A DNA stretch of 64,000 bases from assembly GCA_040285825.1 (NCBI GenBank), contig JAUPSS010000001.1:806001-870000 (forward strand), in the 5' to 3' direction. Within the stretch, counting starts at the first letter, position 1. Each line of letters starts with the position of its first letter. The notes under the pieces were generated by a model. That model did not search any database. It worked only from the letters and a program-made list of their open reading frames with translations, and was not told where the DNA came from. The translations under genes were made by a program, and so were the position numbers. Below are positions 1 to 64,000 of the stretch, one piece after another. The DNA is from Eukaryota sp. TZLM1-RC. Its lineage: Eukaryota > Protista > Metamonada: BaSk clade.

Positions 1-707
1 TAAGGTGATTTCATCTTTTTAACTCAGTAATGATTGAGTTTAACTGTTCCTTTTCCAGAATTAATTCCTTTTCACTCTCCGAGTTACTACTAATTTTTTT
101 GCTTTAATTTGATCCAATTCAAGTTCTCTTTCGGATATAACACTACCTAATTTTTTTCTTTTTTCTAGCACAACCAAGTAATAATTTGTTTCTAATCTAA
201 CCAACGAGTCAGTTTTGAGCTGACAAGTTTTCTGACATTCTGAATATTTCGAAGTGATCTCTTCTAACTGAGACTTAAAATTTTAACACTGTTTCTCAGT
301 CAAGGTTAAATTTGACCGAAGCTCTTGAATTTGATCGGAAATGTCTTGATTTTGAGCTTCCAAGTCTTGTTTTTCTTCACTAACTTTGTTGAAATTTCGT
401 TGTAATTTTTCATAAAGTTTTGATAATTCCTGATTTTTGACCGTCATGTCATTTAATTGATTGGTAACGTCAGCAATTTTGACCTTATCAGATTCTACTT
501 TGGCTTTCAAATGATTAATCTCTTCCTTTAAAAAAATCCAACTTGTCGTTGATTGAGCTCCTTTGATTCAAGCGCAAAGTTTTTAAAATTTTGTTCCAAA
601 ATTTCGTAATCTGACTTTGACTCTGCAAGACTTTGGGTTAATTCTTCACATTTCTGTTCGAATTCAGCAGACTTCCGTTGAAAACCTTTCAACTTGTCAA
701 TTTGAGA

Positions 708-1066
708 CAAACATAGAAAATATGATAAACTTATTGAAGAGGCTAATGTCGATAGAAATACACAGCTGGTTTTTATTGCTTTCCCATTTTCGATAAATGG
801 AAGATGATCAGTTGAAGCAGAAACTTTTTTGGATGACTTCCAAAAAATGGTGCAAGAAAAGACAATGAAAGATTTGATATTTTTTTTATGGCGATCACGA
901 GATTCAATTTGCCATTATTAAAAGATTACCTCGGTTTTTCAATCGAATTAGAGGAGCTTTAGCTAGACAGCAAGCAGATCAGGATTTTGTAGAGGAAATC
1001 TTGGTTCAATGATAGTCGTCCCATTAGTAATGAATTAATTAAATTAAGTGTGCAAATTCAATAAAT
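708..1066 (+). mobile_element. Non-LTR retrotransposon family B, 3' fragment (RLE tail and 3' UTR), degenerate
   Basis: Matches the end of ORF 2764..3798 (KHRKYDK...FVEEILV) with a stop and frameshifts, and ends at AATAAA. Confidence 0.85.
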
Positions 1067-1893
1067 ATATATATATATATATTATCACCATTATCTTTTT
1101 CATTTTTCTTAATTTCTTCTTTTAATTCACTATTCAACAGACCCAACTCATCTAATGCACTTGATAATTCATTATTTTTACTGTTAATTAAGGTGATTTC
1201 ATCTTTTAACTCAGTAATGATTGAGTTTAACTGTTCCTTTTCCAGAATTAATTCCTTTTCACTCTCCGAGTTACTACTAATTTTTGCTTTAATTTGATCC
1301 AATTCAAGTTCTCTTTCGGATATAACACTACCTAATTTTTTTCTTTTTCTAGCACAACCAAGTTATAATTTGTTTCTAATCTAACCAACGAGTCAGTTTT
1401 TGAGCTGACAAGTTTTTCTGACATTCTGAATATTTCGAAGTGATCTCTTCTAACTGAGACTTAAAATTTTTAACACTGTTCCTCAGTCAAGGTTAAATTT
1501 GACCGAAGCTCTTGAATTTGATCGGAAATGTCTTGATTTTGAGCTTCCAAGTCTTGTTTTTCTTCACTAACTTTGTTGAAATTTCGTTGTAATTTTTCAT
1601 AAAGTTTTGATAATTCCTGATTTTTGACCGTCATGTCATTTAATTGATTGGTAACGTCAGCAATTTTGACCTTATCAGATTCTACTTTGGCTTTCAAATG
1701 ATTAATCTCTTCCTTTAAAAAAATCCAACTTGTCGTTGATTGAGCTCCTTTGATTCAAGCGCAAAGTTTTTAAAATTTTGTTCCAAAATTTCGTAATCTG
1801 ACTTGACTCTGCAAGACTTTGGGTTAATTCTTCACATTTCTGTTCGAATTCAGCAGACTTCCGTTGAAAACCTTTCAACTTGTCAATTTGAGA

Positions 1894-2250
1894 CAAACAT
1901 AGAAAATATGATAAACTTATTGAAGAGGCTAATGTCGATAGAAATACACAGCTGGTTTTTATTGCTTTCCCATTTTCGATAAATGGAAGATGATCAGTTG
2001 AAGCAGAAACATTTTTGGATGACTTCCAAAAAATGGTGAAAGAAAAAACAATGAAAAGATTTGATATTTTTTTATGGCGTTCACGGATTCAATTTGCCAT
2101 TATTAAAAGATTACCTGGGTTTTTCAATCGAATTAGAGAAGCTTTAGCTAGACAGCAAGCAAATCAAGATTTTGTAGAGGAAATCTTGGTTTAATGATAG
2201 TCGTCCCATTAGTTATGATTTAATTTAATCAAGTGTGCAAATTCAATAAA
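1894..2250 (+). mobile_element. Non-LTR retrotransposon family B, 3' fragment
   Basis: Same sequence as 708..1066. Confidence 0.85.
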
Positions 2251-2670
2251 TATATATATATATATATTTTATCACCATTATCTTTTTCATTTTACTTAAT
2301 TTCTTCTTTTAATTCACTATTCAACAGACCCAACTCATCTAATGCACTTGATAATTCATTATTTTTACTGTTAATTAAGGTGATTTCATCTTTTAACTCA
2401 GTAATGATTGAGTTTAACTGTTCCTTTTCCAGAATTAATTCCTTTTCACTCTCCGAGTTACTACTAATTTTTGCTTTAATTTGATCCAATTCAAGTTCTC
2501 TTTCGGATATAACACTACCTAATTTTTCTTTTTCTAGCACAACCAAGTTATAATTTGTTTCTAATCTAACCAACGAGTCAGTTTTGAGCTGACAAGTTTT
2601 CTGACATTCTGAATATTTCGAAGTGATCTCTTCTAACTGAGACTTAAAATTTTCACACTGTTCCTCAGTC

Positions 2671-3858
2671 AAGGCTTCTATTCTTACCTCGTGTGCTTTT
2701 GTTGGTGGATGCAGAAATGCAATCTTTGAGTTCTCCGAAAGATTTGCAGATTGGGAAGATTTATTGATGACAACGCAAAGTTCCACTGTTTTTGCATTAA
2801 ATGAAGAAATTTCAAGAATTGATGTAGAAAAATGGGGTCGATGTTTTCCCCAATCATTCAATGGCAATATTCCAGAAAAAAATGTTTTAAATTTGAAGTA
2901 CACTCTTCGAACATTACAGAAAAGATTGACTGGAATGTATGAAAAAGATCTTTATAATAATATTTGCAGCTCGGCTGTTTTAAATCAAGATCTTCACTCA
3001 TTGTTATTGGAAAAGGGTGTTTGTGAAAACAAGGTGTCAGATTCTTCACTTTTTGTAACCATTGTACCACGAAGATTTGGATTGTGTGCTACTAATGAAG
3101 CATTTGTAACAAAAATGAGATTATATTTGAACATCCCCATTAACCAATTATTATCAAAAGAAAAATGTATTTGTTCGAATTCACCTCAACTCACTTTGCG
3201 CCATGCTCTCAATTGCTCTAAATTGATAACTTATCGTTCTTCATTACATGATGCTGTTAGAGACACTGTTTTCAATATGGCACAAACTGCAAGGATATCG
3301 TGTATCAAAGAGCCCCTGCTGAAAGAAACACTTTCTCTGAATAATTTTGGTTCTGATGATAGAGGTGATGTATACTGTGATTGGATTGATAATTCTGAAG
3401 CTATTGTTGACTTTGTCTCATGTAATGTTGCAAACGATACTTTGGTTCACAGAAGAAAACTTAATCCTGTGGCTGCTCTGGATTTTAAAGCAAAAGAAAA
3501 ACATAGAAAATATGATAAAGAAATTGAAAATGCAAATATCGATAGAAATACACAGCTGGTTTTTATTGCTTTTCCATTTTCGATAAATGGAAGATTAGCA
3601 GTTGAAGCAGAAACTTTTTTGGATGACTTCCAAAAAATGGTGAAAGAAAAAACAATGAAAAGATTTGATATTTTTTTATGGCGTTCACGGATTCAATTTG
3701 CCATTATTAATAGATTACCGCGGTTTTTCAATCGAATTAGAGAAGCTTTAGCTAGACAGCAAGCAAATCAAGATTTTGTAGAGGAAATCTTGGTTTAATG
3801 ATAGTCGTCCCATTAGTTATGATTTAATTTAATCAAGTGTGCAAATTCAATAAATTAA
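2671..3858 (+). mobile_element. Non-LTR retrotransposon family B (CRE-like, RLE), 5'-truncated; ORF 2764..3798
   Basis: CCHC finger CIC-x9-HALNC, HDAVRD, and RLE core RGD...VDF...K..K..KY. Near-identical to 47750-48935, which carries the RT YMDD motif upstream. Confidence 0.9.
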
Positions 3859-4258
3859 TTATTTTATTCTTTATTGGATTAAAAGTTATGCATAAAAGAT
3901 GGAAATTTTGTGGATTCCTCTCAAGTTGTTGTTGATTTCACTACAGTTGATCCCTTTGCTTTGTTTTATCGCGATGATGTTTTACTTAGTACTAATGGCC
4001 ATTTAAACAAGGTTGAAGATCGTAAGAGAGATAAATATACTGAGATATTAAATGATTTAAATAAGAACCTTTATTCGAAGTTTTCGTTTGTTCCGTTTGC
4101 CTTTTCGATTTTTGTCAACTTTGGACAGTTCGCCTTGAATTTCATCAATGATTTTGATAATTTATGTCGTTCAAAGTGGTAACAATTTTGCAGGGAATTT
4201 ATGAAAGAATCGTATCATTTTCGCTTTGTACAGAAGTGTTTCCAAATAATTTTGTTTC
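3859..4258 (+). mobile_element. Family-D 3' UTR joined to a family-C RLE 3' fragment
   Basis: VVVDFTTVDP...EDRKRDKY...FVPFAFSIF is an RLE C-terminus. The same composite occurs at about 9000-9490 and elsewhere. Confidence 0.8.
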
Positions 4259-7200
4259 TTTTTTTTAAAAAAAATTAATTTTATTCTAAACCTATAAATC
4301 AACATCTAAAAATCCATCTCTCCCAAAACAAAAACACTAGATGCAACTCTCTCATAGTGAGATCCAAGAGAAAGCAAAGCATCAGAAACCATCTTCAACA
4401 TCCCCTTAAAAATAGAAAACACAATTCTATTTTGCCAAAACAATCTGTTGAAATTTCTGCCAGTTCTTCTCTTTACAATCATTTCAAAATCATCCAAAAA
4501 CGTAAAGCAGTTGGTGCAAGTGAACCAAAAAGGGAAAATACAAATGGATACAAATTGTATTTTGCATGCTGTAGACTAGCCAATTTGGACAAAGGTTCAT
4601 TGTATTTTTTTGAATTTAAAATTTTCAGCATTTGAAAGGGGATTATGAATTTCAGAATTAACAAGCCTTTCATTTGAGGCATTACAAGGATCAACAGACA
4701 CTACATCCAATAAAATAAAGCTTCCATCTAATCCAGGTAATATGACATCACCTCTATTATTCTTATGAAAATCATTTTCAGCATCAAACAGATTTGACAA
4801 CAGAGGTTCCAAGAAGGATTCAATTCTATGAGATTTACACATACAATATAACTGGTCTCTTACAGCATCATGAACCTTGCTTCTAAAAGTAATAAAATGT
4901 TTACAATTTAACAAATGAGTAGTTGTAATTTCTCGAGAACATTTACAAATTAAATTATGAGGTAAATTATCAGGCCAGATAAAGGAACGAAATCTCATAT
5001 TCAGAGTCCAAGCAGAATCGGATAAGAGAGTACCATATACTTGCGGAATTGTTGTTACTAAGGCAGAAGAAGTACTGTCACACATATCTTGTAAAAGATT
5101 TGCAAAAGCGGGATTCTTTTTCTTGGCCAAGCCAAGTCTAACATCAAAATCCAAGCTTTCAAAAATCTTTGACAATTTTTGTTGAAGCTTTTTACAGCAA
5201 AACTGTAAATTAAATAGAGATCGGTTTGGAATTTCTTGAATTGAATGAGGAAAGCATTTGGTCCAAATTTGTGGCGGTAATTTTTCAAGTTCACAAGATA
5301 ACTCATACAAATAGGGACTACAATTGGGGACTAACAGATGGGAATCATCAGGAAATCTACGAGAAAATTCATAAATAAAATTTTGCCACCACCCAAGAAT
5401 GCTGATTGACACAAAATTGAAGATTTAGTAAATCCAATACCCCCAAATTTGCTGAAGAAAATAAATGGCTTTTCAACATTCCTGGTTCTACATCCAATAA
5501 ATCAGCAAAAAATTCTGTTCTCAATGAATTAAAAGAACGACAAAAATCTAATGCTATGGAAGGAGCACAAGATCTCAAAATGTTGGTTATTCTCCCAGTG
5601 TAGCAAATTTTAAGCATAAAAAATTTAATATGCTTTTCTATATCTAAAGAAGAAATTGAATCAAATTCAATTTTCATTTTTTCCAAAATAACTTGCAATT
5701 CATTCTGAATTTGAGGCACATTTCCTAATCAACAACCAAGGAACTTAAAAGCATCACTACTATAATTAGTAAAAGGGACAATAGAATCGTTTATCACGAG
5801 GTCTTGAGCAGAAGAGCCAATCAGAAGGCATTTGCTGGCATTAAGATGAAGCCCAATATTTTCATATGAATCGGCAATTTCTTGAGCAACCAATTCTAGT
5901 AAATCAAATGAACCAATCAAGGATATATCATCCATATAAGCAACTATTTTTATAGAAGGGTATTTTTGCTTAATGATATTTAAAGTTTTGTGAATAGCTA
6001 AACAAAACAATAATGGACCTAAAGGGTCACCTTGCTTCACACCAGAAGATGATTTAAGAGCAAATGAATTAAAAATTAAATCTGATTCTTTACCATAAAA
6101 ATGGTAGAAAAAACTCGATAGCTCAGGAAAATCAGATCTAATAACTTCAAAAATTGCTTCTCGCTTTACAGAATTAAAAGCATTTTTAAAGTCGAGATTA
6201 AAAATAAAATTATTTTCCTCTGCATTAAAAAAGGTATCAGAGGCAATAGCAGCAACAGAAGCACCATCAATTGTTTTGATTCCAAATTGATGAGGATTTA
6301 AAAAAGTAGAAGCTTTGTCTTTGACACGATCGAAGACAATTGATGCTAGCAAACGAGAAAGAGATTCACCAACAGCAATTGGGCGTATTCCATCAGGTTT
6401 GATTCCGTTTCCAGGCTTTACTAAAGCAATCAGACGTGCAGCGAGTAATTCAAATGGAGGATTAATTTTCAAAACAATCAATTGTTGAAAATAGTGGGCT
6501 AGATCATCAGCAATTTCGGGAGCACTGGAACACGCTATTTTTAACAGATCAAAAGAAATTCCAGATGGGCCTGCTGCTTTCCCCTTTGGCAAGTTTTGAA
6601 TAGCTTTAAGAACTTCAATTGAAGTGATAGGATTTTCAATCCAAAAAGGACACACTTCAGGCTTGCTGCACTTGAAATTTTCTTGAGGATGCAACTTTTG
6701 GAGTTTTTCAAGGGTATCAGAGTTTACATCAGCCAAAGAAGAGGAAAACAAAGACTGCTTTGCGGCACCATAACGACCACGTAAGCACAATTTTCGGCAA
6801 ATTTTTGATTTTACAATTTTTCTATTTCCAAATTTTTTCTTAAAACAATTTTTGTTTTTTCTAGCAAAATATTTCCAGAAGGATGAAATATTCCACTTAT
6901 TATTCTTCAATTCAGAAGTAAAATTTCTCATTTCAATTGAGAAGGGGATTGTGCTGGCGGGACTTATTTCTACTGGGATCCGGATCGGGGGTCTTACGGT
7001 ATCAACGGCTTCACAATGCGTACAAAACAGAAGTTTTCGACCATTTCGTGAATCTGCAACATCTTTTTTTGCAAAATGGACAACAAAAATTACTGTTTTC
7101 AGAAGAGGAAGAAGAGGAAACACTAGAAGCATTTAACTGTTGATCGTCAGAAACATCATTTTCAGCACCTTTCACAACGGCAACAGCTGGAACAGAACAT

Positions 7201-7736
7201 TTGAGAATTTGTTGAGCAGATTTTAATTCAAATTCTCTTTTTTGCTTCTCAGGGCACGTTCTCGAATTATGACCACTGATACCACAAATCGAACACTTTT
7301 TAGAACCTTTTAATGGCAGTGGTTTCATATTTTCAGTTCTTTCAATTTTATCAATTTTTGAGTTAAAAGTAGAAATAGACTTTTGACTTTTTGCAGTTTC
7401 AGCTGGAGAAAACAAATTTCGAGAAACGGGGTTGTTAATAGAACGCGCAACAGAACGCAAGGAACGTAATGGTGGTTTTTCTGTGTTTTTTCTGGTACAA
7501 TGATCAGTTTTTGAAAGAAAATTTTTTTGAGATGAATTTCGAGCATAGCTTGTATTGTGGGGAGAGTGGGGAAGTGGAGTGGATGAGCTTAATCTGACTG
7601 GTAGAATCTTTGCTTGGGCGTTCCAATCAGGATCAGAGTCACTATCAGCCAAAGGCATCGTTTTGACAGAGAAACAGTACGACTTTGACGCCTTGACAGA
7701 AAGTGAAATATGAAAGGGTTGACTAAGGGAGGGAGA
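4259..7736 (-). mobile_element. Near-full-length CRE-like non-LTR retrotransposon (family A): zinc knuckle, zinc ribbon, RT, CCHC, RLE; disrupted
   Basis: CSICGISGHNSRTC knuckle. RT motifs KAAGPSG, IRPIAVGE, LDFKNAFN, GVKQGDPLGP and YMDD. CKC..HLLNC, HDAVRD, RGDVIL..LLDV. The ORF pieces 7011..7658, 5729..7132, 5369..5719, 4597..5412, 4479..4694 and 4306..4497 join through 1-bp indels, mostly in homopolymers, and one in-frame TGA at 5729. The 3' end has AATAAA and a short A tract. Confidence 0.92.
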
Positions 7737-7932
7737 AATGATTTGGCCTGATTTGTGAATGACATGCGTTCAGAATTCAGTATGTGAACATGTGTGAGGT
7801 GGCATTTTTTGATTGAGCTGATTGAAATATCGAGCAAATATCGTAATGATTTGGCCTGATTTGTGAATGACATGCGTTCAAAAATCAGTATGTGAACTTG
7901 TGTGAGGTGGTATTTTTTGATTGAGCTGATTG
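7737..7932. repeat. Direct repeat of about 88 bp with a 108-bp period, upstream of the family-A element
   Basis: aatgatttggcctgatttgtgaatgacatgcgttca... starts at both 7737 and 7845. Only one copy is present at about 21445. Confidence 0.85.
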
Positions 7933-8125
7933 GAAATGCATAAATTCACATTCTGTTATTCCGAAATCTTTTGAGGTTGCAGGTGTTTTTTATGGGTGGT
8001 ATTAGTAAAGATAAATTTGAAAAATATACAAATGTTTGATGACCAAACATCTGTGATCGTCTTTAAAACACGTAAGGTAATTAAACCATATACTTTGACT
8101 CAGTTTTGCGTTGTCTATGAAAAGG

Positions 8126-8631
8126 TGATGCCGTTATGCAGATAAACACACGAAGGAGAGAGAACACTAAGTTGATTAATAACTGATTTATAATCGAGTA
8201 TAACGTGATCAGTCGAAATACAAAGAACCCTACTAAATCAATTTTAATTCAACAACAACCGAAGGTGTAGCCTGGAATGCAGGTTAGCTGTTCCTGAGTA
8301 GCGAATGTGATGGTTCCTTCTAGTTTATTGAGACTAATAATGTCAATAATATATGTTATGTCATACTGTTCATCTCGACTTTTCGACTTACACCAACAAA
8401 TGTACATTTGAACTGTGTGTAATGATGTCAAAAAATTACCGTAAAAATTGGACAACTTCTTTTTCTGCCGTGTTCATGTATTGCTCAATGTCTTCAAAAA
8501 AAACGGAAAAAAGTGTTGTTGTTTAACTTAAATTGATTTAGTAGATTTCTTCGTGATATTGGTTTATGAATTAATTTTATAAACTCAGAATTCTCTCTTT
8601 GTTTCGTGTGTTCATCTGCCTTACGGCATCA
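8126..8631. mobile_element. About 505-bp element with long imperfect inverted repeats (MITE-like/foldback)
   Basis: The ends TGATGCCGTTAtGCAGATaAACACACGAA and TTCGTGTGTTCATCTGCCTTACGGCATCA are near reverse complements. Inner IR blocks are CTACTAAATCAATT/AATTGATTTAGTAG and AACAACAAC/GTTGTTGTT. Confidence 0.6.
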
Positions 8632-8689
8632 AATAGTTTTCTTCTTGCTGGCGAAAAATACAAAATTGTTTAATTCGTGAAACATACTT

Positions 8690-9490
8690 CTTTTGTCAAT
8701 GAATATTCACATGCCCAATACATTTTATGTTCATTTGTTTTTTCCTTGCTTGGGTCTTTGGATAAGGCTGCAATGGTCTCCGTCAAGAATTTTGATGTAT
8801 TTGAAAAGGAAAGAACTGGAAGAATTTTCAAGTGTGTTTACTGGCAAAACCGGATTGTATTATTTATTTTTAAGGGAATGGTGAATTAATTTCTGATTCA
8901 TTCTGCATTTTTTTGGGAAATATTCTGAATCTTTAGTAATTGATTGTTTTGTGGTAGAGGAGGCACACTTTGAGGATATGGAGTTTTAGTTGTGTATTTG
9001 ATTATTTTATTCTTTATTGGATTAAAAGTTATGCATAAAAGATGGAAATTTTGTGGATTCCTCACAAGTTGTTGTTGATTTCACTACAGTTGATCCCTTT
9101 GCTTTTGTTTATCGCGATGATGTTTTACTTAGTACTAATGGTCATTTAAACAAGGCTGAAGATCGTAAGAGAGATAAATATACTGCGATATTAAATGATT
9201 TAAATAAGAATCTTTACTCAAAGTTTTCGTTTGTTCCTTTTGTCTTTTCGATTTTTGGCAACATTGGACAATCCGCCTTGAATTTTATCAATGATTTTTG
9301 GTAATTTGTGTCGTTCAAGTAGTAACAATTTTGCAGGGAATTTATGGATGAATCGTATCATTTTCGCTTTGTACAGAAGTGTTCCCAAATAGTTTTGTTT
9401 CTTGTGTGTTTTAGTTTCTTTTGATTTGATTTGATTTGATTCTGCGTAGAAAACGAATATTTTTGTTAAAATTACAGTAACAATTTCTCA
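8690..9490 (+). mobile_element. Family-D RLE 3' fragment (related to family A) followed by a family-C RLE 3' fragment
   Basis: HAQYILCSFVFSLLGSL...RTGRIFKCVYWQNRIVLFIFKGM parallels family A HAKYNLYPFVFSLFGSL...RTGRNFNRLFWQNRIVFSIFKGM. It is followed by DSSQVVVDFTTVDP... Confidence 0.8.
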
Positions 9491-9592
9491 CAAAAGGAAA
9501 TTTTTGCGAAGAACATGCAAAATCAAGATCCACCAAAACCTGAAATGCCCGATCTTCAGAATCACCCTCATTGATCAAGCACCATGCAGTCA

Positions 9593-9727
9593 GACCCGGA
9601 AAGTGGGAAAGGAAATGCTGGCTCCCACTTTGGGGTCCCCTTTTGCCAGAAGTGCAGCAGATGGGATTCGAACCCTGTTGCCAAAGCAGAGAACGAAGAG
9701 CAAACCCACTGGAATACGATGTTGGCA
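9593..9727 (-). other. GC-rich structured element with tRNA-like Pol III A/B boxes (candidate SINE head or ncRNA)
   Basis: Reverse complement of 39715..39849. B box GGTTCGAATCC, and a hairpin GACCC..AAAGTGGGA / TCCCACTTT..GGGTC. Confidence 0.4.
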
Positions 9728-9836
9728 AATATTGATGTTGATTTTTCTAGTATATATTGGGTTTTGATTTGTATTGGTGTTGGACGATTTTATAGTTGGT
9801 TTTGTGTTGATGAAAAAAGTGATTGACATGTGTTTA

Positions 9837-12047
9837 TTAAACGAAAATTCGGAGAGAACGATTAGATGCTACTTGTCGAAGTTTGGATTTGGTTGAATTG
9901 CTGATGTTGTTGGAGTAAAGATACAATTCAGTCAGAGAGGAATTGTTCTCCAGAGCACGGGCGAGAGTACTAGCGCCTTCAGAGGTAATGTTGTTGGACA
10001 CAAGATACAATTTAGTGATAGAACCATTGCTCTCCAAAGCACGGGCGAGAGCACTAGCGCCTTCATCGGTAATGTTGTTGCAGTTAAGATACAATTCAGT
10101 CAGAGTGGAATTGCTCTCCAGAGCACGGGCGAGAGCACTAGCGCCTTCATCGGTAATGTTGTTGCAGTTAAGATACAATTCAGTCAGAGTGGAATTGCTC
10201 TCCAGAGCACGGGCGAGAGCACTAGCACCTTCATCAGTAATGTCGTTGTCCCCAAGATTCAATTCAGTCAGAGTGGAATTGCTCTCCAGAGCACGGGCGA
10301 GAGCACTAGCACCTTCATCAGTAATGTCGTTGTCCCCAAGATTCAATTCAGTCAGAGTGCAATTGCTCTCCAGAGCACGGGCGAGAGCACTAGCGCCTTC
10401 AGAGGTAATGTTGTTGGACCAAAGATCCAATTCAGTCAGAGTGGAATTGCTCTCCAGAGCACGGGCGAGAGCACTAGCGCCTTCAGCGGTAATGTCGTTG
10501 TCCTCAAGATCCAATTCAGTGATAGAACCATAAACCAAACCCTCAACACCCTTCCTCACCTCATCTCCCAATCCATTCCAATTTACATTCGACATAATGT
10601 CTTCCAAAATTTCTTCCTTTGATGGAGGATGATGATCATCGATAGTGTTCAAAGGTTGATTACAATGGCACTCTCTCAACAACGCTTCACGGTCAGCTAT
10701 TCTGCTTGATAAGTCAGAATTAGTTCTACTGAGTACAGTATTTTGCTTTTCCAATTCATCAATGGTAGATCTAAGGTTGGCAATTTCTGTATCTTTCTCG
10801 GAAATACCGGCCTTGCTGGCATTTAAAGCTTCTTCCATAATAGCAATTCTAGCATCACGTTCTTCCAAAGAGTGACTGAGGTGTTGATTGGAAGCATTGA
10901 TATCGGCCCTTTCTTCTTCCAACCGGGCAATTCTGGAATCCCGTTCTGTCAAATCGTTGGTGAGTTGTTGATTGGAAGCCTCCAAATCAATAACATTCTT
11001 TCGTAGAGACTCGATTGTAGAGTTGGCAGATTGCAGTTGCGTTTGAACATCATTGTTAATATTAATAGGATTTTCATCACCTTCTTCAGCAAAGTCATCC
11101 AATTGATCCAAAACTAGAAGAACTTGAGCAATACTTGGTCTGGCAGCTGGATCTGAAGAGCAACATTGGGCGATTAATTCTTTGAGCACACTGGGAACGT
11201 GTTCACCCAAAGCAAATGGTGTCTTGAAATACTTAGCTCCCATTATGGCAATCTGATCCATATTGACAAATGGCCTATAATTACAAAGTAACTCACAAAG
11301 GATGATTCCAATTGCATAGATGTCTGAGGCAAGAGACAATTTGTTCTCAAACTGTTCCAAGGCTGCATACCGTGCTGTACATGATAGATTGGTAGCCGTG
11401 GAAGTCTTGGCAACAGTCCTGGATGTTCCAAAATCGGCTAATTTGATTTGCCCATTGACAAAAAGAATGTTTTCGGGCTTGAGATCTCCATGTGCAAGTG
11501 ATTTGGAGTGCAGGAAACGGACTGCCTGGCAGATCTTCTTGGCAAACAAGAGACTTTGTTTAGTCAATCTTGACGGCACTGACAGAGAACCTTCAGCAAG
11601 TTCCATAATTATGGCGAGTTTGTCCATTAAGCTGACCAGACCAAAAACGCGGAGGATAAAGGGATGATCAATCTTGGCCATAATACCAATCTCTTTTCTG
11701 AGTCGTTTCTTACCTTCTTCTGTGAGAGCAACAGTCTTGGCGGCGACGTCTGAATCAAACCAAGAAGCGGCAAACACCTGTGCATATCCTCCTTGTCCAA
11801 TCATGTGCAAAAGTTTGACCTGGTTAGAGGGAATGTGTACACAGATGTCCTCCTTGCAAGAAGCTTTGGCTATATCGCGCAAACTGAGGTTGACTTCCGG
11901 TGACGGTAGGATATCTTCATTGCAGATCGGACAGGATTCCACAGCATCAGAGCATACACCGCATACACTATGGCGCTGACTGCAAACTACCAGTGGCACA
12001 CGAGACTCTTCGTTGAAATCCATTGAACAATGTGGACACGAGAGCAT
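9837..12047 (-). CDS. RING-like zinc finger, TKL-like protein kinase (non-RD, HGD), coiled coil, 8 x 28-aa RI-like LRRs
   Basis: CPHC...C..H..CGVC...CPIC; GQGGYAQV, VAAK, HGDLKPEN, DFG; heptad-rich linker; LTxLxLxxNxITxEGASALARALES repeats. Intact 736-aa ORF. Confidence 0.92.
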   Translation of the reverse strand: MLSCPHCSMDFNEESRVPLVVCSQRHSVCGVCSDAVESCPICNEDILPSPEVNLSLRDIAKASCKEDICVHIPSNQVKLLHMIGQGGYAQVFAASWFDSDVAAKTVALTEEGKKRLRKEIGIMAKIDHPFILRVFGLVSLMDKLAIIMELAEGSLSVPSRLTKQSLLFAKKICQAVRFLHSKSLAHGDLKPENILFVNGQIKLADFGTSRTVAKTSTATNLSCTARYAALEQFENKLSLASDIYAIGIILCELLCNYRPFVNMDQIAIMGAKYFKTPFALGEHVPSVLKELIAQCCSSDPAARPSIAQVLLVLDQLDDFAEEGDENPININNDVQTQLQSANSTIESLRKNVIDLEASNQQLTNDLTERDSRIARLEEERADINASNQHLSHSLEERDARIAIMEEALNASKAGISEKDTEIANLRSTIDELEKQNTVLSRTNSDLSSRIADREALLRECHCNQPLNTIDDHHPPSKEEILEDIMSNVNWNGLGDEVRKGVEGLVYGSITELDLEDNDITAEGASALARALESNSTLTELDLWSNNITSEGASALARALESNCTLTELNLGDNDITDEGASALARALESNSTLTELNLGDNDITDEGASALARALESNSTLTELYLNCNNITDEGASALARALESNSTLTELYLNCNNITDEGASALARALESNGSITKLYLVSNNITSEGASTLARALENNSSLTELYLYSNNISNSTKSKLRQVASNRSLRIFV
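9900..10529 (-). repeat. 84-bp coding tandem repeat (LRR array, 8 units)
   Basis: Near-identical 84-bp units, read directly. Confidence 0.95.
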
Positions 12048-12244
12048 TGTGAGAAAATATGATAATTACCAAAATTGCCAATGAACATTCCTTCATGCTA
12101 ATTTCTATTTCCCATTGGATATAGGTGCCATTTCACACAACATATTTCACATATTTGTCACGATCTATATGTGCCCCATCTAGACCACCATTTATTACTC
12201 AATTTTGGGCATATCGTGCTACATGAGAATTGCCATAATGAAAA

Positions 12245-12700
12245 TGACACTTTGAGCAAAGACTTCATACACCTGGACCCGTGTATTACAATCCAAGACT
12301 TCCCTCCAAGCAAACCTTCGGCCAATCACGCCTTTCCACAGCTCCTCCCCGAACTTTCATTTTCGCTTCGTACAGAAATGTTCCCAAGTACTTGAGTTTA
12401 ATGATGTCCAAACTTTATAAGGATTCATCAAGAGTTGGGGTGGAGAATTTAGTTTCTTATGTGTTTTAGTTTGTTTTGTTTTTATTTGATTCCTCGTAGA
12501 AAATAAATAAATAAAGATGGAAAATTTCGGCACCTTTTAAAATAATACTGAAGATTTTTGAATTAGCTATTTTCTGAATTCGGTAACTTGCCGACACAAA
12601 TCTATATTACATGTTTGCCCCAATCATTTCATGAAGTTCCGAACGATTTTTCTCTTTTTATTTTGCAGTTTTGCCGCAAAAAGGTTCACCAAACAAACTT
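12245..12700 (+). pseudogene. Mosaic of fragments: TPGP-Y-P (STPG/ODF3-like) piece, family-C tail, family-A-like RT C-terminal piece
   Basis: FEQRLHTPGPVYYNP; IFASYRNVPK; LPTQIYITCLPQSFHEVPN..LFILQFCRKK resembles family A LPPQIWTKCFPHSIQEIPN..LFNLQFCCKK. Copies at about 36080-36530 and 56780-57230. Confidence 0.5.
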
Positions 12701-13097
12701 AAACTACTTATTCATGTGGATATATCAGAGTTTCACGTGGTGTTGTGGCACTCGTTTAATGGTTTGTTTGGTAATGGTTCAAAGCATTAATAATTTTTAA
12801 GAAGATTTTATTTCAAGATAGGCTAGTAAGCTCACAAAACTCAGGAAAGGGTTTAAAAAAACGAGGTTAAAAATTGCAAAACGGATTGGTTGTGGTTTTG
12901 CAAAAAAAATTTACACCCATTATCTCCACATTATTTCAATGAATTTGAACCTAAATTCTGCTAGTAACCCACGATCTAGGTTTATTACCTGAACCTTATA
13001 ATACCGATAATAGTCTTTAACTATTATTGCTTTTGGTCCAAATCATGAAGCAAAGTTCCTTGACCTTTCCGTACCTATTGAATCATTACGAAATTGT

Positions 13098-13481
13098 ATG
13101 GTCAGTTCAAATGATACAACTCACTTTGAATGCTCAATTTGTATGGAAGTCTTGCACGATGCTGTTGAAATTTCTTGCTGTAATACACTTTTTTGCAACG
13201 AATGTGCAAAGGTAGATTCCTGTCCTTCGTGCCGTAGTTCTGCCTTTAAACTCAACCCATGTCTCCCAATTAGACGAATCATAGGAAATCTTTCAGTTAC
13301 TTGCTGTATGTGTGACTATGCCACCACTAGAAGTGAGTATGCTGCCCATTACAGACAGTGTCCGTCACGAGTTAAACGATGTAATTTGTGTGATGCTTTT
13401 GTCCCAATCACTGAGTCTGAACTAATTCAGCATGCAGTGGAACATCATTCTCAGGATGTAGTTAATAAATTTTTTTCGTAG
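13098..13481 (+). CDS. Small RING finger + TRAF/SIAH-type zinc finger protein (putative E3 ligase)
   Basis: CSICMEVLHDAVEISCCNTLFCNECAKVDSCPSCR, then C..C......HYRQCP...CNLC...H...H. Followed by AATAAA. Confidence 0.8.
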   Translation: MVSSNDTTHFECSICMEVLHDAVEISCCNTLFCNECAKVDSCPSCRSSAFKLNPCLPIRRIIGNLSVTCCMCDYATTRSEYAAHYRQCPSRVKRCNLCDAFVPITESELIQHAVEHHSQDVVNKFFS

Positions 13482-14700
13482 ATGTTTCCTTATAGTTCAA
13501 TGTAATTAAGTTTTGCACCCAATAAACTTTGGCGAATGCGATTTGTTGTGGAAGTATTTCAGAAGCTACACTAGAACTATAAAATGAAGAATTTAACTTT
13601 ACTACGATAATTTTTGAACAGTTGCCGGTTTTTAAAGCAGTTTAAAATTAAGTTTGTTAGTAAAATGATATTAAGCAACATTCCTGGTTGTCTGTCTGTG
13701 TACCCACATCCAATCTACTGAAAATGTGAAAAAAATATTTTGAGAATTCAAGGTAGTAGCGTCTTCTCACCATATTTTTGTAGTTCAAAAATACTGACAA
13801 TGGTGTTGAACTTGAGCAAAAGAACGTTCAATTCTATTCAACCCCAAAAACAACCACATTCGAAAGAGAATTTTGTGTTTACAAATGGACAAAAGATGAT
13901 CTAAAACTCTAGTTTTGTTTGTATGGCACGAACACTGATCAATAAGAATTTTATGTCCATTTTTATAACTTGGCTGCTTGCACAACATCTTTTTAGTCTT
14001 CGCAGTTCAATTGTCCAATTTTTTGGGAATTGCAACTTCAAAATTTCCTCAGTCAATTTCAGTCACAAAGAGTCCAAATTTGTATCCAGGAAGTTCAAAC
14101 TTTATTTTTCATGATTCATTCCGTTGTGTTTTGACAACCTTATATACACATAGACAGTAAATGCAAAATCGAGAAATTAAATCACTGCTGATTTCAATGT
14201 TTGTTGAATCCAAAAAAATAGGGAAAAAACACTGTGTGCCATTTTTCTCAATTTTCGAAGAGTTGTTAGGTAGTTTGTGCAATAACAATGTCCCTTAAAA
14301 TTGGTGAGAGTTTACTTGTTATTATTCTGATTTTTGAGCTGAATACCAATAAATATGCTGTATCATCAATAGAAGTTTCATGTGTTTTTGGTAGCCATTT
14401 TTTCTTCTATCATCTGGAAATTCACAACATTGTAGTATTTGACATTACTTCACATCACGTCTTGTATCGGATGCTACCATTCCAAATACAGTAGGAAAAA
14501 GCTTTGTTTAACGCTCAAAAGTCGCTCAATTAAAGAGCATCCATCCCATGAAAAGCTTGTTTTAAAACCATTTTGTTGAAATTGATTATTGGAGTTAACG
14601 TAGCGGATAACGAGACAGTAGCTCAAAAAAGATACTGCTTTATTTATTCAAAAGATATAGCACGAAAACACTATTTAAATTAACTACCTATCACCAATAA

Positions 14701-17700
14701 CTATTTAACTGGTGGTGTGGTTAATTCAATCAAAGTATCTGGATCTCTATATATCTGAATGATTTCCTTGTAAATTGATTCTTCAAGGAACAAATCTGAG
14801 ATACTCCTGGCCAGGAACAAATCCTCACAGATTTCAAGTAATTTATCCACATTTGGGAGAGCCGAAACAAAAATTTGGGATTTGCTGTCCGAAAATGAAA
14901 GTCGAACAAACCTACCAACACCAATCACAATTGATAGATACAATCCAATCAAACCCCCGCTGGCATAAGCACCAAGTGCAGCGGTCGATTCTAAACTATA
15001 AGTATACATATAGAATGGTTCTCTTGAATCAGCATCCTTGATCAACCAATAAGTCTGTCCGTCACGTTCTCTGCGCTGAATGAGAGTATCCTCACGTTGA
15101 TCAGAAAAGATTGGTGATTCGGCCAGAGGAATTAATGCAGCTCTTGGAAGTAAAGGTATTATTACTTCTTCTAAATCACCACAAAATAACTTGGCCAACT
15201 CTAAACAATGTTCATGATCTAAATTGAACGAGTACCATCCCTTTGCTGTCCTCCTATCGCTTGGATAGTGTCTGTTAAACGACAAAGTAACAGATACTAT
15301 TCCCCTTCCATCCTCCAAAGCTTCTACTAGCCCGTTCATGGCAGCAGGAGCAATGGTCCACACAGAATCAGATGAAGTGAAAAAGGTAATCTTTCGTACA
15401 TCTGCACGGTTAGAATCACGGAGCAAGGAGTGCTGGCTAACAATTGCATTGTATTGTGTAGCCGGGATAACATCGACTTTGTGCACTTCATGCTGAGAGA
15501 AAATGGGCAAGTAGTTATTGAAACTTACATCAATACTGGCCTGTTGGATAGGGTTTGGTTTGGAGACTGGGTTAGCAGAACTAAATAAAATTAAGGGCAA
15601 ACATAATAAAAGCGTAAGACCGAAAAACAAAAGAAATCCTTGCGAAAATTTGTCAAATTTTGGTTGTGGGTCGCCAAAATTTCGACCCCTTTTCGCTGTA
15701 GATAACCTTCTGCATTTGATTAAAAACAACGATGAATAAATATCTTCTATTCGCATCCAGTAATTAAATTCCAAAGCAGTAGTAGTCAAAGACCAATCCA
15801 ACAAACATTTCATTTCATAAAGAAAAGGAATGACTCTAAAGGCTTGGTATCCATAATTATTAAAAGAACCGTAAGACTTCATCAAAAAGGCTTTGGAGGA
15901 AGGCGGTGGAAAACCAAAACGAAGTTGTAGAGAGCTCAACACGGCAGCCACAAACCGCAGAAAGGCCGCGACTAGGAGAAAAGGTGCATTAATTGGTAAT
16001 TCGTGATTACTGCGGGGAAAATTAAACAAAAAAACAATTAACACAGTGAAATTAGAAATGAAATGAATCAGAGCTTTGAGTCTTGCGAATCTCAAATAGA
16101 AAAGAGTTCTATCAATAATGATTAACAGAAACTGAACAATCAACCAAATTGCAAGGAAACCAGGTAAATAACTGAGCTGGACTGATTGGATTACCGACTG
16201 GGAAGCTGTTGAGCTACTAAAAAAAGGCAAATGGAAGCGCAATTAACTGAAGTATATCAATAAAAAAACATAAATGGGTAGAGGTCTACTCCAATAGCGT
16301 CGAAACGCTTCTCCATTAGAGTCTTGAAGAAGACCACGACCCTACCCCAAACTTGACGAACCCCAACTCTCTCCTCTACATCAATTCCCCACCTGCCCAT
16401 TCTAAACGAGATAGAACGATGAAGAACGATACCCAATGCAGCAATCAGCAAGGGAGGGTAGGAGAAGAGGAAGCTACCAATAGGAGCAATACCAACAAGG
16501 TAAATGAGTTGCGAACTTAGGGCTGAGGGGTGACTTGATGGATCGATAAGCTCCCTTGGAACAGGACACTTGGTGGGATCTAGACATGACTTGCCAAAGG
16601 AAATGGTAATTGAATCTGATGGCGAAACGCAAAAACAAAAGAAAGGAAAGGTGAAAATGTAATGGATTAATAATAAAGATAGATAAATTCCCAAAATAAA
16701 CTGCCAAAACCTAGCTTTGCCTCCATATTTGGACATTAAACCAAAAGTGATTGTAGTGAAAGCAATCATCACGGTGGGAATTGAAGGAAACCACAAAGCA
16801 GCGAGATAGCACAGCAAGCAAGACAATACAGAAGAGTATCTATAGATATTGTGCTTTAACCAACGTAATGGTGACGTTTGATGACGTGGTGGTAGGTCAG
16901 AAATGTTGATATTGAAGAAGTTCAAAATGATTGACTGAAGTTTGGTTGCCATTCGAAGTAAAAATGATGGTTGAGGCTCAGACGTGTCATCTTGATCTGG
17001 TGTGACCTCTTCATCAAGTTTCTGATCAGTAGATACGTCAACGTCACTTGACTTCTCTTGACCTGACAGGTCATCATGATCCTTTTTGATCTCTTCTGCA
17101 CTACTTGACAAGTCACTTAAAACGTCCTGATGTGCTTTGATCTCTTCTTCAAATATTTGACGAGCTGATATATCTCTTTTACCAAGTCTTTTTGACTTTA
17201 ACATTTCCAATCTGCTTTCAGTAGCTTCTTTCTCTGTTAACTGTTGCTTTAAAATCCTTTCCCGCCTAAGCTTACTTAACTTTTCATCATCCAAGACTCG
17301 TTGGATGGCCAAATCTCTGCTGGTTTTAACTGAAGAAAGATATCTTTTAAAGGAAGCAGAGTAAACCAATACATCCAAAGAAGAAGAGATGCCGTGGACA
17401 ATGAAATCCAATAGTGAAGCTGATAATTTGAGCGCCGAGTAGTAAGAATGGTATTGATCTAGACCTAGAATAGAAGAGATCGAGAAGAGATCAGAAGATT
17501 CACTGAAAAAGCTCAACTGAAATATTGATTGTGAAATCAAAACAGAGCAGTTTAAAAACATACAAACAAAACGTGAAAGTTTTTGCCCTTTTCAGCTCAG
17601 TAAAAACAGAGTCCGAATACACCAACCAAAAGTGCTACAATTACGTAAAAGCAAAGCAGGAACAGATGCACGTTGAACACCGATAAAGAACAATAAAATA

Positions 17701-18817
17701 ATTAGACAAGGTCTTAAAAGCGGTAACAAAAACTTTTCAATTTTAAAAGCGATGGGAGAAACTTCATCTTCAGTTTCGGGGCAGTATAAGCTCAAGTCAA
17801 GGGGATTGGCCATGGACCTATAGAGGCAAAATATGGCTAAAATGGGGAAACTGAAGTGAAAAAGGAAAGAGTTGGATGTGCAAGACACTCCGAAAAATTC
17901 GTAAAATTCTGGCCATGAAGAATGGAGATCAGGATAGAGATCACATAAAGAAGACAACAAAATTTTGGAAACAACCCCAAACACTAACCCCAACAGAACC
18001 AACCAAACAAGTTTTTTCCGATGTCTCCAATGATGAGAACTAAGAAAGCCTAAACAGGAAGCTCCTAGAATAATAGAAAAAGGATCTCTTATAGATAGAA
18101 TAGATACCCAAGCAAACACTACTGCCACTGTATGCATGAAAGCTGGGCCAAGTAGTTGGAATTGCGATGTAAATAAAGCAATCACAGGCGACGTGATTGA
18201 TGGGGAAGGTGATTTGATGAAGGAGGTAGAAATGATTAATTGAATAACCAAAGGTAATAAAAATTAAAGCATGCTCTAGACAAAAAAACAGAGTCACAAT
18301 GGTTGAGTGAGGGTAATGCAAATATTTTAAATATGGGACTTTTAATAAAATCTTGAGGCAATGCTATTGATAAATAAGTAATTGTTAATCGAGTTATTGT
18401 TAAAATTGAGCTTATTAGATAAAGCAGCTTCCTACTAGTTCCGTTTGTGTGTTTGATTAGAGTTAAATCAAAAATACAAATTATTAACGGTATTAGATTT
18501 AAAATATATGGTTGGAATGTTGAAATTACTAGAATGAAAACGACTAAATTTTTGATAATTGAAGGTCTTGAAAGGGAAATGAAGCGCTGATTAAAGTCAA
18601 TTCCCTTAAGAAAAACAAAAGATAATATTGGAAAAATAAGAAAAACAAATCGATCAAATAAAAGGTCAAAATGATAACGTGAGATCACGTCAACATAATG
18701 AGCTGGGAGAAGTGTGGATAAATAATCCATTACTGGGGTGTATTGGATTATAAATAAACTAGCAATGACCAAAACCAAACTGGAAAATCCGATAAAGTCA
18801 ATTAAAGAATTTCCAGA
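14701..18817 (-). pseudogene. PIEZO: Piezo mechanosensitive channel, 5'-truncated and frameshifted copy
   Basis: PFLYEMKCLLDW (PFxxE-x6-W signature), GLYLSIVIGVGRFVR, LPNVDKLLEICEDLFLAR...IYRDPDTLIELT, and many TM segments. Split into four ORFs and cut at 18817. Confidence 0.9.
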
Positions 18818-19335
18818 GCCTCACTTCCACAAAGCACAAGATCACTTTGTTTGGGGATAGAAGAGTTGTTCTGGTCAGCACAGAGGATGAATGTGTTCTA
18901 AAAAGAGGTACGATTTTTAATTGTAGAATTAAAGGGAAAAATAGAGAAATTACATTAGTTTTGGTTGAGGAATTCAATCCTGCTCTTGCGTATCCTGTTT
19001 GTTTTGCCGAAGAAAAGGCCCATGTTGATTTGGCTCTGCATTACTATGGAAATTTAGTCGACTATTTGCAGACTATTTGACCACGTTGAGCTGGAAGTAT
19101 GTGAACATGGGGTAAGTTGTGAAGGTCTTAAGGATCCTCTTCATCGCTTCACTTTTTCCCATGAACCTATACCAGTGATTCCTTATAAGTGCAAGTTTGG
19201 CGACAAGTGTGATAGGAAAAACGACCCTTCTTGTTATAGAAAATATGGGCATTGGAATGTCAACCAAGATCCTGAATTTGTCAAGAAATCTTTTTTGAAG
19301 AAAATTGTCAAAAGTTGTCTCATTCTTGACTTATA
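18818..19335 (+). pseudogene. Internally deleted fragment of the PARG/PBZ gene (catalytic domain removed)
   Basis: Matches the reverse complement of about 44700-44940 joined to about 43127-43395. Confidence 0.85.
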
Positions 19336-19528
19336 AATAAAGTTTCATTAACGAATTTTTCTCTACTAATGCTTGTGTCTATTCATCAAGTCTATTGAAT
19401 TTATGGTGTCAAAATGTTGATTGATTGAATCATCTTGATTGATTGAATCACTTGTAGTTACTTTAACAGCACATCATTTTTTACACATACCCAAACAATA
19501 CTCTTCAGAAAATCAAACCACAAAAACA

Positions 19529-20326
19529 CTATATCTCACAACACCACCCTTTGAATGGCAGACTCGTTCTCTGTCCGAAATGTTTCTTTGCATCCTCAAG
19601 CAACTCGTTTACATTTCCGAAGTGAGGTAAATGTGTAAGTAAAAGATGATTTACTGACGCTTTTTGAGCAATTCTCGCTGCTTCTGTACTTGTTAAGTGT
19701 CCATAAGGCACTGCATCTTGCCAAGGATAGAAGCTCGCCTCGCAAATGAACAAATCTACATCACTCACAAACTCTGCCAATGTCTCATGATAGGCAGTGT
19801 CTCCTGAATAAGCTACTGATTTGGATCCACAAGTAGCCTTAATGGCAAATGATTTAATTGAGTGGATATTTTCATGAAATTCCAACTCAAACGAACCTAT
19901 TGTTTTTCGGCTGTGCGGGTCATATGGAACAGTGTCAACAAATGGAGGTTTCTTTAACTTTGACAGTGTATCCTGATCATACGATGGGCCATATACTTTG
20001 AGCTGCAAATCCTTATTCACTGAATACTGAATCCACCATGGAAAACAAGATAATTCAACTAAATAATTATTCCTGATTAACTGAACAGATTTAATTAAAC
20101 CTTGATTAATTAGAGTTGTTGGAGATAGGGGAGAATCGAACAAAATTTCCTCAAATTTAGTCAATTGAATGAATTTGAAAGAAGGAAAGTTTTGTTCAGT
20201 GATAATGGTCGGAATTAAATCATCAATAATCAATTCCTTCAAGTTTGGAGATTTGATTTGATTATTGACAGGAGGTTCTTCCGAAGAAAAAAGCAACTTA
20301 CAATCTCCGAATAGATTGAGGTACAT
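19529..20326 (-). pseudogene. Chimeric ORF: LRR-like gene fragment fused in frame to the C-terminal part of the MBL hydrolase
   Basis: From LKVYGPSYDQ onward it matches 25679..26413 but lacks the HxHxDH motif. Junction near 20002. Confidence 0.8.
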
Positions 20327-20860
20327 GAATTTCGCCTGTTGAAATTCCTTCTGAAATACAATAGCAACTCACCACTAATTCTTTTAATAATGGGAGATAG
20401 CTTAAATCATTTACCTCAATGGCATAGTGTTTAAGCACTAACTTCATTAGTGAAGTGGGTAATTCTTCTACATCGGATTCAAAATCAAGCTCTAAACATT
20501 TAAGACTTGATGAATGTGCCAAATTTATAGCAAACCTTTCACCATATAATGACTCTCCACCAATCTTAACAACCTCAACTACAGGGAAAAATGACAACAA
20601 TGGTTGATCATAATCAGCTTCCTCATGATCAAAGTCGTCATAGAAAACATCAATTTTTTTAATTATAGTATTCATTACGTTGGGACCATGATCATCTTTG
20701 GATAATCACAGTCGTAAGTCAGAAATACTTGCACCTATATTTAATTCCTGAGGATCTTCTAAAAACAACTTGTTGAGAATTGAATGATCATTGACCAGTT
20801 CTTGAGCAAATTGAGCTACTACTTTTTTATTCCACATTTGGTGTAAAATTTTGCTTTAAC
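20003..20860 (-). pseudogene. Degenerate leucine-rich-repeat (FNIP-like) gene fragment
   Basis: LxxLxL patterns: SLKCLEL, LPTSLMKLVL, LPLLKELVV, PQSIRRL, PNLKELII. Interrupted by stops. Confidence 0.5.
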
Positions 20861-21725
20861 CTGTTGATAATTCTCAAAAAGCTTTTCCAAATAATTTAAA
20901 TATTCCCAGTAAACAAGCTTGATCAGACCACTGAACATGTTGTACAAGGGGTTTTTTTACTTCAGGAGAGGTGGTGGTCGTTGAAGAACAAGCACGGGGA
21001 GCGACCTGACGCCGGCACTTCTGGGGAGGAGTGAAGTGGAGTGACCCTAAGAGGATATTGACATGTGGAAAGTGTAGGGAGACCAAAAAAATGACTCGAT
21101 TTGGCTCAAATTGGTAATTAAATACCTGGTGTTAAGCAATCTCTACCTGTATGGATAAACAAGCATTTAAAGCAAATTCAGATAAAATTATTAAGATTAT
21201 TTTTTTCTGTGGGCACAATTTTATCTGATTTGTCCCTTGATGTTATACAGAGGTTGAAGCGCATGAATGTGATTGGAGAAGTGGTGAAGAGTGATTTGGT
21301 TTTGGTGCCCTTAGGCTTTTATAATATGAATGGAAAATAAATTATCTTTATCTCAATCACTTTTGCAACCTAAGGCAACATTAGTGAGGATAAAAAACAG
21401 TAGTTCGTTGAAAATCTTATGTTTAAATATCGAGCAAATATCGTAATGATTTGGCTTGATTTGTGAATGACATGCGTTCAAAAATCAGTATGTGAACTTG
21501 TGTGAGGTGGCATTTTTTGATTGAGCTGATTGGAAATGCATAAATTCACATTCTGTTATTCCGAAATCTTTTGAGGTTGCAGGTGTTTTTTATGGGTGGT
21601 ATTAGTGGAGATAAATTTGAAAAATATACAAATGTTTGATGACCAAACATCTGTGATCGTCTTTAAAACACGTAAGGTAATTAAACCATATACTTTGACT
21701 CAGTTTTGCGTTGTCTATGAAAAGG

Positions 21726-22230
21726 TGATGCCGTTATGCAGATAAACACACGAAGGAGAGAGAACACTAAGTTGATTAATAACTGATTCATAATCGAGTA
21801 TAACGTGATCAGTCGAAATACAAAGAACCCTACTAAATCAATTATAATTCAACAACAACCGACGGTGTAGCCTGGAATGCAGGTTAGCTGTTCTTCAGTA
21901 GCGAATGTGATGGTTCCTTCTAGTTTATTGAGACTAATAATGTCAATAATATATGTTATGTCATACTGTTCATCTCGACTTTTCGACTTACACCAACAAA
22001 TGTACATTTGAACTGTGTGTAATGATGTCAAAAAATTACCGTAAAAATTGGACAACTTCTTTTTCTGCCGTGTTCATGTATTGCTCAATGTCTTCAAAAA
22101 AACGGAAAAAAGTGTTGTTGTTTAACTTAAATTGATTTAGTAGATTTCTTCGTGATATTGGTTTATGAATTAATTTTATAAACTCAGAATTCTCTCTTTG
22201 TTTCGTGTGTTCATCTGCCTAACGGCATCA
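21726..22230. mobile_element. Inverted-repeat element, copy 2
   Basis: Near-identical to 8126..8631. Confidence 0.6.
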
Positions 22231-22289
22231 AATAGTTTTCTTCTTGCTGGCGAAAAAAACAAAATTTTTTAATTCGTGAAACATACTTC

Positions 22290-24220
22290 TTTTGTCAATG
22301 AATATTCACATGCCCAATACATTTTATGTTCATTTGTTTTTTCCTTGCTTGGGTCTTTGGATAAGGCTGCAATGATCTCCGTCAAGAATTTTGATGTAGT
22401 TGAAAAGGAAAGAACTGGAAGAGTTTTCAAGTGTGTTTACTGGCAAAACCGGATTGTATTATTTATTTTTAAGGGAATGGTGAATTAATTTCTGATTCAT
22501 TCTGCACTTTTTATGGGAAATATTCTGAATGTTTAGTAATTAATTGTGTTGTGGTAGAGGAGGAACACTTTGAGGATATGGAGCTTTAGTTGTGTATTTG
22601 ATTATTTTATTCTGTATTGGATTAAAAGTTATGCATAAAAGATGGAAATTTTGTGGATTCCTCTCAAGTTGTTGTTGATTTCACTACAGTTGATCCCTTT
22701 GCCTTTGTTTATCGCGATCATGTTTTACTTAGTACTAATGGCCATTTAACAAGGCTGAAGATCGTAAGAGAGATAAATATACTGAGATATTAAATGATTT
22801 AAATAAGAACCTTTATTCGAAGTTTTCGTTTGTTCCTTTTGCCTTCGATTTTTGGCAACATTGGACAATCCGCCTTGAATTTCATCAATGATTTTGGTAA
22901 TTTATGTCGTTCAAGTGGGAAAAATTTTGCAGAGAATATATGGAAAAATCGTATCATTTTGGCTTTGTACAGAAGCGTTCCCAAATAGTTTTGTTTCTTA
23001 TGTGCTTTAGATTGTTTTGATTTGATTTGATTCTGCGTAGAAAATCAATATTGTTGTTAAAATCACAGTAACAATTTCTCACAAAAGACAAAAAGAAAAG
23101 AAAAAAAGCAAAAATCGTGGGTTTTTCATTACAAATACAAACAGAATTGCCCAGGAAAAACACTTGGATACAGCCCCAATCTCAACGGCATGTTTTGTTT
23201 CCATGCTTCATTTGTTAAGTGAAGACCAAATAGCCTTGGTTGCTGAGATATAAAACTAGTGCACTTCTGGCTTGTTTTTCTTTTCTTTTCTTTTTGTCTT
23301 TTGTTTTTTTGGTCTGATTGCATGGTGCTTGATCAATGAGGGTGATTCTGAAGATTGGGCATTTTAGGTTTTTGTGGATCTTGATTTAGCATGTTATTCG
23401 CAAAAATTTCCTTTTGTGAGAAATTGTTACTGTAATTTTAACAAAAATATTCGTTTTCTACGCAAAATCAAATCAAATCAAATCAAAAGAAACTAAAACA
23501 CACAAGAAACAAAATTATTTGGAAACACTTCTGTACAAAGCGAAAATGATACGATTCTTTCATAAATTCCCTGCAAAATTGTTACCACTTGAACGACATA
23601 AATTATCAAAATCATTGATGAAATTCAAGGCGAACTGTCCAAAGTTGACAAAAATCGAAAAGGCAAACGGAACAAACGAAAACTTCGAATAAAGGTTCTT
23701 ATTTAAATCATTTAATATCTCAGTATATTTATCTCTCTTACGATCTTCAGCCTTGTTTAAATTGCCAATAGTACTAAGTAAAACATGATCGCGATAAACA
23801 AAGGCAAAGGGATCAACTGTAGTGAAATCAACAACAACTTGAGAGGAATCCACAAAATTTCCATCTTTTATGCATAGCTTTCAATCCAATAAAGAATAAA
23901 ATAATCAAATACACAACTAAAGCTCCATATCCTCAAAGTGTGCCTCCTCTACCACAACACAATTAATTACTAAACATTCGGAATATTTCCCAAAAGAAGT
24001 GCAGAATGAATCAGAAATTAATACACCATTCCCTTAAAAATAAATAATACAATCCGGTTTTGCCAGTAAACACACTTGAAAATTCTTCCAGTTCTTTCCT
24101 TTTCAACTACATCAAAATTCTTGACGGAGACCATTGCAGCCTTATCCAAAGACCCAAGCAAGGAAAAAACAAATGAACATAAAATGTATTAGGCATGTGA
24201 ATATTCATTGACGAAAGAAG
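22290..24220. mobile_element. Family-D/C retroelement fragments arranged as an inverted pair at the palindrome centre
   Basis: D+C on + (22290-23087), a family-C RT C-terminal piece on - (about 23118-23272), and C+D on - (23420-24220). Confidence 0.75.
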
Positions 24221-24275
24221 TATGTTTCACGAATTAAAAAATTTTGTATTTTTCGCCAGCAAGAAGAAAACTATT

Positions 24276-24782
24276 TGATGCCGTTAGGCAGATGAACACA
24301 CGAAACAAAGAGAGAATTCTGAGTTTATAAAATTAATTCATAAACCAATATCACGAAGAAATCTACTAAATCAATTTAAGTTAAACAACAACACTTTTTT
24401 CCGTTTTTTTTGAAGACATTGAGCAATACATGAACACGGCAGAAAAAGAAGTTGTCCAATTTTTACGGTGATTTTTTTGACATCATTACACACAGTTCAA
24501 ATGTACATTTGTTGGTATAAGTCGAGAAGTCGAGATGAACAGAATGACATAACATATATTATTGACATTATTAGTCTCAATAAACTAGAAGGAACCATCA
24601 CATTCGCTACTCAAGAACAGCTAACCTGCATTCCAGGCTACACCGTCGGTTGTTGTTGAATTATAATTGATTTAGTAGGGTTCTTTGTGTTTCGACTGAT
24701 CACGTTATACTCGATTATGAATCAGTTATTAATCAACTCAGTGTTCTCTCTCCTTCGTGTGTTCATCTGCATAACGGCATCA
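24276..24782. mobile_element. Inverted-repeat element, copy 3 (opposite orientation)
   Basis: TGATGCCGTTAGGCAGATGAACACACGAA ... TTCGTGTGTTCATCTGCATAACGGCATCA. Confidence 0.6.
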
Positions 24783-25020
24783 CCTTTTCATAGACAACGC
24801 AAAACTGAGTCAAAGTATATGGTTTAATTACCTTACGTGTTTTAAAGACGTTCACAGATGTTTGGTCATCAAACATCTGTATATTTTTCAAATTTATCTC
24901 AACTAATACCACCCATAAAAAACACCTGCAACCTCAAAGGTTTCGGAATAACAGAATGTGAATTTATGCATTTCCAATCAGCTCAATCAAAAAATGCCAC
25001 CTCAAATATGAAACATATTA

Positions 25021-25200
25021 TATGAAACAAAAATCTTGGTTGTCGATAAAAACAGTGAAAAATCAACAGAACAAGAACTCACAGATGACTTGCTCTCAAT
25101 CATTTATATCTTCAATTGCAGACAAATGGGTAGACGAAGGTATAAAAGCACAAAAGGTGAGAATTTATCCATCGAGGTTACAGAAGAAAATTCTTCGTAA
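25021..25200 (+). mobile_element. IS607-type/Fanzor2 transposon remnant: overlapping C-terminus of TnpA serine recombinase and N-terminus of TnpB/Fanzor2
   Basis: The frame from 25021 reads YETKILVVDKNSEKSTEQELTDDLLSIIYIFNCRQMGRRRYK...stop (IS607 TnpA helix-E region). The frame from 25022 reads KSWLSIK...IKAQKVRIYPSRLQKKILRK (HTH_OrfB_IS605-like start). Confidence 0.75.
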
Positions 25201-25678
25201 AATTACCCATAAAGGAGAATTCCATTTTGCATCCCGCTCATCATATCACAAACAAGACATTACCCCATTGGTTGCCCTAACTTTTGAGAGACAAACAAAG
25301 GCATTGGGTAGAGCATATTTGGAAGATGAAGCTTATTCATAAATGTTTATTTCATTAATAAATTGAATTTCTATAATTGAACATCATACAATGCTTCACT
25401 GAACTTGAATTATGTCTTTACGCCCAAGATCACCATTATGAATACAACTGTCTAATATCAATTTTTCCTGTCAAAGTAGTTACACCAACATCCACACAGC
25501 AGAGATAACTCTATGATGGCGATTTGATCAATTCCTAGAGTATGTGTACCTCAAAATATCAAAACCCATTAGAATGGTTTATGCCATTATCCTATATATA
25601 TTAATGCGAGTGTGAGTGGGTGTTATATTCAATTAGTCTTTTCATAAAATAAATAACAGTGGTTTGATTGAATTCCTC

Positions 25679-26413
25679 ATGAAACTAACTGTTATAGGCC
25701 ACTGGGCAGGATATCCTAAAGCTAATGACGCTACCTCTGGTTATTTGCTCCAGCACGATGGTTTCAATGTTCTTATTGATTGTGGTAGTGGTGTATTGTC
25801 CAACATGTTGCACTTCGTTTCTTACACCGAACTGCATGCAGTTGTCATCTCCCACTACCACCATGATCATATTGCTGACGTAGGTCCACTACAATACGCT
25901 AGGCTAGTGGAAACACAGCTAGGCAAGGTGAATTCTCAACTCAAAGTATATGGCCCATCGTATGATCAGGATACACTGTCAAAGTTAAAGAAACCTCCAT
26001 TTGTTGACACTGTTCCATATGACCCGCAAAGCCGAAAAACAATAGGTCCATTTGAGTTGGAATTTCATGAAAATATCCACTCAATTAAATCATTTGCCAT
26101 TAAGGCTACTTGTGGATCCAAATCAGTAGCTTATTCAGGAGACACTGCCTATCATGAGACATTGGCAGAGTTTGTGAGTGATGTAGATTTGTTCATTTGC
26201 GAGGCGAGCTTCTATCCTTGGCAAGATGCAGTGCCTTATGGACACTTAACAAGTACAGAAGCAGCGAGAATTGCTCAAAAAGCGTCAGTAAATCATCTTT
26301 TACTTACACATTTACCTGACTTCGGAAATGTAAACGAGTTGCTTGAGGATGCTAAGAAACATTTCGAACAGAGAACGAGTCTGGCATTCAAAGGGTGGTG
26401 TTGTGAGATATAG
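25679..26413 (+). CDS. Bacterial-type MBL-fold metallo-hydrolase (short RNase Z / Bacillus YhfI-like)
   Basis: LIDCGSG, SHYHHDH (HxHxDH), YSGDT, DLFICEA, GH, LLTH. ATG at 25679, no introns. Confidence 0.88.
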   Translation: MKLTVIGHWAGYPKANDATSGYLLQHDGFNVLIDCGSGVLSNMLHFVSYTELHAVVISHYHHDHIADVGPLQYARLVETQLGKVNSQLKVYGPSYDQDTLSKLKKPPFVDTVPYDPQSRKTIGPFELEFHENIHSIKSFAIKATCGSKSVAYSGDTAYHETLAEFVSDVDLFICEASFYPWQDAVPYGHLTSTEAARIAQKASVNHLLLTHLPDFGNVNELLEDAKKHFEQRTSLAFKGWCCEI

Positions 26414-26582
26414 TTGTTTTTGTGGTTTGATTCCATTGGAATGTGGAAGTGTAAAGAAAATGGTGTGCTGTTAAAGTAACTACAAGTGATTCAATCAATC
26501 AACATTTTGACACCATAAATACAATAGACTTGATGACTAGACACTAGCATTAGTAGAGAAAAATTCGTTAATGAAACTTTAT

Positions 26583-29500
26583 TTATAAGTCAAGTTTGAG
26601 ACAACTTTTGACAATTTTCTTCAAAAAAGATTTCTTGACAAATTCAGGATCTTGGTTGACATTCCAATGCCCGTACTTTCTATAACAAGAAGGGTCGTTT
26701 TTCCTATCACACTTGTCGCCAAACTTGCACTTATAAGGAATCACTGGTATAGGTTCATGGAAAAAAGTGAAGCGATGAAGAGGATCCTTAAGACCTTCAC
26801 AACTTACCCCATGTTCACATACTTCCAGCTCAACGTGGTCAAATAGTCTGCAGTGTTCCTCGTTTTCCACATCTTTACAAAATCCTGAATATCGACATAT
26901 ATGTTTAAACCCCCTTAAATGCTTGGCTCCCTCGGAGGTCTTTCCCATATGATCCACATAGTAATACTCGCAGGTATAAGGATTAGGACATTGGGGTAGT
27001 TCAGAGTTTATGCTAGCAGCACTTTTAGTAATAGAGGAAGATCTTGGTTTTTGAAACGATTTTGTGGATGTAAAATGTTGAAAAAATGTTCGATGAGATA
27101 GTGAAGCCAACTGGTTACAATTTTTAAAGGGGCAACGTGGAACATGGTGAAATTTTGAAATATGATCTCTTTCATCAACACGTTTGCAGGGAAAGAGCAA
27201 ATCTTGACATGGAAGCATAAAATTTCGAGAATTTTGAATTAAATCGTATTTAATTAAATCTTGGCATTGAGCTAGACAATCCCCAAATCCACTAAATATA
27301 ATTGAATCAAAAAACTTGTGGAAAATGGAAAGTACAAATGATAAAACAGTCATTGCACCAGGAATAGGGTTTTTGAAAGCTCCACAACCAAGAGGGCAAA
27401 TCACTAAATGAGTAATTCTGTGTTTAATGGCAGCTAAAAAGACACAAGTCCATCTCTTGTATAGTAATTGCAAATCATCAAAATGAGCATAGTCTTCACC
27501 AAAGTTTTCAACTTCCTTTCTTTGTGGATTTTGAGGAGCAGCAGTACTTATAATGGTAACTCTTTGTGGTGTTTCAAGCAATTGACATCCAGTAGCTTCC
27601 GTTATTTCAAAATTTCCACATTTTCGGTAACTACAACATCAATTTTAGCTGTTTTCCATGGATATGTTACCCTTTGGCCAGAAACTACCTGTCCACCATA
27701 CTGTTCAGGATCCAAAGCAGCACCTAGAGTTGTTCTTCTGAAAAGTGATTCTTCTTGAGCACTGGCACCCGTGAGATAACCACCACCAGGATGTTCCTCA
27801 TTAGCCATGTTGAGGACACCAACACGGTTAGTGGTAGGATCAAGGCCAATCGCACATTCAAGACAGTCTTTTTCCAAAAACTCGATCGGTTTAACATCAT
27901 TAGTTGCAACAAAATCAAAATCATGATTAAAAAAATCGTCAAAAAAATGGACAGAATTACATAGCAAATTACAATTCAATCTAGTAAAGGATTCACCATT
28001 CAGAGCATAACCATTGGCATTCACGACTCTCAAAGCATGAGCTAATATGATGCACAACACAAGCCTATAACAGTTGTTGAATCTTCGTCTAAGAGAGGGA
28101 AGGTCATAGGAATTGATTAGGAAATGGATTAATTGATCATTGTAATTTTCGACTAAATTTCCATAGTAATGCAGAGCCAAATCAACATGGGCCTTTTCTT
28201 CGGCAAAACAAACAGGATACGCAAGAGCAGGATTGAATTCCTCAACCAAAACTAATGTAATTTCTCTATTTTTCCCTTTAATTCTACAATTAAAAATCGT
28301 ACCTCTTTTTAGAACACATTCATCCTCTGTGCTGACCAGAACAACTCTTCTATCCCCAAACAAAGTGATTTTGTGCTTTGTGGAAGTGAGGCTCTGGTCA
28401 ATGACGTGTTTCAGAGTTGAGAAATTTGGACAAGGAATGAAGACTAGTTCGAATAAATAGAATTCATTAAAAGAAATTCTAAAATTTTGGTTGGAAGTTT
28501 CAATTTATTGAATGATCTCTGATTGATCTTCTTTTGAAAAGACCAAATATTCGAACAATGAAATGTCAGCCAATATTTGGTCATTTAGATAGATTGTCTG
28601 TGAATTCGGTAATAGTTGAGCCAAATTTTCGTCAATAACAGAATGATTAATTGGTGATCCATCTTCGACAACGACTGTGATCGACGTCAAGGCTAAAATT
28701 TTAGAAGTTTGATCTCTTCCCCTGCTCTTGAGCTCTACTATTTCCTTTTGCTTATCCATTAATTTTTGTTTCAATTTTTGAATCAATTGATTGTTTTTTT
28801 CATTATTATTGACCGCCAACTGATCACTGTTAGTTGACATTTCTGAAATTTCTGCCTTTAAACCCAAAACTTCCGTTTCCAAATTTTCAATGATTTCCGA
28901 TCGGTCGGCTACACAATTTTTCAAAGAGTCAATGATAGCAACAAATTCTTCATTAATTTCTTTAATTTTCCCATATTGCCCTTCTTATTCATCATGAGAG
29001 TCAGAAAGATCCTTGAAAGCTGATTCTGATTGGTTCAAGGAAACAGAAAGTGATTTAATAACTGATGAATAATTGGTAGATTTTTCGGAGAGATCACAAA
29101 AAAGATCATAAAGCTCATTGAAAGAAGTTGAAAATGTTTTGAATTCTGAACGTTGTGACTGAATGGTTTCCTCTAACTGAGTAATTTTTGACTCCAATTC
29201 AACAATTAACGTAGACTTAAATTGAATTTCTGTATTCAATTCAGCAATCAAGTCTTGATTATTCTTGATTGATTGACAATTTGATTGATTCTCGGTTGAT
29301 AATTCCGAATTACTGGCTTTAAGTGACATAATCTCTGATTCCAGTGATTCTTTTTCAGACGTTAGAGATTTGATTTGAGTAGTTAATTCAGCAATTGATG
29401 AATTTAATTCTGCAAATTTAGAACTTTTCATCAATAATTCTTGATTCTTTGAATTAATTTCAGCATCTTTTTCTTTTAATAATTCAATTTTATCACCATT

Positions 29501-30302
29501 ATCTTTTTCATTTTTCTTAATTTCTTCTTTTAATTCACTATTCAACAGACCCAACTCATCTAATGCACTTGATAATTCATTATTTTTACTGTTAATTAAG
29601 GTGATTTCATCTTTTTAACTCAGTAATGATTGAGTTTAACTGTTCCTTTTCCAGAATTAATTCCTTTTCACTCTCCGAGTTACTACTAATTTTGCTTTAA
29701 TTTGATCCAATTCAAGTTCTCTTTCGGATATAACACTACCTAATTTTTTCTTTTCTAGCACAACCAAGTAATAATTTGTTTCTAATCTAACCAACGAGTC
29801 AGTTTTTGAGCTGACAAGTTTTTCTGATATTCTGAATATTTTGAAGTGATCTCTTCTAACTGAGACTTAAAATTTTAACACTGTTCCTCAGTCAAGGTTA
29901 AATTTGACCGAAGCTCTTGAATTTGATCGGAAATGTCTTGATTTTTGAGCTTCCAAGTCTTGTTTTTCTTCACTAACTTTGTTGAAATTTCGTTGTAATT
30001 TTTCGTAAAGTTTTGATAATTCCTGATTTTTTGACCGTCATGTCATTTAATTGATTGGTAACGTCAGCAATTTTGACCTTATCAGATTCTACTTTGGCTT
30101 TCAAATGATTAATCTCTTCCTTTAAAAATCCAACTTGTCGTTGATTGAGCTCCTTTGATTCAAGCTCAAAGTTTTTAAAATTTTGTTCCAAAAATTCGTA
30201 ATCTGACTTTGACTCTGCAAGACTTTGGGTTAATTCTTCACATTTCTGTTCGAATTCAGCAGACTTCCGTTGAAAACCTTTCAACTTGTCAATTTGAGAC
30301 AA
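26583..30302 (-). pseudogene. Coiled-coil, microbial-type PARG macrodomain, PBZ-like zinc fingers; disrupted copy
   Basis: Collinear with 43127..46843 but broken by stops and frameshifts near 27602, 28505, 28985, 29615 and 29876. Confidence 0.85.
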
Positions 30303-30657
30303 ACATAGAAAATATGATAAACTTATTGAAGAGGCTAATGTCGATAGAAATACACAGCTGGTTTTTATTGCTTTCCCATTTTCGATAAATGGAAGATGAT
30401 CAGTTGAAGCAGAAACTTTTTTGGATGACTTCCAAAAAATGGTGCAAGAAAAAACAATGAAAGATTTGATATTTTTTTTATGGCGATCACGAGATTCAAT
30501 TTGTCATTATTAAAAGATTACCTCGGTTTTTCAATCGAATTAGAGGAGCTTTAGCTAGACAGCAAGCAGATCAAGATTTTGTAGAGGAAATCTTGGTTCA
30601 ATGATAGTCGTCCCATTAGTAATGAATTAATTAAATTAAGTGTGCAAATTCAATAAA
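30300..30657 (+). mobile_element. Family-B 3' fragment (contains the empty site AAATTAAGTGTG at 30633-30644)
   Basis: Same sequence as 708..1066 and 46841..47185. Confidence 0.85.
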
Positions 30658-30741
30658 TACATATATTCAATGTTCGATTTTCACTTTTCGTTCAGGTTCA
30701 GGTGTTGACGAAAGATCATATCTCAACTACACCTTGGAACC

Positions 30742-33700
30742 ATGGTTAAGCCCGTACTTCCGTCACTTCTACTACCTGCTACCTTGTTCGTTTGTCTTTT
30801 ATCTAGACAATCTTATTTCTTATTTGCTTTTGTTCCTTCGCTTTTTCTTGCTATTAAGCTTCCGAATCAGAAATAGCCCCCGCTGCTCTCTTTTGCATTA
30901 TCCTTTCTTGGTTTAGTCGCTTCTGCAGTAATCATTCCATTTGACCTCCCCCTTCTTCAGTCTTTATATATAGGTACTTGTTCTGATTCACTATGTATAC
31001 CACCATTTGCGTACTATGGTTCACTTGTTTTCTTGTTATTCATCTATCTTCGACTGCAACCTTCTTCATGCACGCTCTCCTCACATGTCCCTCTCCTGTC
31101 CAATGTTTTATCTCAAAACCATTCTCATCCTACTTTCCTTCTCTTTCGTCCCCACACCCACCTACTTCGTCTTCTTCACCCTCATATCGCTTGTTTTGTC
31201 ATCTCCAACTTCTCCTCTCCTCTCCCACAACCTCTACCATAAGATCTTCTCCATTTGTTCATTTTCCCACCTCTACTACATTCTTCTCTCCTCTACTCTC
31301 TCCCTTCCTTACTTTCATGATCCATCTACTCTTCTTCCACTTCCTGTGTCTTTCTTCTCCACACTACACATTCTTACCCTAATTCTCTCCATTTATCTTC
31401 ACTCATCCCCTTACTTTTTCTCTCCACATCACCGTATTCCCCAAGCAGATAGTGTTGAACCTAGTCTAATCTCTCTTTCTTTTGTTCCTGACACAACTGC
31501 TTCTATTAGTGTAGCATCTGTAATTTCTTTTTTCTCATGTGGATTAGTATTAATTGCTACCTTCTTTTACCCTTCACCTTGGCTGATTCCGTTGCTGATA
31601 TATGGAATGATTCTGATTATTTTTAAATTAAGAACTTGTGGTTTTAAACGAGGTTATAGAGTTTTATTGTTTTCTATTATTTCAATTAATTTAACATTTA
31701 TTTCTTTTTCTAAACAACCAAGACGTGACCAAGATGTGACGTTGACGTATCTACTGATCAGAAACTTGATGAAGAGGTCACACCAGATCAAGATGACACG
31801 TCTGAGCCTCAACCATCATTTTTACTTCGAATGGCAACCAAACTTCAGTCAATCATTTTGAACTTCTTCAATATCAACATTTCTGACCTACCACCACGTC
31901 ATCAAACGTCACCATTACGTTGGTTAAAGCACAATATCTATAGATACTCTTCTGTATTGTCTTGCTTGCTGTGCTATCTCGCTGCTTTGTGGTTTCCTTC
32001 AATTCCCACCGTGATGATTGCTTTCACCACGATCACTTTTGGTTTAATGTCCAAATATGGAGGCAAAGCTAGGTTTTGGCAGTTTATTTTGGGAATTTAT
32101 CTATCTTTATTATTAATCCATTACATTTTCACCTTTCCTTTCTTTTGTTTTTGTGTTTCGCCATCAGATTCAATTACCATTTCCCTTGGTAAGTCATGTC
32201 TAGATCCCACCAAGTGTCCTGTTCCAAGGGAGCTTATCGATCCATCAAGTCACCCCTCAGCCCTAAGTTCGCAACTCATTTACCTTGTTGGTATTGCTCC
32301 TATAGGCAGCTTCCTCTTCTCCTACCCTCCCTTGCTGATTGCTGCATTGGGTATCGTTCTTCATCGTTCTATCTCGTTTAGAATGGGCAGGTGGGGAATT
32401 GATGTAGAGGAGAGAGTTGGGGTTCGTCATGTTTGGGGTAGGGTCGTGGTCTTCTTCAAGACTCTAATGGAGAAGCGTTTCGACGCTATTGGAGTAGACC
32501 TCTACCCATTTATGTTTTTTATTGATATACTTCAGTTAATTGCGCTTCCATTTGCCTTTTTTAGTAGCTCAACAGCTTCCCAGTCGGTAATCCAATCAGT
32601 CCAGCTCAGTTATTTACCTGGTTTCCTTGCAATTTGGTTGATTGTTCAGTTTCTGTTAATCATTATTGATAGAACTCTTTTCTATTTGAGATTCGCAAGA
32701 CTCAAAGCTCTGGTTCATTTTATTTCTAATTTCACTGTGTTAATTGTTTTTTGTTTAATTTTCCCCCGCAGTAATCACGAATTACCAATTAATGCACCTT
32801 TTCTCCTAGTCGCGGCCTTTCTGCGGTTTGTGGCTGCCGTGTTGAGCTCTCTACAACTTCGTTTTGGTTTTCCACCGCCTTCCTCCAAAGCCTTTTTGAT
32901 GAAGTCTTACGGTTCTTTTAACAATTATGGATACCAAGCCTTTAGAGTCATTCCTTTTCTTTATGAAATGAAATGTTTGCTGGATTGGTCTTTGACTACT
33001 ACTGCTTTGGAATTTAATTACTGGATGCGAATAGAAGATATTTATTCATCGTTGTTTTTAATCAAATGCAGAAGGTTATCTACAGCGAAAAGAGGTCGAA
33101 ATTTTGGTGACCCACAACCAAAATTTGACAAATTTTCGCAAGGTTTTCTTTTGTTTTTCGGTCTTACGCTCTTATTATGTTTGCCCTTAATTTTATTTAG
33201 TTCTGCTAACCCAGTCTCCAAACCAAACCCTATCCAACAGGCCAGTATTGATGTAAGTTTCAATAACTACTTGCCCATTTTCTCTCAGCATGAAGTGCAC
33301 AAAGTCGATGTTATCCCGGCTACACAATACAATGCAATTGTTAGCCATCACTCCTTGCTCCGCGATTCTAACCGTGCAGATGTACGAAAGATTACCTTTT
33401 TCACTTCATCTGATTCTGTGTGGACCATTGCTCCTCCTGCCATGAACGGGCTAGTAGAAGCTTTGGAGGATGGAAGGGGAATAGTATCTGTTACTTTGTC
33501 GTTTAACAGACACTATCCAAGCGATAGGAGGACAGCAAAGGGATGGTACTCGTTCAATTTAGATCATGAACATTGCTTAGAGTTGGCCAAGTTATTTTCT
33601 GGTGATTTAGAAGAAGTAACAATACCTTTACTTCCAAGAGCTGCATTAATTCCTCTGGCCGAATCACCAATCTTTTCTGATCAACGGGAGGATACCCTCA

Positions 33701-34080
33701 TTCAGCGTAGAGAGCGTGACGGACAGACTTATTGGTTGATCAAGGATGCTGATTCAAGAGAACCATTCTATATGTATACTTATAGTTTAGAATCGACCGC
33801 TGCACTTGGTGCTTATGCCAGCGGGGGTTTGATTGGATTGTATCTATCAATTGTGATTGGTGTTGGTAGGTTTGTTCGACTTTCATTTTCGGACAGCAAG
33901 TCCCAAATTTTTGTTTCGGCTCTCCCAAATGTGGATAAATTACTTGAAATCTGTGAGGATTTGTTCCTGGCCAGGAGTATCTCAGATTTGGTCCTTGAAG
34001 AATCAATTTACAAGGAAATCATTCAGATATATAGAGATCCAGATACTTTGATTGAATTAACCACACCACCAGTTAAATAG
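30742..34080 (+). pseudogene. PIEZO: Piezo copy with an internal deletion of about 2.4 kb; the C-terminal 749-aa ORF 31831..34080 (pore module) is open
   Basis: Piezo-like N-terminus MVKPVL.SLLLPATL from ATG 30742, with an in-frame TAG near 30874. Deletion junction at about 31720-31740. Piezo signature and C-terminus are intact. Confidence 0.88.
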
Positions 34081-35299
34081 TTATTGGTGATAGGTCGTAA
34101 ATTTAAATAGTGTTTTCGTGCTATATCTTTTGAATAAATAAAGCAGTATCTTTTTTGAGCTACTGTCTCGTTATCCGCTACGTTAACTCCAATAATCAAT
34201 TTCAACAAAATGGTTTTAAAACAAGCTTTTCATGGGATGGATGCTCTTTAATTGAGCGACTTTTGAGCGTTAAACAAAGCTTTTTCCTACTGTATTTGGA
34301 ATGGTAGCATCCGATACAAGACGTGATGTGAAGTAATGTCAAATACTACAATGTTGTGAATTTCCAGATGATAGAAGAAAAAATGGCTACCAAAAACACA
34401 TGAAACTTCTATTGATGATACAGCATATTTATTGGTATTCAGCTCAAAAATCAGAATAATAACAAGTAATCTCTCACCAATTTTAAGGGACATTGTTATT
34501 GCACAAACTACCTAACAACTCTTCGAAAATTGAGAAAAAAGGCACACAGTGTTTTTTCCCTATTTTTTTGGATTCAACAAACATTGAAATCAGCAGTGAT
34601 TTAATTTCTCGATTTTGCATTTACTGTCTATGTGTATGTAAGGTTGTCAAAACACAACGGAATTAATCATGAAAAATAAAGTTTGAACTTCTTGGATACA
34701 AATTTGGACTCCTTGTGACTGAAATTGACTGAGGAAATTTTGAAGTTGCAATTCCCAAAAAATTGGACAATTGAACTGCGAAGACTAAAAAGATGTTGTG
34801 CAAGCAGCCAAGTTATAAAAATGGACATAAAATTCTTATTGATCAGTGTTCCGGCCATACAAACAAAACTAGAGTTTTAGATCATCTTTTGTCTATTTGT
34901 AAACACAAAATTCTCTTTCGAATGTGGTTGTTTTTGGGGTTGAATCGAATTGAACGTTCTTTTGCTCAAGTTCAACACCATTGTCAGTATTTTTGAACTA
35001 CAAAAATATGGTGAGAAGACGCTAGTACCTTGAATTCTCAAAATATTTTTTTCACATTTTCAGTAGATTGGATGTCGGTACACAGACAGACAACCAGGAA
35101 TGTTGCTTAATATCATTTTACTAACAAACTTAATTTCAAACTGCTTTAAAAACAGGCAACTGTTCAAAAATTATCGTAGTAAAGTTAAATTCTTCATTTT
35201 ATAGTTCTAGTGTAGCTTCTGAAATACTTCCACAACAAATCGCATTCGCCAAAGTTTATTGGGTGCAAAACTTAATTACATTGAACTATAAGGAAACAT

Positions 35300-35683
35300 C
35301 TACGAAAAAAATTTATTAACTACATCCTTAGAATGATGTTCCACTGCATGCTGAATTAATTCAGACTCAGGGATTGGGACAAAAGCATCACACAAATTAC
35401 ATCGTTTAACTCGTGACGGACACTGTCTGTAATGGGCAGCATACTCACATCTAGTGGTGGCATAGTCACACATACAGCAAGTAACTGAAAGATTTCCTAT
35501 GATTCGTCTAATTGGGAGACATGGGTTGAGTTTAAAGGCAGAACTACGGCACGAAGGACAGGAATCTACCTTTGCACATTCGTTGCAAAAAAGTGTATTA
35601 CAACAAGAAATTTCAACAGCATCGTGCAAGACTTCCATACAAATTGAGCATTCAAAGTGAGTTGTATCATTTGAACTGAACAT
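35300..35683 (-). CDS. Small RING + zinc finger protein, copy 2
   Basis: Near-identical to 13098..13481. Confidence 0.8.
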   Translation of the reverse strand: MFSSNDTTHFECSICMEVLHDAVEISCCNTLFCNECAKVDSCPSCRSSAFKLNPCLPIRRIIGNLSVTCCMCDYATTRCEYAAHYRQCPSRVKRCNLCDAFVPIPESELIQHAVEHHSKDVVNKFFS

Positions 35684-36731
35684 ACAATTTCGTAATGATT
35701 CAATAGGTACGGAAAGGTCAAGGAACTTTGCTTCATGATTTGGACCAAAAGCAATAATAGTTAAAGACTATTATCGCTATTATAAGTTTCAGGTAATAAA
35801 CCTAGATCGTGGGTTACTAGCAGAATTTAGGTTCAAATTCATTGAAATAATGTGGAGATAATGGGTGTAAATTTTTTTTGCAATACCACAACCAATCCGT
35901 TTTGCAATTTTTAACCTCGTTTTTTAACCCTTTGCTGAGTTTTGTGAGCTTACTAGCCTATCTTGAAATAAAATCTTCTTAAAAATTATTAATGCTTTGA
36001 ACCATTACCAAACAAACCATTAAACGAGTGCCACAACACCACGTGAAACTCTGATATATCCACATGAATAAGTAGTTTAAGTTTGTTTGGTGAACCTTTT
36101 TGCAGCAAAACTGCAAAATAAAAAGAGAAAAATCGTTCGGAATTTCATGAAATGATTGGGGCAAACATTTAATATATATTTGTGTCGGCAAGTTACCGAA
36201 TTCAGAAAATAGCTAATTCAAAAATCTTCAGTATTATTTTAAAAGGTGCCGAAATTTTCCATCTTTATTTATTTATTTTCTACGAGGAATCAAATAAAAA
36301 CAAAACAAACTAAAACACATAAGAAACTAAATTCTCCACGCCAACTCTTGATGAATCCTTATAAAGTTTGGACATCATTAAACTCAAGTACTTGGGAACA
36401 TTTCTGTACGAAGCGAAAATGAAAGTTCGGGGAGGAGCTGTGGAAAGGCGTGATTGGCCAAAGATTTGCTTGGAGGGAAGTCTTGGATTGTAATACACGG
36501 GTCCAGGTGTATGAAGTCTTTGCTTAAAGTGTCATTTTCATTATGGGGATTCTCATGTAGCACGATATGTCCAAAATTGAGTAATAAATGGTGGTCTAGA
36601 TGGGGCACGTATAGAATGTAACAAATATATGAAATATGTTGTGTGAAATGGCACCTATGACCAATGGGAAATAGAAATTAGCATGAAGGAATGTTCATTG
36701 GCAATTTTGGTAATTATCATATTTTCTCACA

Positions 36732-39605
36732 ATGCTCTCGTGTCCACATTGTTCAATGGATTTCAACGAAGAGTCTCGTGTGCCACTGGTAGTTTGCAGT
36801 CAGCGCCATAGTGTATGCGGTGTATGTTCTGATGCTGTGGAATCCTGTCCGATCTGCAATGAAGATATCCTGCCGTCACCGGAAGTCAACCTCAGTTTGC
36901 GCGATATAGCCAAAGCTTCTTGCAAGGAGGACCTCTGTGTACACATTCCCTCTAACCAGGTCAAACTTTTGCACATGATTGGACAAGGAGGATATGCACA
37001 GGTGTTTGCCGCTTCTTGGTTTGATTCAGACGTCGCCGCCAAGACTGTTGCTCTCACAGAAGAAGGTAAGAAACGACTGAGGAAAGAGATTGGTATTATG
37101 GCCAAGATTGATCATCCCTTTATCCTCCGCGTTTTTGGTCTGGTCAGCTTAATGGACAGACTCGCCATAATTATGGAACTTGCTGAAGGTTCTCTGTCAG
37201 TGCCGTCAAGATTGACTAAACAAAGTCTCTTGTTTGCCAAGAAGATCTGCCAGGCAGTCCGTTTCCTGCACTCCAAATCACTTGCACATGGAGATCTCAA
37301 GCCCGAAAACATTCTTTTTGTCAATGGGCAAATCAAATTAGCCGATTTTGGAACATCCAGGACTGTTGCCAAGACTTCCACGGCTACCAATCTATCATGT
37401 ACAGCACGGTATGCAGCCTTGGAACAGTTTGAGAACAAATTGTCTCTTGCCTCAGACATCTATGCAATTGGAATCATCCTTTGTGAGTTACTTTGTAATT
37501 ATAGGCCATTTGTCAATATGGATCAGATTGCCATAATGGGAGCTAAGTATTTTAAGACACCATTTGCTTTGGGTGAACACGTTCCCAGTGTGCTCAAAGA
37601 ATTAATCGCCCAATGTTGCTCTTCAGATCCAGCTGCCAGACCAAGTATTGCTCAAGTTCTTGTAGTTTTGGATCAATTGGATGACTTTGCTGAAGAAGGT
37701 GATGAAAATCCTGTTAGTATTAATAATGATGTTCAAACGCAACTGCAATCTGCCAACTCTACAATCGAGTCTCTACGAAAGAATGTTACTGATTTGGAGG
37801 CTTCCAGTCAACAACTCACCAACGATTTGACAGAACGGGATTCCAGAATTGCCCGGTTGGAAGAAGAAAGGGCCGGTATCAATGCCTCCAATCAACACCT
37901 CAGTCAATCTTTGGAAGAACGTGATGCTAGAATTGCCACTATGGAAGAAGCTTTAAATGCCAGCAAGGCCGGTATTGCCGAGAAAGATACAGAAAATGCC
38001 AACCTTAGATCTACCATTGATGAATTGGAAAAGCAAAATACTCTACTCAGTAGAACTAATTCTGATTTAGCAAGCAAAATTGCTGACCTTGAAGCGTTGT
38101 TGAGAGAGTGCCATTGTAATCAATCTTTGAACAATATCGATGATCATCATCCTCCATCTAAGGAAGAAATTTTGGAAGACATCAAGTCGAATGTAAATTG
38201 GAATGGATTGGGTGATGGAGTGAAGAAGGGTGTTGAGGACTTGGTTGATGGTTCCATCACTAAATTGGATCTTCAGTTCAACAACATTACCTCTGAAGGC
38301 GCTAGTGCTCTCGCCCGTGCTCTGGAGAGCAATTCCTCTCTGACTTTATTGAATCTTGAGTGCAACAACATTACCGATGAAGGCGCTAGTGCTCTCGCCC
38401 GTGCTCTGGAGAGAAATTCCACTCTGACTACATTGGTTCTTTGGAACAACAACATTACCTCTGAAGGCGCTAGTGCTCTCACCCGTGCCCTGGAGAGCAA
38501 TTCCACTCTGACTACATTGCATCTTTGGGAAAACAACATTGCCTCTGAAGGCGCTAGTGCTCTCGCCCGTGCTCTGGAGAGCAATTCCACTCTGACTAAA
38601 TTGGGTCTTCAGTACAACAACATTACCGATGAAGGCGCTAGTGCACTCGCCCGTGCTATGGAGAGAAATTCCACTCTGACTGAATTGAATCTTGTGAACA
38701 ACAACATTACCTCTGAAGGCGCTAGTGCTCTCGCCCGTGCTCTGGAGAGCAATTCCACTCTGACTAAATTGACTCTTGGGTACAACAAAATTACCGATGA
38801 AGGCGCTAGTGCTCTGGTGAACAACTCCTCTTTGACTACTTTGTATCTTAACTCCAACAACATCACCTCTGAAGGCGCTAGTGCTCTCGCCCGTGCTCTG
38901 GAGAGCAATTCCACTCTGACTGCATTGGATCTTAACTCCAACAACATTACCTCTGAAGGCGCTAGTGCTCTCGCCCGTGCTCTGGAGAGCAATTCCACTC
39001 TGACTGAATTGGATCTTCGGTGCAACAAAATTACCTCTGAAGGCGCTAGTGCTCTCGCCCGTGCCCTGGAGAGCAATTCCACTCTGACTACATTGCATCT
39101 TTGGGAAAACAACATTGCCTCTGAAGGCGCTAGTGCTCTCGCCCGTGCTCTGGAGAGCAATTCCACTCTGACTAAATTGGGTCTTCAGCAGAACAACATT
39201 ACCGATGAAGGCGCTAGTGCTCTCGCCCGTGCTCTGGAGAGCAATTCCACTCTGACTAAATTGGGTCTTGTGAACAACAACATTACCTCTGAAGGCGCTA
39301 GTGCACTCGCCCGTGCTATGGAGAGAAATTCCACTCTGACTGAATTGACTCTTGGGTACAACAAAATTACCGATGAAGGCGCTAGTGCTCTCGCCCGTGC
39401 TCTGGTGAACAACTCCTCTTTGACTACTTTGTATCTTAACTCCAACAACATCACCTCTGAAGGCGCTAGTGCTCTCGCCCATGCTCTGGAGAGCAATTCC
39501 ACTCTGACTGAATTGAATCTTGGGTACAACAAAATTAGCAATTCAACCAAATCCAAACTTCGACAAGTAGCATCTAATCGTCCTTCTCTCCGAATTTTCG
39601 TTTAA
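36732..39605 (+). CDS. RING-like zinc finger, TKL-like kinase (non-RD, HGD), coiled coil, 16 RI-like LRRs
   Basis: Intact 957-aa ORF with the same motifs as 9837..12047. AATAAA follows the stop. Confidence 0.93.
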   Translation: MLSCPHCSMDFNEESRVPLVVCSQRHSVCGVCSDAVESCPICNEDILPSPEVNLSLRDIAKASCKEDLCVHIPSNQVKLLHMIGQGGYAQVFAASWFDSDVAAKTVALTEEGKKRLRKEIGIMAKIDHPFILRVFGLVSLMDRLAIIMELAEGSLSVPSRLTKQSLLFAKKICQAVRFLHSKSLAHGDLKPENILFVNGQIKLADFGTSRTVAKTSTATNLSCTARYAALEQFENKLSLASDIYAIGIILCELLCNYRPFVNMDQIAIMGAKYFKTPFALGEHVPSVLKELIAQCCSSDPAARPSIAQVLVVLDQLDDFAEEGDENPVSINNDVQTQLQSANSTIESLRKNVTDLEASSQQLTNDLTERDSRIARLEEERAGINASNQHLSQSLEERDARIATMEEALNASKAGIAEKDTENANLRSTIDELEKQNTLLSRTNSDLASKIADLEALLRECHCNQSLNNIDDHHPPSKEEILEDIKSNVNWNGLGDGVKKGVEDLVDGSITKLDLQFNNITSEGASALARALESNSSLTLLNLECNNITDEGASALARALERNSTLTTLVLWNNNITSEGASALTRALESNSTLTTLHLWENNIASEGASALARALESNSTLTKLGLQYNNITDEGASALARAMERNSTLTELNLVNNNITSEGASALARALESNSTLTKLTLGYNKITDEGASALVNNSSLTTLYLNSNNITSEGASALARALESNSTLTALDLNSNNITSEGASALARALESNSTLTELDLRCNKITSEGASALARALESNSTLTTLHLWENNIASEGASALARALESNSTLTKLGLQQNNITDEGASALARALESNSTLTKLGLVNNNITSEGASALARAMERNSTLTELTLGYNKITDEGASALARALVNNSSLTTLYLNSNNITSEGASALAHALESNSTLTELNLGYNKISNSTKSKLRQVASNRPSLRIFV
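38250..39542 (+). repeat. 84-bp coding tandem repeat (LRR array, 16 units, one with a 12-bp in-frame deletion)
   Basis: Read directly. Unit 7 lacks ARAL near 38810. Confidence 0.95.
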
Positions 39606-39714
39606 TAAACACATTTCAATTACTTTTTCCATCAATACAAAACCAACTATAAAATCGTCCAACATCAATACAAATCAAAACCTAATACAAATTAGAAAAA
39701 ACAACCTAAACAAG

Positions 39715-39849
39715 TGCCAACATCGTAGTCCAGTGGGTTTGCTCTTCGTTCTCTGCTTTGGCAACAGGGTTCGAATCCTATCTTCTGCACTTCTGGCAAA
39801 AGGGGACCCCAAAGTGGGAGCCAGCATTTCCTTTCCCACTTTCCGGGTC
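39715..39849 (+). other. GC-rich structured element with tRNA-like Pol III A/B boxes (candidate SINE head or ncRNA)
   Basis: A-box-like TAGTCCAGTGG at 39726-39736, B box GGTTCGAATCC at 39768-39778, hairpin at 39805-39849. No complete cloverleaf. Confidence 0.4.
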
Positions 39850-39949
39850 TGACTGCATGGTGCTTGATCAATGAGGGTGATTCTGAAGATTGGGCATTTT
39901 AGGTTTTTGTGGATCTTGATTTTGCATGTTATTCGCACAAATTTCCTTT

Positions 39950-40745
39950 TGTGAGAAATTGTTACTGTGATTTTAACAACAATATTGATTTTCTACTGAA
40001 AGTCAAATCAAATCAAAACAATCTAAAGCACATTAGAAACAAAACTATTTGGGAACGCTTCTGTACAAAGCGAAAATGATACGATTTTTCCATAAATTCT
40101 CTGCAAAATTTTTCCCACTTGAACGACATAAATTACCAAAATCATTGATGAAATTCAAGGCGGATTGTCCAATGTTGCCAAAAATCGAAAAGGCAAAAGG
40201 AACAAACGAAAACTTGGAGTAAAGGTTCTTATTTAAATCATTTAATATCTCAGTATATTTATCTCTCTTACGATCTTCAGCCTTGTTTAAATGGCCATTA
40301 GTACTTAGTAAAACATCATCGCGATAAAACAAAGCAAAGGGATCAACTGTAGTGAAATCAACAACAACTTGAGAGGAATCCACAAAATTTTCATCTTTTA
40401 TACATAACTTTTTATCCAATAAAGAATAAAATAATCAAATACACAACTAAAACTCCATATCCTCAAATTGTGCCTCCTCTACCACAAAACAATCAATTAC
40501 TAAAGATTCAGAATATTTCCCAAAAAATGCAGAATGAATCAGAAATTAATTCACCATTCCCTTAAAAATAAATAATACAATCCGGTTTTGCCAGTAAACA
40601 CACTTGAAAAGTCTTCCAGTTCTTTCCTTTTCAACTACATCAAAATTCTTGACGGAGACCATTGCAGCCTTATCTAAAGACCCAAGCAAGGAAAAAACAA
40701 ATGAACATAAAATGTATTGGGCATGTGAATATTCATTGACAAAAG
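39950..40745 (-). mobile_element. Family-D + family-C RLE 3' fragments
   Basis: ORFs 40045..40419 and 40546..40758. Reverse complement of 8690..9490. Confidence 0.8.
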
Positions 40746-40803
40746 AAGTATGTTTCACGAATTAAACAATTTTGTATTTTTCGCCAGCAAGAAGAAAACT
40801 ATT

Positions 40804-41309
40804 TGATGCCGTTAGGCAGATGAACACACGAAACAAAGAGAGAATTCTGAGTTTATAAAATTAATTCATAAACTAATATCACGAAGAAATCTACTAAATC
40901 AATTTAAGTTAAACAACAACACTTTTTTCCGTTTTTTTTGAAGACATTGAGCAATACATGAACACGGCAGAAAAAGAAGTTGTCCAATTTTTACGGTGAT
41001 TTTTTTGACATCATTACACACAGTTCAAATGTACAATTGTTGGTATAAGTCGAGAAGTCGAGATGAACAGAATGACATAACATATATTATTGACATTATT
41101 AGTCTCAATAAACTAGAAGGAACCATCACATTCGCTACTCAGGAACAGCTAACCTGCATTCCAGGCTACACCGTCGGTTGTTGTTGAATTATAATTGATT
41201 TAGTAGGGTTCTTTGTGTTTCGACTGATCACGTTATACTCGATTATGAATCAGTTATTAATAAACTTAGTTTCACTCTCCTTCGTGTGTTCATCTGCATA
41301 ACGGCATTA
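40804..41309. mobile_element. Inverted-repeat element, copy 4
   Basis: Near-identical to 24276..24782. Confidence 0.6.
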
Positions 41310-41546
41310 CCTTTTCATAGACAACGCAAAACTGAGTCAAAGTATATGGTTTAATTACCTTACGTGTTTTAAAGACGTTCACAGGTGTTTGGTCATCAAA
41401 CATCTGTATATTTTTCAAATTTATCTCAACTAATACCACCCATAAAAACACCTGCAACCTCAAAGGTTTTGGAATAACAGAAAGTGAATTTATGCATTTC
41501 CAATCAGCTCAATCAAAAAATGGCACCTCAAATATGAAACATATTA

Positions 41547-41726
41547 TATGAAACAAAAATCTTGGTTGTCGATAAAGACAGTGAAAAATCTACAGAACAA
41601 GAACTCACAGATGACTTGCTCTCAATCATTTATATCTTCAATTGCAGACAAATGGGTAGACGAAGGTATAAAAGCACAAAAGGTGAGAATTTATCCATCG
41701 AGGTTACAGAAGAAAATTCTTCGTAA
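41547..41726 (+). mobile_element. IS607/Fanzor2 remnant, copy 2
   Basis: Both overlapping frames are retained (YETKILVVDKDSEKSTEQELTDDLLSII... and ...KVRIYPSRLQKKIL). Confidence 0.75.
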
Positions 41727-42204
41727 AATTACCCATAAAGGAGAATTCCATTTTGCATCCCGCTCATCTTATCACAAACAAGACATTACCCCATTGGTTG
41801 CCCTAACTTTTGAGAGACAAACAAAGGCATTGGGTAGAGTATATTTGGAAGCTGAAACTTATTCATAAATGTTTATTTCATTAATAAATTGAATTTCTAT
41901 AATTGAATATCATACAATGCTTCACTGAACTTGAATTATGTCTTTACACCCAATATCACCATTATAAATACAACTGTCTAATATCAATTTTTCCTGTCAA
42001 AGTAGTTATACCAACATCCACACAGCAGAGATAACTCTGTGATGGCGATTTGATCAATTCCTAGAGTATGTGTACCTCAAAATATCAAAACCCATTAGAA
42101 TGGTTTATGCCATTATCCTATATATATTAATGCGAGTGTGAGTGGGTGTTATATTCAATTAGTCTTTTCATAAAATAAATAACAGTGGTTTGATTGAATT
42201 CCTC

Positions 42205-42939
42205 ATGAAACTAACTGTTATAGGCCACTGGGCAGGATATCCTAAAGCTAATGACGCTACCTCTGGTTATTTGCTCCAGCACGATGGTTTCAATGTTCTT
42301 ATTGATTGTGGTAGTGGTGTATTGTCCAACATGTTGCACTTCGTTTCTTACACCGAACTGCATGCAGTTGTCATCTCCCACTACCACCATGATCATATTG
42401 CTGACGTAGGTCCACTACAATACGCTAGGCTAGTGGAAACACAGCTAGGCAAGGTGAATTCTCCACTCAAAGTATATGGCCCATCGTATGATCAGGATAC
42501 ACTGTCAAAGTTGAAGAAACCTCCATTTGTTGACACTGTTCCATATGACCCGCAAAGCCGAAAAACAATAGGTCCGTTTGAGTTGGAATTTCATGAAAAT
42601 ATCCACTCAATTAAATCATTTGCCATTAAGGCTACTTGTGGATCCAAATCAGTAGCTTATTCAGGAGACACTGCCTATCATGAGACATTGGCAGAGTTTG
42701 TGAGTGATGTAGATTTGTTCATTTGCGAGGCGAGCTTCTATCCTTGGCAAGATGCAGTGCCTCATGGACACTTAACAAGTACAGAAGCAGCGAGAATTGC
42801 TCAAAAAGCGTCAGTAAATCATCTTTTACTTACACATTTGCCTCACTTCGGAAATCTAAACGAGTTGCTTGAGGATGCTAAGAAACATTTCGAACAGAGA
42901 ACGAGTCTGGCATTCAAAGGGTGGTGTTGTGAGATATAG
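42205..42939 (+). CDS. Bacterial-type MBL-fold metallo-hydrolase, copy 2
   Basis: Intact ORF with the HxHxDH motif. Four residues differ from copy 1. Confidence 0.88.
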   Translation: MKLTVIGHWAGYPKANDATSGYLLQHDGFNVLIDCGSGVLSNMLHFVSYTELHAVVISHYHHDHIADVGPLQYARLVETQLGKVNSPLKVYGPSYDQDTLSKLKKPPFVDTVPYDPQSRKTIGPFELEFHENIHSIKSFAIKATCGSKSVAYSGDTAYHETLAEFVSDVDLFICEASFYPWQDAVPHGHLTSTEAARIAQKASVNHLLLTHLPHFGNLNELLEDAKKHFEQRTSLAFKGWCCEI

Positions 42940-43126
42940 TTGTTTTTGTGGTTTGATTCCATTGGAATGTGGAAGTGTAAAGAAAATGGTGTGCTGTTAA
43001 AGTAACTACAAGTGATTCAATCAATCAAGATGATTCAATCAATCAACATTTTGACACCATAAATTCAATAGACTTGATGACTAGACACTAGCATTAGTAG
43101 AGAAAAATTCGTTAATGAAACTTTAT

Positions 43127-46100
43127 TTATAAGTCAAGTTTGAGACAACTTTTGACAATTTTCTTCAAAATAGATTTCTTGACAAATTCAGGATCTTGGT
43201 TGACATTCCAATGCCCATATTTTCTATAACAAGAAGGGTCGTTTTTCCTATCACACTTGTCGCCAAACTTGCACTTATAAGGAATCACTGGTATAGGTTC
43301 ATGGGAAAAAGTGAAGCGATGGAGAGCATCCTTAAGACCTTCGCAACTTACCCCATGTTCACATACTTCCAGCTCAACGTGGTCAAATAGTCTGCAGTGT
43401 TCCTCGTTTTCCACATCTTTACAAAATCCTGAATATCGACATATATGTTTAAACCCCCTTAAATGCTTGGCTCCCTCGGAGGTCTTTCCCATATGATCCA
43501 CATAGTAATACTCGCAGGTATAAGGATTAGGACATTGGGGTAGTTCAGAGTTTATATTAGGAGCACTTTTAGTAATAGAGGAAGATCTTGGTTTTTGAAA
43601 CGATTTTGTGGATGTAAAATGTTGAAAAAATGTTCGATGGGATAGTGAAGCCAACTGGTTACAATTTTTAAAGGGGCAACGTGGAACATGGTGAAATTTT
43701 GAAATATGATCTCTTTCATCAACACGTTGACAGGGAAAGAGCAAATCATGACATGGAAGCATAAAATTTCGAGAATTTTGAATTAAATCGTATTTAATTA
43801 AATCTTGGCATTGTGCTAGACAATCCCCAAATCCACTCAATATAATTGAATCAAAAAACTTGTGGAAAATGGAAAGTACAAATGATAAAACAGTCATTGC
43901 ACCAGGAATAGGGTTTTTGAAAGCTCCACAACCAAGAGGGCAAATCACTAAATGAGTAATTATGTGTTTAATGGCAGCTAAAAAGACACAAGTCCATCTC
44001 TTGTATAGTAATTGCAAATCATCAAAATGAGCATAGTCTTCACCAAAGTTTTCAACTTCCTTTTTTTGTGGATTTTGAGGAGCAGCAGTACTTGTAATGG
44101 TAACTCTTTGTGGTGTTTCAAGCAATTGACATCCAGTAGCTTCCGTTGTTTTCAAAATTTCCACATTTTCGGTAACTACAACATCAATTTTAGCTGTTTT
44201 CCATGGATATGTTACCCTTTGGCCAGAAACTACCTGTCCACCATACTGTTCAGGATCCAAAGCAGCACCTAGAGTTGTTCTTCTGAAAAGTGATTCTTCT
44301 TGAGCACTGGCACCCGTGAGATAACCACCACCAGGATGTTCCTCATTAGCCATGTTGAGGACACCAACACGGTTAGTGGTAGGATCAAGGCCAATCGCAC
44401 ATTCAAGACAGTCTTTTTCCAAAAACTCGATCGGTTTAACATCATTAGTTGCAACAAAATCAAAATCATGATTAAAAAAATCGTCAAAAAAATGGACAGA
44501 ATTACATAGCAAATTACAATTCAATCTAGTAAAGGATTCACCATTCAGAGCATTACCATTGGCATTCACGACTCTCAAAGCATGAGCTAATATGATGCAC
44601 AACACAAGCCTATAACAGTTGTTGAATCTTCGTCTAAGAGAGGGAAGGTCATAGGAATTGATTAGGAAATGGATTAATTGATCATTGTAATTTTCGACTA
44701 AATTTCCATAGTAATGCAGAGCCAAATCAACATGGGCCTTTTCTTCGGCAAAAGAAACAGGATACGCAAGAGCAGGATTGAATTCCTCAACCAAAACTAA
44801 TGTAATTTCTCTATTTTTCCCTTTAATTCTACAATTAAAAATCGTACCTCTTTTTAGAACACATTCATCCTCTGTGCTGACCAGAACAACTCTTCTATCC
44901 CCAAACAAAGTGATCTTGTGCTTTGTGGAAGTGAGGCTCTGGTCAATGACGTGTTTCAGAGTTGAGAAATTTGGACAAGGAATGAAGACTAGTTCGAATA
45001 AATAGAATTCATTAAAAGAAATTCTAAAATTTTGGTTGGAAGTGTCAATTGATTGAATGATCTCTGATTGATCTTCTTTTGAAAAGACCAAATATTCGAA
45101 CAATGAAATGTCAGCCAATATTTGGTCATTTAGATAGATTGTCTGTGAATTCGGTAATAGTTGAGCCAAATTTTCGTCAATAACAGAATGATTAATTGGT
45201 GATCCATCTTCGACAACGACTGTGATCGACGTCAAGGCTAAAATTTTAGAAGTTTGATCTCTTCCCCTGCTCTTGAGCTCTACTATTTCCTTTTGCTTAT
45301 CCATTAATTTTTGTTTCAATTTTTGAATCAATTGATTGTTTTTTTCATTATTATTGACCGCCAACTGATCACTGTTAGTGGACACTTCTGAAATTTCTGC
45401 CTTTAAACCCAAAACTTCCTTTTCCAAATTTTCAATGATTTCCGATCGGTCGACTACACAATTTTTCAAAGAGTCAATGATAGCAACAAATTCTTCATTA
45501 ATTTCTTTAATTTTCCCATATTGCCCTTCTAATTCATCATGAGAGTCAGAAAGATCCTTGAAAGCTGATTTTGATTGGTTCAAGGAAACAGAAAGTGATT
45601 TAATAACTGATGAATAATTGGTAGATTTTTCGGAGAGATCACAAAAAAGATCATAAAGCTCATTGAAAGAAGTTGAAAATGTTTTGAATTCTGAACGTTG
45701 TGACTGAATGGTTTCCTCTAACTGAGTAATTTTTGACTCCAATTCAACAATTAACGTAGACTTAAATTGAATTTCTGTATTCAATTCAGCAATCAAGTCT
45801 TGATTATTCTTGATTGATTGACAATTTGATTGATTCTCGGTTGATAATTCCGAATTACTGGCTTTAAGTGACATAATCTCTGATTCCAGTGATTCTTTTT
45901 CAGACGTTAGAGATTTGATTTGAGTAGTTAATTCAGCAATTGATGAATTTAATTCTGCAAATTTAGAACTTTTCATCAATAATTCTTGATTCTTTGAATT
46001 AATTTCAGCATCTTTTTCTTTTAATAATTCAATTTTATCACCATTATCTTTTTCATTTTTCTTAATTTCTTCTTTTAATTCACTATTCAACAGACCCAAC

Positions 46101-46339
46101 TCATCTAATGCACTTGATAATTCATTATTTTTACTGTTAATTAAGGTGATTTCATCTTTTAACTCAGTAATGATTGAGTTTAACTGTTCCTTTTCCAGAA
46201 TTAATTCCTTTTCACTCTCCGAGTTACTACTAATTTTTGCTTTAATTTGATCCAATTCAAGTTCTCTTTCGGATATAACACTACCTAATTTTTCTTTTTC
46301 TAGCACAACCAAGTAATAATTTGTTTCTAATCTAACCAA
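43127..46339 (-). CDS. Coiled coil, microbial-type PARG (DUF2263-like macrodomain), six PBZ-like zinc fingers; 5' end truncated or uncertain
   Basis: VLNMANEEHPGGGYLTGASAQEESLFRRTTL (GGG-x7-QEE catalytic loop), AAP, LGCGAFKNP, and C-x5-C-x7-H-x5-H repeats. The frame continues upstream past a TAA at 46418 to 46843, where a retroelement tail cuts it. Confidence 0.8.
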   Translation of the reverse strand: MVRLETNYYLVVLEKEKLGSVISERELELDQIKAKISSNSESEKELILEKEQLNSIITELKDEITLINSKNNELSSALDELGLLNSELKEEIKKNEKDNGDKIELLKEKDAEINSKNQELLMKSSKFAELNSSIAELTTQIKSLTSEKESLESEIMSLKASNSELSTENQSNCQSIKNNQDLIAELNTEIQFKSTLIVELESKITQLEETIQSQRSEFKTFSTSFNELYDLFCDLSEKSTNYSSVIKSLSVSLNQSKSAFKDLSDSHDELEGQYGKIKEINEEFVAIIDSLKNCVVDRSEIIENLEKEVLGLKAEISEVSTNSDQLAVNNNEKNNQLIQKLKQKLMDKQKEIVELKSRGRDQTSKILALTSITVVVEDGSPINHSVIDENLAQLLPNSQTIYLNDQILADISLFEYLVFSKEDQSEIIQSIDTSNQNFRISFNEFYLFELVFIPCPNFSTLKHVIDQSLTSTKHKITLFGDRRVVLVSTEDECVLKRGTIFNCRIKGKNREITLVLVEEFNPALAYPVSFAEEKAHVDLALHYYGNLVENYNDQLIHFLINSYDLPSLRRRFNNCYRLVLCIILAHALRVVNANGNALNGESFTRLNCNLLCNSVHFFDDFFNHDFDFVATNDVKPIEFLEKDCLECAIGLDPTTNRVGVLNMANEEHPGGGYLTGASAQEESLFRRTTLGAALDPEQYGGQVVSGQRVTYPWKTAKIDVVVTENVEILKTTEATGCQLLETPQRVTITSTAAPQNPQKKEVENFGEDYAHFDDLQLLYKRWTCVFLAAIKHIITHLVICPLGCGAFKNPIPGAMTVLSFVLSIFHKFFDSIILSGFGDCLAQCQDLIKYDLIQNSRNFMLPCHDLLFPCQRVDERDHISKFHHVPRCPFKNCNQLASLSHRTFFQHFTSTKSFQKPRSSSITKSAPNINSELPQCPNPYTCEYYYVDHMGKTSEGAKHLRGFKHICRYSGFCKDVENEEHCRLFDHVELEVCEHGVSCEGLKDALHRFTFSHEPIPVIPYKCKFGDKCDRKNDPSCYRKYGHWNVNQDPEFVKKSILKKIVKSCLKLDL

Positions 46340-46840
46340 CGAGTCAGTTTTGAGCTGACAAGTTTTCTGATATTCTGAATATTTCGAAGTGATCTCTTCT
46401 AACTGAGACTTAAAATTTTAACACTGTTCCTCAGTCAAGGTTAAATTTGACCGAAGCTCTTGAATTTGATCGGAAATGTCTTGATTTTGAGCTTCCAAGT
46501 CTTGTTTTTCTTCACTAACTTTGTTGAAATTTCGTTGTAATTTTTCGTAAAGTTTTGATAATTCCTGATTTTTGACCGTCATGTCATTTAATTGATTGGT
46601 AACGTCAGCAATTTTGACCTTATCAGATTCTACTTTGGCTTTCAAATGATTAATCTCTTCCTTTAAAAATCCAACTTGTCGTTGATTGAGCTCCTTTGAT
46701 TCAAGCTCAAAGTTTTTAAAATTTTGTTCCAAAAATTCGTAATCTGACTTTGACTCTGCAAGACTTTGGGTTAATTCTTCACATTTCTGTTCGAATTCAG
46801 CAGACTTCCGTTGAAAACCTTTCAACTTGTCAATTTGAGA

Positions 46841-47185
46841 CAAACATAGAAAATATGATAAACTTATTGAAGAGGCTAATGTCGATAGAAATACACAGCT
46901 GGTTTTTATTGCTTTCCCATTTTCGATAAATGGAAGATGATCAGTTGAAGCAGAAACTTTTTTGGATGACTTCCAAAAAATGGTGCAAGAAAAAACAATG
47001 AAAGATTTGATATTTTTTTTATGGCGATCACGAGATTCAATTTGCCATTATTAAAAGATTACCTCGGTTTTTCAATCGAATTAGAGGAGCTTTAGCTAGA
47101 CAGCAAGCAGATCAAGATTTTGTAGAGGAAATCTTGGTTCAATGATAGTCGTCCCATTAGTAATGAATTAATTAAATTAAGTGTG
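46841..47185 (+). mobile_element. Older family-B 3' fragment (insertion target)
   Basis: Same as 30300..30657 up to the insertion point. Confidence 0.85.
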
Positions 47186-48935
47186 AAAATTCTGCAAATT
47201 CAAGAGATGTTTCCTTCACTAAAAATGATTGCATATATGGATGATGTTGTGCTTATTGGTGAATTAAATATTGTGAAAAAAGCAACTGTATGTTTTAAAG
47301 AATTATTTACCAAAATTGGTCTCCGACTTAATTTACTTAAATGTGTTTTGTTATCGAATTCTCCAGTTTCCACAATAATTGATGATATTGAAATTAAAGC
47401 CAAATTATATTCAATTGATGCTATTCGTCATTTGGGTTCGTTTTTAGGAAATAATGATGAAATTACCAAAAAATTGTTTGAAAAGTTGAACTCAATTTCT
47501 GACAAAATTGACCGAATGATGAATTTAGATATAAAAAAACACATCAAATTTACCATTATAAGACTGTGTTTTAGTTCCAATTTTAATCATATATTTCGAT
47601 CTACAAATCCTCTCGTCACTAGAGCTTTGGCTCAAAAGTTTAATGAGTTACGTGCAAAAGTTCTGTCTCAATTACTGGGATGTAAAATGTTTCAAATTCC
47701 AGATCATGCTTACCTTAGTCCACAATATGGTGGTTTAGGGTGGACGAAGGCTTCTATTCTTACCTCGTGTGCTTTTGTTGGTGGATGCAGAAATGCAATC
47801 TTTGAGTTCTCCGAAAGATTTGCAGATTGGGAAGATTTATTGATGACAACGCAAAGTTCCACTGTTTTTGCATTAAATGAAGAAATTTCAAGAATTGATG
47901 TAGAAAAATGGGGTCGATGTTTTCCCCAATCATTCAATGGCAATATTCCAGAAAAAAATGTTTTAAATTTGAAGTATACTCTTCGAACATTACAGAAAAG
48001 ATTGACTGGAATGTATGAAAAAGATCTTTATAATAATATTTGCAGCTCGGCTGTTTTAAATCAAGATCTTCACTCATTGTTATTGGAAAAGGGTGTTTGT
48101 GAAAACAAGGTGTCAGATTCTTCACTTTTTGTAACCATTGTACCACGAAGATTTGGATTGTGTGCTACTAATGAAGCATTTGTAACAAAAATGAGATTAT
48201 ATTTGAACATCCCCATTAACCAATTATTATCAAAAAGAAAAATGTATTTGTTCGAATTCACCTCAACTCACTTTGCGCCATGCTCTAAATTGCTCTAAAT
48301 TGATAACTTATCGTTCTTCATTACATGATGCTGTTAGAGACACTGTTTTCAATATGGCACAAACTGCAAAGATATCGTGTATCAAAGAGCCCCTGCTGAA
48401 AGAAACACTTTCTCTGAATAATTTTGGTTCTGATGATAGAGGTGATGTATACTGTGATTGGATTGATAATTCTGAAGCTATTGTTGACTTTGTCTCATGT
48501 AATGTTGCAAACGATACTTTGGTTCACAGAAGAAAACTTAATCCTGTGGCTGCTCTGGATTTTTAAAGCAAAAGAAAAACATAGAAAATATGATAAAGAA
48601 ATTGAAGATGCAAATATCGATAGAAATACACAGCTGGTTTTTATTGCTTTCCCATTTTCGATAAATGGAAGATTATCAGTTGAAGCAGAAACTTTTTTGG
48701 ATGACTTCCAAAAAATGGTGAAAGAAAAAACAATGAAAAGATTTGATATTTTTTTATGGCGTTCACGGATTCAATTTGCCATTATTAATAGATTACCGCG
48801 GTATTTCAATCGAATTAGAGAAGCTTTAGCTAGACAGCAAGCAAATCAAGATTTTGTAGAGGAAATCTTGGTTTAATGATAGTCGTCCCATTAGTTATGA
48901 TTTAATTTAATCAAGTGTGCAAATTCAATAAATTA
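47186..48935 (+). mobile_element. 5'-truncated family-B non-LTR retrotransposon with a 12-bp target-site duplication
   Basis: IAYMDD, LRLNLLKC, HLG, GGLG, CCHC and RLE motifs. AAATTAAGTGTG occurs at 47174-47185 and 48936-48947, but only once in the paralogous site at 30633. Confidence 0.9.
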
Positions 48936-49044
48936 AAATTAAGTGTGCAAATTCAATAAATACATATATTCAATGTTCGATTTTCACTTTTTGTTCAGGT
49001 TCAGGTGTTGACGAAAGATCATATCTCAACTACACCTTGGAACC

Positions 49045-52000
49045 ATGGTTAAGCCCGTACTTTCGTCACTTCTACTACCTGCTACCTTGTTCGTTTGTCT
49101 TTTATCTAGACAATCTTATTTCTTATTTGCTTTTGTTCCTTCGCTTTTTCTTGCTATTAAGCTTCCGAATCAGAAATAGCCCCCGCTGCTCTCTTTTGCA
49201 TTATCCTTTCTTGGTTTAGTCGCTTCTGCAGTAATCATTCCATTTGACCTCCCCCTTCTTCAGTCTTTATATATAGGTACTTGTTCTGATTCACTATGTA
49301 TACCACCATTTGCGTACTATGGTTCACTTGTTTTCTTGTTATTCATCTATCTTCGACTGCAACCTTCTTCATGCACGCTCTCCTCACATGTCCCTCTCCT
49401 GTCCAATGTTTTATCTCAAAACCATTCTCATCCTACTTTCCTTCTCTTTCGTCCCCACACCCACCTACTTCGTCTTCTTCACCCTCATATCGCTTGTTTT
49501 GTCATCTCCAACTTCTCCTCTCCTCTCCCACAACCTCTACCATAAGATCTTCTCCATTTGTTCATTTTCCCACCTCTACTACATTCTTCTCTCCTCTACT
49601 CTCTCCCTTCCTTACTTTCATGATCCATCTACTCTTCTTCCACTTCCTGTGTCTTTCTTCTCCACACTACACATTCTTACCCTAATTCTCTCCATTTATC
49701 TTCACTCATCCCCTTACTTTTTCTCTCCACATCACCGTATTCCCCAAGCAGATAGTGTTGAACCTAGTCTAATCTCTCTTTCTTTTGTTCCTGACACAAC
49801 TGCTTCTATTAGTGTAGCATCTGTAATTTCTTTTTTCTCATGTGGATTAGTATTAATTGCTACCTTCTTTTACCCTTCACCTTGGCTGATTCCGTTGCTG
49901 ATATATGGAATGATTCTGATTATTTTTAAATTAAGAACTTGTGGTTTTAAACCAGGTTATAGAGTTTTATTATTTTCTATTATTTCAATTAATTTAACAT
50001 TTATTTCTTTTTCTAAACAACCAAGAGCTGTGACGTTACTTTCAGCAGCTTTCTTTCTATTTTTGAACCCTTTTGGTCTATTGGTGACGTTTTCGCCACG
50101 TCAGCATAGGTACTTTTTGAAATTTTTGAGAATTATTTACACAATTGACCACTCTATTATTGTTTTTACTGCTTCTTTATTAATCACCTTAAATTTACCT
50201 ACAGTTCCATTTATTTTACTATTCTTATTATCAGTTCATTATATTCTTCATCCTTTATCATCAAATAAAAAAATTACAAATTTGGTGTTATTTATTTCTT
50301 TTGGTTTTGTTTTACTATTTTATTCCACTTTCTCTTCCTTTATTTCCTCAATCTGTGATTCTCAATTCGCAATTGTGTTGGGCGTTTGTCAGACCCAATC
50401 TTATTATTATTCAGTTATTATCTTTATTTTTAATTTCTTCTTTATCTCATTTAAATTATTTACTAAGAAGAATAGATGGTGAAAGTAGAACCTCTTTGTC
50501 TTTTCAATCTCCTTTATTCTTAAAATTCAAATCAGTAATTGGAGTTTGCTTTATCAGCATATACTTGTTATTTAGAGTTTGTTTATTGGAAATTGTTATA
50601 TTAGCAATCTTTGTGGTTATTGTTTTACTCCCAATTGTTGGAATTCGAAATTCTTTAATTGACTTTATCGGATTTTCCAGTTTGGTTTTGGTCATTGCTA
50701 GTTTATTTATAATCCAATACACCCCAGTAATGGATTATTTATCCACACTTCTCCCAGCTCATTATGTTGACGTGATATCACGTTATCATTTTGACCTTTT
50801 ATTTGATTGATTTGTTTTTCTTATTTTTCCAGTATTATCTTTTGTTTTTCTTAAGGGAATTGACTTTAATCAGCGCTTCATTTCCCTTTCAAGACCTTCA
50901 ATTATCAAAAATTTAGTCGTTTTCATTCTAGTAATTTCAACATTCCAACCATATATTTTAAATCTAATACCGTTAATAATTTGTATTTTTGATTTAACTC
51001 TAATCAAACACACAAACGGAACTAGTAGGAAGCTGCTTTATCTAATAACCTCAATTTTAACAATAACTCGATTAACAATTACTTATTTATCAATAGCATT
51101 GCCTCAAGATTTTATTAAAAGTCCCATATTTAAAATATTTGCATTACCCTCACTCAACCATTGTGACTCTGTTTTTGTCTAGAGCATGCTTTAATTTTAT
51201 TACCTTTGGTTATTCAATTAATCATTTCTACCTCCTTCATCAAATCACCTTCCCCATCAATCACGTCACCTGTGATTGCTTTATTTACATCGCAATTCCA
51301 ACTACTTGGCCCAGCTTTCATGCATACAGTGGCAGTAGTGTTTGCTTGGGTATCTATTCTATCTATAAGAGATCCTTTTTCTATTATTCTAGGAGCTTCC
51401 TGTTTAGGCTTTCTTAGTTCTCATCATTGGAGACATCGGAAAAAACTTGTTTGGTTGGTTCTGTTGGGGTTAGTGTTTGGGGTTGTTTCCAAAATTTTGT
51501 TGTCTTCTTTATGTGATCTCTATCCTGATCTCCATTCTTCATGGCCAAAAATTTACGAATTTTTCGGAGTGTCTTGCACATCCAACTCTTTCCTTTTTCA
51601 CTTCAGTTTCCCCATTTTAGCCATATTTTGCCTCTATAGGTCCATGGCCAATCCCCTTGACTTGAGCTTATACTGCCCCGAAACTGAAGATGAAGTTTCT
51701 CCCATCGCTTTTAAAATTGAAAAGTTTTTGTTACCGCTTTTAAGACCTTGTCTAATTATTTTATTGTTCTTTATCGGTGTTCAACGTGCATCTGTTCCTG
51801 CTTTGCTTTACGTAATTGTAGCACTTTGGTTGGTATATTCGGACTCTGTTTTTACTGAGCTGAAAAGGGCAAAAACTTTCACGTTTTGTTTGTATATTTT
51901 AAACTGCTCTGTTTTGATTTCACAATCAATATTTCAGTTGAGCTTTTTCAGTGAATCTTCTGATCTCTTCTCGATCTCTTCTATTCTAGGTCTAGATCAA

Positions 52001-54756
52001 TACCATTCTTACTACTCGGCGCTCAAATTATCAGCTTCACTTTTGGATTTCATTGTCCACGGCATCTCTTCTTCTTTGGATGTATTGGTTTACTCTGCTT
52101 CCTTTAAAAGATATCTTTCTTCAGTTAAAACCAGCAGAGATTTGGCCATCCAACGAGTCTTGGATGATGAAAAGTTAAGTAAGCTTAGGCGGGAAAGGAT
52201 TTTAAAGCAACAGTTAACAGAGAAGGAAGCTACTGAAAGCAGATTGGAAATGTTAAAGTCCAAAAGACTTGGTAAAAGAGATACATCAGCTCGTCAAATA
52301 TTTGAAGAAGAGATCAAAGCACATCAGGACGTTTTAAGTGACTTGTCAAGTAGTGCAGAAGAGATCAAAAAGGATCATGATGACCTGTCAGGTCAAGAGA
52401 AGTCAAGTGACGTTGACGTATCTACTGATCAGAAACTTGATGAAGAGGTCACACCCGATCAAGATGACACGTCTGAACCTCAACCATCATTTTTACTTCG
52501 AATGGCAACCAAACTTCAGTCAATCATTTTGAACTTCTTCAATATCAACATTTCTGACCTACCACCACGTCATCAAACGTCACCATTACGTTGGTTAAAG
52601 CACAATATCTATAGATACTCTTCTGTATTGTCTTGCTTGCTGTGCTATCTCGCTGCCTTGTGGTTTCCTTCAATTCCCACCGTGATGATTGCTTTCACCA
52701 CGATCACTTTTGGTTTAATGTCCAAATATGGAGGCAAAGCTAGGTTTTGGCAGTTTATTTTGGGAATTTATCTATCTTTATTATTAATCCACTACATTTT
52801 CACCTTTCCTTTCTTTTGTTTTTGCGTTTCGCCATCAGATTCAATTACCATTTCCTTTGGTAAGTCATGTCTAGATCCCACCAAGTGTCCTGTTCCAAGG
52901 GAGCTTATCGATCCATCCAGTCACCCCTCAGCCCTAAGTTCACAACTCATTTACCTTGTTGGTATTGCTCCTATTGGTAGCTTCCTCTTCTCCTACCCTC
53001 CCTTGCTGATTGCTGCATTGGGTATCGTTCTTCATCGTTCTATCTCGTTTAGAATGGGCAGGTGGGGAATTGATGTAGAGGAGAGAGTTGGGGTTCGTCA
53101 TGTTTGGGGAAGGGTCGTGGTCTTCTTCAAGACTCTAATGGAGAAGCGTTTCGACGCTATTGGAGTAGACCTCTACCCATTTATGTTTTTTATTGATATA
53201 CTTCAGCTAATTGCGCTTCCATTTGCCTTTTTTAGTAGCTCAACAGCTTCCCAGTCAGTAATCCAATCAGTCCAGCTCAGTTATTTACCTGGTTTCCTTG
53301 CAATTTGGTTGATTGTTCAGTTTCTGTTAATCATTATTGATAGAACTCTTTTCTATTTGAGATTCGCAAGACTCAAAGCTCTGGTTCATTTCATTTCTAA
53401 TTTCACTGTGTTAATTGTTTTTTGTTTAATTTTCCCCCGCAGTAATCACGAATTACCAATTAATGCACCTTTTCTCCTAGTCGCGGCATTTCTGCGGTTT
53501 GTGGCTGCCGTGTTGAGCTCTCTACAGCTTCGTTTTGGTTTTCCGCCACCTTCTTCCAAAGCCTTTTTGATGAAGTCTTACGGTTCTTTTAATAATTATG
53601 GATACCAAGCATTTAGAGTCATTCCTTTTCTTTATGAAATGAAATGTTTGTTGGATTGGTCTTTGACTACTACTGCATTGGAATTTAGTTACTGGATGCG
53701 AATAGAAGATATTTATTCATCGTTATTCTTAATCAAATGCAGAAGGTTATCTACAGCGAAAAGGGGTCGAAATTTTGGTTGTGGGTCGCCAAATTTGGTT
53801 GTGACAAATTTTCGCAAGGATTTCTTTTGTTTTTCGGTCTTACGCTATTATTATGTTTGCCTTTAATTTTATTTAGTTCTGCTAACCCAGTCTCCAAACC
53901 AAACCCTATCCAACAGGCCAGTATTGATGTAAGTTTCAATAACTACTTGCCCATTTTCTCTCAGCATGAAGTGCACAAAGTCGATGTTATCCCGGCTACA
54001 CAATACAATGCAATTGTTAGCCATCACTCCTTGCTCCGCGATTCTAACCGTGCAGATGTAAGAAAGATTACCTTTTTCACTTCATCTGATTCTGTGTGGA
54101 CCATTGCTCCTCCTGCCATGAACGGGCTAGTAGAAGCTTTGGAGGATGGAAGGGGAATAGTGTCTGTTACTTTGTCGTTTAACAGACACTATCCAAGCGA
54201 TAGGAGGACAGCAAAGGGATGGTACTCGTTCAATTTAGATCATGAACATTGTTTAGAGTTGGCCAAGTTATTTTCTGGTGATTTAGAAGAAGTAATAATA
54301 CCTTTACTTCCAAGAGCTGCATTAATTCCTCTGGCCGAATCACCAATCTTTTCTGATCAACGTGAGGATACTCTCATTCAGCGTAGAGAGCGTGACGGAC
54401 AGACTTATTGGTTGATCAAGGATGCTGATTCAAGAGAACCATTCTATATGTATACTTATAGTTTAGAATCGACCGCTGCACTTGGTGCTTATGCCAGCGG
54501 GGGTTTGATTGGATTGTATCTATCAATTGTGATTGGTGTTGGTAGGTTTGTTCGACTTTCATTTTCGGACAGCAAATCCCAAAATTTTGTTTCGGCTCTC
54601 CCAAATGTGGATAAATTACTTGAAATCTGTGAGGATTTGTTCCTGGCCAGGAGTATCTCAGATTTGGTGCTTGAAGAATCAATTTACAAGGAAATCATTC
54701 AGATATATAGAGATCCAGATACTTTGATTGAATTAACCACACCACCAGTTAAATAG
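49045..54756 (+). pseudogene. PIEZO: Full-span Piezo gene (about 1900 codons) with stops, frameshifts and a micro-inversion
   Basis: ATG 49045 MVKPVLSSLLLPATLFVCLLSR, TAG near 49177, TGA at 50808, several frameshifts, and a rearrangement at 53770-53805. Piezo signature and C-terminus present. Confidence 0.88.
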
Positions 54757-55972
54757 TTATTGGTGATAGGTAGTTAATTTAAATAGTGTTTTCGTGCTTT
54801 ATCTTTTGCTATAAATAAAGCAGTATCTTTTTTTGAGCTACTGTCTCTTTATCCGCTACGTTAACTCCAATAATCAATTTCAACAAAATGGTTTTAAAAC
54901 AAGCTTTTCATGGGATGGATGCTCTTTAATTGAGCGACTTTTGAGCGTTAAACAAAGCTTTTTCCTGCTGTATTTGGAATGGTAGCATCCGATACAAGAC
55001 GTGATGTGAAGTAATTTCAAATACTACAATGTTGTAAATTTCCAAATGATAGAAGAAAAAATGGCTACCAAAAACACATGAAACTTCTATTGATGATACA
55101 GCATATTTATTGGTATTCAGCTCAAAAATCAGAATAATAACAAGTAAACTCTCACCAATTTTAAGGGACATTGTTATTGCACAAACTACCTAACAACTCT
55201 TCGAAAATTGAGAAAAAAGGCACACAGTGTTTTTTCCCTATTTTTTTGGATTCAACAAACATTTAAATCAGCAGTGATTTAATTTCTCGATTTTGCATTT
55301 ACTGTCTATGGATGATGTTTAGTTCTTGATGATGTGTATGTAAGGTTGTCAAAACACAACGGAATGAATCATAAAAAATAAAGTTTGAACTTCCTGGATA
55401 CAAATTTGGACTCTTTGTGACTGAAATTGACTGAGGAAATTTTGAAGTTGCAATTCCCAAAAAATTGGACAATTGAACTGCGAAGACTAAAAAGATGTTG
55501 TGCAAGCAGCCAAGATATAAAAATGGACATAAAATTCTTATTGATCAGTGTTCTGGCCATACAAACAAAACTAGAGTTTTAGATCATCTTTTGTCTATTT
55601 GTAAACACAAAATTCTCTTTCGAATGTGGTTGTTTTTGGGGTTGAATAGAATTGAACGTTCTTTTGCTCAAGTTCAACACAGTTTTTTTTGAACTGCAAA
55701 AATATGGTGAGAAGACGCTACTACCTTGAATTCTCAAAATATTTTTTTTCATATTTTCAGTAGATTGGATGTCGGTACACAGACAGACAACCAGGAATGT
55801 TGCTTAATATCATTTTACTAACAAACTTAATTTCAAACTGCTTTAAAAACCGGCAACTGTTCAAAAAGTATCGAAGTAAAGTTAAATTCTTCATTTTATA
55901 GTTCTAGTGTAGCTTCTGAAATACTTCCACAACAAATCACATTCGCCAAAGTTTATTGGGTGCAAAACTTAA

Positions 55973-56380
55973 TTACATTGAACTATGAGGAAACATCTTC
56001 GAAAAAAATTTATTAACTACATCCTTAGAATGATGTTCCACTGCATGCTGAATTAATTCAGACTCAGGGATTGGGACAAAAGCATCACACAAATTACATC
56101 GTTTAACTCGTGACGGACACTGTCTGTAATGGGCAGCATACTCACTTCTAGTGGTGGCATAGTCACACATACAGCAAGTAACTGAAAGATTTCCTATGAT
56201 TCGTCTAATTGGGAGACATGGGTTGAGTTTAAAGGCAGAACTACGGCACGAAGGACAGGAATCTACCTTTGCACATTCGTTGCAAAAAAGTGTATTACAA
56301 CAAGAAATTTCAACAGCATCGTGCAAGACTTCCATACAAATTGAGCATTCAAAGTGAGTTGTATCATTTGAACTGAACAT
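55973..56380 (-). CDS. Small RING + zinc finger protein, copy 3 (stop lost, 8-aa extension)
   Basis: Near-identical to the other copies. TAG is changed to AAG. Confidence 0.78.
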   Translation of the reverse strand: MFSSNDTTHFECSICMEVLHDAVEISCCNTLFCNECAKVDSCPSCRSSAFKLNPCLPIRRIIGNLSVTCCMCDYATTRSEYAAHYRQCPSRVKRCNLCDAFVPIPESELIQHAVEHHSKDVVNKFFSKMFPHSSM

Positions 56381-57428
56381 ACAATTTCGTAATGATTCAA
56401 TAGGTACGGAAAGGTCAAGGAACTTTGCTTCATGATTTGGACCAAAAGCAATAATAGTTAAAGACTATTATCGGTATTATAAGGTTCAGGTAATAAATCT
56501 AGATCGTGGGTTACTAGCAGAATTTAGGTTCAAATTCATTGAAATAATGTGGAGATAATGGGTGTAAATTTTTTTTGCAATACCACAACCAATCCGTTTT
56601 GCAATTTTTAACCTCGTTTTTTAGCCCTTTGCTGAGTTTTGTGAGCTTACTAGCCTATCTTGAAATAAAATCTTCTTAAAAATTATTAATGCTTTGAACC
56701 ATTACCAAACAAACCATTAAACGAGTGCCACAACACCACGTGAAACTCTGATATATCCACATGAATAAGTAGTTTAAGTTTGTTTGGTGAACCTTTTTGC
56801 AGCAAAACTGCAAAATAAAAAGAGAAAAATCGTTCGGAATTTCATGAAATGATTGGGGCAAACATTTAATATATATTTGTGTCGGCAAGTTACCGAATTC
56901 AGAAAATAGCTAATTCAAAAATCTTCAGTATTATTTTAAAAGGTGCCGAAATTTTCCATCTTTATTTATTTATTTTCTACGAGGAATCAAATAAAAACAA
57001 AACAAACTAAAACACATAAGAAACTAAATTCTCCACGCCAACTCTTGATGAATCCTTATAAAGTTTGGACATCATTAAACTCAAGTACTTGGGAACATTT
57101 CTGTACGAAGCGAAAATGAAAGTTCGGGGAGGAGCTGTGGAAAGGCGTGATTGGCCAAAGATTTGCTTGGAGGGAAGTCTTGGATTGTAATACACGGGTC
57201 CAGGTGTATGAAGTCTTTGCTTAAAGTGTCATTTTCATTATGGGGATTCTCATGTAGCACGATATGTCCAAAATTGAGTAATAAATGGTGGTCTAGATGG
57301 GGCACGTATAGAATGTAACAAATATATGAAATATGTTGTGTGAAATGGCACCTATGACCAATGGGAAATAGAAATTAGCATGAAGGAATGTTCATTGGCA
57401 ATTTTGGTAATTATCTTATCTTCTCACA

Positions 57429-58349
57429 ATGCTCTCGTGTCCACATTGTTCAATGGATTTCAACGAAGAGTCTCGTGTGCCACTGGTAGTTTGCAGTCAG
57501 CGCCATAGTGTATGCGGTGTATGCTCTGATGCTGTGGAATCCTGTCCGATATGCAATGAAGATATCCTGCCGTCACCGGAAGTCAACATCAGTTTGCGCG
57601 ATATAGCCAAAGCTTCTTGCAAGGAGGACCTCTGTGTACACATTCCCTCTAACCAGGTCAAACTTTTGCACATGATTGGTCAAGGAGGATATGCCCAGGT
57701 GTTTACTGCTTCTTGGTTTGATTCAGACGTCGCCGCCAAGACTGTTGCTCTCACAGAAGAAGGTAAGAAACGACTGAGGAAAGAGATTGGTATTATGGCC
57801 AAGATTGATCATCCCTTTATCCTCCGCGTTTTTGGTCTGGTCAGCTTAATGGACAGACTCGCCATAATTATGGAACTTGCTGAAGGATCTCTGCCAGTGC
57901 CGTCAAGATTGACTAAACAAAGTCTCTTGTTTGCAAAAAGGATCTGTCAGGCAGTCCGTTTTCTGCACTCCAAATCACTTGTGCATAGAGATCTCAAGCC
58001 CGAGAACATTCTTTTTGTCAATGGGCAAATCAAATTAGCCGATTTTGGAACATCCAGGACTGTTGCCAAGACTTCCACGGCTACCAATCTATCATGTACA
58101 GCACGGTATGCAGCCTTGGAACAGTTTGAGAACAAATTGTCTCTTGCCTCAGACATCTATGCAATTGGAATCATCCTTTGTGAGTTACTTTGTAATTATA
58201 GACCATTTGTCAATATGGATCAGATTGCCATAATGGGAGCTAAGTATTTTAAGACACCATTTGCTTTGGGTGAACACGTTCCCAGTGTGCTCAAAGAATT
58301 AATCGCCCAATGTTGCTCTTCAGATCCAGCTGCCAGACCAAGTGTTTGA
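57429..58349 (+). CDS. Truncated zinc finger-kinase copy (RD type, HRDLKPEN) with no coiled coil or LRR
   Basis: Homology to 36732.. ends at 58342, just after kinase subdomain XI (AARPS), and a stop follows at once. Confidence 0.7.
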   Translation: MLSCPHCSMDFNEESRVPLVVCSQRHSVCGVCSDAVESCPICNEDILPSPEVNISLRDIAKASCKEDLCVHIPSNQVKLLHMIGQGGYAQVFTASWFDSDVAAKTVALTEEGKKRLRKEIGIMAKIDHPFILRVFGLVSLMDRLAIIMELAEGSLPVPSRLTKQSLLFAKRICQAVRFLHSKSLVHRDLKPENILFVNGQIKLADFGTSRTVAKTSTATNLSCTARYAALEQFENKLSLASDIYAIGIILCELLCNYRPFVNMDQIAIMGAKYFKTPFALGEHVPSVLKELIAQCCSSDPAARPSV

Positions 58350-58731
58350 ACAGAACTTTAGGATTTTATGGTGATTGCTGGTGATTTTCGGTGCTTAATC
58401 TGCAATTGAGTGCATCAACATAAGTGATTCCGTTAGGCAGAAATACCAAAGAAGTAGAGATAGAAACAGATCATCACGAGAAATCCTCACTGTCTACCCA
58501 CCTAATTTATCAGCAAAAACAACATAAGCTCCCCTTAGTTGTACAACCTCTCAATAATAGGTTAACAATAGGGTTTGTTATTGGTTTAATGTTGACTGTA
58601 ATATTAGGTTTTTGACAGTATTTACATCTATGTTATTTACAAAATATTAAAATTCAATAGTAAATATACATATACTCACTCTAAATAATGACAAAGGAAA
58701 AATTAATTAATATACAGCTAAACCTGTAAAA

Positions 58732-59110
58732 TCATCCATAAAAACAAAGGGAACCATCCAAATGACACCCCAAGCCAACACTGGATCTGCCAATATTGGA
58801 AAACTTGGATAATGGAGGAATAGCAACGGAGCGTGTGGTAAAGGAATTGTTCAAAGGATTCACAATCGAGAGAGAAGAAGAAGAAAAAGACACAAACGAA
58901 TCACTCAAAGCAACACCTCCTATGGTATTTGAGGGACACTGAATGTTATCAAAATGTGTCAAATCAGCGTTCCTTATGAAAAATCTCCTATCATGCTTTA
59001 GTGTTGCCCCAATAAACACCTTGGAATTGTGCTCGAGAACAGAGAGTGATGACACCATGGTTTCAAATAATCTGCTGCTGGCGATAACAAAGCCTGTCCT
59101 AAGGTCAATT
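58732..59110 (-). pseudogene. 3' fragment of a probable beta-propeller (WD40-like) gene
   Basis: The open frame begins IDLRTGFVIASS... and is beta-rich. It is cut upstream by a retroelement fragment. Confidence 0.3.
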
Positions 59111-59530
59111 GTAATTCTGTCATGGTTCTAAAAGGATTCAACCATGTAGGGTTTACACATACAATAAAGCTGATCACGGACTGCATCATCCACTTTTGAT
59201 CTAAAAGTAATAAAACGATTACAAATAAATAAATGGGTTGGAGTGACAGTCTTCCCACATTTACAAATTAAACCATGGGGAAGATTATCAGGCCAAAATA
59301 AAAGATCAAAGACACAAAGATAATGAAAAGCAAGGGTATTCTAGAAACAAATTATCATTTGTTCGTACATGATTAATTAAACAAGACGCAGAACTATTAC
59401 AAACATCCAGTAAAAAATTTGCAAAAGCGGGATTTTTTGTTTGGACATGTCAAAACGTACTTCATGATCGAAAGCTTCAAATATTACTGTCAGTTTTTGT
59501 TGAAGCTTCTTTACACAATACCTTAAATTA
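59110..59530 (-). mobile_element. Degenerate family-A-like retroelement fragment (CCHC/RLE region)
   Basis: Nucleotide blocks resemble 4810-5200 (tttacacatacaata, ctaaaagtaataaaa, attatcaggcca, tttgcaaaagcgggatt, tttttgttgaagctt). Confidence 0.6.
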
Positions 59531-60168
59531 ACTAACGGCAAAAATCGAAATACAAAGATGATCTATCTCCCCATTTCTTCAGTTATATCATTGCCGAAAG
59601 TCTAAAGAAAGTTTGAGATAATATGAATGAGGAAAAGTTGATTCATTTTCTAATCAAATTATGTAAGCCTTAGGGCGACAACACTATTTATCAAAAATAA
59701 CCCATTCAATAGTTCACTCTATAGAAATGAGCTAACACAAATCGATATGTTAGTAATTGCTGAAGCCAGAATGAGTGGCAATTAAAGGCCTCATTATTTG
59801 AGCAGTAAATAGTAGACAGTATTTGAAATTATCCACAACAAAATTGATCGTGTCAGTATTGGGAATTTGCCCACTTGAAATTGACAATAAAAAATGTAGT
59901 TAAAAGACAGATTCAACGTTTTTCACCTTTCTCTGTTCCAATACATTCATGAATGAAAGAACATAGACAACAAGGACCGTTCTCAGCTATCTCGCACATC
60001 TATTCCTTCATCCCGTATTTCATCCATTCCTTTCAATTGTGAACTGTTTAGGCATGTTATGAATTCGGGAGGAGCTATGGAAAGGTGTGATTGGCCGAAG
60101 GTTTGCTTGGAGGGAAGTCTTGGATTGTAATACACATGTCCAGGTGTATGAAGTCTTTGCTCAAAGTG

Positions 60169-63100
60169 TCTTTTATGCATAACTTTTAATCCAATAAAGA
60201 ATAAAATAATCAAATACACAACTAAAACTCCATATCCTCAAAGTGTGCCTCCTCTACCACAAAACAATCAATTACTAAAGATTTAGAATATTTCCCAAAA
60301 AAATACAGAATGAATCAGAAATTAATTCACCATTCCCTTAAAAATAAATAATACAATACGGTTTTGCCAGTCAACACACTTGAAAATTCTTCCAGTTCTT
60401 TCCTTTTCAACTACATAAAAATTCTTGACGGAGACCATTGCAGCCTTATCCAAAGTGATTTTAACAACAATATTGATTTTCTACTGAAAATCAAATCAAA
60501 TCAAAAAAATCTAAAGCACATAAGAAACAAAACTATTTGGGAACGTTTCTGTACAAAGCGAAAATGATACGATTTTTCCATAAATTCTCTGCAAAATTTT
60601 TCCCACTTGAACGACATAAATTACCAAAATCATTGATGAAATTCAAGGCGGATTGTCCAATGTTGCCAAAAATCGAAAAGGCAAAAGGAACAAACGAAAA
60701 CTTCGAATAAAGGTTCTTATTTAAATCATTTAATATCTCAGTATATTTATCTCTCTTACGATCTTCAGCCTTGTTTAAATGGCCATTAGTACTAAGTAAA
60801 ATATCATCGCGATAAAACAAAGCAAAGGGATCAACTGTAGTGAAATCAACAACAACTTGAGAGGAATCCACAAAATTTCCATCTTTTATGCATAACTTTT
60901 AATCCAATAAAGAATAAAATAATCAAATACACAACTAAAACTCCATATCCTCAAAGTGTGCCTCCTCTACCACAAAACAATCAATTACTAAAGATTTAGA
61001 ATATTTCCCAAAAAAATACAGAATGAATCAGAAATTAATTCACCATTCCCTTAAAAATAAATAATACAATACGGTTTTGCCAGTCAACACACTTGAAAAT
61101 TCTTCCAGTTCTTTCCTTTTCAACTACATAAAAATTCTTGACGGAGACCATTGCAGCCTTATCCAAAGTGATTTTAACAACAATATTGATTTTCTACTGA
61201 AAATCAAATCAAATCAAAAAAATCTAAAGCAAATAAGAAACAAAACTATTTGGGAACGCTTCTGTACAAAGCGAAAATGATACGATTTTTCCATAAATTC
61301 TCTGCAAAATTTTTCCCACTTGAACGACATAAATTACCAAAATCATTGATGAAATTCAAGGCGGATTGTCCAATGTTGCCAAAAATCGAAAAGGCAAAAG
61401 GAACAAACGAAAACTTCGAATACAGGTTCTTATCTAAATCATTTAATATCTCAGTATATTTATCTCTGTTACGATCTTCAGCCTTGTTTAAATGACCATT
61501 AGCACTATGTAAAACAACATCGCGATAAACAAAAGCAAAGGGATTAACTGTAGCAAAATCAACAACAATTTGAGAGGAATCCACAAAAGGAACAATTAAA
61601 TCACCTCGACGTGAATTAAACAGATTATTATTGCTATAATGCCTCAACAACGGTTCTACTTTGCACCTCAAATTGTAACACTTGAACATCTCATATGTCA
61701 CATCACGAACGGCATTATGAAGAACTGATCGATATTGAAGGAATTTCTTACAACTAACAATATGACGGAAATTGGTAGTGGGTTTTTCATTACAAATACA
61801 AACAGAATTGCCCAGGAAAAACACTTGGATACAGCCCCAATCTCAACGGCATGTTTTGTTTCCATGCTTCATTTGTTAAGTGAAGACCAAATAGCCTTGG
61901 TTGCTGAGATATAAAACTAGTGCACTTCTGGCTTGTTTTTCTTTTCTTTTCTTTTTGTCTTTTGTTTTTTTGGTCTGATTGCATGGTGCTTGATCAATGA
62001 GGGTGATTCTGAAGATTGTGCATTTTAGGTTTTTGTAGATCTTGATTTAGCATGTTATTCGCAAAAATTTCCTTTTGTGAGAAATTGTTACTGTAATTTT
62101 AACAAAAATATTCGTTTTCTACGCAAAATCAAATCAAATCAAATCAAAAGAAACTAAAACACACAAGAAACAAAATTATTTGGAAACACTTCTGTACAAA
62201 GCGAAAATGATACGATTCTTTCATAAATTCCCTGCAAAATTGTTACCACTTGAACGACATAAATTATCAAAATCATTGATGAAATTCAAGGCGAACTGTT
62301 CAAAGTTGACAAAAATCGAAAAGGCAAACGGAACAAACGAAAACTTCGAATAAAGGTTCTTATTTAAATCATTTAATATCTCAGTATATTTATCTCTCTT
62401 ACGATCTTCAGCCTTGTTTAAATGGCCATTAGTACTAAGTAAAATATCATCGCGATAAAACAAAGCAAAGGGATCAACTGTAGTGAAATCAACAACAACT
62501 TGAGAGGAATCCACAAAATTTCCATCTTTTATGCATAACTTTTAATCCAATAAAGAATAAAATAATCAAATACACAACTAAAACTCCATATCCTCAAAGT
62601 GTGCCTCCTCTACCACAAAACAATCAATTACTAAAGATTTAGAATATTTCCCAAAAAAATACAGAATGAATCAGAAATTAATTCACCATTCCCTTAAAAA
62701 TAAATAATACAATACGGTTTTGCCAGTCAACACACTTGAAAATTCTTCCAGTTCTTTCCTTTTCAACTACATAAAAATTCTTGACGGAGACCATTGCAGC
62801 CTTATCCAAAGTGATTTTAACAACAATATTGATTTTCTACTGAAAATCAAATCAAATCAAAAAAATCTAAAGCAAATAAGAAACAAAACTATTTGGGAAC
62901 GCTTCTGTACAAAGCGAAAATGATACGATTTTTCCATAAATTCTCTGCAAAATTCTTACCACTTGAACGACATAAATTACCAAAATCATTGATGAAATTC
63001 AAGGCGGATTGTCCAATGTTGCCAAAAATCGAAAAGGCAAAAGGAACAAACGAAAACTTCGAATAAAGGTTCTTATTTAAATCATTTAATATCTCAGTAT

Positions 63101-64000
63101 ATTTATCTCTCTTACGATCTTCAGCCTTGTTTAAATGACCATTAGTACTAAGTAAAACATCATCGCGATAAACAAAAGCAAAGGGATCAACTGTAGTGAA
63201 ATCAACAACAACTTGAGAGGAATCCACAAAAGGAGCAATTAAATCACCTCGACGTGAATTAAACAGATTATTATTGCTATAATGCCTCAACAACGGTTCT
63301 ACTTTGCACCTCAAATTGTAACACTTGAACATCTCATATGTCACATCACGAACGGCATTATGAAGAACTGATCGATATTGAAGGAATTTCTTACAACTAA
63401 CAATATGACGGAAATTGGTAGTGGGTTTTTCATTACAAATACAAACAGAATTGCCCAGGAAAAACACTTGGATACAGCCCCAATCTCAACGGCATGTTTT
63501 GTTTCCATGCTTCATTTGTTAAGTGAAGACCAAATAGCCTTGGTTGCTGAGATATAAAACTAGTGCACTTCTGGCTTGTTTTTCTTTTCTTTTCTTTTTG
63601 TCTTTTTGTTTTTTTGGTCTGATTGCATGGTGCTTGATCAATGAGGGTGATTCTGAAGATTGTGCATTTTAGGTTTTTGTAGATCTTGATTTAGCATGTT
63701 ATTCGCAAAAATTTCCTTTTGTGAGAAATTGTTACTGTAATTTTAACAAAAATATTCGTTTTCTACGCAAAATCAAATCAAATCAAATCAAAAGAAACTA
63801 AAACACACAAGAAACAAAATTATTTGGAAACACTTCTGTAAAAAGCGAAAATGATACGATTCTTTCATAAATTCCCTGCAAAATTGTTACCACTTTGAAC
63901 GACATAAATTACCAAAATCATTGATGAAATTCAAGGCGGATTGTCCAATGTTGCCAAAAATCGAAAAGGCAAAAGGAACAAACGAAAACTTCGAATAAAG
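60169..64000 (-). repeat. Head-to-tail array of family-C and family-D retroelement 3' fragments (periods 713 and 1643 bp)
   Basis: ORF spacings are 60364 to 61077 (713) and 61246 to 62889 (1643). CIC..RHIVSC, HNAVRD, RRGDLI..VVDF are RLE motifs. Runs off the window end. Confidence 0.88.

Follow-up and report, generated by a model that had tools for sequence, protein, structure and literature searches.

For animals, plants, fungi and, recently, bacteria, there are good descriptions of candidate immune receptors. To our knowledge, very little has been reported on such candidates in free-living heterotrophic protists. In animals, RING E3 ligases and TAK1-like kinases work downstream of separate receptors, and TRIM proteins (TRIM5alpha, for example) are built of a RING, a B-box, an antiparallel coiled coil and a variable C-terminal binder (SPRY). 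The family described here, from the free-living, anaerobic flagellate Skoliomonas litria TZLM1-RC (Metamonada), resembles TRIM proteins by its putative RING E3 head, its coiled coil predicted to dimerise, its fast-evolving C-terminal recognition domain and its multiple copies. It differs from them in that no B-box was found among Pfam matches, a kinase is inserted between the RING and the coiled coil, LRRs stand in place of SPRY, and the coiled coil is predicted to be parallel.

For the way the repeats evolve, precedents are found in three other lineages. In fungal NLR (STAND) genes, such as Podospora nwd/het-e (Dyrka et al. 2014, PMC4986451), the repeat units have at least about 85% identity to one another, with few positively selected surface positions; repeat number varies, exchange occurs within genes and between paralogues, and varied heads are found on one tail type. 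All of this resembles our family. The fungal proteins, however, have WD, ANK or TPR repeats, no LRRs, and a NACHT/NB-ARC NTPase, whereas the Skoliomonas proteins combine RI-type LRRs with a RING and a kinase; no such NTPase family was found among their Pfam or NCBIfam matches, and a coiled coil lies between head and repeats instead. For the brown-alga LRR-ROC-COR (ROCO) candidate immune receptors, Teng et al. 2024 (PMC11378527, citing Zambounis et al. 2012) describe near-identical LRR units outside plants and animals, shuffled, with exactly four positively selected concave-face sites per repeat, as here. In contrast, every LRR there, of 23 residues, is encoded by its own 72-bp phase-2 exon, shuffled and alternatively spliced, ahead of a ROC-COR GTPase; ROC and COR are absent among the Pfam matches of our family. 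The sections of Xiong et al. 2019 (PMC6564038) on Tetrahymena LRR expansions report, again in a protist, very young, tandemly clustered and fast-evolving LRR genes, and list protein kinase and TPR among the top expanding domains of species-specific genes. There the LRRs are 90-bp exons between introns, in thousands of genes of another architecture, and in these sections no site-specific selection is mapped to the concave face.

A non-RD kinase, in which G or C precedes the catalytic Asp, is a mark of plant pattern-recognition receptor kinases (PMC3411088), and XA21, FLS2 and EFR join an LRR sensor to such a kinase, as our family does. Diversifying selection at solvent-exposed xxLxLxx residues is another trait shared with plant LRR receptor kinases and NLR LRRs. 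The plant receptors, though, have a signal peptide, an extracellular N-terminal LRR of plant-specific 24-residue units and a membrane helix, whereas the Skoliomonas proteins are soluble, with the order reversed and homogenised 28-residue RI-type units. Finally, ribonuclease inhibitor and the LRRs of NLRP and NOD2 are also horseshoes of 28-residue strand-helix units; the inhibitor lacks both a signalling head and homogenised repeats.

The evolutionary regime is thus on record already in fungal NLR repeats, in the LRR-ROCOs of brown algae and in Tetrahymena LRRs, while the architecture and the lineage are new: our literature search found no description of the order RING, non-RD kinase, coiled coil and RI-LRR, and no comparable candidate immune receptor in Metamonada, a group for which the literature deals with LRR families of BspA-like surface proteins (PMC11437800).

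Results

Genes and loci in the window

The analysis was made on a stretch of 64,000 nucleotides, called the window below. An initial annotation had pointed to two intact paralogues with 8 and 16 LRRs, differing by about three residues over zinc finger and kinase. An ORF read-out of the whole window found both, copies A and B, uninterrupted and intronless, at the following positions.

36732..39605, plus strand: copy B, intact intronless ORF, 957 aa, 16 LRRs
36732..36866, plus strand: copy B N-terminal zinc finger, C3HC4-spaced (C-x2-C-x14-C-x3-H-x2-C-x2-C-x6-C-x2-C), aa 1-45
36963..37667, plus strand: copy B protein kinase domain, aa 78-312, with Gly loop, VAAK, HGDLKPEN (non-RD), DFG and ALE
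37719..38123, plus strand: copy B coiled coil, aa 330-464; a single long helix in the copy A model, predicted parallel in-register homodimer
38124..38258, plus strand: copy B linker and N-terminal LRR cap, aa 465-509, belonging to the tail module shared with a second subfamily
38259..39506, plus strand: copy B array, 15 units of 84 bp, unit 7 lacking 4 codons; hypervariable codons 2, 4, 6 and 7
39507..39605, plus strand: copy B terminal half-unit, conserved C-terminal cap and stop codon
9837..12047, minus strand: copy A (P0003), intact intronless ORF, 736 aa, architecture as copy B, 8 LRRs
9933..10520, minus strand: copy A array, 7 full 84-bp units; units 3 and 4 identical, 5 and 6 nearly identical
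57429..58349, plus strand: copy C, truncated third copy, 306 aa, finger and kinase only, with HRD and not the family-wide HGD
35300..35683, minus strand: small RING-finger ORF, 127 aa, head-to-head with copy B and about 1 kb upstream of it
13098..13481, plus strand: its counterpart near copy A, head-to-head
55973..56380, minus strand: small RING-finger ORF, 135 aa, head-to-head with copy C

Copies A and B share the order RING-like finger, non-RD (HGD) kinase, coiled coil and RI-type LRR. Their alignment shows only I68L, K143R and L311V over finger and kinase, up to residue 312, in agreement with the earlier count, and 24 more substitutions between residues 328 and 518. The exact 957-aa protein of copy B is absent from the public protein collection. 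Homology of copy C ends at 58346, with unique sequence from there on.

The two ORFs had also been described as staying intact while neighbouring Piezo and PARG copies decay. This holds in outline, as the Piezo copies are split across frames and PARG copies are damaged (a second copy is frameshifted, others are fragments), but one PARG is an intact 1070-aa ORF and copy C of the family is itself truncated. As for the small RING ORF, an obligatory partnership was rejected: it was found only beside the three copies of the window and, of the nine fetched loci, beside one further paralogue. Because it accompanies so few paralogues, it is baggage of a duplicated cassette rather than a trait of the family. 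The arrays also hold long antisense ORFs (e.g. 38346..39482, 378 aa), which were set aside as by-products of the repeats.

A putative signalling head on a predicted dimer

Pfam places a Pkinase domain at residues 79-310 (E=1e-44), and the GQGGYA, VAAK, HGDLKPEN, DFG and ALE motifs are all present. The closest solved kinases are TAK1 (7e-26) and B-Raf, so that the domain appears TKL-like, of the TAK1/Raf kind, by an assignment to group drawn from best matches and not from a tree. It is non-RD: HGD is found in copies A and B as well as in the consensus of a 32-sequence alignment (VHGDLKPxN), where H186 is invariant and D188 nearly so, and HRD is confined to the truncated copy C and to the second subfamily.

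The ligand spacing of the copy B finger is an exact fit to that of C3HC4 RINGs. Its Pfam scores are weak and under the cut-off (zf-RING_5, 17.9 bits; Sina_RING, 17.8 bits), and its relatives reach 25.9-28.9 bits with Sina_RING, for a cut-off of 29.3. The finger Cys and His are nearly invariant in the family alignment, H26, C29, C32 and C39 included, and in the copy A model the equivalent finger residues have a pLDDT of 77-87. Judging from these sequence features, the domain is probably a RING-type finger and a putative E3 ligase module.

In the full-length AF2 model of copy A (pLDDT 85.4), one helix extends from residue 334 to 457, ahead of an LRR domain at pLDDT 95 or above. Prediction of self-pairing for the coiled coil gave a score of 0.55, and the best of 3 controls scored 0.00; the mark of the coiled coil is attained by 21 of 30 proteins solved as same-chain pairs and by 0 of 23 solved as single chains (for eukaryotic proteins, 17 of 29 and 0 of 30, respectively). 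The pairing runs agreed on at least 74% of contacts, with partner pLDDT of at least 79. The models therefore suggest that the 135-residue coiled coil probably forms a parallel in-register dimer.

No signal peptide or membrane segment was detected in the sequence, as initially proposed: the most hydrophobic 19-mer is the kinase core helix. This is consistent with a cytosolic location. With no hydrophobic N-terminus, no membrane segment and a kinase that precedes the LRR, the proteins do not belong with plant-type LRR receptor kinases.

Anatomy and fold of the LRR array

Pfam LRR_6 gives 6 significant stretches in copy A and 15 in copy B (E=7e-98 for B), and by TRF the 84-bp arrays hold 7.3 and 15.4 copies, respectively. 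Parsed into units, copy A has 7 full units and a terminal half-unit, and copy B 15 and a terminal half-unit, hence the 8 and 16 LRRs counted at first. A 39-nt scaffold pattern, searched with up to 3 mismatches, occurs 21 times in the window, always inside copies A and B, compared to 0 times in 100 shuffles. The scaffold had been called almost invariant on first reading; the xLxLxx strings listed at that time are correct, and none is common to A and B.

Each unit has 28 residues, with a modelled strand at positions 2-6 and a 13-residue helix at 12-24 (AF2). The best PDB matches of the LRR model are ribonuclease inhibitor, with TM 0.74-0.82, then NLRP LRRs, while sequence identity is only 20-28%. 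Units of 28-29 residues, an LxxLxLxxN strand followed by an alpha helix, and a horseshoe shape are the traits of RI-type (LRR_6) repeats, and all are found here. Mapping the variable sites on the structure, as the initial annotation had suggested, places positions 2, 4, 6 and 7, the x residues of xLxLxx, on or beside the beta strand, which makes them the predicted binding face.

The array lengths come from a published Nanopore (41x) and Illumina-polished assembly (PMC11316075). In four runs, none of them recorded as RNA, the short Logan contigs match the gene in pieces of 52-1213 bp, and none of those listed spans the array. The longest listed pieces have 13 and 7 mismatches to the window, and are possibly contigs of other family members.

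Four sites per unit are under positive selection

Selection was analysed on 88 units from 11 genes. These eleven ORFs, of 641-957 codons, are without internal stop or frameshift and hold 4 to 15 full units each. Since units are not independent samples and recombination breaks the assumptions of tree-based methods, pairwise and minimum-spanning-tree counts were used, with no site model. Positions 2, 4, 6 and 7 (the hypervariable, or HV, sites) have an amino-acid entropy of 2.1-3.2 bits, and the 22 scaffold positions one of at most 0.83. With pN(HV) of 0.50, pS(HV) of 0.09, pS(scaffold) of 0.042 and pN(scaffold) of 0.032, the pN/pS of the four HV sites is 5.5 internally and about 12 relative to scaffold pS (bootstrap interval 9.1-18.3). 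In the nine genes outside the two examined at first, pN(HV)/pS(scaffold) is 15.4 at the same four sites. The RING and the kinase are under purifying selection, with pN/pS of 0.13 and 0.20, respectively. A dN/dS at the four sites no higher than in the scaffold would have told against the initial reading; the values obtained (0.78 for the scaffold) leave it standing.

The spanning tree gives the same picture: 163 of 306 changes (53%) fall on 12 of the 84 nucleotides (14%), and 160 of these 163 are nonsynonymous, 3 synonymous. The third base of each HV codon is fixed, as NNA in 86/88 units, NNT in 86/88, NNG in 74/88 and NNC in 80/88, so that Gly is written GGA, GGT, GGG or GGC depending on the site. 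Codon bias is ruled out as the origin of these fixed bases, because one amino acid takes a different codon at each site. Neutral surface sites are ruled out too, since pi is 0.23-0.72 at positions 1-2 of HV codons, far above the 0.05-0.28 of position 3. The site-specific third base therefore excludes both codon bias and neutral drift. We conclude that the four HV residues of each unit are driven apart by positive selection on amino-acid change.

Could the pattern have arisen with no selection, by tandem-repeat instability together with assembly or polishing errors, or by drift at unconstrained surface sites? The short reads used to polish the Nanopore assembly lack unique placement in 84-bp repeats, and scaffold pN/pS is close to 1. 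But error or drift would strike all codon positions and all 84 bases equally, contrary to the concentration of changes, almost all of them altering the amino acid, on HV codons that keep their third base; nor would eleven ORFs free of stops and frameshifts, with heads under purifying selection, be expected. We consider this explanation extremely improbable. A scaffold pN/pS of about 0.8 does mean that the units are alike because they are recent or homogenised, more than because they are constrained. Decay may lie ahead for some members, one being already truncated.

Variation at codon positions 1-2 with a fixed third base also recalls the NNC/NNT pattern of diversity-generating retroelements (DGRs), and could suggest programmed diversification, either by DGR-like templated mutagenesis or by VLR-like somatic assembly of cassettes. 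DGR mutagenesis is adenine-specific, yet the third-position A of codon 2 is retained, and the other adenines of the unit (in AAC, ATT, ACC, GAA, AGT, GAG, AGC and AAT codons) are essentially invariant. No template repeat was found, the scaffold pattern in the window being confined to copies A and B. As to somatic assembly, the genes are not incomplete with flanking cassettes, and the likeness to lamprey VLRs put forward in the initial annotation fails because the members analysed are complete germline ORFs. We give next to no credence to such a mechanism. The fungal NLR comparison made at the same time turned out to be a good one: taken point by point, the arrays follow the regime described for fungal NLR repeats, with units that are very alike within a gene, a few hypervariable and positively selected surface sites, varying repeat number and exchange between paralogues.

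Arrays are reshuffled, and one tail is shared by two heads

The 88 units hold 70 distinct four-residue words, of which only 4 are common to different genes. Copy B has identical adjacent units and a 5-unit block duplication, and the nearest paralogue switches along the gene. The paralogues are recombinant mosaics, and their arrays differ by duplications of units and blocks; it was therefore fair to propose, as the initial annotation did, that the arrays are reshuffled faster than the rest of the cassette. As the arrays are intronless, with 84-bp units at the C-terminus of a RING-kinase protein, reshuffling must proceed by unequal crossing-over and conversion.

A second subfamily has heads with 20-30% identity to the main ones, but identity leaps to 85-100% about 80 residues ahead of the array. 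In the scaffold, the nucleotide distance is 0.033 for units of one gene, 0.034 for units of different genes and 0.035 for units of different subfamilies. This means that two unrelated heads carry one homogenised LRR tail.

A young family in S. litria

At least 12 intact LRR-bearing members were found on one 4-Mb contig of S. litria TZLM1-RC, JAUPSS010000001.1, where they are locally clustered and cover about 650 kb, at about 0.65-1.30 Mb. The RING-HGD kinase head is also present in sister strains and in Anaeramoeba. The best sister-strain matches share the head only, at 35-39% identity, and no LRR-bearing orthologue was seen among the matches listed, in a search restricted by length and word filters. 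The RING-kinase-LRR family is young. Elsewhere, the C-termini on that head are TPR arrays, LRR_4, a TRAFD1-type finger, a villin headpiece, or no recognised domain. Look-alikes in the ESM Atlas were only generic kinase-LRR_4, U-box-kinase and ZZ-kinase clusters. The TPR array of strain RCL has twelve units of 82% nucleotide identity, with block duplications. A hypervariable-site regime was rejected for it: 15 synonymous and 45 nonsynonymous changes are dispersed, and because of this spread no clean pattern emerges.

A head family so large, with so many C-terminal modules across three Skoliomonas strains and Anaeramoeba, might be taken as a set of scaffolds recruiting substrates to a kinase or E3, for fast-diverging endogenous targets (e.g. 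cytoskeletal or regulatory), diversification being then sub-functionalisation. Axonemal RI-type LRR proteins are among the fold matches, and the NEK-ankyrin expansion of Giardia is a case of repeat-bearing kinase expansion in another metamonad. However, an omega of about 10 at exactly the concave-face sites is unexpected for housekeeping adaptors, as are 70 different words in 88 units, and the matches listed from sister strains show no LRR-bearing orthologue. We regard endogenous targets as rather unlikely.

Discussion

Copies A and B are two members of a young, clustered RING-kinase-coiled coil-LRR family that in our opinion probably acts as a cytosolic recognition receptor or restriction factor. 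The selection signature and the architecture suggest a role as non-self sensor, and with it an immune function. The scaffold is kept near-identical in DNA by concerted evolution, through unequal crossing-over and exchange between paralogues, and each paralogue would display its own concave binding surface. Ligand binding on a dimer, supposing that the coiled coil pairs in the cell, may then signal through the fused head by kinase activity, ubiquitin-ligase activity or both. Likely targets would be non-self: viruses, intracellular bacteria from prey, or proteins of mobile elements.

Binding faces under positive selection are also a mark of mating, allorecognition and effector proteins. The family could accordingly recognise self or conspecifics (mating, kin, cell-cell compatibility), with paralogue and allele diversity encoding identity as in fungal het loci, and the signature is indeed that of the het-d/het-e NLRs, which act in allorecognition (PMC4986451). 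But soluble proteins would need cytoplasmic mixing to meet their partner, neither cell fusion nor sex is on record for Skoliomonas in the literature searched, and at least 12 clustered paralogues in one clone suit a repertoire better than an identity locus. Recognition of self therefore appears to us quite improbable.

Under the non-self reading, the family is a concrete and testable candidate. Its selection signal is unusually clean, since the four variable sites of each unit keep their third base. The family is also a natural example of one homogenised sensor module moved across unrelated signalling heads. As a further independent case of near-identical repeats with few hypervariable surface sites, it supports the idea of a general route to recognition diversity. 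In addition, a near-consensus scaffold with set variable positions resembles designed libraries of repeat-protein binders, so that these units could inform protein engineering.

More broadly, and only tentatively, since we find it possible but somewhat doubtful, skoliomonads and perhaps other free-living metamonads may have independently invented a class of innate immune receptors, in which a RING E3 and a TAK1-like non-RD kinase are fused to sensor arrays that can replace one another (in S. litria RI-type LRR, in strain RCL TPR), with a parallel coiled-coil dimer as the link. If this is true, the LRR array of S. litria would serve as a germline repertoire, some 100 or more 'code-like' units strong, in which selection on four residues of each unit creates diversity and recombination moves the units from gene to gene.

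Two intact genes and a truncated third copy

The window holds three copies of the gene, copies A, B and C, with the following features in and around them.

9837..12047, − strand: copy A, 736-codon ORF without interruption
36732..39605, + strand: copy B, 957-codon ORF without interruption
57429..58349, + strand: copy C, a direct copy whose ORF ends after 306 codons, past the kinase
13098..13481, + strand: small Cys/His-rich RING ORF by copy A, weak Pfam RING match
35300..35683, − strand: small Cys/His-rich RING ORF by copy B, weak Pfam RING match
55973..56380, − strand: small Cys/His-rich RING ORF by copy C, weak Pfam RING match
43127..46339, − strand: PARG-like, intact ORF, 1070 aa
26586..29794, − strand: second PARG-like copy, 95% identical to the intact one, frameshift near 27605-27614
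17..204, 1078..1344, 2265..2573 and 18769..19333: N- and C-terminal PARG-like fragments
15661..18251, − strand: Piezo-like, split across two frames
31738..33156, + strand: Piezo-like
about 51206..53866, + strand: Piezo-like, longest ORF of the three copies, 886 aa

Copies A and B lie on opposite arms of an inverted segmental duplication, and the arms are 95-99% identical across several kb. As the initial annotation had stated, both ORFs are intact and differ by about three residues over the finger and kinase: exactly 3 differences were found up to residue 312 (I68L, K143R, L311V), followed by 24 further ones in positions 328-518. The contrast it drew between intact receptors and decaying Piezo and PARG neighbours stands only in part, as the neighbours are indeed partly broken, but one family member, copy C, is broken too. 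Homology of copy C to A and B stops at 58346, sequence unique in the window extends from there to ~60058, and scaffold-pattern and homology comparison within the window found no LRR unit downstream of it. The catalytic loop of copy C is HRD, an exception to the HGD consensus of the head family (alignment of 32 relatives); this RD state seems to be derived, and copy C is probably dead.

The small RING ORFs (127-135 aa) stand head-to-head with copies A, B and C, ~1 kb upstream. Another is found head-to-head beside one other paralogue (locus L003, 1571..1951), and none at the other 8 of the 9 fetched paralogue loci.

In the proteins encoded by A and B, Pfam recognises a protein kinase domain (residues 79-310) and repeats of the LRR_6 type. 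TRF detected 84-bp arrays of 7.3 (A) and 15.4 (B) copies. Parsed manually, copy A has 7 full 28-residue units and copy B 15, with four codons missing from unit 7, each array ending in a half-unit, in agreement with the 8 and 16 LRRs first counted. Units follow the pattern T-x-L-x-L-x-x-N-x-I-T-x, then a nearly invariant 16-residue scaffold, and the parse confirmed that no xLxLxx string is common to the two arrays. ORFs running antisense along the arrays (38346..39482, − strand, 378 aa; 9943..10533, + strand, 196 aa) were rejected as separate genes, being periodic by-products of the 84-bp repeat. Of the short DNA-run Logan contigs listed, the longest had 13 and 7 letters unlike the window, and are possibly contigs of other members; none of those listed extends across an array.

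A family clustered on one contig

The sequenced strain, TZLM1-RC, is the type strain of the metamonad Skoliomonas litria, a flagellate of a Tanzanian soda lake that lives anaerobically and feeds on bacteria (PMC11603281). The assembly was made from Nanopore data at 41x and polished with Illumina; poly-A RNA-seq exists as well (PMC11316075). The closest public proteins are TZLM1-RC 'hypothetical proteins', and a single contig of GCA_040285825.1, 4.04 Mb long, carries them all. Public protein matches give at least 12 intact LRR-bearing members, A and B included, 9 of the 12 having the same head as A and B (P0266 among them) and 3 an unrelated head (P0008-P0010). P0011 is more distantly related, and its LRRs are ordinary and degenerate. 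The nine fetched paralogues lie at contig positions 0.65-1.30 Mb and are all intronless. The public collection has the 736-aa and 306-aa copies but no exact match to the 957-aa product of copy B, so that public annotation seems to omit or mis-model this longest member. Phage-defence-linked Pfam names adjoin three paralogues: Lactamase_B/Anti-Pycsar_Apyc1 by P0002 and P0004, and Gad2 by P0006 (called genes at L002 7834..8292, L003 7855..8247 and L005 1..1769).

Positive selection at four sites of the repeat

The 88 full units of 11 genes were pooled, and pN and pS were computed by the Nei-Gojobori method. Since units share a history of duplication and recombination, these pairwise counts and the spanning-tree counts below are descriptive and do not amount to a phylogenetic site model.

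Variability of the 28-residue unit
Codons 2, 4, 6 and 7: entropy 2.1-3.2 bits, pN 0.50, pS 0.09
Positions 9 and 12: entropy 1.1 bits, pN 0.24, pS 0.03
22 scaffold positions: entropy at most 0.83 bits, pN 0.032, pS 0.042

The hypervariable codons 2, 4, 6 and 7 thus exceed the scaffold, as had been predicted: pN at these sites over scaffold pS is 12 (bootstrap interval 9.1-18.3), or ~19 with Jukes-Cantor correction, and pN/pS inside the four codons is 5.5 (3.9-8.6). The sites had been named beforehand, from two genes; in the nine genes not used then (67 units) the first ratio is 15.4, so the signal is not an artefact of choosing the most variable columns. A minimum spanning tree connecting the units has 306 changes, of which 163 fall on the 12 hypervariable nucleotides (160 nonsynonymous, 3 synonymous) and 103 on 66 scaffold nucleotides (76 nonsynonymous, 27 synonymous).

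The third base of these codons is fixed per site: A at codon 2 and T at codon 4 (86 of 88 units each), G at codon 6 (74/88) and C at codon 7 (80/88). The codon for glycine accordingly changes from site to site (GGA, GGT, GGG, GGC). Under codon bias the third base would follow the amino acid; here it follows the site. Neutral drift, or sequencing error, should affect the three codon positions equally, unlike what is seen, and an artefact is therefore very improbable. Programmed mutagenesis is equally improbable: the adenine-directed, DGR type would also hit the conserved third-position A of codon 2 and many scaffold adenines, which stay unchanged. With these excluded, there remain a recent common ancestor of the units or their continual homogenisation, together with replacement selection at the four sites. 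Purifying selection acts on the heads (pN/pS of 0.13 for the RING and 0.20 for the kinase), with 0.50 for the coiled coil. Scaffold pN/pS is near 0.8, meaning that constraint explains less of the scaffold's sameness than recency and homogenisation do. We conclude that strong positive selection is limited to the predicted concave surface.

Reshuffling of units and tails

Full units number 4 to 15 per gene. Their four hypervariable residues make 70 different words among the 88 units, and only 4 words occur in more than one gene. Copy A has identical (A3 and A4) and near-identical (A5 and A6) neighbours; copy B contains a five-unit block duplication (units 4-8 and 11-15) that later diverged mostly at hypervariable sites. 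Along the head, the nearest paralogue shifts window by window: for copy B it is A over codons 151-300 and the L003 gene over codons 351-500, while the L001 and L004 genes have a common divergent block over codons 201-300. The genes are therefore recombinant mosaics, which, with the diversity of words and unit numbers, fits the earlier proposal that specificity is reshuffled faster than the rest of the cassette. Recombination redistributes units and whole tails.

Protein architecture

Residues 1-45 have exactly the ligand spacing of a C3HC4 RING, with ligands conserved across the wider family, although Pfam scores for the finger are below threshold in the copies and borderline (Sina_RING) in relatives; it is probably an E3 module. 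The kinase has all catalytic motifs with an HGD loop, is apparently active and non-RD, and has TAK1 and B-Raf as nearest solved kinases. Inspection agrees with the initial annotation that the copies have no visible signal peptide or membrane segment, and the protein is, judged from its sequence, soluble.

The full-length AF2 model of copy A (pLDDT 85.4) shows a single helix at 334-457 and an LRR solenoid with pLDDT of at least 95. Self-pairing, parallel and in register, was predicted for the coiled coil (330-464), with a score of 0.55 versus 0.00 for the best of 3 controls, contact agreement of at least 74% and partner pLDDT of at least 79 across runs. Among proteins solved as one-chain pairs, 21 of 30 reach the self-pairing mark, against 0 of 23 among those solved as single chains (17/29 and 0/30 in eukaryotes). 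The prediction is model support for a putative homodimer through the coiled coil.

Folded alone, the LRR domain of copy B (pLDDT 81.5) matches ribonuclease inhibitor (RI; TM 0.74-0.82), followed by NLRP LRR domains. Modelled strands span unit positions 2-6 (2-4 in a second model) and the helix positions 12-24. In LxxLxLxxN repeats, the x residues alternate with core leucines and point to the concave side; by this established geometry, the hypervariable side chains would lie on the concave face.

One tail on two heads, one head with many tails

An exhaustive profile-free search with residues 1-320 returned dozens of 50%-identity clusters with an N-terminal RING and kinase. The ten clusters traced belong to Skoliomonas strains RCL and GEM-RC and to Anaeramoeba, and end in TPR arrays, LRR_4 repeats, a TRAFD1/XAF1-type finger, TPR together with a villin headpiece, or no domain that could be recognised. 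In P0012 of Skoliomonas sp. TZLM3-RCL (L010 2001..4451), the RING-HGD kinase head is followed by twelve TPR units, each of 34 residues, that share 82% nucleotide identity and show block duplication (units 4 and 8, and 5 and 10, identical in DNA); no clean hypervariable-site pattern was seen in this array. P0013 of Skoliomonas sp. GEM-RC1 has the same head and a coiled coil, then ~7 near-identical ~54-residue Pro/Ser-rich repeats, another internally conserved tail on the main head. No LRR_6-bearing orthologue from sister strains was among the matches listed. Given these varied C-termini, the head is a genus-wide modular signalling unit, and the RI-type LRR tail with its homogenised units seems to be young and confined to S. 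litria.

Within S. litria, a second subfamily (P0008-P0010; L007, L008 and L009, genes at 3001..end) pairs a canonical Pfam RING with a divergent kinase that has HRD, lacks the glycine loop, reads DFD for DFG and is possibly a pseudokinase. Its heads are 20-30% identical to the main ones, and identity rises to 85-100% some 80 residues ahead of the first LRR. Scaffold distances of the LRRs hardly differ: 0.033 within genes, 0.034 between genes and 0.035 between subfamilies. Two unrelated signalling heads thus have in common one homogenised tail, made of coiled-coil end, linker, array and C-cap.

Comparison with known systems

TRIM restriction factors are built on a RING, a coiled coil and a binder that evolves fast, a logic that the S. 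litria family, with its probable RING finger and no B-box, would follow. LRRs fused to a non-RD kinase typify the pattern-recognition receptor kinases of plants (PMC3411088). Fungal NLRs carry no LRRs; their WD, ANK or TPR repeats are highly conserved internally, with surface sites under positive selection, polymorphic repeat numbers and exchange among paralogues (PMC4986451). Unlike them, the family has no NACHT or NB-ARC. Brown-alga LRR-ROCOs have shuffled 72-bp LRR exons and four positively selected concave-face sites (PMC11378527), and Tetrahymena has thousands of young genes made from 90-bp LRR exons (PMC6564038); the S. litria genes are intronless and have no ROC-COR. Lacking NACHT/NB-ARC, ROC-COR, B-box, membrane anchor and introns, the family belongs to none of the fungal NLR, brown-alga ROCO or Tetrahymena LRR families.

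The evolutionary regime is already known from these three groups. New are the architecture (RING, non-RD TKL-like kinase, predicted parallel coiled coil and RI-type LRR), the absence of introns from the arrays, the third-base signature, which is very clean, and the tail common to unrelated heads. So is the lineage, Metamonada: the LRR families that PMC11437800 discusses there are BspA-like surface proteins.

Proposed function

From the selection signature and the architecture we infer that the family fairly likely acts in non-self recognition, the predicted concave surface of the horseshoe being different in every paralogue. Endogenous adaptor roles seem unlikely, and recognition of self or conspecifics more unlikely still. 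As non-self sensors, the proteins would form a germline repertoire of cytosolic recognition proteins: ligand bound by the paired LRR domains would change how the paired heads are arranged or clustered, and the heads would then signal through phosphorylation and/or ubiquitination. S. litria is a bacterivore with a genome crowded with mobile elements, and viruses, bacteria escaping digestion and mobile-element proteins are plausible targets.

Follow-up and report, generated by a model that had tools for sequence, protein, structure and literature searches.

The hypervariable leucine-rich repeat (LRR) genes analysed here very probably encode a candidate recognition receptor whose repeats are subject to both concerted evolution and diversifying selection, with no need for a special mutagenic machine. 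The window, that is the whole stretch of 64,000 nucleotides that was analysed, comes from Eukaryota sp. TZLM1-RC (assembly GCA_040285825.1). Skoliomonas litria, whose type isolate this is, is a soda-lake flagellate and a free-living anaerobic metamonad (PMC11603281). In a preliminary description of the window, four codons of the repeat were seen to change at positions 1 and 2 while position 3 was nearly fixed, and two explanations were offered, strong diversifying selection combined with homogenising conversion or an undescribed site-directed mutagenic mechanism. The first is supported by the codon network, the residue preferences of LRRs, simulations and linkage, and is sufficient.

The window is a patchwork of recent segmental duplications whose relevant features are listed in Table 1. 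Pfam did not call a RING in gene A itself; zf-C3HC4/zf-RING_2 was called in the paralogues P0006, P0017 and P0042. The gene A kinase has HGD, i.e. it is non-RD, a trait common among immune kinases. HGD was found in all LRR-bearing copies examined and HRD in the third kinase copy, downstream of which the sequence is unique in the data examined. The RING-kinase-coiled coil-LRR genes are a young family, and their proteins are probably cytosolic. Judged by its domains the protein is not an NLR, since no Pfam match to NACHT or NB-ARC was obtained in gene A, gene B or the paralogues. The kinases of genes A and B differ in 5/245 codons, yet the two genes have no identical LRR units in common. Over the coiled coil and linker (37719-38255) they show 20 replacement versus 9 silent codon differences, and over the zinc finger and kinase 3 replacement versus 5 silent ones. 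A literature search found no mention of RING-kinase-LRR genes in the genome paper.

Table 1. Features of the window, with positions counted from its first nucleotide.
Feature	Position	Strand	Basis or remark
Gene A, 957 aa	36732-39605	+	Single open frame: RING-type zinc finger, kinase, coiled coil, 16 LRR units
Gene A, C3HC4 RING-like cysteine pattern (aa 4-42)	36741-36857	+	Seen in sequence
Gene A, protein kinase (aa 78-310)	36963-37661	+	Pfam Pkinase, E 1e-44; glycine loop, VAAK, HGDLKPEN and DFG motifs
Gene A, coiled-coil region (about aa 330-460)	37719-38111	+	Weak coiled-coil Pfam matches; limits approximate
Gene A, LRR array, 16 RI-type units of 84 bp	38256-39537	+	Unit 7 short by 12 bp; unit 16 is a terminal cap
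Gene A, internal block duplication	38508-39503	+	Units 4-8 resemble 11-15; sub-unit tract of private variants moved by one unit
tRNA-like A/B-box segment and hairpin behind gene A	39716-39850	+	
Gene B, 736 aa paralogue	9837-12047	-	8 LRR units (array 9904-10523)
tRNA-like A/B-box segment and hairpin behind gene B	9642-9727	-	
Third kinase copy, without LRR	57429-58349	+	Stop at aa 306, the kinase end; HRD in place of HGD
Non-LTR retroelement	4260-7658	-	Zinc knuckle, reverse transcriptase (5729-7132), endonuclease-like ORF; frames broken

Within the LRR unit the hypervariable codons are codons 3, 5, 7 and 8 (offsets +6, +12, +18 and +21), here called sites 1-4. Codons 10, 13 and 25 also vary, less so than these. 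The earlier third-base counts are exact over the 24 units of the window (gene A 16, gene B 8), with A in 22/24 at site 1, T in 24/24 at site 2, G in 18/24 at site 3 and C in 21/24 at site 4. Site 2 does encode seven amino acids (Y, D, N, G, H, T and V), TTG, CTT and the following AAC are invariant in 24/24 units, and the reported S/D/A site (TCT/GAT/GCT) is codon 13. These 24 units are not independent, as gene A contains the duplicated block and gene B two identical pairs, and they carry 20 distinct four-site haplotypes. The sample was taken as the window plus DNA fetched around 11 paralogues (L001-L011), altogether 140 units in 14 arrays of 5 to 17 units on three contigs. Of these units, 109 belong to 12 arrays on this contig; the other 31 belong to two RCC1-LRR genes, which lie on other contigs. 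In the pooled units the third base was A in 138/140 at site 1, T in 138/140 at site 2, G in 108/140 at site 3 and C in 117/140 at site 4. All 14 arrays are in frame, and the 140 units contain no stop codon. A metagenome scan for the pattern gave no match. Of the third-base changes possible at the variable codons, about half are silent and up to 17% introduce a stop. The appropriate null therefore combines selection with the genetic code and does not assume random bases. Against this null the third-base fixity is not significant.

Position 3 of the variable codons is not specially protected. Among the 109 units, replacement steps at positions 1, 2 and 3 numbered 15, 21 and 11 (n = 47); the expectation for position 3 was 8.6. 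The window on its own had 1/21 steps at position 3, compared with 2.4 expected. At the variable codons, silent changes keep to the background rate, with 3 per 2.15 sites compared with 16 per 17.35 sites in the framework. Position 3 also varies where this changes the residue, as in codon 10, AAC/AAA (Asn/Lys), in 24/140 units, and in codon 25, AGC/AGA/AGG. In the minimum network of the 109 units all 54 codons at the four sites are joined by single-base steps without gaps, and for each of the three apparent double-base changes of the window there are intermediates in the paralogues. Random codon sets of the same make-up were connected in 29-60% of trials. With so weak a null, single-step connectivity was dropped from proof to a consistency check.

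Replacement diversity at the four sites is high. By a counting method, piN was 0.53 at the variable codons against a framework piS of 0.039; piS ranged from 0.04 to 0.08, and replacement diversity was 7-14 times the silent diversity of the same units. The same amino acid has its own third base at each site because each site descends from one founder codon. Gly is GGA at site 1, GGT at site 2, GGG at site 3 and GGC at site 4; Asn is encoded by AAT at site 2 and by AAC at site 4. This also rules out genome-wide codon bias. Residue preferences were taken from 739 distinct LRR motifs of unrelated proteins, mostly coral NLRs. At site 2 of these motifs N, D, Y and H make up 76%, and E, K and Q about 1% each; at site 1, D makes up 2% and N 1%. 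Judging from these motifs, at the sites with the most fixed third base LRRs in general disfavour the residues that a change there would bring in. Long antisense ORFs lie over both arrays, at 38346-39482 (-) and 9943-10533 (+), and were read as repeat shadows. Constraint from the first, of 378 aa, was rejected as a cause of the pattern, since it is in register with the sense frame and would constrain position 2 too; it owes its open frame solely to the absence of TTA, CTA and TCA from the unit.

Units are exchanged within and between genes. Across the 14 arrays, which represent three contigs and two domain architectures, framework identity to one reference unit is 0.91-1.0, and units are more than 85% identical both within and between genes. 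Linkage (r2) is 0.24 within 1-2 bp, 0.04 at 3-6 bp and 0.014, the background, beyond. All four gametes occur in 166/231 column pairs, a count to which recurrent mutation could add. The 109 units carry 86 different four-residue combinations. Alleles at the variable sites are at intermediate frequency, and silent variants are mostly singletons. Mosaic units are visible in gene A; the main caveat is that the Nanopore (MinION) assembly was polished with Illumina short reads, which could create some mosaics and singletons. Both repeat-number variation and exchange were seen between paralogues of one strain. The RCC1-LRR genes (L010 on contig 11 and L011 on contig 7) share both the 84-bp unit and the 3' flank with the RING-kinase genes; array and flank have thus moved together between domain architectures. 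L011 has ten nearly identical LRR units in a row.

A predicted model of the LRR part of gene A (pLDDT 82.6) resembles the ribonuclease inhibitor fold, an RI-type horseshoe, with a TM of about 0.8. Sites 1-3 lie on the beta-strand and site 4 just after it. The beta-strand side of such folds is the concave binding face (PMC3341825), so in the model the four variable sites are solvent-exposed on the putative binding face. The closest protein relatives of the LRR part are coral NLRC3-like proteins, with about 50-57% identity.

Coalescent and forward simulations were run, both without targeted mutation. Coalescent runs combined point mutation with raised replacement rates and were matched to the amino-acid diversity that was observed. 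In these, fixity equal to or above that of the data had a P of 0.11-0.75 per site in the window and mostly of 0.05-0.5 in the pooled units. If the genealogy is of the Kingman type and amino-acid preference is flat, the pooled units lean to excess fixity (P 0.05-0.14 per site). These low values stem from the Kingman genealogy, which the silent sites reject (pi/theta 0.18). A forward model with point mutation, conversion and frequency-dependent diversifying selection, and with no targeted mutation, gave P 0.2-0.9 per site for third-base fixity once diversity was matched, the samples within a run being correlated. With conversion tracts of 15-40 bp it produced inter-site linkage of 0.03-0.05, compared with 0.035 observed, and 52-84 haplotypes, compared with 75 observed. 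Under flat preference and stronger selection, forward runs overshot the diversity and the third base ceased to be fixed (0.55-0.8). A good fit therefore requires moderate selection, residue preferences or a young family. The best-fitting runs also under-produce rare variants, with 3-9 silent variants where 15 were seen. Within the models, mutation, conversion and selection are sufficient, which is not proof.

The proposed course of events has four steps. The arrays show the first, in which units are copied and exchanged within and between genes, whole or in sub-unit pieces, and form one shared pool. This keeps the framework and silent sites near-identical and shuffles the variable codons. In the second, which is visible as a pattern, a single-base mutation of the ordinary kind is retained and spreads if it alters the residue at one of the four exposed codons, whereas silent ones stay rare. 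By the logic of the code each site then retains the third base with which its founder codon began, since any change of that base is silent, creates a stop or brings in a residue rare there in LRRs. Finally, the selective agent may be a variable ligand bound on the concave face, e.g. prey or parasite molecules or a non-self marker, and a cytosolic sensor may signal through its kinase or RING domain. The LRR family is thus put forward as a candidate non-self or pathogen sensor. To our knowledge no immune receptors have been described in the Skoliomonas lineage.

The closest parallel in mode of evolution is the Podospora HNWD family (het-e, het-d), in which concerted evolution goes together with diversifying selection on four codons of each WD unit (PMC1805685; PMC4986451). 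Both families have near-identical units within and between genes, varying unit number and four diversified binding-surface codons that flank a conserved one. Skoliomonas differs in that the units are 28-aa LRRs, the N-terminus is RING, kinase and coiled coil with no NACHT/NB-ARC, and the host is a unicellular metamonad. No incompatibility phenotype is known for the Skoliomonas LRR genes, and no LRR was found in fungal NLRs (Dyrka 2014, PMC4986451). The HNWD mode of receptor evolution would act here on LRR units in a free-living anaerobic metamonad, a new lineage and a new architecture, with near-free shuffling of codons only 3-6 bp apart. The ROCO and LRR-kinase genes of Ectocarpus also combine selected concave-face residues and inter-locus shuffling with a signalling domain, and are proposed receptors (Zambounis 2012, PMC3341825). 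In Ectocarpus each LRR is one exon (PMC3341825), whereas the Skoliomonas array is one uninterrupted frame with exchange below unit length and no Roc-COR. Coral NLRC3-like and ribonuclease inhibitor-type LRRs, compared at the protein level, have the same fold and similar residue preferences at sites 1, 2 and 4; the coral proteins carry NACHT domains and the Skoliomonas proteins do not.

In lamprey variable lymphocyte receptors, LRR diversity is copied from related cassettes and concentrated on the concave face. Their assembly is somatic and programmed and draws on non-coding cassettes. By contrast, all Skoliomonas units found lie in coding, complete genes, and no non-coding donor cassettes were found in about 310 kb (the window and 11 loci). 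A programmed diversifier that rewrites the four codons, or shuffles them through very short conversion tracts, quickly enough for clone-mates to have different receptors is very improbable. If real, it would be an adaptive-immunity-like system in a unicellular eukaryote.

An unknown site-directed mutator, such as a deaminase or error-prone repair, could also act within cell lineages, with selection only filtering its products. It would fit the combination of very high replacement diversity with a silent divergence of only about 0.04 in the family, the mild excess of third-base fixity under some genealogies, and the rare variants, which exceed those of the simulations. Yet the variable sites and the framework have one and the same substitution spectrum, the third positions of these codons mutate no faster or slower than the background, and no change is seen in the bases that separate the sites. 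A mutator would thus need single-base aim coinciding with the reading frame. The lack of stop codons also speaks against it. A deaminase in particular was rejected, as there is no transition excess (ts:tv 16:31 at variable sites versus 10:18 for framework replacements) and no deaminase-like motif in the window and 11 loci (~310 kb). We consider such a mutator very unlikely.

Relaxed constraint alone, with the four residues drifting neutrally while the rest of the unit is under purifying selection, is highly unlikely. The positions are indeed solvent-exposed and variable in all LRRs. However, drift cannot give the observed ratio of replacement to silent diversity, which refutes this explanation unless silent sites are strongly constrained, and it leaves the intermediate-frequency alleles unexplained where silent variants are mostly singletons. 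Just as doubtful is an assembly artefact, in which polishing of noisy long reads in near-identical repeats made the variation or the mosaics. The sequencing strategy and the many frameshifted ORFs nearby would favour it, but all 14 arrays are in frame, and errors would not pick out positions 1-2 of four codons. Contigs from a separate public run, which may not be independent of the culture, show six listed differences from the gene A array, each of them on the first or second base of site 2, 3 or 4.

The mechanism named in the preliminary description as giving a similar pattern, mutagenic retrohoming of the diversity-generating retroelement (DGR) type, would reverse transcribe an A-rich template RNA with errors at A and write the product into the units. 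The likeness to DGRs of the Bordetella phage BPP-1 type (PMC7826257) lies in variable residues on a binding surface and in a superficial NNY pattern at two of four sites, since site 2 (mainly NAT) and site 4 (NNC) look like AAY-derived codons. Positions 1 and 2 of site 2 are statistically independent (p 0.16), reverse transcriptase (RT) elements are common near kinase-LRR genes, and a hairpin lies behind each LRR array. Against this, variation is not confined to adenine positions, and silent adenines are fixed: the third base of site 1 hardly varies, and among 126 units GAG never appears at codon 14. Silent T positions are likewise fixed, which argues against an antisense template too. In DGRs about 52% of template adenines are misread (PMC7826257), and A would then be expected to persist in about half of the units; at site 3 the first base is A in only 12/140 and AAG was never seen. 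Strong dependence between positions 1 and 2 was found at sites 1, 3 and 4, in units that are not independent. A search for a template-like non-coding unit in the window and 11 loci (about 310 kb) found none. One 26-bp LRR-unit fragment (25/26 identical), which lacks the variable codons, lies outside the arrays at L010:8937-8962, ~1 kb upstream of the RCC1-LRR gene.

The RT points the same way. DGR RTs carry [I/V/L]GxxxSQ and non-LTR RTs QGxxxSP-like motifs (PMC7826257). The RT near the LRR genes has QGDPLGP and YMDD, its best PDB matches are R2 and LINE-1, and a general Pfam scan of 20 window ORFs gave no Avd match. Tested as the diversifier, this retroelement was rejected. From its motifs we take the RT to be CRE/SLACS-like. 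A DGR-like origin is thus extremely unlikely, and neither it nor another site-directed mutagenesis is supported. The refuting outcome that the preliminary description set for a dedicated mechanism was largely obtained, through the intermediates for the window's double-base changes, the lack of a template in about 310 kb and the non-LTR RT with its QG motif. NNY-like codons in a homogenised repeat are no evidence for a DGR, which removes a tempting false lead; the founder third base, silent adenines and position-3 replacements serve as tests that tell a DGR from ordinary evolution. As for the locus being rich in RT elements, the window holds one element with RT ORFs, plus fragments. The retroelement sits in a copy of a sequence also found about 430 bp behind LRR genes, and insertion into this repeated target accounts for the proximity with no need for a mechanistic link to the repeats. 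It has an A-rich 3' end, and its insertion is possibly site-specific. L009 contains an RT 94% identical to that of the window.

The tRNA-like segment occurs once behind each of the 14 arrays, including those of the RCC1-LRR genes, and nowhere else in ~310 kb. It starts about 110 bp after the stop codon of every array and looks better conserved than the 110 bp before it. ARAGORN and Rfam made no call for it, and its fold z is -0.3 to -1.9. It was rejected as a unit template, having no likeness to LRR units, and as a SINE with a LINE-derived tail, the sequence in common being the insertion target of the retroelement and not a tail.

Other genes recur in the duplicated blocks. These are Piezo genes in pieces (14701-18778, 31007-34080 and 49310-54756), metallo-beta-lactamase-fold genes (25664-26413 and 42190-42939), with an Apyc1-like Pfam match in paralogous loci, and microbial-type PARG genes (27602-28363 and 43127-46339). 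They repeatedly adjoin kinase-LRR genes, with which they possibly form a defence-related cluster.
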